Source: a virus (taxonomy: Duplodnaviria; Heunggongvirae; Uroviricota; Caudoviricetes). From it: a stretch of DNA of 34,933 nt. Below are positions 1-34,933 of the stretch, one piece after another (within the stretch, counting starts at the first letter, position 1; each line of letters begins with the position of its first letter). The notes beneath the pieces were generated by a model, which did no database searches, was not told the DNA's origin, and worked only from the letters and a program-made list of their open reading frames with translations. The position numbers were made by a program, and so were the translations under genes. The DNA lies in the IMG/VR virus record IMGVR_UViG_2778261229_000002, positions 1 to 34,933 of that record. One strand, written 5' to 3'.

Positions 1-780
1 GACGAAATTTGGGAAAAGGGCCTGTGATGATCCAGACGCAGCACGAATAGAAGCCTCTACCGTTCTTCCTGTTTCCGTAGCAACTAAGCCAGCACCGTCT
101 TTTGATGCTAGCTTGATTGCCAAATCTGCCGTTTCAGTTTGCCCTGCAATCGGAACAGGATCCCCCTGGTCATTGAATCCAATCAGCATATTTGCTCTGG
201 CTCGTACAGATGCCATGATTCCTACCTGACTTTCCGGAACTCGCAAAGTTCGCTGGAAAAGACCATCTGCATGATGAGTGCTGTCATTGTCTCCCGAGTC
301 CACATAAGATTTTGTTGCTGCATCCTGTGCCTGTGACGGGTCACGCAGATTACGAATGCGGTTGTTGAGTGCGTCGTAATAGTTCGCGATGAACGACGGC
401 TTACGCAGCGCCAGGCGGAGAAAGCTGAAGCACTGCTGGATAAGCATGGTCAGCTTGTCGAACGCATCCTCATGTACCTCTGCGAAAAATTTCCCCTGGT
501 TACGCAGATCAGTCTCCTGGGTAACAGGCAAGTCACGTGAGATAGAGATTTGCCATCCGTTGGCCAGAGGTGACATCAACACAACGCTCCCACCTGAATA
601 GCTTCCCGCCCCGGTAACGGAGTAATCGGTATCCAGAGTAAGTACCGTAATATTTTCGTTAAGGTCAGCAACCTGTACTGTCAGATCTGACTTCTTGAAG
701 ATACGAAACTTGTACGGGAAAGATGTGGTAACGCCGTTACCAGTGTATTCGTTGTGGTCAACTTCGGTTGAGACCGTCAT
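1..780 (-). CDS. Tailspike / tail fibre protein, N-terminal virion-attachment domain (gene runs off the left edge)
   Basis: Minus-strand frame is open from the ATG at 778-780 to the window edge. It translates to MTVSTEVDHNEYTGNGVTTSFPYKFRIFKKSDLTVQVADLNENITVLTLDTDYSVTGAGSYSGGSVVLMSPLANGWQISI, which I recognise from memory as the conserved N-terminal domain of epsilon15/phiV10-type tailspikes. Not in the ORF track because there is no stop inside the window. Confidence 0.6.
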   Translation of the reverse strand, partial: MTVSTEVDHNEYTGNGVTTSFPYKFRIFKKSDLTVQVADLNENITVLTLDTDYSVTGAGSYSGGSVVLMSPLANGWQISISRDLPVTQETDLRNQGKFFAEVHEDAFDKLTMLIQQCFSFLRLALRKPSFIANYYDALNNRIRNLRDPSQAQDAATKSYVDSGDNDSTHHADGLFQRTLRVPESQVGIMASVRARANMLIGFNDQGDPVPIAGQTETADLAIKLASKDGAGLVATETGRTVEASIRAASGSSQALFPNFV

Positions 781-883
781 GTTAAATCTCCAGATAGTCG
801 CAGCACCCGTTGCGCCGCATATCTGGTTATTCTATTACCTGAAAAACCATATATGTATAGAAAGACTGTAAATACAAATAGAT

Positions 884-900
884 ATTACCTTTATGGTAAT
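884..900. promoter_or_regulatory. Operator-like 17-bp palindrome ATTACCTTTATGGTAAT
   Basis: Perfect inverted half-sites ATTACC/GGTAAT with a 5-bp spacer. Same motif recurs at about ten intergenic sites (see findings). Confidence 0.5.
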
Positions 901-936
901 TTGCAAAACGTGCTGGATAGCAAACAAATTATTTGA

Positions 937-956
937 TACTGTATAAATATACAGTT
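937..956. promoter_or_regulatory. LexA (SOS) box TACTGTATAAATATACAGTT
   Basis: Matches the CTGT-N8-ACAG core of the E. coli LexA consensus TACTGTATATATATACAGTA. Lies about 20 bp upstream of the ATG at 976. Confidence 0.7.
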
Positions 957-975
957 ATTGCATGGAGAAGATAAG

Positions 976-1233
976 ATGCAGCGGTATCACTATCCACTGG
1001 AAGACGGATTTACCGAAAGGATTCACACGCCGGGAGGCGTCAGGTCACTGGTGGAGGGATCGCACTTGATGAAATTACTCCGGGATCTCGATAAGGATGG
1101 ATTTAATGTCGATGGCCCACTTGCCGAACTGACTGCACTGATTAACTACGTCACCAGCTCACAGATGTCTATGCAGGATCTGCAAACACATCTCGACTAT
1201 TGTGCCGAACAATTACGAAAACAAACCACATAA
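976..1233 (+). CDS. Small protein paralogous to the C-terminal domain of the adjacent antirepressor; candidate SOS-inducible mini-antirepressor
   Basis: ORF-track frame 958..1233; I prefer the ATG at 976 preceded by GGAGAAG. Block HTPGGVRSLVEGSHLMKLLRDLDKDGFNVDGPLAELTALINYV...DLQTHLDY aligns by eye with [43 protein letters not shown]...DIQTHAEY in the 2692..3348 protein. Confidence 0.6.
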   Translation: MQRYHYPLEDGFTERIHTPGGVRSLVEGSHLMKLLRDLDKDGFNVDGPLAELTALINYVTSSQMSMQDLQTHLDYCAEQLRKQTT

Positions 1234-1255
1234 AGAAAAGGCCGCGAAAGCGGCC
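1232..1255 (-). terminator. Intrinsic terminator hairpin GGCCGCGAAAGCGGCC (T-run on the minus strand)
   Basis: Perfect 6-bp stem with 4-nt loop at 1240-1255. On the minus strand it is followed by TTTTCTTTATG, directly after the stop of the 1257..1763 gene. Confidence 0.5.
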
Positions 1256-1256
1256 A

Positions 1257-1763
1257 TTAACAGTCGTAAAATTCTGGGTCCCACAAACTTGCATCGCGCG
1301 GCATGGATTCTAACTTTTTCAGCCGCAAAATTCTGTCACACTCGACAACTAATTTTTGCTTCTGCTCGTCAATTTCTACTGTCTTATGCGCTGGTTCATC
1401 CCAATAATCCAGAAGGAAGGCATGGCGTTCAGATGTGACCAGATAAATCACATACACGTCACTGGTTGGGATCTTTTTATGCTTGTTAGTGGTCTTGTCT
1501 TTCTTCCCAGACGCCCAGTTTTTCCAGCATTGTTCCGTACCGCTCTCACCAAACTTGTCAGTATAGTTTCCGATGTTTAAGTGAACGTGGCGTATGTGAT
1601 ATTCCAGCATCTCTTTCGGTGGATCTCGAAACAGAGTGTCCTTTCCGAAATCCTTATGATGACCGTAGCGCCAGTGATCTATGAACGCGTTTTTGATAGG
1701 TATTAGCTCAGGGTCCTTCCCAAAAATTCCAGGGTGAACCAACCCCTGGAATTTATTCGGCAT
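1257..1763 (-). CDS. Hypothetical protein, 168 aa, His-rich (cargo cassette 1, distal gene)
   Basis: ORF-track frame 1257..1838; I prefer the internal Met (MPNKFQGLVHPG...) because the upstream gene stops at 1753, leaving a short gap. Contains YGHHKDFGKD...YHIRHVH. No family assignable from memory. Confidence 0.5.
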   Translation of the reverse strand: MPNKFQGLVHPGIFGKDPELIPIKNAFIDHWRYGHHKDFGKDTLFRDPPKEMLEYHIRHVHLNIGNYTDKFGESGTEQCWKNWASGKKDKTTNKHKKIPTSDVYVIYLVTSERHAFLLDYWDEPAHKTVEIDEQKQKLVVECDRILRLKKLESMPRDASLWDPEFYDC

Positions 1764-2268
1764 CGTCGTAGAGCTCCTGAGCCATGTCTTCAGCAGTGCG
1801 TGCAAACATCCTTCGAGAAATTGCATGCGATTTTTCAACAGACATCTTTGGTACTTCTCGCATTACAACCTCATGTGACGCTGTAGGCTTAAAAGATGAC
1901 TTATAATACCGCTTTATCATCTCAACTAATTGCTGCTTATCCTTGGAGCGTCCAGTTTCGATTAGCCTTGACTCGTAAGGTCGCATTATATTCGTTTGAC
2001 ATGAGGCACGATGAAGCTTATCTGCCAAGATTCCTTCAAAAGATGTGCCCCGGATTTTTAACAATGCCTCATGCTGGTCGTATTCAGTGATGAACATAAC
2101 CGGGTATTTTTGCTCAACTTCTTCATCATGAATCCTGATGGCATTGGCAGTTGCTATGGCAGCAGCATAAGCGGCTGCTTCAATCACCATCTTTTTCTCT
2201 TTTTCTTTTTCAGACTTTTTCAAGGTCAAGCGTCTATGCCTCATCGCTGCAACTCTCTTCGTGTTCAT
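1753..2268 (-). CDS. Hypothetical protein, 171 aa (cargo cassette 1, proximal gene)
   Basis: ORF-track frame 1753..2280 begins with TTG; I prefer the ATG at 2268 (MNTKRVAAMRHRR...) preceded by GGGGGTG. Basic/acidic low-complexity N-terminus (KKSEKEKEKK). No recognisable family. Confidence 0.5.
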   Translation of the reverse strand: MNTKRVAAMRHRRLTLKKSEKEKEKKMVIEAAAYAAAIATANAIRIHDEEVEQKYPVMFITEYDQHEALLKIRGTSFEGILADKLHRASCQTNIMRPYESRLIETGRSKDKQQLVEMIKRYYKSSFKPTASHEVVMREVPKMSVEKSHAISRRMFARTAEDMAQELYDDAE

Positions 2269-2279
2269 GGGCACCCCCA

Positions 2280-2327
2280 ACTACCTCTAGGGTAAACATT
2301 CTATCGAAAGTATACGCATACTGGCAA
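2280..2327 (-). promoter_or_regulatory. Promoter for cassette 1 (TTGCCA-18 bp-TAGAAT on the minus strand) with degenerate operator ACTACCTCTAGGGTAAA
   Basis: Reverse complement of 2298-2327 gives -35 TTGCCA and -10 TAGAAT with an 18-bp spacer. The operator-like palindrome at 2280-2296 sits over the predicted start site. Confidence 0.45.
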
Positions 2328-2376
2328 AAAAATAGGCAGGCATTTTCTGAAATGGGATCAATCAAACCACATAGGG

Positions 2377-2421
2377 TTGAAATAACGTGAGCTATGCATT
2401 TATTATTACCTTTACGGTAAA
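2377..2421 (+). promoter_or_regulatory. Rightward promoter (TTGAAA-18 bp-TATTAT) overlapped by operator ATTACCTTTACGGTAAA
   Basis: Hexamers at 2377-2382 and 2401-2406; operator at 2405-2421. Reads toward the structured leader and ant. Confidence 0.45.
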
Positions 2422-2511
2422 TTTACATCGCACTCCTCTTGTGCCATAGTAATCGGGCACTGGCAAAATCCAGTGCCGGGATTGGTCTCCCGGATTACTA
2501 AGTGGCGCATA

Positions 2512-2533
2512 CCACGCCAGACGTGGTTTTTTT
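2512..2533 (+). terminator. Intrinsic terminator CCACG-ccaga-CGTGG followed by TTTTTTT
   Basis: Hairpin at 2512-2526 plus a 7-T run, between the operator-controlled promoter and the ant start codon. Confidence 0.55.
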
Positions 2534-2691
2534 ATGCGTATAGCACAGTCATGCCAGAATTATGGTGGGCTGAATGGGGGTCCGAAAGGACGCCGGTACC
2601 ACTTAGGCCGGTAAGACCAACTCCGTTCAGTTCACCACCATCTGATTGGTCTCAGCGGTGGTGATGTAATTCGCTAAGTGGAGACGCCATC

Positions 2692-3348
2692 ATGAACGCT
2701 CAACTCATCCCCGTATTCAACGGCACTATATCTAACGAAACAGCCCTACTTTGTAATGCCCGCGATCTGCACGCTTTTTTAGGTGTTAAAAAGGTGTTTG
2801 CAGCATGGATTACAAATCGCATTTCAGAATACGAATTCATTGAAAATCAAGACTATATTTTGCTTTCCAATTTGGGAAAGCAAACATCTGGTAGAGGCGG
2901 CCACAACCGCAAAGAGTACCACCTCACCCTTGATACAGCCAAAGAGCTGGCGATGGTCGAGCGTAACGAAAAAGGTCGCCAGGTACGACGCTACTTCATT
3001 GAATGCGAGAAACGTTTAAGACAACAAGAAACAAAAGTGGAGAAGGTCTTGTCAGGCTTCATGCCAGCCATTATGGAGGCGATCAAGCTGGAAGACAAAA
3101 AAGAATACAGTGCCCCACTGAAGCCTGGCTACCGCAGTCTGATTCATTCTCCGTCTGGTGTTCTCGGCCTGACGGAGAACTCACTGCTGATGAATCTGCT
3201 GAACCAGTTACAGGAAGACGGGCACGACGTATCGGGCGCGGCGGCGGAGTTGACCACCATGTTCTGCTACATCGTCGGTGTGAGCAAATGCCTGCGTGAT
3301 ATCCAGACGCACGCGGAGTACATCAACGACAAAGCAGGGTTCTTCTGA
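2692..3348 (+). CDS. ant: Phage antirepressor (AntA/AntB-type N-terminal domain plus C-terminal domain)
   Basis: N-terminal block LIPVFNG...[35 protein letters not shown]...[33 protein letters not shown] matches the AntA/AntB antirepressor family as I remember it. GGAG lies 8 nt upstream of the ATG. Confidence 0.7.
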
Positions 3349-3356
3349 CAGAACGG

Positions 3357-3381
3357 AGGCACAGGGATGTGCCTTTAAAAT
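3357..3381 (+). terminator. Weak terminator-like hairpin AGGCACA-ggga-TGTGCCT followed by TTTAAAAT
   Basis: 7-bp stem immediately after the ant stop codon. The T-tract is short, so efficiency is uncertain. Confidence 0.35.
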
Positions 3382-3414
3382 AATCATTGGCGATGTGATG
3401 TAGATTCGCGTAAT

Positions 3415-3431
3415 ATTACCTTAAAGGTAAA
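3415..3431. promoter_or_regulatory. Operator-like palindrome ATTACCTTAAAGGTAAA
   Basis: Same motif family; lies 26 bp upstream of the ATG at 3457. Confidence 0.5.
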
Positions 3432-3456
3432 CCATGTGTTTACATGAGGAGGAGAT

Positions 3457-3666
3457 ATGGGATTTTGGTTCGCTCGTACAAAAACGAGGGATAATGCACC
3501 CAGCCCTCAGGCAAAAAATGCAGAAGTTCCGGCGTCAGCGCAGGTTAACAAGCGTGGTGGAGTATATATCTCATCACAGCAAATTTCTGAGCTTCCTGAG
3601 GTTAAGGAGATGCGTCGTCTCGCTGCTGCAATTGTTAAACAGGATCTTGCCACTGTAAGGAAGTAG
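3457..3666 (+). CDS. Hypothetical small protein, 69 aa (cargo cassette 2, first gene)
   Basis: Strong RBS GAGGAGGAG 3-11 nt upstream of the ATG. Stop TAG at 3664-3666 shares G3666 with the GTG start of the next gene. Confidence 0.55.
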   Translation: MGFWFARTKTRDNAPSPQAKNAEVPASAQVNKRGGVYISSQQISELPEVKEMRRLAAAIVKQDLATVRK

Positions 3667-4532
3667 TGTTGCTAGCTCTTCTAATTATCCCAATCCTGGT
3701 TAGCGGTTATATTATGATAACCGCTAACCAGTATCATTATTTCCGTTTATACCGACACGAAGGCCAGCTTCTTTATATGAAAGTAGCGGCACTAGGTACA
3801 TATTGCCTTGTTGCATCAGTAATAATTGCAGCCGCTATAAAATATAAATGGCCTGATTTTCACCTAGTTCACGATATGGTGGAAACTTTTAATGTAACAT
3901 CAAAACCAGAAACAGATAGAATTTACATGTGGCTGCTTCTTCTCTCAGCCACATCCATTTGCTTCTCTTTGTGTTATGTGTCTGTTGTGTGGGTGAAAGA
4001 TTTTCTTCTTGGTTGTTTTTATAAACGTGATATTTACGAGCAAAAAACAGAGGCAATGAAGGCCAGAGTACTGCGAAAAACTTACTCGCAAGGTTCTTTA
4101 GACTTACTATTGCTTGATGCTATTGAATCGGATCCTAAACGACCAATGTTGATTACTTTATCATCAAACAAAGTGTATGTTGGAATAATAAATGGTTCTG
4201 GTGAACCAACGGAAAATCAGGGTCCGCATCAGCACATATCTTTTGTTCCTTTAATGTCAGGATACAGGAACAAAGAAAACTTATCTGTCACATTCACTAA
4301 TGCTTATCCAGGAGAAATACAGGTCAAGCGGACTGCAGCAATAAGAGGAATTAGCAGAAAGAAAGTGCCAGGACTTGAGATCATGGTGTCTATTGACGAA
4401 ATAAGTTATATATCATGGTTTGATTTTGAAGTATATAAAGCAACAAATAACAAAGTAGAATCCAGGGGGCACGTTATTCGTGTTACCAAAAATGGAAGAA
4501 ATATATATCAAAGAAATAGCAAAAAAGAATAG
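3666..4532 (+). CDS. Hypothetical membrane protein, 288 aa, three N-terminal TM helices plus a soluble C-terminal domain of about 170 aa (cargo cassette 2)
   Basis: Hydrophobic segments LLALLIIPILVSGYIMI, VAALGTYCLVASVIIAAAI and IYMWLLLLSATSICFSLCYVSVVWV. Coding region is visibly AT-rich compared with flanking phage genes (by eye, not computed). Start could instead be the internal ATG about 40 nt downstream. Confidence 0.6.
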   Translation: MLLALLIIPILVSGYIMITANQYHYFRLYRHEGQLLYMKVAALGTYCLVASVIIAAAIKYKWPDFHLVHDMVETFNVTSKPETDRIYMWLLLLSATSICFSLCYVSVVWVKDFLLGCFYKRDIYEQKTEAMKARVLRKTYSQGSLDLLLLDAIESDPKRPMLITLSSNKVYVGIINGSGEPTENQGPHQHISFVPLMSGYRNKENLSVTFTNAYPGEIQVKRTAAIRGISRKKVPGLEIMVSIDEISYISWFDFEVYKATNNKVESRGHVIRVTKNGRNIYQRNSKKE

Positions 4533-4552
4533 CCCGCGCCGCGGGCTTTTTT
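4531..4552 (+). terminator. Strong intrinsic terminator (GCCCGCG hairpin followed by TTTTTT)
   Basis: GC-rich palindrome overlapping the TAG stop of the 288-aa gene, followed by six T. Confidence 0.7.
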
Positions 4553-4624
4553 GTAGACGAAACAAAAGTCAGTGCTACACTCATTGACGCCACATCGAGG
4601 TGGCTTATAGATGGAAATGTCACA

Positions 4625-4786
4625 ATGAAAAAAGCATTTGCTGCACTGTTCGTTTTGTTGTCTCTGGTAGCTTCAACTCAGGCCTTTGCCGGTCGTTGTC
4701 AGCACGACAGCGATACTGCCGCTGACGGCTCCCGCTGCGGTGGGCGTTCTGCGGATTCCCGCCCGGGCGGCGGTGGCATTCGTTAA
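4625..4786 (+). CDS. Small secreted peptide, 53 aa, with predicted signal peptide
   Basis: Translated by hand: MKKAFAALFVLLSLVASTQAFAGRCQHDSDTAADGSRCGGRSADSRPGGGGIR. Absent from the ORF track because it is under 60 aa. Candidate promoter TTGACG (4584-4589), 17 bp, TATAGA (4607-4612). No clear RBS. Confidence 0.4.
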   Translation: MKKAFAALFVLLSLVASTQAFAGRCQHDSDTAADGSRCGGRSADSRPGGGGIR

Positions 4787-4808
4787 AAACAAGGCCGCGA
4801 AAGCGGCC
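4784..4808 (-). terminator. Second copy of the GGCCGCGAAAGCGGCC terminator hairpin (T-run on the minus strand)
   Basis: Hairpin at 4793-4808; on the minus strand it is followed by TTGTTTTTAACG, directly after the stop of the 98-aa membrane-protein gene. Confidence 0.5.
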
Positions 4809-4809
4809 T

Positions 4810-4821
4810 GTGACATGTCAC
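4810..4821. repeat. 12-bp perfect palindrome GTGACATGTCAC (copy 1 of 3)
   Basis: Identical 12-mers at 4810-4821, 22023-22034 and 24324-24335. This copy overlaps the stop codon of the 4818..5114 gene. Confidence 0.6.
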
Positions 4822-5114
4822 GTTCCTTTTCTGAATGATAGCCGTTCGAAAAATGATGACATTCCACCGCAGACAATAGCAAAGATGATCCCACCAAAGA
4901 AGAGAAGGCCAGCCTGCCACCACTCCCACCGCCATACATCCACAGCACCAACCATACCAACAATCGCTCCAACAAATGGAATATAGCTCACGATGAAAGC
5001 AATGGGGGCTGCAATTATCCAGTGCAATCCCCACCATGATTCAAGCCCAGCCATAATTGCTGCCAACTGAAAAAGGCCAACGACGATATAAACAATGAAT
5101 CCTATCGCTTGCAT
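4818..5114 (-). CDS. Small integral membrane protein, 98 aa
   Basis: ORF track. At least three hydrophobic helices and a Trp-rich segment (VWRWEWWQ). Confidence 0.5.
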   Translation of the reverse strand: MQAIGFIVYIVVGLFQLAAIMAGLESWWGLHWIIAAPIAFIVSYIPFVGAIVGMVGAVDVWRWEWWQAGLLFFGGIIFAIVCGGMSSFFERLSFRKGT

Positions 5115-5126
5115 GTAGTCACCTAT

Positions 5127-5300
5127 TTACCCAGTAAAAATCAGAGGCCTCCCCTCAATAAGGCTTGCAACAAGAACTATTCCCTGCACAACAAAGATGA
5201 ACCAGCAAATAGCTTGAGTCTGAGGGTTAAGAAAATATTTGTAGCGGTCAATAAATAACAACCCACCAGAAATTATCACACTCAAAATAATTAAAAACAC
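5127..5300 (-). CDS. Small hydrophobic peptide, about 57 aa, two predicted TM helices
   Basis: Hand-translated from a GTG at 5298-5300 preceded by AGGAAG: ...FLIILSVIISGGLLFIDRYKYFLNPQTQAICWFIFVVQGIVLVASLIEGRPLIFTG. Under 60 aa, so not in the ORF track. Start codon is uncertain. Confidence 0.3.
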   Translation of the reverse strand: MFLIILSVIISGGLLFIDRYKYFLNPQTQAICWFIFVVQGIVLVASLIEGRPLIFTG

Positions 5301-5309
5301 AACACTTCC

Positions 5310-7784
5310 TTATTGCGGAGTGACATCCTGAGGTCGCCACCAGTATGTCTGATTAAACTCTTTCTTCGAACGTTGCTCCATTTTACGCAAATAGCCTGGT
5401 GAAAAATACTCCTGCATCTGGTTAAAGATCATATGATCGAGAGCCGCCTTTAAGTACCAGAGATTCGCACCTGGCATCAAACCTTTCCCCAGCTTCACCA
5501 GATCACCACCAGTCTGCTCACTCTTCCCTTCCACAGCATTTAACGGTATGCCCTGAGCAATCTTCACTACGTCATCAACCAGACCAGCTACCGGGCCAAG
5601 CATCGACGCCAGCGCGCCGCTTCCGTACCTAGTGTGATCTGACAATAAAAAGTCACCGTAAAGGCCAAGGCCACCACCTTTCAGTAGAGCACCAAGCCAG
5701 AATTTTGCGGCACCTTCTCCTGTCATCTCTCGAGGATTACGACCAGACGCAAGGTCGTTAAGTTGCTGCGACAAAGCGCCAAGAATGGTCGTACTGGCAA
5801 TAAACGTCGCAATATATGCCGCACGCCCACCAGCAGACGGCATACCCATAGCGCGTGACCAGTGACGCATAACAACCGAGATAGGGAACGATTTAAACAG
5901 GAAAACACTTCTCGTTAATTCACCTTTCCATGTTCCACGCTGAATACCAGAACCGGTTATCAGTTGCTCACGTGCTCCCGGTGTAATAACAGCCATATCA
6001 ACTTCTTCAGTTACGGCACCGAGCAGTTTACGCATTGCCTCAAATTTCACTCGTTCAGGCTCACCAAGATGTTTAACTGCTGAATCAGGGATACGCATAA
6101 TGCTTTCCGGTGTCAGCATCGTATTATTACCGTTCCCCCAGTCCTCCTGTTGCGCCAGCTTCCATACGCTCCAGTCTGTGTCAGTAATCCCTTTGCTTTT
6201 CAGGATACGAAAATCAGAGTCATCGAGGCTACGAAGGTCTGGTGTCCGTGACACTACTTCTCCCAGGCTTCCCATCATGGTTACGCCATAGGCGCGCTTG
6301 TGCGCATCTGACCATGCTGTAAGCCCACTGGCACGCATTACGGCCGTTGCCGCCCAACGAGACACTGACGGCCCCATATTATCCATCGCCCAGCGGTTAA
6401 CGCTGCCAAGTAGAGATTCCATCGCCAGACCAGCGCGGCGCGCCCGCGCAAGTTCTGTACGGTTCGTTGGGTCCATAGCTTCAAGCTGGTTGCGGAATAA
6501 CTGGTTCATTGGAAGGTTGGTAACCTTCGCAGACAGATACATAGTTCCAAGATCAGAGAACGATGACAGCAACGCGGATCCGAGTCTGCTGGCAACCAGC
6601 CAGTTGCGGATATTGTCAGACCATCGCGCGATGTGCGGATTCGCTACAGGCTGTGTCTTTCCAGAAATAAAGTTGTACAGATTCTCTGTGTTGTTCGCCA
6701 GCCGCTCGACTTTACCGGTTTTACTCGGGTTAGCTGTTGCCGTTTCTGCCTTAACCTGATCAAGAAGGGAGCGGAAAACATGATCGGGGTTTGGGCCATA
6801 TGTTTCCACCAGTGCAATATCTTTACTGATACCTTCCAGGTGACCGACCATGATTTCCCATAGAGAGCGATCGCCATAAAGTTGCTGATATTGCAGATAG
6901 GAATCTGCATCTTTGAAATGTATCTGTCGTGATGCATTACCACGGTTAGCACGTGCGCCGGAAATTCGCATTCCGGTATCAGTAAGCTTATTCAGCCCAC
7001 CAGTAGCGATCGTGTTATAAGCCTCTCCAAGAAATGCAGACAACTCGGCATCGTTCATCAGTTGTCCATCGGCTCGGGTATAATATTTGCGATCCAGCTT
7101 ACCTATAACATCGCTAACCCATTTATCTTTTGATACCGCCCTAACCTTTTCCATAGAATGATGTTGAGGGATCCCCCAGTTTTCGAGATAGCCAATGTCC
7201 CCACCAGCATCATTAAACCGGCGGCGGAGTAGATCTGTCACTTCTCTCCACGCCTTAGCACCTTTTCTTGCTTTAGCATTGCCAGTATTTTGCCCTCGCA
7301 TTTCATATACCAGGTCACGCACACCCGCTTCGTCTTCAAACAGGCCAAAAAAGCGAGGATCAACTGCTTCGAATGCCTCCTGCAATTGACTCAATGCATA
7401 ATCACGAGTGGCTTTTGTTCTGGACTCAACAGAGAGGAAATTCGATTTACCGTCTGCATTAAAAGCAATAGTACGGTTAAGAGCGCCAAGTTTCCCATCA
7501 GCCCCTTGATAGCTATTGATAAATTTATCCAATCTCTGACGTGCGGCTATAGTAAGAGCCACACGACGTTTCTTTAATGCCGCTTCTCGCTGTAATTCTT
7601 CAGATGCCAATTGTGCTGCACGATACAGCCGCTCTGACTCGGAAAGTTGTCGCCACGACATAGGGTCATCACGAGCAATGGAGCGCATATTGCGATAAAT
7701 GCGGTCTTCAATGTTCTGTATTTCTCGCGCCGTTAACGTGCGCTGCGCCGCCTGCTGGACCGCTTGTATACATTCCTGTCTCAT
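5310..7784 (-). CDS. Large virion internal / ejection (core) protein, 824 aa
   Basis: Size and position at the distal end of the virion operon. Assigned by analogy with T7 gp15/gp16 and P22 ejection proteins, not by a recognised motif. Confidence 0.5.
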   Translation of the reverse strand: MRQECIQAVQQAAQRTLTAREIQNIEDRIYRNMRSIARDDPMSWRQLSESERLYRAAQLASEELQREAALKKRRVALTIAARQRLDKFINSYQGADGKLGALNRTIAFNADGKSNFLSVESRTKATRDYALSQLQEAFEAVDPRFFGLFEDEAGVRDLVYEMRGQNTGNAKARKGAKAWREVTDLLRRRFNDAGGDIGYLENWGIPQHHSMEKVRAVSKDKWVSDVIGKLDRKYYTRADGQLMNDAELSAFLGEAYNTIATGGLNKLTDTGMRISGARANRGNASRQIHFKDADSYLQYQQLYGDRSLWEIMVGHLEGISKDIALVETYGPNPDHVFRSLLDQVKAETATANPSKTGKVERLANNTENLYNFISGKTQPVANPHIARWSDNIRNWLVASRLGSALLSSFSDLGTMYLSAKVTNLPMNQLFRNQLEAMDPTNRTELARARRAGLAMESLLGSVNRWAMDNMGPSVSRWAATAVMRASGLTAWSDAHKRAYGVTMMGSLGEVVSRTPDLRSLDDSDFRILKSKGITDTDWSVWKLAQQEDWGNGNNTMLTPESIMRIPDSAVKHLGEPERVKFEAMRKLLGAVTEEVDMAVITPGAREQLITGSGIQRGTWKGELTRSVFLFKSFPISVVMRHWSRAMGMPSAGGRAAYIATFIASTTILGALSQQLNDLASGRNPREMTGEGAAKFWLGALLKGGGLGLYGDFLLSDHTRYGSGALASMLGPVAGLVDDVVKIAQGIPLNAVEGKSEQTGGDLVKLGKGLMPGANLWYLKAALDHMIFNQMQEYFSPGYLRKMEQRSKKEFNQTYWWRPQDVTPQ

Positions 7785-7789
7785 TTAAT

Positions 7790-9592
7790 TTAACCTCTCA
7801 AGAAACACGCCACAGCGACATCAAACAGGCTGGAATCCTGTATTGCCTGCTCACTTTCCCTGTTCGTTTCATCCAGTACTTCACGCGCACTGCGCGATTG
7901 TGGATTACCATCATCATCCAGCACGGTGATTATCATGTCAGGTGATTCAAGCAGCGAGTCTTCAGCTATGCGCAGATCAATATCTCCTGCCTGATCTGAC
8001 ATCATTTTTTGTTCTGTCTGTTGCAATATCTTACCGGGCTCAAAAGGAGCTACTTCGTCTGGCGTCCTGACCTCTGCTGTTTTATAGAATGAAACAGCCT
8101 GAGCATTAAGTTCACTTTCTGCCTGCTGTCGCCGTGCCAGTTCTGCTCGAGCTTCAAAAAACTGACCGCCAGGCTCATGCGGTGCCAACGCGTTACGGGA
8201 AAATTCCAAGCGTTCTTGTGCCTGCCGGATTCGTTGGTCAATATCGCGAAGTCTGGCCTGTTTATCTGATCGAGCACGAGATAAAGCCTTACCGCTACCG
8301 GTTGGCTCTTCTGCAAGAATTTGTGCGCGCTGTTCAGTGAGATTTTCAATAATTCGTTGGCTATTAGCGATTTCAGACTGGTAAACCTGTCTATCGCCAC
8401 GCGGCAAAAGCTGCGCGGCCTGTTCTTCAAGCAACCGATTTTCTATAGCGCGCGCCGTTACTCCATCATCTACAGATGACAGAGCCTCATTAACTGCCTG
8501 AGACAGCAGACTCTTGCGCCCAGGAATTTCACTGAAAGATGCAGACTCAACAATGCTGGCAACGTCTACAGGTCTCCCCTGGCTAACATCAGACATGGCT
8601 TTTCGCAGAGCCTGAATGTGAGAATTGCGCGAAAGCACGTTGATCGGCACGCCGGGCGCAATATCAATTTCAGCATGATGAGCGGCATTCGCCGCCAGTG
8701 CAGCATCGATATCAACTGGTGAAAAATTTGGTGCGCTTGTAGACTCGCCGCGAGAGTTAATAAATCTGCCGACACCACCAAACACCACCCCAAGAACAGC
8801 ATCAATAGCAATTGCCTGTCTATCCAACACATCATACTGGTTAGCCATTTCGCTATAGCCACCATCACGAAGCGTTTTTGCAGTAAGCCCACGCTGTGCC
8901 ATACCGAACGCAATATTTGTACCTGCGGCATAGGCAATATCTGGCGTTGCACGTACTGCTGTTGCTGCGGCGCGTCGCACTGAACTTTCACCCGTCCGCG
9001 CAAGCTGAGCCGCCACACCTTCCGCCAGCGCACCACCAGCACGTAACCCGAGGCTCATAGGGATCAGTGTTCCGGCACCAGCTGTAATACCCTGCACTAA
9101 TCCCGCTTCCTGCGCCGCCCTGAAATCAACCCCCTGTGCTGTCAGCCGTTCAAACTCAGAAAAACCCTGTAGCGAAGTTACCGCCGCTGCACCTCCGACC
9201 GGACCACCGAGCGTTGTACCGACAACAGCCTGCCCGCCCATATCGAACAACCCATAAAGAACCTGCCCGGCGGTTCCGGTTGTCGCGGCATCAGGCGTCA
9301 GCCGCTTAACCTGCTGCTCTGCTAGTTTTCTCTGCTCGGCAATGTATGAAACTGAAGTATCATTGAGCGAGGTGTTTTCGTTAATAAACTGAGCAATCGG
9401 GGATACGATTTTATCCATCCCTGCCCATAGCAACTGATCTGGCTTTGCCACCAGCCCGGAGTACAAACCAGACAATGCCGCTCCTACAGCATTGTCGAAA
9501 AAACCAACATCGCTGTTAAAGCCCGCTGGATTTGATGCTGCTTCGTCAAGTTGCTGATTCTGGTTTCCTGGATTAAGGCCAAAGTAACTCAT
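7790..9592 (-). CDS. Virion internal / ejection protein, 600 aa, Ala/Gly-rich
   Basis: ORF track. Its stop overlaps the start of the next gene (ATGA-type junction at 9589-9592). Structural-operon context. Confidence 0.5.
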   Translation of the reverse strand: MSYFGLNPGNQNQQLDEAASNPAGFNSDVGFFDNAVGAALSGLYSGLVAKPDQLLWAGMDKIVSPIAQFINENTSLNDTSVSYIAEQRKLAEQQVKRLTPDAATTGTAGQVLYGLFDMGGQAVVGTTLGGPVGGAAAVTSLQGFSEFERLTAQGVDFRAAQEAGLVQGITAGAGTLIPMSLGLRAGGALAEGVAAQLARTGESSVRRAAATAVRATPDIAYAAGTNIAFGMAQRGLTAKTLRDGGYSEMANQYDVLDRQAIAIDAVLGVVFGGVGRFINSRGESTSAPNFSPVDIDAALAANAAHHAEIDIAPGVPINVLSRNSHIQALRKAMSDVSQGRPVDVASIVESASFSEIPGRKSLLSQAVNEALSSVDDGVTARAIENRLLEEQAAQLLPRGDRQVYQSEIANSQRIIENLTEQRAQILAEEPTGSGKALSRARSDKQARLRDIDQRIRQAQERLEFSRNALAPHEPGGQFFEARAELARRQQAESELNAQAVSFYKTAEVRTPDEVAPFEPGKILQQTEQKMMSDQAGDIDLRIAEDSLLESPDMIITVLDDDGNPQSRSAREVLDETNRESEQAIQDSSLFDVAVACFLRG

Positions 9593-12102
9593 TGCGGAAT
9601 ATCTCCGGAGAATCTCTGACGCTTCTGTGTCAGATCAAGAACAACGGGAGAACCATCATCTTTTAGCAGATAACCAGTACCAAGTTTCACCAGGTACTGA
9701 CTATCGCCGTAACTTTGCAAACCATACTGACCAGGCGGTGTTTTTATCCCTGTGCCAACAACTTGTTCATTCCAAGCCTGATTAACCTGCTTATCGAATT
9801 GCTCTGCAGACATTCCCCACGGCAAAAGAACATTCCCCATTCCGTTATAGTCATGCACGCCACCTGTAGCTACGTTAACAGCCTGTTTCCAGATATCATT
9901 GTCAATTTCGCCTGATACCACGCCTTTTTTCGCCATCACACCAGCGTAATAGTCCTTTGCGGTCTCGTATGCCATTGATGCCCCCTGAGCATCACCAGCA
10001 AATGCATCCTTCACCATGTCAGAAAACTCAAGGCGAAGATCAGCATCTTTAGGCATCGGAATACCTTTCGCGTCATCAGTACCTTTACGAGCCGCCGCGC
10101 CAGCAAGAATTGTCTGCGCAGCGGTTTCTGGAGACACGGAAACATCCGGATTAAACCAGTTTTTTTCTGCCAAAATACCACCTGGCTTATCCATCAGTAT
10201 CCCGGCAACGGCAGCAGATGGAGCGTTGGCACTGATCTGCTGTAGTGCTGACATATACACCTGCCCACCACCAGTGCTCTGCCTGATGGTATCGAGATAT
10301 GCTGCCTGTTGGGAAACGGGCGCATCACGAAAGAAAACACCGATCTGATTGGCCTCGTCTTTGGAAAAGAACGTCAGTGGAGTGCCATATGACTTAGCAA
10401 GGTCACTGACCTGAGCAGCACGCAAGGCAACGCTCTGTCCAAAGTTATCCTTATTGCTCATGTCGATAGGCTTTGCCTGTCCGGCGGCAAGAGAGAACTG
10501 TACAGGATCAGCCTGTCGCTGCTTTATCACCTGACTTGCAGCCGACACAACGTTGTCATAAAGAGCGGCTCGTGCCGCATAACCCTCCCCTGTCTCACCA
10601 GTATCCGGGCGTAATTGCTCAACATATGCTGTAATGCTGCTTGTCGGCATGTTGCGGAAAGAGCCTATATACTGTCCGGCGATTTGCGTATTTCTGAACT
10701 CGGTATATCGCAGGTTTCCTTCTCTTACTCCATAAGCTGCAATAAAATCAGCCTCACCAGGTGGGTTAGGAAATTCAACGCCACGCATATACGCAGCTGT
10801 CGCATCGCGAACCTGGCTGTCAATCATCGTTTTATATTCAGCCTGCTGCTGCCGACGCAGTTGATCCGCCTGTCGCATAAAACTTGCCTGCGCCTCAGGA
10901 GATGCCGCATCGAATGCTGCATTACCGGTATAGCGTTTGGTGTTGGTTGTAATTGTTGATAAACCAAGTGCTGCACTGACACCAGCAGTTAACTGCTGAT
11001 CACTGTATGGCTGGCTACCGTTCTCATGATGGATAATGGCTGCACAAAGCGCCTTCAGGGTATCAGGATTAGATGCATCGAGAGGCTCATCAGCAGAAAC
11101 GCCAAGCTGTTCGCACACTGCTTTGATATACGACATAGTGTCATTTTTATCAGCAGGCGGTGCCCAGCGATTAATTATCTCGCTGACGGTATCAATACCC
11201 TGCCTCTGATACGACATCAGGTTCCGCCCTAATGCACGAATCCCGTGTTCAGGTGTTTCGAATTTAGCAAATCGACCATCATCACCGGTCTGGCCTACCC
11301 ACGGATTAGTTTTGCTGTATTCGAGATTTCCTGGGTTATTGTTGCGTATGCCACGGGCACGCTCGGAAGAGTCACTATCTGCTACAGCACGGCGAGCTCC
11401 AGCAGCAGTATCACTTAACTCGCCATTACTTTGGATGAATGCGGTCGCATTGTTTGCCGACCACTGGGACAATGCAGCATCAGCAACCTTCTCTTTAAAC
11501 TCGATTTTCTTGGCCTGGATTTGCTCGTTGCTCCAGCCATGTGCAACACCGTACTCCTCAATTTGCTGGAAAGTTTGCTTGTTAGCCAATACGTATGCGG
11601 CGTTGTCGCCATACAATGCTGCGGCATTTTTACCATTGTTCAGCAGTGTCGCCTGAAACTGGCCTTCTTCGTAGGCATTAATTTGCCCTATCTCGTGTCG
11701 CCCGGCCTGCGTAGTGAACTGAATGCGCTGCTGCTGCGCCTGCTGCATGAAAGCATTACGAGCCTGTTCATCCGGCAGCGACATAGCCAGTTGTTCGACC
11801 TGAGCATCAAACTGCTGCGTATACTCATGGCCTTTTCCAATAGCATTTTTCCCTTTCAGGTTAAGCAATCCTGTTTCAGGATTATTCAGCAGATCGCTGC
11901 TTATCTGACTGAGGTTAAGAGATGCCTCCTGAGCCAGAGCGATATTGGCACGCTGTTTTGCCTGCCCCAAAACATCAATTGCCTCTGTCCCTGCCCGAAC
12001 AAAAGCATCACCAATACCTTGCTGAGAAAACGTCTGCAAGCCTGCTGACTGAACTCCACGACTCTCAACCTGACGTCCGGATACTGTTGGTACGACTGGC
12101 AT
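9589..12102 (-). CDS. Large virion internal protein, about 837 aa
   Basis: ORF-track frame 9589..12177; I prefer the start at 12102 (MPVVPTVSG...), preceded by GGAGGA and abutting the stop of the upstream gene. Contains a conserved-looking block GIRNNNPGNLEY...NPWVGQ that I cannot assign to a family. Confidence 0.55.
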   Translation of the reverse strand: MPVVPTVSGRQVESRGVQSAGLQTFSQQGIGDAFVRAGTEAIDVLGQAKQRANIALAQEASLNLSQISSDLLNNPETGLLNLKGKNAIGKGHEYTQQFDAQVEQLAMSLPDEQARNAFMQQAQQQRIQFTTQAGRHEIGQINAYEEGQFQATLLNNGKNAAALYGDNAAYVLANKQTFQQIEEYGVAHGWSNEQIQAKKIEFKEKVADAALSQWSANNATAFIQSNGELSDTAAGARRAVADSDSSERARGIRNNNPGNLEYSKTNPWVGQTGDDGRFAKFETPEHGIRALGRNLMSYQRQGIDTVSEIINRWAPPADKNDTMSYIKAVCEQLGVSADEPLDASNPDTLKALCAAIIHHENGSQPYSDQQLTAGVSAALGLSTITTNTKRYTGNAAFDAASPEAQASFMRQADQLRRQQQAEYKTMIDSQVRDATAAYMRGVEFPNPPGEADFIAAYGVREGNLRYTEFRNTQIAGQYIGSFRNMPTSSITAYVEQLRPDTGETGEGYAARAALYDNVVSAASQVIKQRQADPVQFSLAAGQAKPIDMSNKDNFGQSVALRAAQVSDLAKSYGTPLTFFSKDEANQIGVFFRDAPVSQQAAYLDTIRQSTGGGQVYMSALQQISANAPSAAVAGILMDKPGGILAEKNWFNPDVSVSPETAAQTILAGAAARKGTDDAKGIPMPKDADLRLEFSDMVKDAFAGDAQGASMAYETAKDYYAGVMAKKGVVSGEIDNDIWKQAVNVATGGVHDYNGMGNVLLPWGMSAEQFDKQVNQAWNEQVVGTGIKTPPGQYGLQSYGDSQYLVKLGTGYLLKDDGSPVVLDLTQKRQRFSGDIPQ

Positions 12103-12647
12103 TATAATCCTCCGGGTAATCTGGTTCCTGCTGCTGCCCCGATTGGCGCAGGAGTGCTTTGAGTAAACGGACTCCACGTCCCACCAAACATCTGGTACGC
12201 ACCGTATGCCTTCAGAGGCGCAGTGAGCAATGTTGTTGCTGATCCCACATTCCCCTGTTTACGGGCTGAACTGGCTTCTGCTTTATAGTTGGCAGCCTGA
12301 ACCTGATAACCGTAAGCCTCGCGTTGCGCGTTATTCACCGTCGTCAGCGAATCAAGAGCGCCAAACTGGGCAGTGTCGCCAAATATATCCAGCGCGTTAC
12401 CTGTAGATAAATCAGCGCCGGTAGCCCCCATTGTCGCCGCCTGTGTACCAAGCCGCTGTCGGGTCTCTCTGCGCCGTTGCTCAGCTTCAGCGTTACCTCT
12501 GTTTATTGCATCATTTGCCTGAGCTGTGGCTATATCTGCGTTCGCTTCTGCAACCTTCGAGGCATACTTTCCCTGTTGGTACTGGGTGTATGCCTGAATG
12601 CCACTCATGGCGAGCATTGCGCCACCAGCAATAACCGGATCGCACAT
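12102..12647 (-). CDS. Virion structural protein, 181 aa (core protein candidate)
   Basis: ORF track; tightly packed within the structural operon; Ala/Gln-rich. Confidence 0.5.
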   Translation of the reverse strand: MCDPVIAGGAMLAMSGIQAYTQYQQGKYASKVAEANADIATAQANDAINRGNAEAEQRRRETRQRLGTQAATMGATGADLSTGNALDIFGDTAQFGALDSLTTVNNAQREAYGYQVQAANYKAEASSARKQGNVGSATTLLTAPLKAYGAYQMFGGTWSPFTQSTPAPIGAAAGTRLPGGL

Positions 12648-13111
12648 TATTTTCTCTCCATGTGAAATCTGTGGAAATTAAGACCAAGAGCACCATAAGG
12701 CGCGGCTTCTTCAAGCCTGAATCCAAGCCAGTGCAGCCATGCTTTGGCAACATGGTTTCGCTCGTCGACGTAGTTTTCCAGGCGCGGATAAACTGCCAGC
12801 ATCTGCTGCAATACAGGTCGGCAGTGGCGAAGAAATGTCTTCTGATATTTTTCAATACGGCTGGTTCCGACCAGCCAGGGTGTACCATTGCCACCGATCA
12901 TTGACGCCGGAGATACACCAAACATGGTTACCAGTTCTCCGTTCGCGAACCCTGACCAGGCCATAGTCGCAGTGCGAAGACCAACACGCAGCGCATCTTC
13001 GGTAGTCATCAGCGATACCGCATACAGTTCGTCAATATCAGCCTGACGAACATCCGGCAAAATCATCTGAAGATGCTCTTCGGTGGCGGGAATAATTCGA
13101 ACATCGATCAT
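12647..13111 (-). CDS. Virion-associated protein, 154 aa
   Basis: ORF track; boundaries abut neighbouring genes at both ends. Confidence 0.45.
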   Translation of the reverse strand: MIDVRIIPATEEHLQMILPDVRQADIDELYAVSLMTTEDALRVGLRTATMAWSGFANGELVTMFGVSPASMIGGNGTPWLVGTSRIEKYQKTFLRHCRPVLQQMLAVYPRLENYVDERNHVAKAWLHWLGFRLEEAAPYGALGLNFHRFHMERK

Positions 13112-15582
13112 CAGAATCCCCCAACAGTAAGACGAGGAATAACGGCAAGAACAGACAGCGGCAACGGGTCAAGCTGACGGATTCTTACACGTCCGTTTTT
13201 GCCCCAGTTACTGTCCAGTTTCACTTCTACTTTTCCGGTAGCGTCATCAACAGGATCATCGTAGAACTCGAATTCACGCTGTGGATATTCGTACCATTTA
13301 CCGCCGGGCGTAGTCGCCCAGATGCCGCGACTGGCATTCACAACCAGAGTAACGGACGGGATCACCTGTTTTTTGTCCAGCAGCGTTTCCTGTCCGTTAA
13401 TGTTGATATCCAGTGTTTCGAATTCAGCAGTTATTGGCAGGCCGATGTGCACAACAGCCCCAGGTGATTCCAGCGTGACGGCACCTCCGGAAACCACTTT
13501 CTGTGGTTCCACGTTCGCATCAGAGAGAATGTTTACGGTCTGGCCTTCAAGATGAGACAGGCCTCCAAATGTCCGGCGCGCCATCTGCCAGTTCGTGGTA
13601 GCCACATTCCTGAGGGATGGCGGGACGTTCCTGTTAGCACGAACCACTACAGCGGTATTGCTGGTTACAGAAATGATGTCGCAACGTAATTCTTTTGACA
13701 CTTCATCGCCAGTATCAGGATCAGTTCCGGTATAAGGGAACTGTAGTTGAGCACCGACATCACTACTGGTGAAGTACGCACCACCAGAAACACTGATTGT
13801 ATATTCCGCGCGGTAATCCCATTCGCCAGAACCACCAGTGACGATCATCGTTCTGTCAGACGTATTTCTTCCATCATAGCTAAGGCCAGAATCAACAAAG
13901 AAAGCATCTTCATCGCTGGTAAATAAACGGCTGGACAGTCGCTCTATGTATCTCACTGTTTGCCCGTTAACGGTTCGGTTAACGACGAAATACACCGCAT
14001 CTTCATTGCCTTCGCTGATACTGCATGTGCTTTCATATTTTCCGGTACTGGATTGTGGTGCCCATGCAAAAACCTGCTGATCACGCAAATAGGTCATCAC
14101 CAGTAATTTACCGTCATCACGAATGCAGAAGGCGCTGGAGTAAGGGACAATCGAGAAGCACCAGTCAACAATGCTGTGCTTCTGAAAAAGATGATTGGCA
14201 AGGATGGTCAGGTCGTTCCCCTGATAGCCGTCAACATCGAATGAGTAGGCCAGATCACGGACAACACTGCCTTTCTCCTGGACGAACAGAGCAATATTCG
14301 CTACGGCAATTGGTGGGACATTACTCGAGCCATTTGATCCCTGAGAGCTGAATGCAAATGATGATGGGGTTAACACTTTGTTCTGGTCGCCGGTGATGAC
14401 GTACTCACCTCCGGAAGTCAGCGCCACCAGAGAACCAACATCAATCAGGTGACGGATCTCATTAACCTGACGCCCGGCATAGGTGTAGATAATTCTGTCG
14501 TCATCCTGCGTAGGATTGCTTTTGCCAAAATCCTTATAATCCCCGGTACGGCTGGCCCAGATAGTCTGAGGGAACGCAGTCGATGCGGCGAAGTAAAGAC
14601 GTTGTTGATAATAAACAACAGTGCCAGGATAACCATTAACACTGTTCCAGGCATATTTAGCCCATTTATAGCTGGCATTATCCTCGCCCACGACCTGCGA
14701 AGGGATATAGGAAATCACCTCGGCAGTTGCAGTAGTTCCATTTGCAGCAGTGATACGGGCAATGCCAAAACCACTGTGCAGATATTCCCACTCAATGCCA
14801 GTATCATCATCACCGGATCCGCCCCAGCCATCCCATGATGTGCCTTCTGTATGCGAAGGGCGCAAAGTACCTGTTTTGCCTGCTGTAACGGCGCGATAGT
14901 AGTTACTGTCTGCACGGCGAATATCGCCAATCGACGTACTCTTACTGGTTTCCCATACCGGCACAGAATCCACTGCAGGCTGTTCCAGATAGAACAATTT
15001 GCCTGCCTGCTCCGCGCCAAAAATAGAGGCGCTTGCCGTTAACGTAATTGTCCCGGTGCTGGCGCTGGCATAAACCGTCACTGACTCATCAATATTGATA
15101 TCTTCAAATGGCCCGTTCTTCGTTACCACATCAACCAGTTGCCAGTTGTCATGCGCATAGCGGCGCAGCTCTTTCGGCGGGTATGCCGGGTGAACCAGCG
15201 TAAGCACGTCGGCGCTTTGCGTGAATTTAATTCGGAACAGATCGGCTTCAGTATATGGCGTGGCAATTTCATAAATAACATTGCTGCTGTTCAGCACCAA
15301 CGCACCATCTTTGATAACGCGCATGTACTGGTGTCCGAACTCCAGAGCATAGGTCTGAACCGTCGAGAACTGGAACGGGATCAGGCGACATTTCCGATTT
15401 GGGTATTTGGCGGCACCGACAAAACGCGTACCAGGTCGATTCTCAACGCCGCCATACTGCCGCACGATAAAGTTATCGCACTTGCGCAATGCCACCTGGT
15501 ACTTCGCCATGTCGATACGACCGTACAACGACGGTCCAATCTCACCACCGGCAAAGCTGGGCTGGATCCAACTGATAGCCAT
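13111..15582 (-). CDS. Tail tube / nozzle protein (T7 gp12-like by size and position), 823 aa
   Basis: Large protein immediately downstream of a roughly 200-aa protein, mirroring the podovirus adaptor-nozzle pair. Inference from order and size only. Confidence 0.45.
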   Translation of the reverse strand: MAISWIQPSFAGGEIGPSLYGRIDMAKYQVALRKCDNFIVRQYGGVENRPGTRFVGAAKYPNRKCRLIPFQFSTVQTYALEFGHQYMRVIKDGALVLNSSNVIYEIATPYTEADLFRIKFTQSADVLTLVHPAYPPKELRRYAHDNWQLVDVVTKNGPFEDINIDESVTVYASASTGTITLTASASIFGAEQAGKLFYLEQPAVDSVPVWETSKSTSIGDIRRADSNYYRAVTAGKTGTLRPSHTEGTSWDGWGGSGDDDTGIEWEYLHSGFGIARITAANGTTATAEVISYIPSQVVGEDNASYKWAKYAWNSVNGYPGTVVYYQQRLYFAASTAFPQTIWASRTGDYKDFGKSNPTQDDDRIIYTYAGRQVNEIRHLIDVGSLVALTSGGEYVITGDQNKVLTPSSFAFSSQGSNGSSNVPPIAVANIALFVQEKGSVVRDLAYSFDVDGYQGNDLTILANHLFQKHSIVDWCFSIVPYSSAFCIRDDGKLLVMTYLRDQQVFAWAPQSSTGKYESTCSISEGNEDAVYFVVNRTVNGQTVRYIERLSSRLFTSDEDAFFVDSGLSYDGRNTSDRTMIVTGGSGEWDYRAEYTISVSGGAYFTSSDVGAQLQFPYTGTDPDTGDEVSKELRCDIISVTSNTAVVVRANRNVPPSLRNVATTNWQMARRTFGGLSHLEGQTVNILSDANVEPQKVVSGGAVTLESPGAVVHIGLPITAEFETLDININGQETLLDKKQVIPSVTLVVNASRGIWATTPGGKWYEYPQREFEFYDDPVDDATGKVEVKLDSNWGKNGRVRIRQLDPLPLSVLAVIPRLTVGGF

Positions 15583-16190
15583 CAGGACAACCTCGCAATG
15601 GTAAACTCGTCAACCGGTGGCTGTGGTTCCTGTGATTCATTCTGGCTATGCGAGCCAGCACTAAGAATCACGTGATTGTACATATTGAGGGCAAACGTAC
15701 CGAGGTCTGCATTCCCAGTCAGCGCCATGTTAATAGCTGCCGCAAGACGCCAGGCCAACGCCTCCATAAAAATGGCATCAAACATGTTCACATCTGAAAC
15801 GCGAGAGACATACTTGAGCCATGCCTGAGGCTGGTCTGTGTAGATCAACTTTCCTGTTCCGTTGGTGTCTGCACCAACTTCGTACTGAACGCGCATTGAT
15901 GCTGTTGGATTGCGTACACCAGGAAGCATAATTTCAGTAATGCGCAGACAATCTGACGGGTACTGGTACGCATATTCCCAGTCAGGCGGTGGATTGCTCG
16001 TATCTGCAAGCGCCACGCGTTTGGTAGCAAAGTTCCAGTCAAAATCAGAAAGCACAGCATCACGGCAGGCCTCAAAGTGCAGCGAACATTCCCCCGCTTC
16101 CTTGCTGGCTTCCGTCAGGCTGTTAATGCTGCGGCTGTTGCCAATATTGGACAGCGCACGATTGCAGATCTCTACTACAGAGGCCATCAC
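15582..16190 (-). CDS. Tail adaptor / gatekeeper protein (T7 gp11-like by size and position), 202 aa
   Basis: ORF track; stop and start abut the 823-aa gene. Position between head genes and nozzle. Confidence 0.4.
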   Translation of the reverse strand: MMASVVEICNRALSNIGNSRSINSLTEASKEAGECSLHFEACRDAVLSDFDWNFATKRVALADTSNPPPDWEYAYQYPSDCLRITEIMLPGVRNPTASMRVQYEVGADTNGTGKLIYTDQPQAWLKYVSRVSDVNMFDAIFMEALAWRLAAAINMALTGNADLGTFALNMYNHVILSAGSHSQNESQEPQPPVDEFTIARLS

Positions 16191-16516
16191 TCACCTCCGT
16201 TACCGTACAGAGTTTCAGCCGCTGATTTTTCTACATCCCCGGAAACAGGAGCGATCGCCATATCAGTGATCTGCAGATCGGCGCTGCGATTAACGCCATC
16301 GTCAGTTTCTCTGGCAGACAGGCCTCGAATAACAGCCTTTGCAGTTATCATCACTTCTGTTCCGACGCCCTGAGGTTGCGCCTTCAGCTTATTCAATGTG
16401 TCGTTATTCAGCGTGATGCACAGCCCCCACGGGTATTCATCGCGAGTTCTGGTTTCTCCGCTCTCATCCTGGTAGCTGTCAGTGCCGGTTTTGAGGTTTA
16501 CGAGTTCCATATACAC
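16187..16516 (-). CDS. Head completion / structural protein, 109 aa
   Basis: ORF track; overlaps the downstream gene by 4 bp. Confidence 0.4.
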   Translation of the reverse strand: MYMELVNLKTGTDSYQDESGETRTRDEYPWGLCITLNNDTLNKLKAQPQGVGTEVMITAKAVIRGLSARETDDGVNRSADLQITDMAIAPVSGDVEKSAAETLYGNGGE

Positions 16517-16560
16517 TCCTGCAATAAAGGGGCCGAAGCCCCTTGTCTCATCCGCGAGGC

Positions 16561-16905
16561 TTACACGCCCAGTTCTTTACGCTTATCTGCGATCTTCTCG
16601 CGGAGCGTTTCTGCTTTGGCGTTATGGTGTGGCTTCTCGTTAAAGAGCAATTCGTACTCTTCACGGAGCTTATCCAGTTCACCATCATCTGACACATCGT
16701 TGATGATTTTGGTGCTGGTTGCTGCCATAGACACCTTTCCTGCTACCTTTGCTTTTGCCTGTCTGGCTGCATCGTTAACAGGTTCCAGTGCGCTACCAGG
16801 CTCACCTTCGTATTCGATTTCTGCCCCCTCCGGCCACAGAGTGTTATGGATATGAGAGAGGCGCAGAACGCGGTATCTTGGTTTCTCACCTGACATCAAT
16901 ATCAC
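16561..16905 (-). CDS. Structural protein, 114 aa
   Basis: ORF track; sits between capsid and tail genes. Confidence 0.4.
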   Translation of the reverse strand: MILMSGEKPRYRVLRLSHIHNTLWPEGAEIEYEGEPGSALEPVNDAARQAKAKVAGKVSMAATSTKIINDVSDDGELDKLREEYELLFNEKPHHNAKAETLREKIADKRKELGV

Positions 16906-16906
16906 C

Positions 16907-17344
16907 TTAACCAGTTACTTTTGAGCGGATCGGATACGGCGTATTGGCATCAACATCAAGATTGATACCCGCAGTGAATTTGCCAGCCGTTAGTGGGCCA
17001 GTTGCGACGGAGTAGTTAACACGCAGATATCGCTGAACACCGGCTGGCACCTTTGCAGAAACAACTCGCTTACCTGCTGTCAGGGTGGCCTTTGCCAGTG
17101 CGCCACTATCATAAATAGTGGACCATGAGCTGTTATTCTCACTCGTCTGCAACTGGATGTTTACAGTTGCCTCACCACTTGCCGTGGCGGCTTCGTTAAC
17201 CAGCGCCCAAAACTCAAGCGGGTAACCCACACCGATATCGCGACGGTTTCCGTCAATTGGACCGAGATCGATTACGTCAGTAGAAGCCGCGGTATTCGTA
17301 ACCGCCTGAGCTTCGGAGAACATCAACAGTTTGTCGGTGATCAT
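16907..17344 (-). CDS. Capsid decoration / head accessory protein candidate, 145 aa
   Basis: Immediately downstream of the major capsid gene. Assignment by position only. Confidence 0.4.
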   Translation of the reverse strand: MITDKLLMFSEAQAVTNTAASTDVIDLGPIDGNRRDIGVGYPLEFWALVNEAATASGEATVNIQLQTSENNSSWSTIYDSGALAKATLTAGKRVVSAKVPAGVQRYLRVNYSVATGPLTAGKFTAGINLDVDANTPYPIRSKVTG

Positions 17345-17395
17345 CTTCTTTCTCCATTAGTGGGTCTGTTACGACCCACAGGTTAATAACAGGCG

Positions 17396-18388
17396 TTACA
17401 CCACGCGGGCTTCTGTTTCCAGAAGTGCGTCAGTTTCGCGAATCGGCACACCACGAAGTTCTGTCCACCATTCGCCTTCTGTCTCTTTCACGCTGATCGC
17501 CAGAGAACTCTTCTCCAGAGATTGCAGGTCAAGCACTTCGTTAATGGTTCTGTTCATGTAGAAAATAGGACGTCCCATCCCACGATTTGGGATTCGATGA
17601 AGGGCACGAATCATCAGTTTTGCGATATTCGCAGCAGTAGAAGGAGCGTCAAGATTGCTGACATCGATGTTTGCAATGCGAACAACATAGCGCCAGTCAC
17701 GCAATGTCAGCCCGTTGTCCCACTTATAATGGGTACGATAACCTTCGTACTTGCCGCCATTAGCATCTTCCAGTGTCACCTGGCCTTTATCTTCCATCTG
17801 GATGCCAGCCTTCTGCCCTTTCGGGAAGATGCCATGCACGGTGTTTTCGCCCCACACCACTAACCAGATTGAAGTGTTATCTGTACCCGTGCCACCAGCA
17901 TCAATGATGTTCTGAGCATTACCCGCAGACAGGCTGGAATAGCGGGAGGACAGTCCCATAAACTGCTGAGGGTTAACGCTGGAATCACCGTAAAACAGCG
18001 TCTGCGCCATCGCCTGATTCATCGCTTCAATAAATGCTCGGTCTTCAGACAGGCGGAATTCGGCAGTATTACCGTTCAGATCAGCCAGAGACTTATCGAC
18101 TTCAGCATAGGTTTCCAGCATGCCAATGGAATCAGTGACCTGCACCGTTGTTGATTTGCTCGGTTGTACGCCATAGTTCAGCAAACGCCAGGTAGCGGAA
18201 GGCAAACCAGAACGAATGGTGGTTCGGTGTCCGGTAGGAAGGTTTCCTTCAACAAAAGGCATATCCTGAAGGATTGGGTTGGTTTGACTGAGAAGCTCGA
18301 TAATCTTATCGACTTTCCCGTTTGGATCGACGCGCTTACCCCAGTCAGCCAGCGTTAGCGCAGTTAAGCCTTTAACAGCCATTGTCAT
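17396..18388 (-). CDS. Major capsid protein, 330 aa
   Basis: Canonical position after the scaffold gene; size typical of podovirus HK97-fold coat proteins. Confidence 0.7.
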   Translation of the reverse strand: MTMAVKGLTALTLADWGKRVDPNGKVDKIIELLSQTNPILQDMPFVEGNLPTGHRTTIRSGLPSATWRLLNYGVQPSKSTTVQVTDSIGMLETYAEVDKSLADLNGNTAEFRLSEDRAFIEAMNQAMAQTLFYGDSSVNPQQFMGLSSRYSSLSAGNAQNIIDAGGTGTDNTSIWLVVWGENTVHGIFPKGQKAGIQMEDKGQVTLEDANGGKYEGYRTHYKWDNGLTLRDWRYVVRIANIDVSNLDAPSTAANIAKLMIRALHRIPNRGMGRPIFYMNRTINEVLDLQSLEKSSLAISVKETEGEWWTELRGVPIRETDALLETEARVV

Positions 18389-18396
18389 TTCCTCTC

Positions 18397-19098
18397 TTAT
18401 TTGCCATAGAGCACTTCGGCCGCACTACGCTGGCCTTCATTACCACCGGTGACCATGCCATCTTCAGACATCGCCTTTCCGATTTTCACGAACGTTTTGA
18501 CCAGATCAGGGTGATTACCCAGCCCGGTGGTGTTCAGATATTCTTTGAGTTCAGGTGTCCCGAACTGGTCGAGCGCACGCTGTGCGGCGCTAAGGTTAGA
18601 AATCAACTTGTCGCCACCGATTTCTTTGTCAGCTTTTACATCCGCAGCCCACTGCTCGGTTGTTTTCTGCCAGGCTTCTGCCTGGCGCTGCTGAACACCT
18701 GCCAGAATCTTCGGATAAGCATCAACCAGCTTTTGCGCTTGCTCGTTGGTCAGGTTAAGTTCTCGCGCCACCGGCTCGAATTCCTTCAACGCTTCTGTAT
18801 CCAGCTCTACGCCTTCGGCAGCCTGAAACTCGTACTTCTCCGGCGCACCATCCGGTTTATCGCCGTCCTTTTTTTCACCCTGCTTATCGCTTTCAGGCTT
18901 TTTGTCATCAGCAGGTTTATCGCCATCAGCAACAGGTTGCGGCTTATCACCTTCTTGTTGTGATGGATCACCAACTGGAGCAGGGTTATCACCTGCAGGC
19001 GCTGACGGTTCTGACGCAGCCGGAGCTGCTCCACCATCGACTGGTTGCTCATTGCAAAGACGGCGATACAGCAAACGCTCAAATAAATTCATGATCAC
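18397..19098 (-). CDS. Scaffolding protein, 233 aa
   Basis: Acidic, low-complexity, Pro/Ala/Asp/Lys-rich N-terminal half (PAASEPSAPAGDNPAPVGD...KKPESDKQGEKKDGDKPDG) and helical C-terminus. Located between portal and capsid. Confidence 0.65.
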   Translation of the reverse strand: MIMNLFERLLYRRLCNEQPVDGGAAPAASEPSAPAGDNPAPVGDPSQQEGDKPQPVADGDKPADDKKPESDKQGEKKDGDKPDGAPEKYEFQAAEGVELDTEALKEFEPVARELNLTNEQAQKLVDAYPKILAGVQQRQAEAWQKTTEQWAADVKADKEIGGDKLISNLSAAQRALDQFGTPELKEYLNTTGLGNHPDLVKTFVKIGKAMSEDGMVTGGNEGQRSAAEVLYGK

Positions 19099-19391
19099 TC
19101 CTGTTCACTGGCCTCTTTGGCCATCTTCAAATACTGTTCAGGGCAATGCGCCATAACGCGCTGAAACAGTTCCAGCGCCAGATTGCGTTGCCCCTCATTA
19201 AATGCCATTGCCATAGCGTCCATCGGTGAGATAGCGGAAAACACACGGCCTTTCTCCAGCACCGACCAGACAACGCGACGCCCCTGTTCACTGCTCATGA
19301 CAAAGCGAATGTCATCAATTTCACGCTGTGCCATGTCACGTTGCTTACGGGCGTTTTCTTCTTTCAGTTGATCATCTTCGTAATCTGTCAT
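19095..19391 (-). CDS. Hypothetical protein, 98 aa, between portal and scaffold
   Basis: ORF track; 4-bp overlaps with both neighbours indicate translational coupling. Confidence 0.45.
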   Translation of the reverse strand: MTDYEDDQLKEENARKQRDMAQREIDDIRFVMSSEQGRRVVWSVLEKGRVFSAISPMDAMAMAFNEGQRNLALELFQRVMAHCPEQYLKMAKEASEQE

Positions 19392-21067
19392 TGTGATTGC
19401 CCACCCTGACCACTAACTGCATTCGCCATAGCTGACAAAACACTCGGATCCGAAGTTTTAGCTTCGCTTAGCGTCTTGGCACCCTGTGCCGCCGCCATCC
19501 CCATCGCCATCATTTGTTGCTGCTGTTGTTGCTGTGCCCGTTGCTGGCGAGCCTGCTCAACCTGTTCCTGCGGAACAATGACGGTTGGAGACACTCCGGA
19601 CATATCAGCGAATGCATCGATCGCCTGATCAACGTTGAGTTTGTCGAGAGCTTCTGGTTTCGCTTGCGCAAGTTGACCAATGAAGTTAACCGTGGACGCC
19701 AGACTGGACAGGCCGATAGACTTCTGCGCCTGAGCCATGACGGAAATGTATTCGACCTTCAGGGGCATGCCTTCCATCGCGTCAGGCGGTGGCGGCAGCA
19801 TGTTTTTGCGCACCATCATCGAGAAAGCGCGGTCAATGAGAGGATTAAGACATTCGTCGTTCAGACGCTCCAGAACCGGCCCCAACATCAGAAGTTTTTC
19901 TTCTTTCATTTCGATCACCGCTTCAACAGGCATCGAGCGGGTATTGATGTTCTGCAACATCATGAACAGATCGACAAAGTAGGCGCTGTTAATGATTTGA
20001 CGAGTGTCCTGAATGTCTGCCACCAAATCTGCTGTACTGGGGTTAACCAGATAAGCAGGCCTGAAGCCATCCTGACCAGTAATCTGATCGATATACGTGA
20101 TGTCGCCAGGAAGAAGGGAGGCGCGCTGATTCTTGAGGGAAGTCGGAGCAACCATCGGCGGATTGGTGGCTTTATCAATCAACTGCGACTTGCGCTTCTG
20201 GAGAAGCTGCAATGCCTTAACAGGTCCAAGCGCCAGCATACCCGGGCATGATGATCCATAAACATCTTCGCCGTTAACTTCCCAGCGCGGAGCCATAATT
20301 GGAAACTCATCGAATCCGGACTCACGCAACAACTTGTCGTTATCTCCACCAACCTCGTAATAAACCGATTTGAATGGCTTGTTCTTGCTATCCAGCTTCG
20401 ATGTATCGCGGTCAATGTTCGGGTAAACCGAATGCATCACTTCGATCCACTTCTCGTAGGTGCCGCTTTCCCACATGCTTTTTACGGATTTGCTGACGTT
20501 ATTTAGCCCGAACTCCTGAACAAGCTGACGAACAGTCATAGAGAACTTGCGAAAACAGGTGTCAACACTGCCACGAGGTGAGTTAGCCAGGTAGTAACTG
20601 CCTATCGGGAATGGCATTGTGCGAATGATGTCCTCGTCATCCTCCAGCACTGCCATTGCACCAGTGCTGTATGTGCCGAGGCTTCCGTATAACTGCGGAA
20701 GAGACTGGTAGAGATTCGACTTATTGAACATATCGTTCATGCGGTTCTGAACTGCCTCAAGCCACAACTTAACAGGGCCATAATCCATCATTTCAGGATC
20801 TGGCGTAGCCAGGCGAAACCACGGACGCGCGGGGCTTGTGATGCCTGACATCATGCCGCTGGCGAGAGTGCGCGCCGCCATAGTCCCGGTCGAATCAATA
20901 ATGCGTGTATTGCGCCGATCGTTACGGTTGGCCTCAGAAGTCAGAAAGCGGGAACCACGCGGGTTGATGTAATCACTCAACTCGCGCCAGTGCGGCTCGA
21001 ACGACTGACGCTCGCTTTCAAGTTGTGCGAACTGTTTGTTCAATCGCTCTTTAGTTGTTTCCGCCAT
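19388..21067 (-). CDS. Portal protein, 559 aa
   Basis: Size and position immediately downstream of the terminase genes; C-terminal Gln-rich tail (QQRAQQQQQQQMMAMGMAAAQG). Confidence 0.7.
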   Translation of the reverse strand: MAETTKERLNKQFAQLESERQSFEPHWRELSDYINPRGSRFLTSEANRNDRRNTRIIDSTGTMAARTLASGMMSGITSPARPWFRLATPDPEMMDYGPVKLWLEAVQNRMNDMFNKSNLYQSLPQLYGSLGTYSTGAMAVLEDDEDIIRTMPFPIGSYYLANSPRGSVDTCFRKFSMTVRQLVQEFGLNNVSKSVKSMWESGTYEKWIEVMHSVYPNIDRDTSKLDSKNKPFKSVYYEVGGDNDKLLRESGFDEFPIMAPRWEVNGEDVYGSSCPGMLALGPVKALQLLQKRKSQLIDKATNPPMVAPTSLKNQRASLLPGDITYIDQITGQDGFRPAYLVNPSTADLVADIQDTRQIINSAYFVDLFMMLQNINTRSMPVEAVIEMKEEKLLMLGPVLERLNDECLNPLIDRAFSMMVRKNMLPPPPDAMEGMPLKVEYISVMAQAQKSIGLSSLASTVNFIGQLAQAKPEALDKLNVDQAIDAFADMSGVSPTVIVPQEQVEQARQQRAQQQQQQQMMAMGMAAAQGAKTLSEAKTSDPSVLSAMANAVSGQGGQSQ

Positions 21068-21081
21068 TTCAATGACTCCGG

Positions 21082-21288
21082 TTACTGACCAAGCAGCGTT
21101 TTACCGCTGGTATTAGCGGTTGATGTGTCGCCCTGAGAACCGGTAAGCAGCGTAGAACTACGACCAGCAGCAGCGCGACGGCGACGTGTTTCTTCGTCGC
21201 GGGCATCAACAACGGCGGCATCCTGCTCCTGTGGTGCTGCCTGAACTTCTGGTGTTGCAGGCACTGATGGTGAGCTACCCATGCACAT
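21082..21288 (-). CDS. Hypothetical small protein, 68 aa, upstream of portal
   Basis: ORF track. Arg-rich and low complexity; could be non-coding. Confidence 0.3.
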   Translation of the reverse strand: MCMGSSPSVPATPEVQAAPQEQDAAVVDARDEETRRRRAAAGRSSTLLTGSQGDTSTANTSGKTLLGQ

Positions 21289-21356
21289 ATCAATGACTCC
21301 GTACGCAATTAAATTATTACCAATTTAACCACATATGATTTATTTATCGTAGAATG

Positions 21357-21394
21357 TTGACATTTAACGCGTGAATTATTACCTTTCAGGTAAC
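21357..21394 (+). promoter_or_regulatory. TTGACA box plus operator ATTACCTTTCAGGTAAC upstream of the tRNA insert
   Basis: TTGACA at 21357-21362; operator palindrome at 21378-21394. I could not find a convincing -10 hexamer at correct spacing. Confidence 0.35.
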
Positions 21395-21715
21395 CAAAGA
21401 GCTCATTCTGGTTACTAACCTGACTGGCTTGTCGTTAAATTAAACAGGTGGAGTGAGCTTTTATTTTGAGCAGTACGGCGTATGGCACATGCGCCGATAG
21501 CGGTCTGGATACGTTTAAGGGGCACCCTCCCTTGCTCGGGCAAACGAACCAGGTAGCCGGAATGTGTAAGTCGAGCGGTTTTATTCCGCGCACGGGGATT
21601 CACCATCCCGGCGATTCGGTGTGACGCCTCGGAAGAGACGAGGGTACAACGATGAGAGCATTTATGGAGCCGCGACAAAGTGTGGCGCCTTAACAGGCTA
21701 AGTGCTCTCAGCGTT

Positions 21716-21792
21716 GTGGCATTAGCTCAGTTAGACAGAGCAACCGCCTTCTAAGCGGTTGGTCGCAGGTTCGAATCCTGCATGCCACGCCA
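21716..21792 (+). tRNA. tRNA-Arg (anticodon UCU), 77 nt, argU-like
   Basis: Cloverleaf folded by hand: acceptor GTGGCAT/ATGCCAC, D-stem GCTC/GAGC, anticodon stem ACCGC/GCGGT with loop CTTCTAA, T-arm GCAGG-TTCGAAT-CCTGC, discriminator G and encoded CCA. Anticodon loop and T-arm are identical to E. coli argU as I recall it. Confidence 0.85.
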
Positions 21793-21836
21793 GAATCACG
21801 CCTAAGGACCGTGATGCCAGAAGTTCCAGGTGCTTG

Positions 21837-21878
21837 GCGGTGATGGTTTCCCTTGAAGGACTATCACCGCCCTTTTTA
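21837..21878 (+). terminator. Terminator downstream of the tRNA (GGCGGTGATGG ... CTATCACCGCC followed by CTTTTT)
   Basis: 11-bp stem with one mismatch and a 13-nt loop, followed by a T-run, about 45 nt after the tRNA 3' end. Confidence 0.5.
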
Positions 21879-22022
21879 CAGCAGGACGCCATTGCGATGA
21901 CTTCATGCTGTAAACCAGTACAGCCACGGAAGGCATAACTCATTGCTTCCAGTTCGCCCGGTTCGCCGGGCATTTTTTTAAGGTGTGAATCATGAAATAC
22001 GAATTTGATGGATTTTGATGTC

Positions 22023-22034
22023 GTGACATGTCAC
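22023..22034. repeat. 12-bp palindrome GTGACATGTCAC (copy 2 of 3)
   Basis: Exact copy; lies between the terminase large subunit stop and the tRNA insert. Confidence 0.6.
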
Positions 22035-22039
22035 AAACA

Positions 22040-22066
22040 GCCAGCCGATGAGCTGGCTTTGTTTTA
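22040..22066 (+). terminator. Hairpin GCCAGC-cgatga-GCTGGC followed by TTTGTTTTAT
   Basis: Immediately after palindrome copy 2. T-rich on the plus strand and partly T-rich on the minus strand, so possibly bidirectional. Confidence 0.4.
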
Positions 22067-22108
22067 TCCTCACCAGAGGATATCAGCAGCATTATCCCCT
22101 CCAGAGGA

Positions 22109-23584
22109 TTAAGCATAGGGATCGTAATCTGTAATGGCCTTGCCTTGCTGGTTCTGCTGACCGGGAATTCGCAGACGCTTCGACACCGGGAAAGCAAACG
22201 TCAGCAGTAGCGCATCGCCTTTACCCGGCGAACGCCCAAGCCGCTCCTTGATATCTTCCTTCGGTTCGATAACGATTTTACCGTCCACGCGAACTTTGTA
22301 CTCTGCCGCCGACAGGTCGTCCGCTGTTTCCTGGTCATCCAGCATGCCGCCCAGCCTCAGCCATGTCTTGCATGCATTGAACATCTCCCCACGCTTGTTA
22401 AGCATCTGCGGGTCAGTGGACGCACCGCCGAACGGAACAAGTTGCCATGTACGTCCCCAGCCATCACCGATTGACTTCAAACCGGTTCCGTAACCGAAGT
22501 CGATGAACACCGCGTCAGCCTGGTACTGGTCTTCAAAGTCAGCGATACGCTTCGCCATAATCAGATCGTCGGTGGTCTTGTTGCCAGTCCACAACACCTT
22601 ACTGTGCAGCCCCTGCCGCAGGTATATCACAGCGTCATCAACGCCGGAGTATGCCGGGTCAACGCCGATTATCACCGGAGCATGTGCCACCTGCGCAGCG
22701 GTTACCACCCGTTTCATTGCCTCGTCAGTAAGACCGGTAGGGATAAACTGCAATTCAGATGCATCAGGGAATATGCCACGCACACGGATTTTAACGAAGT
22801 CGCTGTCTTCCCCGTAGTCATCAACCCATTTCTGCAACTGATGTTTGTTAGTGCCTTCCACCGTCCGGCTGTCAATCTGCGCAGTTTTCCAGCGATGTTT
22901 ATATTTGCGGAAACATTCGCGGAAACGTCCGGTGTTACGTGTAGGGTTTCCGAACGCCACCCAGATAATCTCAGTGTCTTCGTCCGTAAGCGCACCCTCA
23001 GCAACTTCCCACACCAGATCCGCAATGTTCGACGCTTCATCGAATACCACGATGATGCGTTTGCGCTCGTTGTGTAGTCCGGCGAATGCCTCAGTGTTGT
23101 GCTCAGACCAGGGGATTGCGTCAGCTCGCCACCGCTTGTCGTGCCCAGGGTCATTGCTGTACATCGCGGTAGCGGTACAGGTAAACCAGTCTTTCGTGAT
23201 AGCAAGGTTCGACCACTTGATAATTTCCGGCCAGGTCTTCGTTCGTAGCTGGTTGTCGGTGTTGGCGGTCACCACGACCTTACAATCCTCGCAAGTGGAC
23301 ATGCCCCAGTTGATCAACATTGAGATGAATGCTGATTTACCAATACCGTGGCCCGAAGCACGTGCCAGCATAAGCGGCTGATAGCGCGTCTCGGGATTCT
23401 GCAGGTGATCACGTATCTCTCGGAACGCATCGGCCTGCCACTGACGTGGGCCGGTAGCATGTGCCAGTTCAGTCCCCTCTTCCCCCCACGGGAACGCATA
23501 GAGGGCATAGCCAAGCGGATCGTGAGTGAACCCTGCAATATCCTCGATCAACTGCTCTTCAGGAGATAACGCTGCATCTGTCAC
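22109..23584 (-). CDS. terL: Terminase large subunit, 491 aa
   Basis: Walker A-like motif (ARASGHGIGKS) in the N-terminal ATPase part; size and position after the small subunit. Confidence 0.8.
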   Translation of the reverse strand: MTDAALSPEEQLIEDIAGFTHDPLGYALYAFPWGEEGTELAHATGPRQWQADAFREIRDHLQNPETRYQPLMLARASGHGIGKSAFISMLINWGMSTCEDCKVVVTANTDNQLRTKTWPEIIKWSNLAITKDWFTCTATAMYSNDPGHDKRWRADAIPWSEHNTEAFAGLHNERKRIIVVFDEASNIADLVWEVAEGALTDEDTEIIWVAFGNPTRNTGRFRECFRKYKHRWKTAQIDSRTVEGTNKHQLQKWVDDYGEDSDFVKIRVRGIFPDASELQFIPTGLTDEAMKRVVTAAQVAHAPVIIGVDPAYSGVDDAVIYLRQGLHSKVLWTGNKTTDDLIMAKRIADFEDQYQADAVFIDFGYGTGLKSIGDGWGRTWQLVPFGGASTDPQMLNKRGEMFNACKTWLRLGGMLDDQETADDLSAAEYKVRVDGKIVIEPKEDIKERLGRSPGKGDALLLTFAFPVSKRLRIPGQQNQQGKAITDYDPYA

Positions 23585-24213
23585 TGATTGCCATCCTGAC
23601 GTTCTTTGAGTCGCTTCCTGGCTGCTGCTATGCGATCAGCAATTGTCACATTCACATTAACATCCAGACGTTCTTTGAACGCGTTAACGTCGACGTGCTT
23701 ACCGATGAGCTCGAGGTTTTTCACCTTGTCGGGCCATTTCACCTTCTTCAGGATATGCTCGACATCCTCAACAGAGAAATCCGCCTCGCCATTCTCTTTT
23801 TGCAGGGAAGCCTGGGTTGTCTTGATGGTAGCGATATCCATAGCACTGAGAGAGGTACGCCAGACCTTCGGCCATTCAGCGATCGGCTTCATCCCGCCGT
23901 CATCGTTCAGTATATCCAGCACGTCCATCTGGTCGATCTCCACCAGGCGCATGAGAACGTAATCAGCACTGACGCGCATTCGTTTGTTGCGCTCCTCCAT
24001 CAACTCGGCAATCCGTTTTTGAATGCGTTCATCGCGCATCATGACACTGGCTTTAACTGCCGCTGTATTTGGGGAGAATCCTGCGTTAATCGCTGCCTGA
24101 GTCTGGTTTTCAGGCGTTTTGATGTATGACTGGCAATAAGCCTCCTGCATTGCTGTTAGTGGCTTAAATTGCGTTGATTTGCGTTTATAGGTTTTAGGTT
24201 CAGCAGGCATCAT
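23581..24213 (-). CDS. terS: Terminase small subunit, about 210 aa
   Basis: ORF-track frame 23581..24291; I prefer the start at the MM pair (24208-24213), because the upstream 26 codons run through a tandem DNA repeat. HTH-like block QEAYCQSYIKTPENQTQAAINAGFSPNTAAVKASVMM is typical of P27-type small terminases. Stop overlaps the terL start. Confidence 0.65.
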   Translation of the reverse strand: MMPAEPKTYKRKSTQFKPLTAMQEAYCQSYIKTPENQTQAAINAGFSPNTAAVKASVMMRDERIQKRIAELMEERNKRMRVSADYVLMRLVEIDQMDVLDILNDDGGMKPIAEWPKVWRTSLSAMDIATIKTTQASLQKENGEADFSVEDVEHILKKVKWPDKVKNLELIGKHVDVNAFKERLDVNVNVTIADRIAAARKRLKERQDGNQ

Positions 24214-24220
24214 AACCACC

Positions 24221-24252
24221 GTGGTAATAGTTACCGTTGTGGTAATAGTACC
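24221..24252. repeat. Tandem 15-bp direct repeat GTGGTAATAGTTACC / GTGGTAATAGTACC, each an internal palindrome
   Basis: Two adjacent copies separated by GTT, immediately upstream of the terS start. The half-sites GGTAA/TTACC are the operator half-sites in inverted arrangement. Confidence 0.5.
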
Positions 24253-24282
24253 ATGCAAAATAAAGCCGCCATAGTTGGCGGC
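24253..24282 (-). terminator. Intrinsic terminator on the minus strand (GCCGCC-aactat-GGCGGC followed by TTTATTTTG)
   Basis: Hairpin at 24265-24282 with a T-rich tract on the minus strand, between the 115-aa gene and terS. Confidence 0.5.
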
Positions 24283-24323
24283 AGTATTCAAAACCCGTCA
24301 AATTCATCATGCATAATCTACTC

Positions 24324-24335
24324 GTGACATGTCAC
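24324..24335. repeat. 12-bp palindrome GTGACATGTCAC (copy 3 of 3)
   Basis: Exact copy overlapping the stop codon of the 24332..24679 gene. Confidence 0.6.
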
Positions 24336-24679
24336 ACTATTAATTTCGTTTCATGCCAGCCTTTAGTCACCCAGCATTGCGAGTCACCATTACACGGGCA
24401 TGAATTAACTGGAACTCTCTCGCCGCACTTACCGCAACGTTTTCTGCTGATCGATTTTATACGCCCGCGCACACGTGCATCATCCTGGCGGATCAGCAGC
24501 GCGATGTACTCGGCCATTTCATAGGGATCGCGACCAGGGCGCCGGGCGGCGCAGTTCCGCGCTAGCATTTCCTGCTCCTGCTTATCCAGCACCAGTTCAA
24601 TTTTGCGCTCACCGGCGGCGGACTGCCGAGCGCGCTGCGCGGCTTTGCGTTCTGCGGGGGATTTAGCCACGAATCGCAC
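24332..24679 (-). CDS. Hypothetical protein with C-terminal Cys-rich (zinc-ribbon-like) motif, 115 aa; candidate late-gene regulator
   Basis: C-terminus RKRCGKCGERVPVNSCPCNGDSQCW. Last gene before a terminator and the terminase genes, which is the positional analogue of a lambdoid late regulator. No homology asserted. Confidence 0.45.
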   Translation of the reverse strand: MRFVAKSPAERKAAQRARQSAAGERKIELVLDKQEQEMLARNCAARRPGRDPYEMAEYIALLIRQDDARVRGRIKSISRKRCGKCGERVPVNSCPCNGDSQCWVTKGWHETKLIV

Positions 24680-24785
24680 TCCACGCCAGATTGATTAATG
24701 ACTCCCAGGTAATATAAACCCGGATACCAGCAGCCAGGCCGAAACCAATCACCATGGCATAAAGCAGAGCGTTGCACTTGTTCAT
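24663..24785 (-). CDS. Possible small hydrophobic peptide, 40 aa
   Basis: ATG overlaps the TGA of the upstream gene (ATGA junction); peptide MNKCNALLYAMVIGFGLAAGIRVYITWESLINLAWSAIRG has one predicted TM helix. May be non-coding. Confidence 0.25.
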   Translation of the reverse strand: MNKCNALLYAMVIGFGLAAGIRVYITWESLINLAWSAIRG

Positions 24786-25588
24786 CACTTCACCTCCTGC
24801 GGCGGTTCTGGTAGCGGCATCCAGTGTGACGGTTTCCACGACGCACCAGGAATTATCCACCCATCATTAGCGTCAGGATGACCCGGGATGTAAGTAGCCC
24901 ATTTCATTCGCCAGTCACCTTTCCTGTCAAACTCCACGGCAACAAGAACGGCTGTTTTGGTATTCGGCATTCGCTCACTACAGCTTATCCAACCATCCGG
25001 AGTCACCGGAAGCGAGAACGGCAGCACATCTCTGTGAACAAGTTTTTGCTGTGACAGGTTATCCAGAACTTTCTGTACTGCTGCATCACCGAATACACCA
25101 AGCGCATCTGCCATAACTCCTACAACCTGATAAGCCTCAGCGCATACCGTGGATAAACCATCCGGAATTACCGGAGAGTTGCCGGGTTCTTTAATGTGCA
25201 AGCGAGGCTCACCATCTTTTGGTTCAGGCCACTGGCGCTCCATGTTGATCTTCAATTTATCTTCCATAGCAGCGGTAATTTCAGCATCGCTGATGCCAGC
25301 ACGGCGCTGTGCATCCCACAACAGGAAATGCATATCAGCCCACTCGCTGAGATCGTCTGGTTCGGCTGCGGCTTCCAGAGCCTCTTTTGAGAGGTGTTTC
25401 AGTGGACCAATGGGGCCAACGCAGCCAAATGTGGAGTCAGACCATTTGGCATGCTCGTGGCGAATCAGTTCGCGTTCCAGTGATGCCAGTGCAATTCGTG
25501 CCAGTTCCATTTGTTCGCCACGAGTAAGCCCGTTTTCAAGCGGATTTTTAATGAACAATTCAATACGTTCTTTGGTAATAGTGGTCAT
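24785..25588 (-). CDS. Two-domain nin-region protein: N-terminal nucleotide pyrophosphohydrolase-like (DUF550-like) and C-terminal Trp-rich (DUF551-like) domain
   Basis: Recalled family resemblance of HEHAKWSDSTFG...MHFLLWDAQRRAGISDAEITAAMEDKLKIN and of the C-terminal W-rich tail ending HWMPLPEPP. Memory-based. Confidence 0.45.
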   Translation of the reverse strand: MTTITKERIELFIKNPLENGLTRGEQMELARIALASLERELIRHEHAKWSDSTFGCVGPIGPLKHLSKEALEAAAEPDDLSEWADMHFLLWDAQRRAGISDAEITAAMEDKLKINMERQWPEPKDGEPRLHIKEPGNSPVIPDGLSTVCAEAYQVVGVMADALGVFGDAAVQKVLDNLSQQKLVHRDVLPFSLPVTPDGWISCSERMPNTKTAVLVAVEFDRKGDWRMKWATYIPGHPDANDGWIIPGASWKPSHWMPLPEPPQEVK

Positions 25589-25598
25589 TTGTTAGTCC

Positions 25599-26354
25599 TT
25601 AAACTGCTAGTTGCAATTGCATTTCAAAGCGGTCGCGTTGTTCACAATACGCAAGAGAACCAGGGCTATTGTGTGCCTCAATCCGTTCTACCATTAATGC
25701 TGCGCGTGTCTCTTTACTTGCAGGTGCATAAGCCCCAGACCAGGCTTTATCAATACCGATGTTTCGAGCGACGTTCGTACTATCTGCGCTGGCTAAGGGT
25801 AATTTTGTGAATATCAGCGGATTTAACATGCGCAATCCATGTAGTTTCGTAACCGGCTGACCATGCCCATCAACAATGTGACGAATCAGGTCTTTCATTC
25901 TGGCTACCGCAAGAGTTGGGCGCTTTACGTCATAGTCGCCACAACTACCGATAGCCACTCGCGGAAACTCATTGCACAAATGAATAAATCGCGCGTCACT
26001 TTCATTCATGTGCCACACTGGAACGCCAGCTAGTTTTCCGTGAGGCCACTCATTCAGAAGCGCATCATTTTCCTCCTCTCCGCCATCAATAATATCCGGG
26101 ATAATGGCAAAATCGAATCCTGGGTGATTCTTCCAGCGAGCAACAAACTCGTAGTAATCGCTCCAGTCGATTTTGTTTTTGCCAGCTGCTTTCCAGGCGG
26201 TGAATGCACCGTTGTCCAGCGCGAACGACTGACAGTATTCAGCCGCGAGATTGATCTGGCCTGAATGCGCAAAACTGATAAACGCATGTCGCCCTTTCCA
26301 TGCTCTCATTGCGCACGTATCAGGAGTAATAGGCCCACCGTGGTAGTGAATCAT
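25599..26354 (-). CDS. TGT-like (queuine tRNA-ribosyltransferase-fold) protein; candidate DpdA-type 7-deazaguanine DNA transglycosylase
   Basis: ORF-track frame 25599..26396; I prefer the ATG at 26354 (MIHYHGGPIT...), which overlaps the upstream stop and follows AAGGAGAG. Block FALDNGAFTAWKAG resembles the TGT catalytic LTDSGGFQVFSLG block; later blocks (FAIIPDIIDGG, RVAIGSCGDY) are roughly co-linear with TGT. Confidence 0.45.
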   Translation of the reverse strand: MIHYHGGPITPDTCAMRAWKGRHAFISFAHSGQINLAAEYCQSFALDNGAFTAWKAAGKNKIDWSDYYEFVARWKNHPGFDFAIIPDIIDGGEEENDALLNEWPHGKLAGVPVWHMNESDARFIHLCNEFPRVAIGSCGDYDVKRPTLAVARMKDLIRHIVDGHGQPVTKLHGLRMLNPLIFTKLPLASADSTNVARNIGIDKAWSGAYAPASKETRAALMVERIEAHNSPGSLAYCEQRDRFEMQLQLAV

Positions 26355-26355
26355 C

Positions 26356-26715
26356 TCACTCTCCTTTGATGCGAATGCCAGTAGCGCGGATTGCATCGAT
26401 GACTTCAGAAACTTTGTATGCCATTACCGTTTGGTAATCATCGTGAAAATCTGTTCGATGAAGCATGCTGCTACGTTCCGGGAGCAGTATTTCCCGCGCT
26501 TCCAGCTCTGCAATGCGTTTGCTTTGGGCTTCTCGTTCATCCAGCAGCGCCAGCACAATGTGTGGCGTTATCAAGGACTCAAATTCGGCAACAGCTTGCT
26601 CACCTCGCTTGTAATTCTTAATCCCACCTAAATCTTTCGCGTTCTGTGCCGCCTCACGCAGCGCCAGTGTGTCGATGTCGATGTCGATGTCGATGTCGAT
26701 GTCGATGTTGCTCAT
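26356..26715 (-). CDS. Ea22-like coiled-coil protein with N-terminal (Ile-Asp)6 repeat, about 119 aa
   Basis: ORF-track frame 26356..26739; I prefer the start MSNIDIDIDIDIDID at 26715, overlapping the upstream stop. Segment PHIVLALLDEREAQSKRIAELEARE resembles lambdoid Ead/Ea22-like proteins. Confidence 0.45.
   Translation of the reverse strand: MSNIDIDIDIDIDIDTLALREAAQNAKDLGGIKNYKRGEQAVAEFESLITPHIVLALLDEREAQSKRIAELEAREILLPERSSMLHRTDFHDDYQTVMAYKVSEVIDAIRATGIRIKGE
26671..26706. repeat. Perfect hexanucleotide tandem repeat (GTCGAT)6, in-frame, inside a CDS
   Basis: Six exact copies followed by a degenerate seventh (GTTGCT). Encodes IDIDIDIDIDID on the minus strand. Confidence 0.9.
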
Positions 26716-26945
26716 TGTGCCTCCTCGATTTCGTCCCATTCCACCCAGGCATTCTCTCCATCAGCATCGATTTCACCTTTGTGACCGCATTTGGAACAAA
26801 CGGCCTCATCACCCGCCCACAAAGAATCTTTGGTTACCGACCATCCTGTTACCCTGGCTTTGCCGTGCTGGCACTTAGGGCAATCATCAAGCCATTCGAC
26901 TTCGACCGTTGAAGGACCAAATCCATGTTCAGTTCGGATGCTCAT
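26712..26945 (-). CDS. Small zinc-ribbon protein, about 77 aa
   Basis: ORF-track frame 26712..26978; I prefer the internal ATG at 26945, overlapping the upstream stop. Two Cys pairs: CPKCQHG and CSKCGHKG. Confidence 0.45.
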   Translation of the reverse strand: MSIRTEHGFGPSTVEVEWLDDCPKCQHGKARVTGWSVTKDSLWAGDEAVCSKCGHKGEIDADGENAWVEWDEIEEAQ

Positions 26946-27592
26946 GACTGAACTCCTTTGCGAATCTGTTCCGCCCATTCTTCAAGGGATTTCTCCGCAT
27001 ATTCACCGGACAGGCCATCAATCGGATGCGATTCATTAGCTAACTCTTCTTTTGCTGACAGAATCATGCGTGTAACGTCGAAAACTTCAGCCAAAGGCTT
27101 ATTGATAAATCCGTGATTGAACGCAGCAGCAAGACGGCTGGCGGTATAGTTAATCCCCTCGTTGCGTGCTTCCGCACGAATTTCAGCCAGAAAAGCATCG
27201 GTAGCTGGGGTTTCGATATCGTTAATTTCAGGAAGAATCTCTTCCCATGTGGCGATATCGCCATTCAAATGCCATCCGGCAATTCCACTGGAGTTATCCG
27301 CAACACTGCGAACGGCTTCAATAGTTTCGAGCATTACCGCATTCTCCGCCGCAAGCGCCGAAAACTTCTCGTGTGCCAACTTAACAGATGCATCAGCCTG
27401 CTTAATTGACTCAATCGCTTTCTGCTGGTCTTCGGCCAGCGCATTAGCACGCACCAGTTGCACTTCCAGTTGCGTTGCCAAATCGCTGATCAGCTTTGCC
27501 ACACTGCGCATATCAACGGCACCACATTCTGCTTTCAGTTCCGAAGCCATCTCATGCCCGGCGGCAACTAACCCTTTGATATTACTTTCCAT
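26942..27592 (-). CDS. Hypothetical coiled-coil protein, 216 aa (nin/Ea-type region)
   Basis: ORF track; Ala/Glu/Leu-rich heptad-like sequence. No family assigned. Confidence 0.45.
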   Translation of the reverse strand: MESNIKGLVAAGHEMASELKAECGAVDMRSVAKLISDLATQLEVQLVRANALAEDQQKAIESIKQADASVKLAHEKFSALAAENAVMLETIEAVRSVADNSSGIAGWHLNGDIATWEEILPEINDIETPATDAFLAEIRAEARNEGINYTASRLAAAFNHGFINKPLAEVFDVTRMILSAKEELANESHPIDGLSGEYAEKSLEEWAEQIRKGVQS

Positions 27593-27653
27593 CTTTACCC
27601 TCGCTTATCCACATAACTTATTGATTACATTGATAACTAAAAAGATCGTCGAT

Positions 27654-28001
27654 TCAGAACTCTTCGATGTTCCAGCCACCACCTGCTTTCTTTGGCTTAA
27701 CCGTTACCCCGATGATTCGGAACGGATACTGATCTGCGGCGACTTTGGTTTTCACTCTGGCGTCATCGGTCCAGAATCCCCCTTTCACTTCGTGCAGTTC
27801 CATCTCGCCGGTGGCGAGCTTCACAGCAAAATCTGGCGTATAGAACGTGTTGTCAGCTAACCGCAGCTTGATACCCTCAAATCGATACCAGACGATTTCT
27901 CCTGCACGTTTACGCAGCTCAAGGTGCTGGCAATACGCAGATTCTGTTTTGTTCATCTGGCCTGTTTTGAGTCGACCAAGAGCCTGTATCTGTTTTCTCA
28001 T
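27654..28001 (-). CDS. Small PD-(D/E)XK-type nuclease-like protein (DUF1064-like), 115 aa
   Basis: Motif spacing FYTPDFAV ... ELHEVKG fits a PD-(D/E)xK core. Family name is recalled, not verified. Confidence 0.4.
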   Translation of the reverse strand: MRKQIQALGRLKTGQMNKTESAYCQHLELRKRAGEIVWYRFEGIKLRLADNTFYTPDFAVKLATGEMELHEVKGGFWTDDARVKTKVAADQYPFRIIGVTVKPKKAGGGWNIEEF

Positions 28002-28065
28002 GATTTACCCCTGAGGTAATTAAAAACCACATAAGACACGAAATCAATAGATCTTAGAACATTTT

Positions 28066-28082
28066 ATTACCTAGCAGGTAAT
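28066..28082. promoter_or_regulatory. Operator-like palindrome ATTACCTAGCAGGTAAT
   Basis: Perfect half-sites; located between the P-like gene and the downstream nin-region genes. Confidence 0.5.
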
Positions 28083-28118
28083 TATCAAGACGTAAAAAAA
28101 TGCGCTATCGCGCTGGTA

Positions 28119-28919
28119 TTACTTGATAAATCCTGCCGCCTTTCCCCGCCTGTATTCCTCCATCAGCCACTGCGCCGGTGTTATTCCCCCCAGGGTAGCG
28201 GCGTTAGGCATACACCCGAAACTTCGCCCTGGTGGATGGTAAACGTCTCTCCCTGTGTCCGGAGGCGTACTCATGGGTTCTGGCTTTGCCTGTATGCTGA
28301 TCACCGGATCGGGTATCTGCTGTCCGGAAGCCACCTTTTTCGCCCAATCATCAAGCAGCCTGCGCGCGTGTTTCTCAACCTCAATCTCGCTAAGCTGGCG
28401 CTGATACATTGCACGGCGGGTATCACATACGACCCAGTACATAACCGGATGCCGCCACGGGAATCTTTCGGGACCACCAGGATATAAACTTTTTTCCTTG
28501 CTGTACCGGTGAAACTCCGCCATCACATCGTCAATGGTGACGCCAAGAACCATCTTGCTGTCTTTGCACCACTTGATAAATTGCCCTGGCGACGGCCAGA
28601 ACGGAGATTCACTGGCGCGGGCGTGGCGCATACCAGCAGAAACCTGTTCACGGGTTCGGATCCCACCTTCGGCAAACGCAGCAATCCACTGCTGTTTTGC
28701 AGCAACTTCCTGCTCTGGCGTCTTCAGGTTGGTTACCACTGCCGCCGGAAACAGCTGTTTCAGCTGTTTGAAAAGGGCATCAACAAGCCTCTCTGCTGAC
28801 ATGTTCACCACATTGTCATTGTTGACGTACTGATGCTCATAACCTGACATGCGAGAAAGGGCTTCTCCGTCACGGTTTTGTATCGCGGTAAAAACGTTGT
28901 TCACAAGAAATCCTCCCAC
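28119..28919 (-). CDS. Replication protein P-like (helicase loader), 266 aa
   Basis: Block QQWIAAFAEGGIRTREQVSAGMRHARASESPFWPSPGQFIKWCKD aligns closely with lambda P as I recall it (RRQWVLAFRENGITTMEQVNAGMRVARRQNRPFLPSPGQFVAWCRE). Confidence 0.7.
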   Translation of the reverse strand: MGGFLVNNVFTAIQNRDGEALSRMSGYEHQYVNNDNVVNMSAERLVDALFKQLKQLFPAAVVTNLKTPEQEVAAKQQWIAAFAEGGIRTREQVSAGMRHARASESPFWPSPGQFIKWCKDSKMVLGVTIDDVMAEFHRYSKEKSLYPGGPERFPWRHPVMYWVVCDTRRAMYQRQLSEIEVEKHARRLLDDWAKKVASGQQIPDPVISIQAKPEPMSTPPDTGRDVYHPPGRSFGCMPNAATLGGITPAQWLMEEYRRGKAAGFIK

Positions 28920-29716
28920 GCTTCAGGGCTGTTCCAGTGCGGAACGTTGTTATCAGGTAATGTTGATTGCTTCTGTCTGCTAATCTGCAGCCGCCTTGCT
29001 AGCTTCTGCTCCCACTGTGCCTGATGGTATGCCTTACCCTCAGCCATCCAGTAAATTCTGAACTCTGCAAGTTCCTGTGCCGTTGGCAGACTGTCCAGGT
29101 AGATCCCCTGCAATGAGCTTTTCCGAAGAAAGTCATCTGATGGCTGCCATTGTTCATGCATGACAAATTTGCCTAATTGCCCTGGCCCACCAGGAGGAAC
29201 AAAGTTATTCATCACGGCGTTGTTTGCGCCGGGGTCATGATGCACAGAATCCCCGTTTTTTGTCCTGCTCTCCCTCTCTTGGTTAAATGACTGGTTATAT
29301 GACTGGTTCTGGATCCCGTTTTTGGGATCATTCAACATCCCGTTTTTGGGATCATTCAACATCCCGTTTTTGGGTATATTCCCGTTTTCGGTAACATTAC
29401 CGTTTTCGGGTTCATTGCCCCCCTCTCGGTTGCCTTTAATGTTCCCGTTTTTGGTTATATTAAGAGAGAAAACCCGCACTCTTTTTGTCGCTCCCTTTCT
29501 CTCCCCGGTATCTGAAATAAGCCCCATTTTCATGAGCGATATAAGTCCGGCCTGCACGGTTTTTTTATTCAGGCAAGTGTCTTTAACGAGGCGTTCTATG
29601 CTGGGGTAGCAGAGGTTATATTCATCGGCTCTGTCAGCCATCGAGAGCAGTATGAGCTTTAATGACGAGCTACCTGGATCTGTCTCCCAGGCCCAATCTG
29701 TTGCATGTCTGCTCAT
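28901..29716 (-). CDS. Replication initiator (O-like) with internal origin iterons, 271 aa
   Basis: Position upstream of the P-like gene; DNA iterons inside the coding region produce the repetitive Asn/Gly-rich segment (NGMLNDPKNGMLNDPKNG). Confidence 0.6.
   Translation of the reverse strand: MSRHATDWAWETDPGSSSLKLILLSMADRADEYNLCYPSIERLVKDTCLNKKTVQAGLISLMKMGLISDTGERKGATKRVRVFSLNITKNGNIKGNREGGNEPENGNVTENGNIPKNGMLNDPKNGMLNDPKNGIQNQSYNQSFNQERESRTKNGDSVHHDPGANNAVMNNFVPPGGPGQLGKFVMHEQWQPSDDFLRKSSLQGIYLDSLPTAQELAEFRIYWMAEGKAYHQAQWEQKLARRLQISRQKQSTLPDNNVPHWNSPEAWEDFL
29314..29461. repeat. Replication-origin iteron array, about six copies of CCCGTTTTTGGG(A/T)T-like units, including an exact 24-bp tandem duplication
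   Basis: TCCCGTTTTTGGGATCATTCAACA at 29314-29337 and again at 29338-29361, followed by degenerate copies up to about 29461. Lies inside the O-like gene, as in lambda ori. Confidence 0.7.
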
Positions 29717-29731
29717 GATTAATCTCCGCTA

Positions 29732-29932
29732 TCAGCTTGAATGTTGTGGGGAGGAATTAATCATGATCTGCTTAATCTCTGCCCTGATACGACGGTTTGA
29801 TTCCATGGTGCACTCAACACAGTGTCCGTTGTAAACCCAGCGTTCACTGTCATGTCCGTGCTTACATGTTTTTCCGGTGTAGTAGCGTTTAAGTCCGCGC
29901 TTTGCGGCATCAATACGTGTAATGATTTCCAT
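29732..29932 (-). CDS. Small Cys/His-rich protein, about 66 aa
   Basis: ORF-track frame 29732..29995; I prefer the internal ATG at 29932 (MEIITRIDAAKRG...). Contains CKHGH and CVEC. Confidence 0.4.
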   Translation of the reverse strand: MEIITRIDAAKRGLKRYYTGKTCKHGHDSERWVYNGHCVECTMESNRRIRAEIKQIMINSSPQHSS

Positions 29933-30011
29933 GGTAAGCCCTGTTATTAGTATTGGGATTACGGTTATTTTGTGCTGACACAAAAAAAAGATCAACCATA
30001 TTTGGTTTTTT

Positions 30012-30028
30012 ATTACCTTTGAGGTACG
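30012..30028. promoter_or_regulatory. Operator-like site ATTACCTTTGAGGTACG (degenerate right half)
   Basis: Motif family member located between the Cro-like gene terminator and the downstream gene. Confidence 0.35.
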
Positions 30029-30032
30029 AATA

Positions 30033-30060
30033 GATATGAAAAGACCGCCGGATGGCGGTC
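30033..30060 (-). terminator. Intrinsic terminator after the Cro/CII-like gene (GACCGCC-atcc-GGCGGTC followed by TTTTCATATCT on the minus strand)
   Basis: Perfect 7-bp GC-rich stem at 30043-30060 with a T-tract on the minus strand. Positional analogue of lambda tR1. Confidence 0.5.
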
Positions 30061-30082
30061 TACAGAGGGTTGTGGCTGGATA

Positions 30083-30313
30083 TCATGAGTAGAAGAAGTA
30101 TGCCAGTTCTGCTTTTGAGCGCAGCCATTGTCTTGATTTACAGGCTTTAAAAAGCCCATCCATCAATACCTTACCTGGCATTTTGCGCTTACCTGTTAAG
30201 TGAGTCTGGATATAGTGACTCGTCGTTCCGGCTTCCTGTGCGAAGGCTTCACGCTCATCCGGAGTAAGTGCAAGCCAGTGCTTTTTGAAATCGAAATGTC
30301 CGTTATCGCTCAT
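30083..30313 (-). CDS. Small Cro/CII-like HTH regulator, 76 aa
   Basis: Divergent from the repressor gene across an operator-bearing intergenic region; short basic protein with HTH-like segment (AFAQEAGTTSHYIQTHLTGKRK). Confidence 0.5.
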   Translation of the reverse strand: MSDNGHFDFKKHWLALTPDEREAFAQEAGTTSHYIQTHLTGKRKMPGKVLMDGLFKACKSRQWLRSKAELAYFFYS

Positions 30314-30345
30314 AGCTATTGCCTGATATTTATTTCAGATAATAA

Positions 30346-30413
30346 ATATTCACCTATAAGGTAACAAAAATCAAGGATAGTTACCCATGAGGTGCATTTA
30401 CCTGTTGGGTAAT
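30346..30413. promoter_or_regulatory. OR-like divergent control region: three operator sites and a minus-strand promoter TTGATT-17 bp-GAATAT
   Basis: Operators TTCACCTATAAGGTAAC (30349-30365), AGTTACCCATGAGGTGC (30380-30396, degenerate) and TTTACCTGTTGGGTAAT (30397-30413). Promoter read on the minus strand from plus coordinates 30346-30374, with an operator in the spacer. Confidence 0.5.
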
Positions 30414-30467
30414 ATTGCTTTAAATTGAATCATCTTCTGATTCAGATATGAGGCGATTTTCCAGAAA

Positions 30468-31052
30468 ATGAAAAGTATCCAGGACGTCCGCAGGCAAAAT
30501 CTCAACGACTTGATCGACCGTGAATTCAATGGTGTTCAGACGCGGATGGCTGAAAAACTTGGAACTCAGGCAAATCTGGTAAACCGCTGGGCTCTTGGCA
30601 AGAAGGTTATCGGCGACCAGGTTGCGCGAAAAATTGAAGCTGCCGCCAATAAACCCCGTAACTGGCTTGATATCGATCGCTCGCTTTCTCAGGAAGGTTT
30701 TCAGCCTGTCGGACCAAGCGACATTGGTCAACTGGCGGCTCACAACCTGGAACGCTGGATGAGCGAAAGCCGCGACCTTTCAACGCAGGGAAAACTTCAC
30801 CGCGCATCCGGCGTCGCCCAGGTAACAATCAGCCGCCTGTTAAACAATGAGGTCAGCGTTTCCATTTCCACCCTGGAGAATGTTGCATCCGCATTTGGGC
30901 GTCACGGATATGAATTACTGATTCACCCGCACGACCCCGCGACTATCAACTATGACCGCTCGCGCTACGCATTGTTACCTGAAACAGAGAAGGCAAAGAT
31001 CGAAAGTTACATTGAATTTGTCATCAACCAGAACGAAAAAAACAAACAATAA
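30468..31052 (+). CDS. Phage repressor with two tandem XRE-type HTH domains and no S24 peptidase domain, 194 aa
   Basis: Two HTH-like segments (QTRMAEKLGTQANLVNRWALGKK and LHRASGVAQVTISRLLNNEVSVS). No Ala-Gly/Ser-Lys autocleavage module visible. The opposite-strand ORF 30420..30743 is judged spurious. Confidence 0.65.
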   Translation: MKSIQDVRRQNLNDLIDREFNGVQTRMAEKLGTQANLVNRWALGKKVIGDQVARKIEAAANKPRNWLDIDRSLSQEGFQPVGPSDIGQLAAHNLERWMSESRDLSTQGKLHRASGVAQVTISRLLNNEVSVSISTLENVASAFGRHGYELLIHPHDPATINYDRSRYALLPETEKAKIESYIEFVINQNEKNKQ

Positions 31053-31073
31053 AATCATATTTTTCAGTAAGTA

Positions 31074-31097
31074 AGCCGCCTTATGGCGGCTTTTTTA
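31074..31097 (+). terminator. Intrinsic terminator after the repressor gene (AGCCGCC-ttat-GGCGGCT followed by TTTTTT)
   Basis: Perfect 7-bp stem with 4-nt loop and six T, 22 bp after the repressor stop. Confidence 0.7.
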
Positions 31098-31108
31098 TTG
31101 CCTATTCG

Positions 31109-31187
31109 ATTACCTAACGGGTAATTTTTTTAACTCATATCTATTGACATCAAACCAGATACGCATAATTATTACCTCAACGGTAAC
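31109..31187 (+). promoter_or_regulatory. OL/PL-like region: operators ATTACCTAACGGGTAAT and ATTACCTCAACGGTAAC flanking a TTGACA box
   Basis: Operators at 31109-31125 and 31171-31187; TTGACA at 31144-31149 with an A/T-rich -10 candidate (CATAAT at 31164-31169). Reads into the exo/recT operon. Confidence 0.5.
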
Positions 31188-31205
31188 AGACCGAGGTAAC
31201 AAGTT

Positions 31206-31358
31206 ATGCAGTGGAAAATCATCAACGGTTGGTACTGCGTTACTGCATGCGGATTCATGAGCTGGAAGTTCCGCACCTTACAGGAAGGCATTAAGTGGGC
31301 TTTCGTCAGCAAAGAAGCTCGCGATGTAGCCAACGATAACGAGATATGGGAGGGCTGA
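31206..31358 (+). CDS. Possible small protein, 50 aa, first gene of the early leftward operon
   Basis: Hand-translated MQWKIINGWYCVTACGFMSWKFRTLQEGIKWAFVSKEARDVANDNEIWEG. Below the ORF-track cutoff; no strong RBS. Confidence 0.3.
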   Translation: MQWKIINGWYCVTACGFMSWKFRTLQEGIKWAFVSKEARDVANDNEIWEG

Positions 31359-31360
31359 TA

Positions 31361-31660
31361 ATGAACGTTAATCAGCAGAAAAATCTTCAAAAAATCATGC
31401 TGGCATTCGACAAGGACTACCGCCTGTCAGAACAGCTATATGACCGACAAGTTGAACTGATTGAGAGCATCCGACTTCATCAACTGTCCTCAACTTTTGA
31501 CGTTGTAACAGGCAAAGGCGTTCGTCAGGAAGTACTGGAGGCTGCTAAAGACAGCCCTGAGTTCGAAGAACTGATGGATGCCTATCGGCGAGAGGCAATG
31601 GCAATTATCGCCCGCTGGGATCTGGCGGATCAGCTTGATGGACAGAGGGACGCGGCATGA
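31361..31660 (+). CDS. Hypothetical protein, 99 aa
   Basis: ORF-track frame 31346..31660; I prefer the ATG at 31361 preceded by GGGAGGG. Stop overlaps the start of the exonuclease gene. Confidence 0.5.
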   Translation: MNVNQQKNLQKIMLAFDKDYRLSEQLYDRQVELIESIRLHQLSSTFDVVTGKGVRQEVLEAAKDSPEFEELMDAYRREAMAIIARWDLADQLDGQRDAA

Positions 31661-32478
31661 AACCGGGAATTTATTTCGACATCAGCAACGAAGACTACCA
31701 CGCCGGTGACGGCGTGAGTAAGTCGCAACTGGACATGGTTGCCAAGAATCCGGCGCTTCTTAAATGGGTCCAGGCAGCACCAGAAGACGAAGAGAAAAAG
31801 TCTGCACTGGATATTGGAACCGCATTGCACTGTCTGCTTCTGGAGCCTGGAGAATTCGACAAACGCTTCATTGTTTCACCGAAGTTCGATCGTCGGACGA
31901 AACAAGGTAAAGCTGACGAAGAAGCATTTCTTCGTGATGTAGCGGATATGGGGATTACGGTACTTGATGCCGAGCAGTGGCGGAAACTGGAGCTGATGCG
32001 TGATAGCGCAATGGCTCACCCGGCGGCACGCTGGATGCTGGAAGCACCTGGTTACTGCGAAGCATCAATGTACTGGAATGATGAAGAGACTGGTGAGTTG
32101 TGCCGCATTCGTCCAGACAAATGGCTGAACGAGCACAACGTGATCGTCGACGTGAAAAAGGTTGCAGATATGGACCGTTTTGCACGCCACATCGAGGAAT
32201 TCCGCTACCACGTGCAGGACGCAATGTACCGCGAAGGTGCAATGAGGGTTACTGGTCAGCCGCATGGTTTTTTCTTTCTTGCCGTGAGCGAAAGCATTGA
32301 TTGTGGTCGGTATCCGGTACGCGTGTTCGAGCTGGATGCGCCGGATGTCGATGCCGGGCACGCTCTGTTCCGCCGGGATCTGAATACCTATCACGAATGC
32401 CGCATCAACGATGAGTGGGGCGGAGTGGAAATTATTAAACGCCCTGACTGGGCACGTAAACAGGATATATACGTATGA
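31657..32478 (+). CDS. PD-(D/E)XK recombination exonuclease (YqaJ/lambda-Exo-like)
   Basis: Motif RIRPDKW ... VIVDVKKVADM fits a PD-(D/E)xK core; gene is translationally coupled to the downstream RecT. Confidence 0.65.
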   Translation: MKPGIYFDISNEDYHAGDGVSKSQLDMVAKNPALLKWVQAAPEDEEKKSALDIGTALHCLLLEPGEFDKRFIVSPKFDRRTKQGKADEEAFLRDVADMGITVLDAEQWRKLELMRDSAMAHPAARWMLEAPGYCEASMYWNDEETGELCRIRPDKWLNEHNVIVDVKKVADMDRFARHIEEFRYHVQDAMYREGAMRVTGQPHGFFFLAVSESIDCGRYPVRVFELDAPDVDAGHALFRRDLNTYHECRINDEWGGVEIIKRPDWARKQDIYV

Positions 32479-33392
32479 GCAACGAAATTGCAATCACCAA
32501 TGATGTGTTGGCTATTCGGGGAATCGATGAAGTTACATGGAGCGCTCTGAAAAACAGTATTTACCCTGGGGCAAAAGATGAATCGGTAATGATGGCAGTC
32601 GATTACTGCCGGGCGCGTCAACTCGATCCTCTTCTTAAGCCGGTACACCTGGTACCAATGAGTGTTAAAGACTCGAAGAGTGGAAAGAATGAATGGCGCG
32701 ACGTGGTCATGCCTGGCATTGGACTTTATCGCATTCAGGCCTACCGTTCCGGCGATTACGCAGGCGCTAATGAACCTGAGTTCGGTCCAGATGTAACACA
32801 AACGCTTTCAGGCGTGGAGGTTACCTTCCCTCAGTGGTGTAAGTACACCGTCAGCAAGCGAATGGCAAGCGGGGAAATCGTAGAGTTTAGCGCCAAAGAA
32901 TACTGGATTGAGAACTATGCAACTGGGGGGCGTGACACATCGGCACCAAATGCCATGTGGAAAAAGCGCCCTTATGCGCAGTTGGCAAAATGCGCAGAGG
33001 CACAGGCATTACGTAAAGCATGGCCGGAGATTGGTCAACAAGCCACAGCTGAGGAAATGGAAGGTAAATATATCGACTCACCTGACATTATTGAACGTGA
33101 CGTAACTCCAAGAAGTCAGGCAAAGCACGGCACAGCATCCAGCATGAACAGTCTGATCAACGCTAAAACAGTGAAAAAGCCTGATGAGCAAACGCGTAAA
33201 GCGGATAGCCGTGATCCAGAAGAAATGCTGATGGCCTTTACCAGCGCAGCGATGAATTACAGCACTGTCTCCGAACTGGATAAGGCTTACAAATACATTG
33301 CACAAAAACTTTCAGATGATGACGAACTGCTCGCAAAAGCCACCGACGTTTACAGCGTTCGTCGGGAAGAATTAAACGAAACATCTATGTAA
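32475..33392 (+). CDS. recT: RecT-family single-strand annealing protein
   Basis: Block NAMWKKRPYAQLAKCAEAQALRKAWPE is characteristic of RecT/Bet-family proteins as I recall them; paired with the upstream exonuclease. Confidence 0.75.
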   Translation: MSNEIAITNDVLAIRGIDEVTWSALKNSIYPGAKDESVMMAVDYCRARQLDPLLKPVHLVPMSVKDSKSGKNEWRDVVMPGIGLYRIQAYRSGDYAGANEPEFGPDVTQTLSGVEVTFPQWCKYTVSKRMASGEIVEFSAKEYWIENYATGGRDTSAPNAMWKKRPYAQLAKCAEAQALRKAWPEIGQQATAEEMEGKYIDSPDIIERDVTPRSQAKHGTASSMNSLINAKTVKKPDEQTRKADSRDPEEMLMAFTSAAMNYSTVSELDKAYKYIAQKLSDDDELLAKATDVYSVRREELNETSM

Positions 33393-33441
33393 CCACCACC
33401 GCGGCGCCACGCGCGCCGCACTGCAACCAAGAGAGGTATTT

Positions 33442-33690
33442 ATGAAAGGTGCATTAGGTAAGAAGGAACTCCTGGCGGTGGTGCCACTGTCATGGAGCAC
33501 TATCGACCGCATGGAGCGCGCAGGGGAATTTCCTAAACGCTGGTATATCACCGATAAACGCTGCGCATGGAACCGTGATGAAGTTGAGCGTTGGCTTGAT
33601 GAACGTCAGGCAGCAAGCCCGGCAGAGTTCCAGGGTAAAAAGCCTCCTGTTCAGCAACGTGTATATCGTCCTGTGAGCAACGCTGCATGA
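33442..33690 (+). CDS. AlpA-like small DNA-binding regulator, 82 aa
   Basis: Short protein with HTH-like segment (LLAVVPLSWSTIDRMERAGEFPKRWYI) resembling the AlpA/excisionase-type family. Memory-based. Confidence 0.45.
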   Translation: MKGALGKKELLAVVPLSWSTIDRMERAGEFPKRWYITDKRCAWNRDEVERWLDERQAASPAEFQGKKPPVQQRVYRPVSNAA

Positions 33691-33799
33691 GTGCGCTGCT
33701 AAGGCACTGGAGCAAATGGTCAGGATGGTACTTATTCCTGGCCTCTGTTTCAGCATGGCTTTATCTGCTGGCATTAATTTTCAGAGAGGGTTGGATTAA

Positions 33800-34099
33800 G
33801 TGAGAAAGTTAAGCCGACTTGAAAAATATCACATGAATAAGGTTTCAATGCGCAGCCCTTCAAAGGTTGTTGCCGTTACTCCTGCGGCGATAGAGATCGA
33901 AAAACGCGCGATTGAAAGAGAGAAAAAAGGGCAGTTCCGCATTGCCGCCCACCTTTGGCTTCAGTGTATGGATGTTGCTTCTGGTGATGTTGAGCGTGCA
34001 AGGATCGCGGTTCGCAGGGACCAATGTATCACAAAAGGTAACTGCCTTCGCCGTGGCGACTATAGCGGCATAGGATGTTGTGGGGTGGTTTATGAATAA
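33800..34099 (+). CDS. Hypothetical protein, 88-99 aa, Cys-rich C-terminus
   Basis: ORF track starts at a GTG at 33800; an ATG at 33833 is an alternative start. No family assigned. Confidence 0.4.
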   Translation: MRKLSRLEKYHMNKVSMRSPSKVVAVTPAAIEIEKRAIEREKKGQFRIAAHLWLQCMDVASGDVERARIAVRRDQCITKGNCLRRGDYSGIGCCGVVYE

Positions 34100-34742
34100 G
34101 AAATACACACTAATCTATGCAGATCCACCCTGGGCATACCGGGACAAAGCCGCAGATGGTAATCGCGGTGCCGGTTTTAAATATCCGGTTATGAGTGTGC
34201 TGGATATCTGCCGCCTTCCTGTGTGGGATTTGACCGCTGAAAACTGTCTGTTGGCCATGTGGTGGGTGCCAACACAACCACTCGAAGCACTAAAAGTTGT
34301 TGAAGCCTGGGGATTCCGTCTGATGACCATGAAGGGCTTCACGTGGATAAAATGTGGTAGTCGACAACCAGATAAACTGGTTATGGGTATGGGACACATG
34401 ACTCGCGCCAATACTGAAGATTGCCTGTTTGCGGTAAAGGGAAAACTACCTACGCGCATTAATGCAGGGATCGTTCAGTCATTTACCGCACCGCGGCTTG
34501 AGCATTCAAGAAAACCAGATATCGTTCGTGAAAAACTTGTGCAATTGTTAGGCGATGTTTCTCGCATTGAACTGTTCGCCCGCCAATCGTCTCATGGCTT
34601 CGATGTTTGGGGTAATCAGTGCGAAGACCCGGCAGTGCAACTACACCCTGGATACGCGTTGGATATTGCCGGATTAACAAATGCATTCAGCAATGCTCCG
34701 CTGTCACCAACAGACAATCAGGGGCGGGAGCGTGCAGCATGA
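34092..34742 (+). CDS. MT-A70-family N6-adenine DNA methyltransferase
   Basis: ORF-track frame 34080..34742; I prefer the ATG at 34092 preceded by GGGGTGG. Signature LIYADPPWAY (DPPW motif) near the N-terminus. Confidence 0.75.
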   Translation: MNKKYTLIYADPPWAYRDKAADGNRGAGFKYPVMSVLDICRLPVWDLTAENCLLAMWWVPTQPLEALKVVEAWGFRLMTMKGFTWIKCGSRQPDKLVMGMGHMTRANTEDCLFAVKGKLPTRINAGIVQSFTAPRLEHSRKPDIVREKLVQLLGDVSRIELFARQSSHGFDVWGNQCEDPAVQLHPGYALDIAGLTNAFSNAPLSPTDNQGRERAA

Positions 34743-34933
34743 ACAGGGCATCACCAGCAGATTTAAGGAAATGCCTTGAAACTGCAAACATGCTTGCACA
34801 CAGCGGGATCAGGTTTGTTCCAATTCCCGCTGTCACTGATGCTGAATTTGCAACACTGTCAGCAATATTCGCAGATAAAATAGAATCACTGGCGGCAGAA
34901 GCAGAGATGGAAGAAAATCAGCAGAATAATTAA
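34739..34933 (+). CDS. Hypothetical small protein, 64 aa
   Basis: ATG at 34739 overlaps the methyltransferase stop (ATGA); the window ends exactly on its TAA stop codon. Confidence 0.4.
   Translation: MNRASPADLRKCLETANMLAHSGIRFVPIPAVTDAEFATLSAIFADKIESLAAEAEMEENQQNN

Follow-up and report, generated by a model that had tools for sequence, protein, structure and literature searches.

A conserved structured RNA, very probably co-transcribed with tRNA-Arg(UCU), in a phiV10/epsilon15-like phage

The gap on the terL side of the portal genes in a phiV10/epsilon15-like (Uetakevirus-type) phage is a self-contained non-coding transcription unit, antiparallel to the late genes, and very probably contains a conserved structured RNA that is co-transcribed with a tRNA-Arg(UCU). 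The window is the whole stretch of 34,933 nucleotides that was analysed. The tRNA by itself is ordinary and is not a copy of argU. The notable part is the leader, which the earlier note left unexplained; it contains a widely conserved structured RNA (hereafter the core) found with or without a tRNA. With less than even confidence, we suggest that the core belongs to a new phage RNA class, whose target would be some conserved host machine bound at the onset of the lytic cycle: RNA polymerase, in which case the core would be an antiterminator with a fold unrelated to put, or another central factor. On that reading such an RNA has gone unnoticed in the model phage P1, in lambdoid prophages, and in about a third of E. 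coli genomes, and together with the tRNA or tRNA mimic that can be exchanged beside it, it would make up a modular 'early RNA operon'.

Layout and control of the unit

The order within the unit is promoter with overlapping operator, small hairpin module, pseudoknotted RNA (~175 nt), stalk hairpin, tRNA-Arg(UCU), conserved hairpin, and terminators. The features of the locus are as follows.

19388-21067, - strand: portal/head-tail adaptor gene (phrog_332, E 2.5e-253)
21082-21288, - strand: 68-aa gp3-like gene, preceding the portal gene (phrog_831)
21357-21385, + strand: sigma-70-like promoter predicted from sequence, TTGACA at 21357-21362, 17-nt spacer, TACCTT at 21380-21385
21378-21394, no strand: operator palindrome ATTACC-TTTCA-GGTAAC (TTACCTTTCAGGTAA at 21379-21393), overlapping the likely -10 and the likely start site
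21396-21463, + strand: 'Unit-S' hairpin, closing stem AAAGAGCTCA/TGAGCTTTT, inner motif GTCGTTAAAT at 21431-21440 (MFE -20.8 kcal/mol, z -2.5)
21473-21647, + strand: core structured RNA (covariance model R1 and covariation; no Rfam match)
21646-21715, + strand: closing ('stalk') hairpin ACAACGATGAGAGCA ... TGCTCTCAGCGTT, its end abutting tRNA position +1 (MFE -35.8 kcal/mol, z -5.95)
21716-21792, + strand: tRNA-Arg(UCU) with encoded CCA (ARAGORN; Rfam RF00005)
21795-21815, + strand: 3'-flank hairpin ATCACG-CCTAAGGAC-CGTGAT, conserved across loci
21836-21877, + strand: terminator-like hairpin 1 (hairpin 21836-21871), 14-bp stem and T run, from a terminator scan; folds stably
21956-21978, + strand: terminator-like hairpin 2 (hairpin 21956-21971), GCCCGG-TTCG-CCGGGC and T7, directly 5' of the ORF stub
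21993-22019, + strand: 8-codon stub ATGAAATACGAATTTGATGGATTTTGA, seen in the sequence at the position of phiV10 p03 / epsilon15 p50
22039-22065, + strand: terminator-like hairpin 3 (hairpin 22039-22058) at the 3' end of terL, an annotated terminator in phiV10
22109-23584, - strand: terminase large subunit gene, terL (phrog_2, E 3e-53; annotated so in relatives)

The earlier note described an unusual insert interrupting the late operon for about 1 kb between terL and the portal gene. The gap measures 820 nt (21289-22108), and although it does start at terL, its other edge is the 68-aa gene, with the portal gene beyond. Nor is the placement unusual, as a gap at this side of terL is common to every Uetakevirus examined. 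Phage phiv142-3 is collinear with the window across the gap, and in phiV10 the gap is ~340 nt longer, the extra DNA carrying p03. An equivalent of hairpin 2 was found ahead of p03; two + strand terminators precede that gene, and the intervening DNA has no promoter-like site. Two structural claims of the note hold: the tRNA is on the + strand, opposite to terL and the portal gene, and the unit has its own termination signals, in the form of three + strand terminator-like hairpins 3' of the tRNA.

The operator palindrome with a TTGACA box could likewise be located. The promoter layout has matches at the epsilon15, Tyrion and other Uetakevirus loci, and the candidate -10, TACCTT, is weak, falling below detection by a consensus scanner. 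The motif TTACC-N5-GGTAA, with at most one mismatch, occurs 15 times in the window (0.52 expected), ten copies being perfect, one of them sitting just 5' of isrK/C4. Given these 15 copies the unit looks repressor-controlled, and its predicted operator looks like part of a regulon dispersed over the window. In the epsilon15 annotation the homologous palindrome is a repressor-binding site, overlapped by an IHF site. The Unit-S motif is also present at epsilon15, Tyrion, BUCT709 and L013, and the stretch of epsilon15 homologous to the hairpin bears an RNase III site annotation.

Structure and distribution of the core

The core family has an architecture of five helices and a pseudoknot in 150-180 nt, with helix P3 variable among members. 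The remaining elements in the window are listed here.

21476-21496, + strand: helix P1
21501-21508 with 21549-21553 and 21557-21559, + strand: helix P2
21560-21570, + strand: conserved single strand GAATGTGTAAG
21595-21599/21605-21609, + strand: helix P4
21601-21604 (CACC) with 21618-21621 (GGTG), + strand: pseudoknot
21627-21631/21639-21643, + strand: helix P5, with a GAAGAGA loop

Covariance model R1 has a single match in the window, the core itself (144.3 bits, E 7e-45). Among 30 sequences, 93.8% of cells were paired. For 71 distinct sequences, whose alignment had been fitted to the model at four helices, the value was 94.1%, with both-sided changes in 19 of the 32 pairs; the pseudoknot and two further pairs, all absent from the alignment model, still covary. 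Slid controls on the 71-sequence test gave 28-49% paired, and none of 500 shuffles matched the observed value. The G-U pairs, which would be A-C on the other strand, identify the + strand as the RNA strand. For a candidate long-range pairing from RNAalifold, of the P1 apex GGCACAU with AUGUGC, both sides are near-invariant and the few variants that exist disagree.

The unpaired segments of the core, in stretches of 19 nt, are invariant across P1, lambdoid and podovirus backbones. A search of the whole window for an antisense target of the invariant segment returned only the segment itself. Rfam 15, applied to 21200-22200 at E<=10, reported the tRNA alone, the leader having no match there or at gathering, and no Rfam match covers core or cargo in 14 related loci. 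No description of the core RNA was found in the literature, raw sequence strings included, and none of the record rows examined annotates it.

The leader of about 300 nt had been described as lacking both a cloverleaf and an ORF, which agrees with our results: ARAGORN finds no cloverleaf and there is no conserved frame. ORFs have been called across the leader in some relatives (mEp460_037, PhiV10p04, Tyrion gp54), and one - strand frame is open through the core in the window, so that an ordinary small protein might be encoded, for example by the - strand ORF 21415-21678. We regard this as extremely improbable. The frames are not shared, none being open in all of the 30 members examined, and seven of these members have stops in all six frames. 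Member lengths are evenly distributed modulo 3, the indels not being multiples of three, and substitutions keep base pairs, G-U pairs included (A-C if the other strand were read). Conservation is also lacking for the stalk ATG. An attenuator leader peptide starting ATG-AGA in the stalk was also considered and rejected; the ATG varies among stalk units, even among some that stand before a tRNA.

Among 5426 complete E. coli genomes 1839 carry the core, as do 590 plasmid records. Its hosts are phage P1, many lambdoid phages and prophages, and Uetakeviruses. These are three unrelated groups of temperate phages of enterobacteria, and in them the core comes first in the transcribed part of early operons. 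In the wider family too, its place is at the head of repressor-controlled early transcripts or close to it. In P1 the core, at 71023-71191, is placed between trnI and ban, within the C1-controlled ban operon, and in many lambdoid phages it lies just 3' of the promoter in the pL position. It begins 7-8 nt past a TTGACA-type promoter in four independent loci and is within 150 nt of one in 23 of 37 non-redundant loci. The TTGACA promoter is just 3' of cI and on the same strand in mEp460, mEp390, BUCT709, Ayreon, L094 and L266, and that of Ayreon is annotated as such. In the records searched there is one core copy per phage, with one tandem exception. Searching genome contigs with the pattern GGCACATG-N6,7-AGCGGTC proved too loose, only 2 of 120 among the matches listed being real (Kosakonia, Phytobacter).

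The tRNA and its cargo slot

The tRNA-Arg(UCU) claim stands, as the cloverleaf is accepted both by ARAGORN, which calls the anticodon tct at position 35, and by Rfam (RF00005, 71.1 bits, E 8e-14, against a gathering score of 29). The T-loop GGTTCGAATCC and the 3' CCA are present, and relatives carry a tRNA-Arg annotation for the gene. At position 18 the window has A and all relatives have G (GTTAGAC vs GTTGGAC). Of the 5426 E. coli genomes a single one has an identical copy; copies of 95-99% identity occur in 504 records.

Codon supplementation, proposed in the earlier note, is plausible from codon counts. In the 33 ORFs of the window AGA and AGG are used at 5.8 and 4.1 per 1000 codons. E. coli K-12 uses roughly 2 and roughly 1 per 1000, and on these generally known K-12 figures the window ORFs exceed the usual E. 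coli level about three-fold. The terS-terL-portal-capsid block nearly lacks these codons; they are clustered in tail and early genes, and AGA-rich genes lie at 5310-9592 and 28901-29716.

The note had further called the tRNA argU-like and a possible integration decoy or recombination hotspot. Genes for argU-type tRNAs are common integration sites, and cassette exchange among phages is visible at the cargo slot. Yet nt 7-77 are only 84.5% identical to chromosomal argU and the acceptor stem differs, its 5' strand failing to align, and the exchange took place at the conserved RNA flanks and not within the tRNA. By phrog profile of the flanking genes no integrase adjoins the tRNA, as it would in an attP module carrying the 3' part of a host tRNA gene. 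For phiV10-type phages the integration site is the 3' end of guaA, used through attP/attB (PMC9782041). A role as decoy or hotspot is very improbable, and the tRNA is no argU copy.

Comparison of the loci shows the tRNA to be one among several interchangeable cargos of a fixed slot, which other phages fill with tRNA-like RNAs. The stalk hairpin, which none of 200 shuffles equalled in stability, has conserved flanks and a variable inner insert across loci, and the 3'-flank hairpin is also found behind non-tRNA cargo (L045, L062, L065, L077, L090, L105). A tRNA promoter of its own would not fit, because only 68 nt are available, all of them within the stalk hairpin. Such co-transcription, and a slot architecture with fixed flanks, would be expected if the leader were a mere precursor scaffold that protects the untranslated transcript and positions cuts by RNase P, RNase III and RNase E, with no function of its own; epsilon15, which has lost both core and tRNA and is viable, also shows that the core can be dispensed with. 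Most family members, however, have no adjoining tRNA, and cargo is entirely absent beside the core in P1, L074 and L094. The unpaired 19-nt stretches that are invariant across phage families also go far beyond the constraint that a processing leader requires, and we consider the scaffold explanation improbable.

Function of the core and known systems

The main question then is what the core does. Our best guess, and a tentative one, is that it is a cis-acting element of the early leader that promotes read-through of terminators. Upon infection or induction the repressor would vacate the operator and the unit would be transcribed. The core would fold on the nascent transcript, and its invariant unpaired segments would contact conserved host machinery, RNA polymerase in elongation being the likeliest candidate, so that transcription could proceed through the untranslated array and the terminators beyond. 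RNase P cleavage at 21716 would release the tRNA, which may aid decoding of AGA-rich phage genes. As the segments are invariant across unrelated backbones, a host partner is indicated rather than a phage partner. Terminators also precede genes elsewhere: the first pL gene of mEp460 is preceded by GGCGGTACCAG...CTGGTACCGCTCTTTTT, and L015, L074 and L013 have the terminator-before-gene layout of phiV10 and mEp460. An N-like gene was not seen in a phrog profile search of the window. Read-through has no obvious benefit in the window itself, as nothing lies downstream and transcription past the terminators would run antisense into terL; neither here nor in phiv142-3 is there a same-strand gene downstream of the unit to be expressed. 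Should RNA polymerase be its target, the core would add just a second kind to the phage RNA antiterminators and would explain early-terminator read-through in N-less lambdoid phages.

The main alternative, which we think rather unlikely, is a core that works in trans: excised or terminator-ended, it would be a stable RNA that early in infection binds a conserved host factor or titrates it away. Its release could come from RNase P cutting at the tRNA or tRNA-like cargo, from RNase III cutting at the stalk hairpins, or from a terminator, and it could serve host takeover or counter-defence, possibly jointly with the cargo. Unpaired segments that stay invariant in unrelated phages imply a shared host partner and would suit this, as would the predicted early, repressor-controlled expression and the retention of the core where no same-strand gene follows (the window and phiv142-3). 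The flanks are of a processing type (the tRNA 5' end, long stalk helices, the RNase III annotation of epsilon15) and the neighbours are tRNAs and tRNA mimics, which are known in phage counter-defence, for example the T5 tRNAs against PARIS and retrons. On the other hand, the complementarity search of the window returns only the core itself, epsilon15 manages without it, and in L074 and P1 the core is directly in the 5' UTR before a protein gene, which would be odd for a stand-alone sRNA. Should it act in trans, it would be a new early host-directed phage RNA.

Read-through in cis is best compared with putL/putR of HK022. In both cases a cis-encoded structured RNA comes right after a repressor-controlled early promoter in the pL position (in the window the promoter is a predicted one) and before terminators, in phages without a visible N gene, and a conserved host machine is the presumed partner. 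The put RNAs confer terminator resistance on RNA polymerase in cis through the beta' zinc-binding domain, whereas for the core read-through is only proposed. The put sites are ~70 nt with two stem-loops (PMC9378689), unlike the larger, pseudoknotted core, which has no similarity to the HK022 immunity region; model R1 has no match in HK022. The core is present also in P1 and in podoviruses. Several observations speak against read-through: the single copy per phage, unlike the putL/putR pair, the absence of put similarity in sequence or structure, the viability of epsilon15, and a promoter with a weak -10 and a predicted start site. By promoting read-through the core would be functionally analogous to put RNA or to the rrn leader, while sharing the fold of neither. 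The rrn leader (boxB-boxA-boxC) similarly protects a long untranslated structured transcript, and boxA-like GCUCUU(U) strings occur in the stalks, 3' of a hairpin; unlike boxA they are base-paired, and the resemblance is only a lead. In L094, L033 and L047 a supposed boxA of rrn type behind the core turned out to be the terminator tail of a convergent, reverse-oriented gene.

The C4 RNA of P1/P7 and the CI RNA of P4 are also untranslated leader RNAs of repressor-controlled operons with tRNA-type processing, being cut from early-operon leaders by RNase P, and in the window itself isrK and C4 follow a further copy of the unit's operator. Those RNAs act on phage-specific targets, whereas the core loops are invariant across unrelated phages, and models of the Rfam C4 clan match neither core nor cargo. 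GOLLD and ROOL resemble the core as phage-borne structured RNAs of unassigned role that are physically linked to tRNA genes. They differ in being multimeric cages of 400-800 nt, mainly from Firmicutes and from rumen and lake metagenomes (PMC12286853), and their Rfam models (RF01998 / RF03087-type) have no match at the locus. The tRNA itself is comparable to argN/argO/ileZ of Stx phages and to the P1 tRNAs, being a rare-codon tRNA of a temperate coliphage in which AGA/AGG are more frequent than in the genes of the host. It differs from these in its predicted operator-controlled promoter, its long structured leader, and a slot that elsewhere is filled by tRNA-like RNAs, and this cassette slot for tRNAs and tRNA mimics is a separate lead on the shuffling of small RNAs by phages.

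The terL-portal gap and its tRNA

The main finding at this locus is the leader, a structured RNA that precedes tRNA-Arg(UCU), and not the tRNA itself. All of the genes neighboring the tRNA lie on the minus strand, and the tRNA is on the plus strand.

19388-21067, minus strand, portal/head-tail adaptor (phrog_332)
21082-21288, minus strand, 68-aa gene (phrog_831)
21289-22108, non-coding gap of 820 nt
21357-21362, perfect TTGACA box, followed by a 17-nt spacer and TACCTT
21379-21393, palindrome TTACCTTTCAGGTAA, overlapping TACCTT
21473-21647, plus strand, core of the leader, the single match in the window to its covariance model R1 (144 bits)
21716-21792, plus strand, tRNA-Arg(UCU), the only tRNA in the window (ARAGORN; Rfam score 71.1 bits)
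22109-23584, minus strand, terL (phrog_2)
23581-24291, minus strand, terS

Transcription is predicted to start near 21392, and three terminator-like hairpins follow the tRNA on the plus strand. The observation in the earlier note is correct: the tRNA, the operator palindrome with its TTGACA box and a terminator-like structure behind the tRNA are all present, and the interruption it reported is real, at 820 nt rather than about 1 kb. Its reading of the gap as an insert is not supported: terL and the gp3-like gene are separated, by differing content, in every Uetakevirus inspected, which indicates a feature of the genus and not a recent insertion. The region is 96-98% identical to that of phiV10, phiv142-3, O157 typing phages 9 and 10 and other Uetakevirus members (epsilon15-like podoviruses), and is also found in hundreds of E. 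coli prophages. The phiv142-3 gap is collinear with that of the window, the phiV10 gap has an additional plus-strand gene (p03) between terminators 2 and 3, Tyrion has another RNA where the window has the tRNA, and in epsilon15 a deletion has taken away the tRNA together with most of the leader.

An 8-codon stub at 21993-22019 takes the place of an Sf6 gp66-like gene (p03/p50, about 122 aa) that in phiV10 and epsilon15 follows two terminators; this gene is missing from the window and from phiv142-3. The Tyrion gap also contains an int-alpA RNA (RF02996, 44 bits; L006 2598-2662), 3' of the core and its cargo, the RNA filling the downstream slot. Several public annotations are probably in error: the ORF calls PhiV10p04 (L002 3434-3685) and mEp460_037 (L003 2943-3311) cover the tRNA or core on the antisense strand, no tRNA is annotated in the phiV10 record, and the phiv142-3 tRNA (L001 4434-4502) is annotated on the strand opposite to the ARAGORN call.

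Both ARAGORN and Rfam accept the cloverleaf, and the tRNA is normal-looking, with CCA encoded. It has A18 (21733, GTTAGAC) in place of the near-universal G18 of all relatives (GTTGGAC), and its sequence occurs identically in only 1 of 5426 E. coli genomes (NZ_CP095533.1). Codon supplementation, as proposed earlier, is a reasonable if ordinary role: AGA and AGG are used at 5.8 and 4.1 per 1000 codons in 33 crudely called ORFs of the window, roughly three-fold the level in E. coli K-12 (about 2 and 1 per 1000). These codons are nearly missing from the terS-terL-portal-capsid block and cluster in 3666-4532, 5310-9592 and 28901-29716, so that supplementation is plausible for tail and early genes and not for the genes flanking the tRNA. 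The idea that the tRNA is a decoy or recombination hotspot found nothing in its favor, as identity to chromosomal argU is only 84.5% over nucleotides 7-77, with the 5' acceptor strand unaligned, and the relatives integrate at guaA (PMC9782041).

A widespread structured RNA family

The leader belongs to a structured RNA family that is both widespread and strongly supported, has no Rfam match and heads early phage transcripts. Searches of Rfam 15 (E<=10) with the whole gap gave no match to the leader, nor did Rfam searches of 14 related loci match their core or cargo. A sensitive blastn search limited to the leader returned 86 phage records, including Uetakeviruses; P1, P7, D6, SJ46 and RCS47; the lambdoid phages mEp460, mEp390, cdtI, 2H10 and Ayreon; Stx2a, Stx2c and Stx2k phages; Klebsiella and Enterobacter phages; and two Stenotrophomonas phage records. 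In IMG/VR, each of two exact-pattern scans yielded at least 120 loci. Of 5426 complete E. coli genomes, 1839 contain the core, at most 4 copies each, and it also occurs in 590 plasmid records (Escherichia, Salmonella, Klebsiella, Shigella), the majority of which are non-mobilizable, about 90-100 kb in size and taken to be P1-like phage-plasmids. None of 40 among the matches listed in E. coli had an RNA annotation of the core, one being called 'hypothetical protein', and the richly annotated record of phage P1 has no feature at 71023-71191. No description of the core was found in the literature, raw sequence strings included, and the RNA appears to be undescribed; an earlier description may nevertheless exist.

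The structure was derived by eye and comprises helices P1, P2, P4 and P5 and a pseudoknot in which the P4 loop CACC pairs with GGUG further downstream. Across 30 sequences (pairwise <95% identical), pairing was observed in 93.8% of cells, compared with 28-53% for slid partners. In a model-based alignment of 71 distinct sequences, divergent subclass included, 94.1% of cells were paired, both sides changed in 19 of 32 pairs, and compensated changes were seen in 258 cells; 0 of 500 shuffles did as well. Covariation extends to three elements outside the aligning model: the pseudoknot (C-G to A-U), three pairs that lengthen P2 (G-C to A-U) and a lone pair around the GGCGA bulge (G-U, A-U, U-A). The near-invariant G-U pairs establish the plus strand as the RNA strand. 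Segments between the helices are invariant or nearly so, namely the P1 apex UAUGGCACAUG, CCGGAAUGUGCAAG, the CACCA loop, GGCG, GGUGUGAC and the P5 loop GGAAGAG. The leader was initially noted to be without an identifiable ORF, and a coding leader is ruled out because stop codons interrupt every one of the six frames in 7 of the 30 members and lengths are evenly distributed modulo three.

Promoters, cargo slot and operators

In lambdoid phages the core lies just 3' of a cI-type repressor gene and shares its strand; the cI terminator and a promoter flanked by operator-like repeats come before it, which places it at the pL position (mEp460, mEp390, BUCT709, Ayreon, L094, L266); in Ayreon the terminator and promoter were annotated by the depositor. 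A TTGACA-type promoter is found within 150 nt of the core in 23 of 37 non-redundant loci, and helix P1 begins 7-8 nt past the -10 in four independent loci. Phage P1 has its core between trnI and ban, within the C1-controlled ban operon. Each phage has one copy in the records searched, except for the IMG/VR locus L026, with two tandem cores on the minus strand (3996-4155 and 4803-4960) about 650 nt apart. The recurrent layout is promoter, core, cargo, strong terminator(s) and genes: p03 of phiV10 has two terminators in front without an intervening promoter-like site, the first pL gene of mEp460 follows a terminator with a 10-bp stem, and L013, L015 and L074 are further cases. No N-like protein was recognized in the pL operons examined.

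Core and cargo are joined by a stalk, in the window a long irregular hairpin at 21646-21715 (MFE -35.8 kcal/mol, z -5.95), whose 3' arm ...GCTCTCAGCGTT leads directly into the cargo. The cargo begins GTGG and ends CCAC(A/G)(A/C)C, and in many loci a hairpin, AATCACG-CCTNAGGAC-CGTGAT, and a terminator follow. The slot flanks are constant and the cargo is variable: tRNA-Arg(UCU) in the window, L001, L012, L016, L020, L025, L030, L035 and L106; a tRNA-like RNA in mEp460, Tyrion, SopranoGao and others, whose stem is acceptor-like and whose D-like loop, GCUGAU, is the complement of the T-like loop AUCAGC (compensated in L090, GCUAAU/AUUAGC); and other inserts in some loci. The tRNA-like family, Cargo A, has no Rfam match, a GUGGUGA/UCACCAC stem and a hypervariable middle (L003 3245-3375; L006 ~1680-1800; L008 ~1690-1780; many IMG/VR loci). 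A tRNA is absent near most family members, and P1, L074 and L094 have a protein gene or nothing directly past P5; core and tRNA are therefore separable modules.

A small hairpin module, Unit-S (window 21396-21463; L005 ~2440-2530; also L013 and L007), recurs before or after cores; it contains a GUCGUUAAAU motif and is closed by a stem of the (A)AAGMGC.../...GCKCUUU type; the corresponding stretch of epsilon15 is an annotated RNase III site. BUCT709-type phages (L007 ~1800-1920; L126) have runs of GGGAAAGACC / GGGGAAGACC hairpin-loop motifs 3' of the core, which resemble its P5 loop and could be repeated protein-binding sites.

The 35-kb window has 15 copies of the operator TTACC-N5-GGTAA, counted with at most one mismatch, versus 0.52 expected; 10 of them are perfect (885, 2406, 3416, 21379, 24231, 28005, 28067, 30398, 31110, 31172). 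In epsilon15 the homologous palindrome carries a repressor-site annotation, and an IHF site overlaps it. These observations indicate that the tRNA unit belongs to a dispersed repressor regulon; it would be silent in the lysogen and fired on infection or induction. One copy lies directly 5' of the isrK-C4 RNAs (2457-2642), in the order:

2406-2420, operator copy
2457-2533, isrK
2558-2642, C4 antisense RNA
2692-3348, 218-aa ORF

This stretch looks like a P1 immI-type RNA-controlled module behind the tRNA unit's own operator type.

Possible function and known systems

The unpaired segments are invariant across P1, lambdoid and podoviral backbones, which argues that the partner of the core is a conserved host component. 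We propose that the core folds as the RNA emerges and may work in cis on the elongation complex, whereby transcription would traverse the long untranslated array and its terminators. Against this, nothing useful lies behind the terminators of the window, epsilon15 is viable without the element, and, in the records searched, the core is single-copy outside L026. The main rival, in which RNase P or RNase III frees the core to act in trans on a host factor, in takeover or counter-defense, accounts for these facts almost equally well. Sequence constraint of this degree and the many members without cargo make a purely passive processing leader unlikely. The function of the core is directly testable.

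Read-through in cis has a parallel in HK022 putL, which acts on the elongation complex from the same map position (PMC9378689), although put RNA and the core are unrelated. The dispersed operators of the window are closer in arrangement to the scattered C1 operators of phage P1 than to the single immunity region of lambda-type phages.

Follow-up and report, generated by a model that had tools for sequence, protein, structure and literature searches.

Tandem repressor operators, an intrinsic terminator and a probable protein-binding palindrome between the early-right and packaging operons of a phiV10/epsilon15-like prophage

The closest described counterpart of the locus considered here is the Rep-operator system of epsilon15 and SPC32H: ATTACC-N5-GGTAAT sites are labelled as repressor-binding in the GenBank record of epsilon15, including one at 12..27 upstream of terS (at 47), the homologous SPC32H repressor has been crystallised (PDB 5D50), and Rep has been described as a tetramer on palindromic DNA (PMC9638917). 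The stoperators of mycobacteriophages L5 and L1 are also many dispersed repressor sites, some of them without a detectable sigma70-like promoter, at which the bound repressor is thought to stop elongating polymerase. In the lambda Q/PR'/tR' arrangement the regulator is encoded by the last early gene, which is followed by the promoter, a short transcribed stretch, a terminator and the late genes. In Gram-positive phages, late activators of the RinA/ArpU type are encoded by a small gene immediately upstream of terS; they are sigma-like proteins and bind a promoter in front of terS.

The window analysed here, a stretch of 34,933 nucleotides, is a phiV10/epsilon15-like (Uetakevirus) prophage, that is, a temperate podovirus, and the region at 24213-24679 is the boundary between its early-right operon and its packaging operon, ordinary for a prophage of this kind. 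A sequence-only reading had described this region as a late-operon control region with a Cys-rich protein gene, a terminator and tandem repeats before terS; every one of these elements exists, but the strand, the gene length and the parse of the repeats needed correction. The listed features are real, all genes of the region lie on the minus strand, and the order in the direction of transcription is the gene of the 112-aa protein, the palindrome GTGACATGTCAC, the terminator, two 15-bp sites and terS. The features, including those found elsewhere in the window, are as follows.

24670-24332, minus strand: gene of the 112-aa protein, last gene of the early-right operon, homologue of phiV10p55 and epsilon15 gp49
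24324..24335, no strand: palindrome GTGACATGTCAC (GTGAC-AT-GTCAC), exact, overlapping the TGA stop codon (24334-24332) of the 112-aa gene
24306..24335, minus strand: candidate sigma70-like promoter of low confidence (GTGACA, 18 nt, CATGAT; 9/12 consensus matches), its -35 inside the palindrome
24257..24282, minus strand: intrinsic terminator at the end of the early-right operon, stem GCCGCC-AACTAT-GGCGGC at 24282-24265, tail TTTATTTT
24231..24245, no strand: operator O1, TTACCGTTGTGGTAA, exact TTACC-N5-GGTAA, homologous to the epsilon15 'protein_bind repressor' feature 12..27
24213..24227, no strand: operator O2, TAACCACCGTGGTAA, one mismatch, covering the terS Shine-Dalgarno GGTGG and abutting the start codon
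23581..24210, minus strand: terS, terminase small subunit, probable start ATG 24210, alternative 24213 (Pfam Terminase_2, E = 4.8e-28)
22023..22034, no strand: second copy of GTGACATGTCAC, 4 nt from a hairpin terminator, at the junction of terL and a moron island
4810..4821, no strand: third copy of GTGACATGTCAC, directly abutting the terminator that ends the virion-structural operon
30468..31052, plus strand: prophage repressor gene (Rep), full-length match to the SPC32H repressor, PDB 5D50, E = 4e-42

The start of terS at ATG 24210 is supported by epsilon15, where terS begins at the equivalent MPAEP codon. The two tandem 15-bp units that had been noticed in front of the gene are present, 18 bp apart, and a generic repeat finder returned an exact 11-nt direct repeat within them, GTGGTAATAGT, at 24221 and 24239; Tandem Repeats Finder gave no score for the repeats, of which there are only two copies. 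With at most one mismatch, TTACC-N5-GGTAA occurs at 15 sites in the window against 0.52 expected, among them the sites that flank the Rep gene (30350, 30398, 31110 and 31172, inside good sigma70-like promoters) and the two before terS. The inverted arrangement GGTAA-N3-TTACC, which had been proposed as distinct from the immunity operators, proved to be a mis-parse, GGTAA-TAG-TTACC being the junction of two sites in the standard orientation; in the window it is found here only, plus one 1-mismatch site as expected by chance. The operator consensus and positions are the same in phiV10, epsilon15, Tyrion and SPC32H, and the flanks are alike in epsilon15 and the window, with the terminator, then GYRTGKTACTA, then the site. 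Three marks of a Uetakevirus Rep operator are found: a match to the palindromic consensus, a cognate repressor gene and positional homology to an annotated site. Judged by sequence, the two tandem repeats are binding sites of the prophage repressor and not of the Cys-rich protein, since the window holds 15 matching sites, an annotated homologue is known in epsilon15 and the window encodes an SPC32H-type repressor.

Compared with the epsilon15/SPC32H system nothing essential differs: the consensus, the genome positions (including that upstream of terS) and the homologous repressor are the same, and the sites are likewise paired, which fits tetramer binding. Operators before terS are already known, being annotated in epsilon15, and repeats and terminator together are a conserved feature of epsilon15-like phages. 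O1 is kept in every relative examined, and most of them retain O2 in the form TTAC[C/T]-N5-GGT[A/T]A, including L124, which is without the GGTGG core; O2 is missing from the Klebsiella relatives; the epsilon15 record annotates only O1 and the O2 of SPC32H is degenerate, whereas the O2 of the window is well preserved. Unlike the L5 sites, which are asymmetric and orientation-dependent, the Rep operators of the window are perfectly palindromic, fewer in number (about 15) and often arranged in pairs with a spacing of 18 or 62 bp. As a separate observation, O2 overlaps the Shine-Dalgarno sequence, and translation signals could explain part of its conservation. A pac or terminase site was also considered for the repeats and ruled out, the motif recurring at about 13 further places, the immunity region among them.

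The intrinsic terminator reported by the sequence-only reading is borne out by its stem and tail and by RNA folding (-16.9 kcal/mol, z = -2.9, with 0 of 200 shuffles as good). It is a GC-rich hairpin with a U-tract, annotated as a terminator in the epsilon15 and phiV10 records and conserved in phiV10, epsilon15, Tyrion, SPC32H, 66FD and dozens of IMG/VR relatives, with a different hairpin at the same place in some lineages, and it ends the early-right operon. A search of Rfam gave no match besides rseX, which was rejected as sub-threshold (27 bits against a gathering score of 50 bits, E = 0.17-0.5), the terminator and the U-rich stretch driving the match. At the position of the candidate promoter, epsilon15-type relatives carry GTGACA-17-TAAATT.

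From its similarity to the SPC32H repressor, the Rep product is expected to bind O1 and O2, and in the lysogen Rep on this pair would keep terS-terL silent. The early operators sit within sigma70-like promoters with 9-10 of 12 consensus matches, whereas a consensus scan detected no sigma70-like promoter at the operators of terS or of the portal operon. Because of this difference, Rep at terS would mainly obstruct transcription that arrives from upstream, be it read-through or moron transcription, or else would occupy the operator of a weak promoter; we infer both the binding at O1 and O2 and the roadblock role.

The gene upstream of the terminator had been read as encoding 115 aa, the length of the ORF listed from GTG 24679. 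However, all 120 close homologues are about 112 aa long and begin MAKSPAERK, so the real start is GTG 24670, a codon overlapping the stop of the preceding ORF. The C-terminal CxxC ... CxC motif is there as described (C79-x2-C82 ... C91-x-C93 ... C99), with C79 and C82 invariant and C99 at least 90% conserved among 55 diverse homologues. The protein is predicted to be a ribbon-helix-helix (RHH) DNA binder with a C-terminal Cys4 module: its predicted structure has the beta-alpha-alpha fold of the CopG/Arc/MetJ class. At the level of sequence models, only 3 of the 55 family members match Pfam RHH_5 or RHH_1, and these weakly (E = 0.013-0.07). The family is small and unstudied, with about 150 clusters at 50% identity. 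The gene shares with RinA/ArpU its position immediately upstream of terS, but differs in the predicted RHH fold with a zinc module and in a candidate site that lies on the gene's own stop codon.

Several known families were tried for this protein and set aside, TraR/DksA remaining as a weak lead. Searches of Pfam, NCBIfam and PDB sequences found no homology to Q-lambda, Q21 or Q82, and phiKO2 has a separate Q-like gene, gp38, beside its relative of the 112-aa protein. The Ogr/Delta late activators were likewise rejected, since in a P2-like Yersinia phage the homologue follows gene A, and the ogr position behind gene D is taken by another regulator gene, of 72 aa. A DksA/TraR C4 zinc finger (CxxC-N17-CxxC) gave profile matches to TraR and YbiI at E = 0.04-0.07 with no support from Pfam or Foldseek, and the Cys pattern of the family (C..C...C...C-W) departs from DksA/TraR in the fourth ligand. 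MatP, the organiser of the E. coli Ter macrodomain, showed no significant similarity when the E. coli protein was compared by hhalign (E = 0.3 over 13 columns), with no PF06303 or PF17414 hit in Pfam; the phage protein is without the N-terminal four-helix bundle and the C-terminal coiled coil of MatP and has a Cys4 module instead.

The palindrome that the sequence-only reading had placed after the gene, as its copy 3, is present and exact at 24324-24335, and the window holds three exact copies (4810, 22023 and 24324) against 0.08 expected. Those at 22023 and 4810 are kept at the same junctions in phiV10, epsilon15, Tyrion and SPC32H. Of 32 homologue clusters (80% identity), 27, which reach down to 26% identity to the query, have GTGAC-N2-GTCAC at -51..+230 nt from the homologue's stop codon, and in 17 of the 32, down to 33%, it sits exactly on the stop codon; the chance expectation is about 3e-4 per cluster. 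The clusters with the palindrome at or near the 3' end of the homologue's gene come from epsilon15-like, P2-like, N15-like and lambdoid phages as well as Vibrio phages. Podoviruses, P2-like myoviruses, N15-like plasmid prophages, lambdoid phages and Vibrio siphoviruses all show this pairing of gene and palindrome. One lineage has TAG as its stop codon, with the palindrome located after it, and therefore the palindrome is not a coding constraint. Across the family loci all 233 occurrences of the motif have N2 spacing and none has N3; its half-sites never vary, and the support for the link between protein and palindrome is co-occurrence. An RNA hairpin role was rejected, the fold (-2.9 kcal/mol, z = -0.49) being no better than shuffles. 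A further sequence, GTGACGGGTCAC at 333-344, is probably coincidental, lying inside the tailspike coding sequence (RDPS motif).

Because GTGAC-N2-GTCAC lies at or near the 3' end of the homologue in so many clusters, the palindrome is probably the binding site of the 112-aa protein, the product of its own gene: a dimeric RHH protein would bind GTGAC-AT-GTCAC on its own stop codon and not the tandem repeats. A literature search for the 12-mer palindrome found nothing, and the link between protein and palindrome appears to be unreported. The best explanation of the region as a whole, to which we give a probability of roughly 0.65, is that it carries two Rep operators, a terminator, and a palindrome that is the probable site of the 112-aa protein, with this protein not acting on the repeats.

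Other accounts of late control and of the palindrome have to be set against this one. The sequence-only reading had the Cys-rich protein bind the GGTAA-N3-TTACC repeats and activate or antiterminate late transcription, in a switch built from the recognition elements of the immunity operators. That this is a control region before the packaging and late genes, and that it reuses the recognition element of the immunity operators, stands, but the separate inverted element for the Cys-rich protein does not. The same reading also named the GTGACATGTCAC sites as possible targets of the protein, and in this it was well aimed. The gene is directly upstream of terS, its product is a predicted DNA binder, and the lack of a sigma70-like promoter at terS makes a positive factor plausible; however, the repeats parse as two standard operators that match other sites of the window and the annotated epsilon15 repressor site, GGTAA-N3-TTACC is not used elsewhere beyond the chance-level site, and in five phage types the protein family co-occurs with GTGAC-N2-GTCAC and not with TTACC sites, which makes this account very improbable. 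The palindrome could instead serve a host factor, mark a recombination site or module boundary, or be a packaging signal that hitch-hikes with the gene. Its half-sites equal those of E. coli matS, GTGACRNYGTCAC, the site of MatP (PMC6907758), all three copies in the window lie at the upstream edge of variable moron islands, and Klebsiella phages carry a moron inserted right after it. However, matS is 13 bp with an N3 centre whereas the phage site is always 12 bp, N2 in 233 of 233 cases with no N3 site in the window or the family loci, the motif follows the gene into both cos and headful phages with hosts from Vibrio to Yersinia, and the chance expectation per cluster is about 3e-4; an identity with matS was rejected, and hitch-hiking in general seems improbable.

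Two further accounts accept the palindrome as the site of the 112-aa protein and differ in what the protein would do there. One makes it a DNA-loaded antiterminator at GTGAC-N2-GTCAC sites before terminators, giving read-through into terS-terL and the moron islands, functionally like lambda Q yet unrelated to it. Read in one direction of transcription, each of the window's three palindromes is followed, after 0-42 nt, by an intrinsic terminator; the late operons are without sigma70-like promoters; in the Vibrio type the order is gene, palindrome or palindromes, promoter-like element, a leader of about 90 nt, a strong terminator and lysis genes, and Vibrio phage K233 carries a palindrome 19 nt ahead of terS; the early genes of the window include no recognisable Q, Ogr or other late regulator; and the family profile weakly matches TraR and YbiI, zinc-finger proteins of the RNA-polymerase secondary channel. 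On the other side, homologues occur alongside the Q-like antiterminator of phiKO2 and the Ogr-position gene of the P2-like phage, the terminator or promoter is found at varying distances from the palindrome, from 0 to more than 300 nt where morons are inserted, the resemblance to TraR falls short of significance, does not appear with Pfam or Foldseek and comes with a different Cys spacing, and RHH proteins are classically repressors. The other account makes the protein a repressor, roadblock or insulator at the palindromes, which would reinforce termination at operon ends, repress the adjacent promoter-like element or moron promoters, or shield convergent units: the -35 and spacer of the candidate promoter fall within reach of the palindrome, which overlaps both, the Klebsiella relatives have it 6 nt before the -35 of a moron promoter with a LexA box, and two of the three sites are at convergent junctions beside weak or bidirectional hairpins. 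Against this, there is no clear reason for a lytic-phase protein to block entry into terS, where K233 also has its site, and the gene lies in a Rep-repressed operon, so that a lysogen, in which insulation would matter most, should not contain the protein. Antitermination is a tentative possibility, and repression or insulation one of similarly low probability.

As in lambda, the last early gene here encodes the putative regulator, and behind it come a possible promoter, a brief transcribed segment, a terminator and the late genes; the presumed regulator site likewise overlaps a promoter-like element. In the window, the promoter-like sequence with 9/12 matches shares positions with the palindrome and is succeeded by the terminator, although this geometry varies between lineages. 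The phage protein, however, is of the RHH type, half the size, and resembles no Q family in sequence or fold; a genome has three sites here against one in lambda; only about 25-45 nt separate the terminator from the putative start; and relatives of the protein coexist with a genuine Q-like gene in phiKO2. More speculatively, and rather unlikely as things stand, the epsilon15-gp49 family might be an unrecognised class of site-specific, DNA-loaded termination regulators, which would load at GTGAC-N2-GTCAC before terminators, first on their own stop codon, switch on the packaging and late operons, and carry polymerase across the moron islands, each bracketed by a palindrome upstream and a Rep operator downstream. 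Any effect of the 112-aa protein on termination is one that we infer, and control of late genes by it is neither shown nor excluded.

Taken by themselves, repressor sites and a terminator before terS have little significance, since they are already annotated in epsilon15-like phages. More useful is the small protein family with a probable DNA target on its own stop codon, which offers an immediately testable protein-site pair; the 112-aa protein is also the only recognisable candidate for late-gene control of Uetakeviruses. In addition, Rep operators without a detectable sigma70-like promoter head the late operons examined, a layout that suggests how morons expressed in the lysogen are kept from leaking into lethal late genes.

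The region around the terS junction shares 91-97% nucleotide identity with phiV10, TL-2011b, phiv142-3, epsilon15 and other Uetakeviruses, and the phiV10 and epsilon15 records have the same gene order as the window. The late genes of the window are carried by the minus strand, and a 112-aa Cys-rich protein is encoded by the gene that closes the rightward early operon, after a Cro-like gene, replication genes, DUF1064 and Ea22-like genes. Read on the minus strand, the junction is composed as follows.

Elements of the terS junction and adjoining genes
24670 (GTG) to 24334-24332 (TGA), minus: 112-aa gene, homologue of phiV10p55 and epsilon15 gp49
24335-24324, minus: palindrome GTGACATGTCAC, then a 42-nt spacer to the terminator
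24282-24257, minus: terminator, hairpin GCCGCC-AACTAT-GGCGGC and tail TTTATTTT
downstream of the terminator, minus, in order: GCATGGTACTA, TTACCACAACGGTAA, CTA, TTACCACGGTGGTTA, TG-ATG (terS)
24210-23581, minus: terS, Pfam Terminase_2, E = 4.8e-28
23584-22109, minus: terL, late gene

Every element listed by the sequence-only reading was found in this strand, with several corrections. The protein had been given as 115 aa and has 112, the approximate length of its 120 closest homologues as well; the tandem repeat does exist as an exact direct repeat, but its unit measures 11 nt, not 15 bp, and recurs after 18 bp, and the supposedly inverted half-site arrangement is merely the junction between two normally arranged sites. 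In phiV10 (NC_007804.2, 41-715), terS is annotated from a TTG at record position 41, equivalent to window 24291, which would place the terminator and both operators within the CDS; a start at window 24210, as in epsilon15 (MPAEP), is the likelier one. In one relative (IMGVR_UViG_3300007747_000006), presumably a decaying prophage, the RHH gene is fused at its 3' end to the terS start by a deletion in which palindrome, terminator and both operators have been lost.

The repeats had been proposed as a target of the Cys-rich protein, but that assigns them to the wrong protein, as they match the operators of the prophage repressor Rep, including an annotated epsilon15 repressor site. At no more than one mismatch, the window has 15 matches to TTACC-N5-GGTAA where 0.52 would be expected, a count reached by 0 of 100 shuffles.

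TTACC-N5-GGTAA matches in the window
30350, 30398, 31110, 31172: operators flanking the repressor gene
30013, 28067/28005, 24231/24213, 21379, 3416, 2406, 885: operators at transcription-unit heads

The same consensus is found at matching junctions in phiV10, epsilon15, Tyrion and SPC32H, and in the epsilon15 GenBank record ATTACC-N5-GGTAAT is annotated at seven places as 'protein_bind, repressor, lysogeny', including 12..27, directly upstream of terS (47). The window Rep (30468-31052) has 194 aa and two HTHs, and its alignment with the SPC32H repressor of crystal structure 5D50 spans the entire protein (E = 4e-42). From their match to these operators, the tandem repeats before terS are predicted Rep sites, and this part of the junction belongs to the epsilon15/SPC32H Rep-operator system. 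SPC32H-type Rep is summarised in a later paper as a tetramer on palindromic sites (PMC9638917), and the occurrence of the sites in pairs fits such binding. Spacing is 18 bp at terS and 62 bp in both the DUF1064-unit pair (28005/28067), where it is strictly kept in all four reference genomes, and the PL pair (31110/31172), with a 62-bp pair also present among the leftward operators of those genomes; this constancy hints at a loop or tetramer of fixed geometry. Of the two terS sites, O1 (24231-24245) is found in all relatives examined, while O2 (24213-24227) is retained as TTAC[C/T]-N5-GGT[A/T]A in most of them, one of which does not have the GGTGG Shine-Dalgarno core, is degenerate in SPC32H and is missing in Klebsiella relatives. 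In the predicted fold of the terS-leader RNA (window 24200-24260, minus), O1 pairs through its left half with the O2/Shine-Dalgarno region (GGUGG), so the ribosome-binding site of read-through transcripts might be masked.

A further element, ATATGTGGTTT (at most one mismatch, minus strand), is located at 844-854, 1223-1233, 2364-2374, 21326-21336, 28024-28034 and 34512-34522. The Rep operators at 885, 2406, 21379 and 28067 each have it 30-45 bp away on the downstream side (late direction), and this position relative to the operators is conserved in phiV10, epsilon15, Tyrion and SPC32H. Its number alone is not significant (13 at two mismatches, 8.5 expected). Each unit under Rep control may have it as a leader element.

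Searches of Pfam, NCBIfam and PDB sequences returned no match to the 112-aa protein, which does match phrog_536, 'transcriptional regulator'. Its family, the gp49 family, is small, with only 151 clusters at 50% identity in an exhaustive search. Across an alignment of 55 diverse members, the strongest conservation falls on two arginines (R8, R13) in the basic N-terminal motif RK..QR.R, on the invariant C79 and C82, and on C99; the fourth ligand is likely the central cysteine, C91 or C93 in the protein of the window. The AlphaFold2 model (pLDDT 90.4) has helices at 5-19, 30-42 and 52-74 and then a C-terminal knuckle, and together with the conserved cysteines it suggests that the protein probably binds DNA as an RHH dimer and carries a Zn(Cys)4 module. 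A relationship with TraR/YbiI is limited to a weak profile match (E = 0.04-0.07), to which Pfam and Foldseek give no support.

The likely target of this protein is the 12-bp palindrome GTGAC-N2-GTCAC, a site predicted from its genomic association with the gene. Three exact copies of GTGACATGTCAC are present in the window against 0.08 expected. Epsilon15 and SPC32H have every copy at the same three junctions; phiV10 and Tyrion show two, the third being split across the record ends. Relatives at only 33-45% identity carry the same kind of site on or adjoining the stop codon of the homologue.

Sites at the stop codon of distant homologues
P2-like Yersinia phage: GTGACGCGTCAC, on or adjoining the stop codon
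phiKO2 gp45: GTGACTGGTCAC, on or adjoining the stop codon
Vibrio-type contig L094: GTGACAGGTCAC, on or adjoining the stop codon
contig L095, stop codon TAG: GTGACGGGTCAC, just past the stop

Among 191 gp49-family loci from IMG/VR and GenBank, grouped into 32 clusters at 80% identity, the motif lies exactly on the stop codon in 17 clusters and within -51..+230 nt in 10 further ones, in some of which the ORF runs on through the motif, coding V-T-G-H; the chance expectation is about 3e-4 per cluster. All 233 occurrences are spaced N2 and none N3, and as RNA the palindrome is not stable. Because the half-sites are invariant, the support that links protein and palindrome is co-occurrence, not covariation. 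A fourth exact GTGAC-N2-GTCAC, GTGACGGGTCAC at 333-344, is within the tailspike N-terminal coding region (RDPS motif), has GCGACCCGTCAC as its SPC32H equivalent and is probably a coding coincidence. E. coli matS, GTGACRNYGTCAC (PMC6907758), has the same half-sites, and MatP is also an RHH protein, but matS is 13 bp against 12 bp for the phage site, the domain architecture of MatP differs and hhalign is not significant, leaving a resemblance and not membership in the MatP/matS system.

The sequence-only reading had taken this region for a late-gene switch, and a role of the 112-aa protein as late switch or antiterminator is compatible with the data, as is, equally, one as repressor or roadblock. 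The position of the gene favours the former, as do late operons without sigma70-like promoters, the absence of any other late regulator recognisable in the window by Pfam, NCBIfam or PHROG annotation, and the placement of all three palindromes 0-42 nt before an intrinsic terminator in one transcription direction. Vibrio-type relatives have a layout like that of lambda PR'; the overall layout recalls Q-PR'-tR', although the 112-aa protein is unrelated to Q. HK97-like Vibrio phage K233 has exactly three GTGAC-N2-GTCAC sites (21342, 33227 and 35942), two of them preceding a start codon by 19-20 nt, and the one 19 nt before terS also suits a late switch. However, the P2-like relative has a regulator gene at the ogr position as well, a Q-like antiterminator and a putative late promoter belonging to it are present in phiKO2, the homologue gene lies in the nin region of lambdoid contigs and adjoins int in others, and the palindrome lies at varying distances from the next promoter or terminator.

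At the operators themselves, a consensus scan for sigma70-like elements found PL (TTGACA-17-AATTAT), PR (TTGTTA-17-TATTAT) and the DUF1064-unit promoter (TTGATA-16-TAAAAT, its spacer holding the operator), but no such promoter at the terS operators or the portal-operon operator. Because good sigma70-like promoters accompany the early operators and none the terS operators, Rep at O1/O2 would either guard a weak, factor-dependent promoter or block polymerase coming from upstream. The roadblock is attractive because a variable moron island precedes each late operon examined and because a LexA-box moron lies between the palindrome and O1 in two Klebsiella relatives, with no terminator between in one. 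In Klebsiella Uetakeviruses (L010, ~1540-1620; L011; L013), and also in L137 and L148, a moron encoding a UmuD-like or another small protein is inserted right after GTGACATGTCAC, before O1 and terS. This moron brings a TTGACT promoter of its own, which a perfect LexA box, TACTGTTTAAATATACAGTA, overlaps. Moron islands in the window are bracketed alike, by a palindrome and terminator at the upstream edge (4810-4821, 22023-22034, 24324-24335) and, at the downstream edge, by the Rep operator before the next late operon (885, 21379, 24231).

Elsewhere in the window, two identical 20-nt hairpin-forming units, TGGGATCATTCAACATCCCG (29323-29342 and 29347-29366, plus), each followed by TTTTTGGG and 24 bp apart, sit within the replication-initiator gene and look like origin iterons. 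The Ead/Ea22-like ORF (26356-26739, minus) starts with a hexanucleotide microsatellite, MSNIDIDIDIDIDIDT... (~26670-26710), coding (Ile-Asp)x6-7.

The junction is real but ordinary, and largely annotated already; the mechanistic reading gave its repeats to the wrong protein. No earlier mention of a link between the gp49 family and GTGAC-N2-GTCAC was found in the literature and GenBank annotations examined. The new and useful point is the tight linkage, seen in genome sequences, of the gp49-family RHH-Cys4 protein with this palindrome as its predicted site.

Follow-up and report, generated by a model that had tools for sequence, protein, structure and literature searches.

A stand-alone DpdA-type transglycosylase homologue in a phiV10-like phage of Escherichia coli

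Introduction

The DpdA1 proteins of the Queuovirinae phages CAjan and 9g are encoded beside folE, queD, queE, queC (or gat-queC) and yhhQ, and these phages modify 25–32% of their G. Deletion of dpdA in CAjan abolishes dPreQ0 in the phage DNA (PMC6884629). A third group was described by Hutinet et al. 2019, who listed 76 phages, including SPN3UB (YP_007011024), SfI and HK106, that carry a 'singleton' DpdA and no preQ0/G+ genes (PMC6884629). For these singletons, dependence on host or imported precursors was proposed (PMC6884629). They cluster apart from the pathway-linked DpdAs, and the authors asked whether they had diverged in function (PMC6884629). The only gammaproteobacterial singleton phage assayed, phage 7-11, contained just 50 dADG per 10^6 nt without any dPreQ0, and no modification was detected in Mycobacteriophage Orion (PMC6884629).

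In the bacterial DpdA, D95 acts as general acid/base, F99 as gate, H181 as base reader and D256, located after the last strand, as nucleophile; mutation of D95 or D256 abolishes activity (PMC10164549). The enzyme requires DpdB and ATP (PMC10164549).

This report concerns a dpdA-like gene of 251 codons (25599..26354, minus strand) in the window, which is the complete stretch of 34,933 nucleotides analyzed (IMG/VR record IMGVR_UViG_2778261229_000002). Its product is a stand-alone phage DpdA homologue of the TGT superfamily and, judged by its sequence, belongs to the 'singleton' group of temperate enterobacterial phages. This identification is correct and was already known, as it reproduces the prediction made for this protein group by Hutinet et al. 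2019 (PMC6884629). The protein is probably a compact, zinc-less member of the phage DpdA family acting as a DNA-guanine transglycosylase, which would insert 7-deazaguanine into phage DNA using precursors of the host.

Results and discussion

The dpdA-like gene and its start codon

From the first ATG, the reading frame on the minus strand spans 25599..26396 and encodes 265 aa. The downstream ATG at 26354 is preceded by the Shine-Dalgarno sequence AAGGAG (26361..26366, minus strand; read from the sequence), which ends six bases before it. The stop codon TGA of the upstream ead/Ea22-like gene (26358..26356) lies one base upstream of the same ATG. Furthermore, the homologues of the 251-aa protein all begin with MIHYHGG, and RefSeq contains the identical 251-aa call (WP_000582229.1), annotated as 'hypothetical protein'. 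Thus, the start at 26354 and the originally predicted reading frame 25599..26354 are correct. The 265-aa reading was rejected: it has no homologue support, it overlaps the ead gene and the Shine-Dalgarno sequence serves the ATG at 26354. Because the ead stop codon (26356–26358) lies beside this ATG, the two genes form a tightly coupled pair within one operon. In a search for a gene-specific promoter, promoter-like matches were no commoner than in shuffled sequence.

The block that had drawn attention to this gene, resembling the catalytic Asp region of tRNA-guanine transglycosylases, is present as FALDNGAFTAWKAAGK (residues 44–59). Only its ending, originally given as WKAG, was a trivial slip.

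Relationship to the singleton group and to phage DpdA

The 251-aa protein is 92% identical to its counterpart in Salmonella phage SPN3UB (YP_007011024), 67% identical to that in Enterobacteria phage SfI (YP_009147480) and ~35% identical to those in HK106 (YP_007151699) and Salmonella phage 7-11 (YP_004782407). All four are listed in Supplementary Data 1 of Hutinet et al. 2019 as DpdA without preQ0/G+ genes (PMC6884629). The window presents the same combination, a DpdA homologue and no preQ0/G+ synthesis genes found among its ORFs tested. The host group (Gammaproteobacteria) and the predicted dependence on precursors are also alike, and there is no essential difference from the group. The present copy differs in its location: it resides in a genome of Uetakevirus (phiV10-like) type, and the sequenced relatives of this genome are without the gene.

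The protein matches PHROG 887 ('queuine tRNA-ribosyltransferase') with an E-value of 5.8e-102, and CAjan DpdA is placed in the same PHROG (E 8.2e-96). Alignment of a 51-sequence family profile with CAjan DpdA by hhalign gave a probability of 98.9% and an E-value of 1.5e-17 over 175 columns. In pairwise BLASTP, E-values of 7e-9 and 8e-32 were obtained with CAjan DpdA and the DpdA of Salmonella phage 7-11 (35% identity), respectively. Homologues of the protein form more than 7,700 90%-clusters. The similarity to PHROG 887 and to these homologues is far beyond chance, and homology to phage DpdA, as originally proposed, appears nearly certain from these alignments.

Direct comparison with TGTs is less conclusive. 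A Pfam scan of the 251-aa protein showed no match to TGT (PF01702) at E-values up to 1, and a scan of 93 family members showed none at E-values up to 10. There was likewise no match in an NCBIfam scan of the protein and no PADLOC family at E-values up to 1. PDB sequences searched by phmmer and with two family profiles returned chance matches only. Family profiles aligned with E. coli Tgt alone (hhalign) gave no significant result, and neither did a family profile aligned with 81 gammaproteobacterial TGT sequences (hhalign; collected by a scan of genome contigs). Against this TGT profile, two segments below the threshold lie in the expected register (DNGAF/DSGGF and AIGS/AVGG). A forced global hhalign alignment of the family with TGT was uninformative. 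Accordingly, the HMM search suggested for this gene supports the assignment through PHROG 887 and CAjan DpdA, and the part that relied on TGT profiles yielded nothing significant. CAjan DpdA itself has neither a Pfam match nor a Cys cluster. The absence of a Pfam TGT match and of a zinc site are thus properties of phage DpdA and no argument against membership.

In addition to PHROG 887, the protein shares the motifs D-[SN]-G-A-F, KLH and S-x-D-S with DpdA1 of CAjan and 9g and, like them, lacks a Zn cluster and a match to Pfam TGT. The identity to CAjan DpdA is ~21–25%. The 251-aa protein is 55 aa shorter, mostly in the C-terminal region and at the N-terminus, and the phage carries none of the genes that accompany dpdA in CAjan and 9g. 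Bacterial DpdA (Salmonella Montevideo, PDB 7UI4) is more distant, with 14–15% identity in the structural alignment and 413 aa compared to 251 aa. The phage protein has neither its Zn site nor the large insertion Ins8. The setting also differs from that of the bacterial Dpd system, since no dpdB/dpdC partners and no PADLOC match are present and the gene resides in a prophage early operon. Compared to tRNA TGTs (bacterial TGT and ArcTGT; PF01702), the protein is without the CxCxxC...H motif, the N-terminal β-sheet lid and the C-terminal tRNA-binding parts.

Predicted structure

A first AF2 model, calculated with close homologues, had a pLDDT of 74. The second, based on an alignment of 93 sequences, has a pLDDT of 85.7 and a pTM of 0.85 and displays an alternating β/α (TIM) barrel. 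Fold searches in two runs scored 14.9 and 14.7 for bacterial DpdA (7ui4), 14.6 and 14.9 for Cap10 (9ntn), 13.6 and 13.5 for ArcTGT (1iq8), 13.2 and 13.6 for bacterial TGT (3unt) and 12.0 and 11.9 for QTRT2 (6fv5). In both runs, all five TGT-superfamily chains are found in the top ten. The margin over generic TIM barrels, the best of which scored 12.4 and 13.8, is only ~1 Z unit. As generic barrels reach 13.8, the fold search is consistent with the assignment and not decisive alone. Nevertheless, the structure prediction proposed as a check on this gene gave the anticipated barrel, with Cap10 and bacterial DpdA as the best solved matches, narrowly ahead of generic barrels. A Foldseek search against viral models retrieved phage entries named 'queuine tRNA-ribosyltransferase' with E-values of 1e-9 to 1e-5.

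As a further reading, the protein could be a TIM-barrel enzyme from sugar or phosphate metabolism that has no relation to TGT and carries TGT-like motifs by coincidence. This is hardly credible in view of the hhalign E-value of 1.5e-17 and the common PHROG with a genetically proven DpdA that is itself without a Pfam match. The linkage of relatives to a putative preQ0 transporter (see below) also speaks against it. Another option is a Cap10-like enzyme, which would attach a 7-deazaguanine derivative to protein and not to DNA. Neither a Cap9 (QueC-like) gene nor one for a CD-NTase, the partners in type IV CBASS, was seen in the window when it was searched by tblastn with QueC of CAjan, by family scans of the ORFs tested and with PADLOC. 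The protein has no PADLOC match and is homologous in sequence to phage DpdA, and structurally aligned with Cap10 it shows only 9% identity. A Cap10-like activity is therefore very improbable.

Active-site residues

An alignment of 93 sequences comprises three subfamilies, i.e. the clade of the present protein, a clade of ~276-aa enterobacterial proteins including that of phage Opt-719, and the CAjan clade. Ten residues are invariant (D47, A50, H115, E118, G136, H172, P186, D191, S192 and R217), and G49 and F51 are conserved in at least 90% of the sequences.

In TGT, the DSGGFQ motif is accompanied by the nucleophile D280 and the base-binding D156; the base-binding residue of bacterial DpdA is D130. 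The corresponding region of the phage protein is the segment F44-ALDNGA-F51 (codons 26202..26225, minus strand). It contains Asp47 (26214–26216), the putative general acid/base, and Phe51, the putative gate, with roles transferred from D95 and F99 of bacterial DpdA (PMC10164549). In the hhalign alignment, D47 is opposite the Asp of FLDSGAF in CAjan DpdA. Asp191 of the SADS motif (25782..25784, minus strand) is the putative catalytic nucleophile by analogy to D256 of bacterial DpdA and is opposite the Asp of SCDSS in CAjan. It is followed by a single cysteine, C236, which is not conserved. Hence there is no zinc site of the type CxCxxC...H, in agreement with the original impression that the cysteine cluster of tRNA TGTs is lacking.

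His115 of the PVWH motif (26010..26012, minus strand) is a candidate counterpart of His181 of bacterial DpdA, as judged from motif order only (PMC10164549). Asp87 of the IPD motif (26094..26096, minus strand) is a candidate base-binding aspartate with an uncertain assignment. It is retained in 55 of 55 and in 50 of 51 sequences within the clade, and both hhalign and MAFFT place the CAjan Asp opposite position 90, which is variable (D/G/E). The choice between D87 and D90 is thus ambiguous. Altogether, D47/F51, H115, G136 and D191 fit the order and spacing of D95/F99/H181/GG/D256 in bacterial DpdA. As there is no significant direct alignment to bacterial DpdA or TGT, the mapping of individual residues follows from motif order and fold, and the roles given here are putative.

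Source of the base and proposed function

No match was found when the window was searched by tblastn with FolE, QueD, QueE, QueC and the YhhQ-like transporter of CAjan. When the other window ORFs tested were scanned against Pfam and PHROG, they showed replication, recombination, regulatory, packaging and virion families or nothing, and no family of the preQ0 pathway. This confirms the original statement that the window lacks preQ0 biosynthesis genes. Furthermore, folE, queD, queE and queC of the CAjan type are absent from ~100 related loci (tblastn).

In seven loci, a VUT/YhhQ-type gene (PF02592, ~158 aa), a putative preQ0 transporter gene, adjoins stand-alone dpdA-like genes on either side. 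These loci are L074, the virulent Drexlerviridae phage vB_EcoD_Opt-719, the Flyfo siphovirus Tbat1_6 and four IMG/VR contigs. The transporter gene is located at 9405–10001 in L074, 3022–3498 in L094 and 5531–6007 in L004, and is also present in L095, L096, L102 and L103. The dpdA-like protein of L074 is 89% identical to the 251-aa protein, and the PF02592 transporter is related to the putative preQ0 transporter of CAjan. Through this repeated association, the stand-alone clade is linked to free 7-deazaguanine bases. The pair of transporter and dpdA-like genes looks like a two-gene salvage-and-insert module.

Supply by the host is feasible in view of results from other systems. Expressed alone in E. 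coli, 9g DpdA generates dPreQ0 in plasmid DNA at 0.03–0.3% of G, and VH7D DpdA2, likewise on its own, incorporates preQ1 of the host. In folE and queC mutants of CAjan, preQ0 from host metabolism is still present at a ~12-fold lower level. These mutants, living on host preQ0, became restriction-sensitive, so host supply may not protect the phage.

With regard to the mechanism, the dpdA-like gene would be transcribed together with the replication genes, just ahead of the terminase genes. From this gene order, the enzyme is expected to be made while the phage DNA replicates. By homology, it would flip guanine out of double-stranded phage DNA, and the intermediate would be resolved with a free 7-deazaguanine base. 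Since the phage is without folE, queD, queE and queC, this base must be host-derived. It could stem from the queuosine pathway of E. coli or from uptake via host YhhQ, preQ0 being the likeliest and preQ1 a possible substrate. Virion DNA would then be expected to carry dPreQ0-type modification at a low level and probably at specific motifs, and this could weaken certain restriction systems or other defences that sense DNA. The homology, the conserved catalytic residues, the fold, the lack of pathway genes and the linkage of relatives to a transporter are observed. What we infer is that the enzyme is active, which base it uses, how far the DNA is modified and that this may protect the phage; a counter-defence role of the gene is likewise presumptive. 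The restriction sensitivity of the CAjan mutants, the trace of dADG in 7-11 and the divergence considered by Hutinet et al. 2019 argue against a strong protective role.

The same observations bear on a further reading, in which the TGT-like machinery was kept and its function diverged. The enzyme might then act on tRNA or another nucleic acid, use another base or serve mainly as a DNA glycosylase in anti-defence or exclusion, and bulk modification of the genome would not be its role. This would agree with the separate clustering of singleton DpdAs, for which divergence was raised by the authors, and with phage DNA that contains only traces of dADG (7-11) or no modification (Orion). The position of the gene in a mosaic accessory region of the ea/nin type, its absence from the closest sequenced phages and the difference from the CAjan group at position 87/90 point in the same direction. 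However, both catalytic Asp residues and their flanking motifs are invariant between this protein and the validated DNA enzyme of CAjan, and the protein has neither the Zn subdomain nor the C-terminal domains of tRNA TGTs, as in the DNA-acting CAjan DpdA. The relatives linked to a preQ0 transporter gene suggest that a free 7-deazaguanine base is used, and the fusion of a Dam methyltransferase to a dpdA-like domain in P0234 (see below) points to a DNA target. A diverged function is therefore considered rather unlikely, and a DNA-guanine transglycosylase supplied by the host is preferred.

A bolder reading is that the enzyme is not a weak copy of the Queuovirinae protein and is instead driven by salvage of host-made or imported preQ0/preQ1. 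Phage DNA, and possibly the lysogen's chromosome as well, would receive 7-deazaguanine marks that are few and sequence-specific. This would explain the recurrent pairing with YhhQ-type transporters in relatives, yet it is doubtful and is offered as speculation. If true, numerous strains of E. coli and Salmonella would harbour an overlooked class of DNA base modification.

If the enzyme is active, common prophages of E. coli and Salmonella, including Stx-converting and lambda-like phages, could place 7-deazaguanine in their DNA from host metabolites alone. This would bear on restriction evasion, on the newly described 7-deazaguanine-DNA glycosylases and on artefacts in sequencing and cloning. 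The practical value is modest. The annotation 'hypothetical protein' of WP_000582229.1 can be mended, and attention is drawn to a member of the singleton DpdA group that is abundant and easily testable.

Distribution of the dpdA-like gene

The protein-position index lists the exact 251-aa protein in 4,753 of its blocks. Among 5,426 complete E. coli genomes, 201 (~4%) contain the dpdA-like gene in full length. One site of the gene is the ea region between exo/bet and int of lambda-like prophages at gal-bio. The other lies between the replication and terminase genes of Uetakevirus-type prophages, and sequenced Uetakeviruses are without the gene. From these varied prophage sites and its absence from sequenced Uetakeviruses, the gene behaves as a mobile accessory cassette.

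Two cluster representatives are fusions. In P0234, a D12-class Dam methyltransferase (PF02086) is fused to a dpdA-like domain, and in P0157 a dpdA-like domain is fused to DUF551. The former is consistent with DNA as the target; both may be artefacts of assembly or gene calling.

Genomic surroundings

The window covers nearly the whole genome of a temperate podophage of E. coli that resembles phiV10 and epsilon15 (Uetakevirus). Over positions 20000–34933, the closest sequenced relative is phage phiv142-3 (86% coverage, 97% identity). The minus-strand operon comprises, in this order, the O/DnaT-like (28901..29716) and P-like (28119..28919) replication genes, a DUF1064 gene, two small genes, the Ead/Ea22-like gene, the dpdA-like gene, a PF04447+DUF551 gene, small genes and the genes of the small (23581..24291) and large terminase (22109..23584). 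All coordinates refer to the minus strand.

The upstream neighbour of the dpdA-like gene is the Ead/Ea22-like gene (26356..26739, minus strand; PF13935, E 5.9e-8). It occupies this position in all eight genomic places shown and in 36 of 101 loci. Directly downstream, PF04447 (DUF550, dATP/dGTP pyrophosphohydrolase) is fused to DUF551 (24785..25588, minus strand; Pfam E-values 1.2e-41 and 2.3e-21, respectively), which bears out the pyrophosphohydrolase-like neighbour noticed originally. PF04447 owes its name to the dGTP/dATP pyrophosphohydrolase activity known from a phage with a 2-aminoadenine (Z) genome (PMC12884076). The present gene resides in a phage without purZ. A functional partnership with the dpdA-like gene was rejected, as the pyrophosphohydrolase gene immediately follows a dpdA-like gene in only 22 of 100 loci and is a common resident of the variable region. 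In phiv142-3, this region encodes an Eaa protein and contains no dpdA.

At the far end of the window, the MT-A70 DNA adenine methyltransferase (220 aa) predicted at 34092..34742 is indeed encoded, with the ORF extending over 34080..34742 on the plus strand. It matches PF05063 (E 1.4e-22), PHROG 359 ('DNA methyltransferase') and MTase_II of PADLOC and, lying in the divergent early operon, is a DNA-modification gene separate from the dpdA-like one. At the corresponding place in phiv142-3, the 'putative adenine methylase' comprises only 279 bp (37299–37577) and may be truncated or differently called.

Two repeat regions are present in the minus-strand operon. Within the ead/Ea22-like gene, 6.5 perfect copies of TGTCGA (26670–26708) encode an (Ile-Asp)n run (MSNIDIDIDIDIDID...) near the N-terminus of Ead. 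The repeats are in-frame and their copy number could vary. Within the O/DnaT-like gene, 2.6 perfect copies of a 24-bp unit are followed by degenerate 18-bp units (29313–29416). They encode a repeated PKNGMLND peptide and are probably iterons of the origin. Furthermore, a tRNA-Arg(UCU) gene (21716–21792) is located between the portal and terminase genes, and phiv142-3 carries a tRNA-Arg(tct) gene at the corresponding place.
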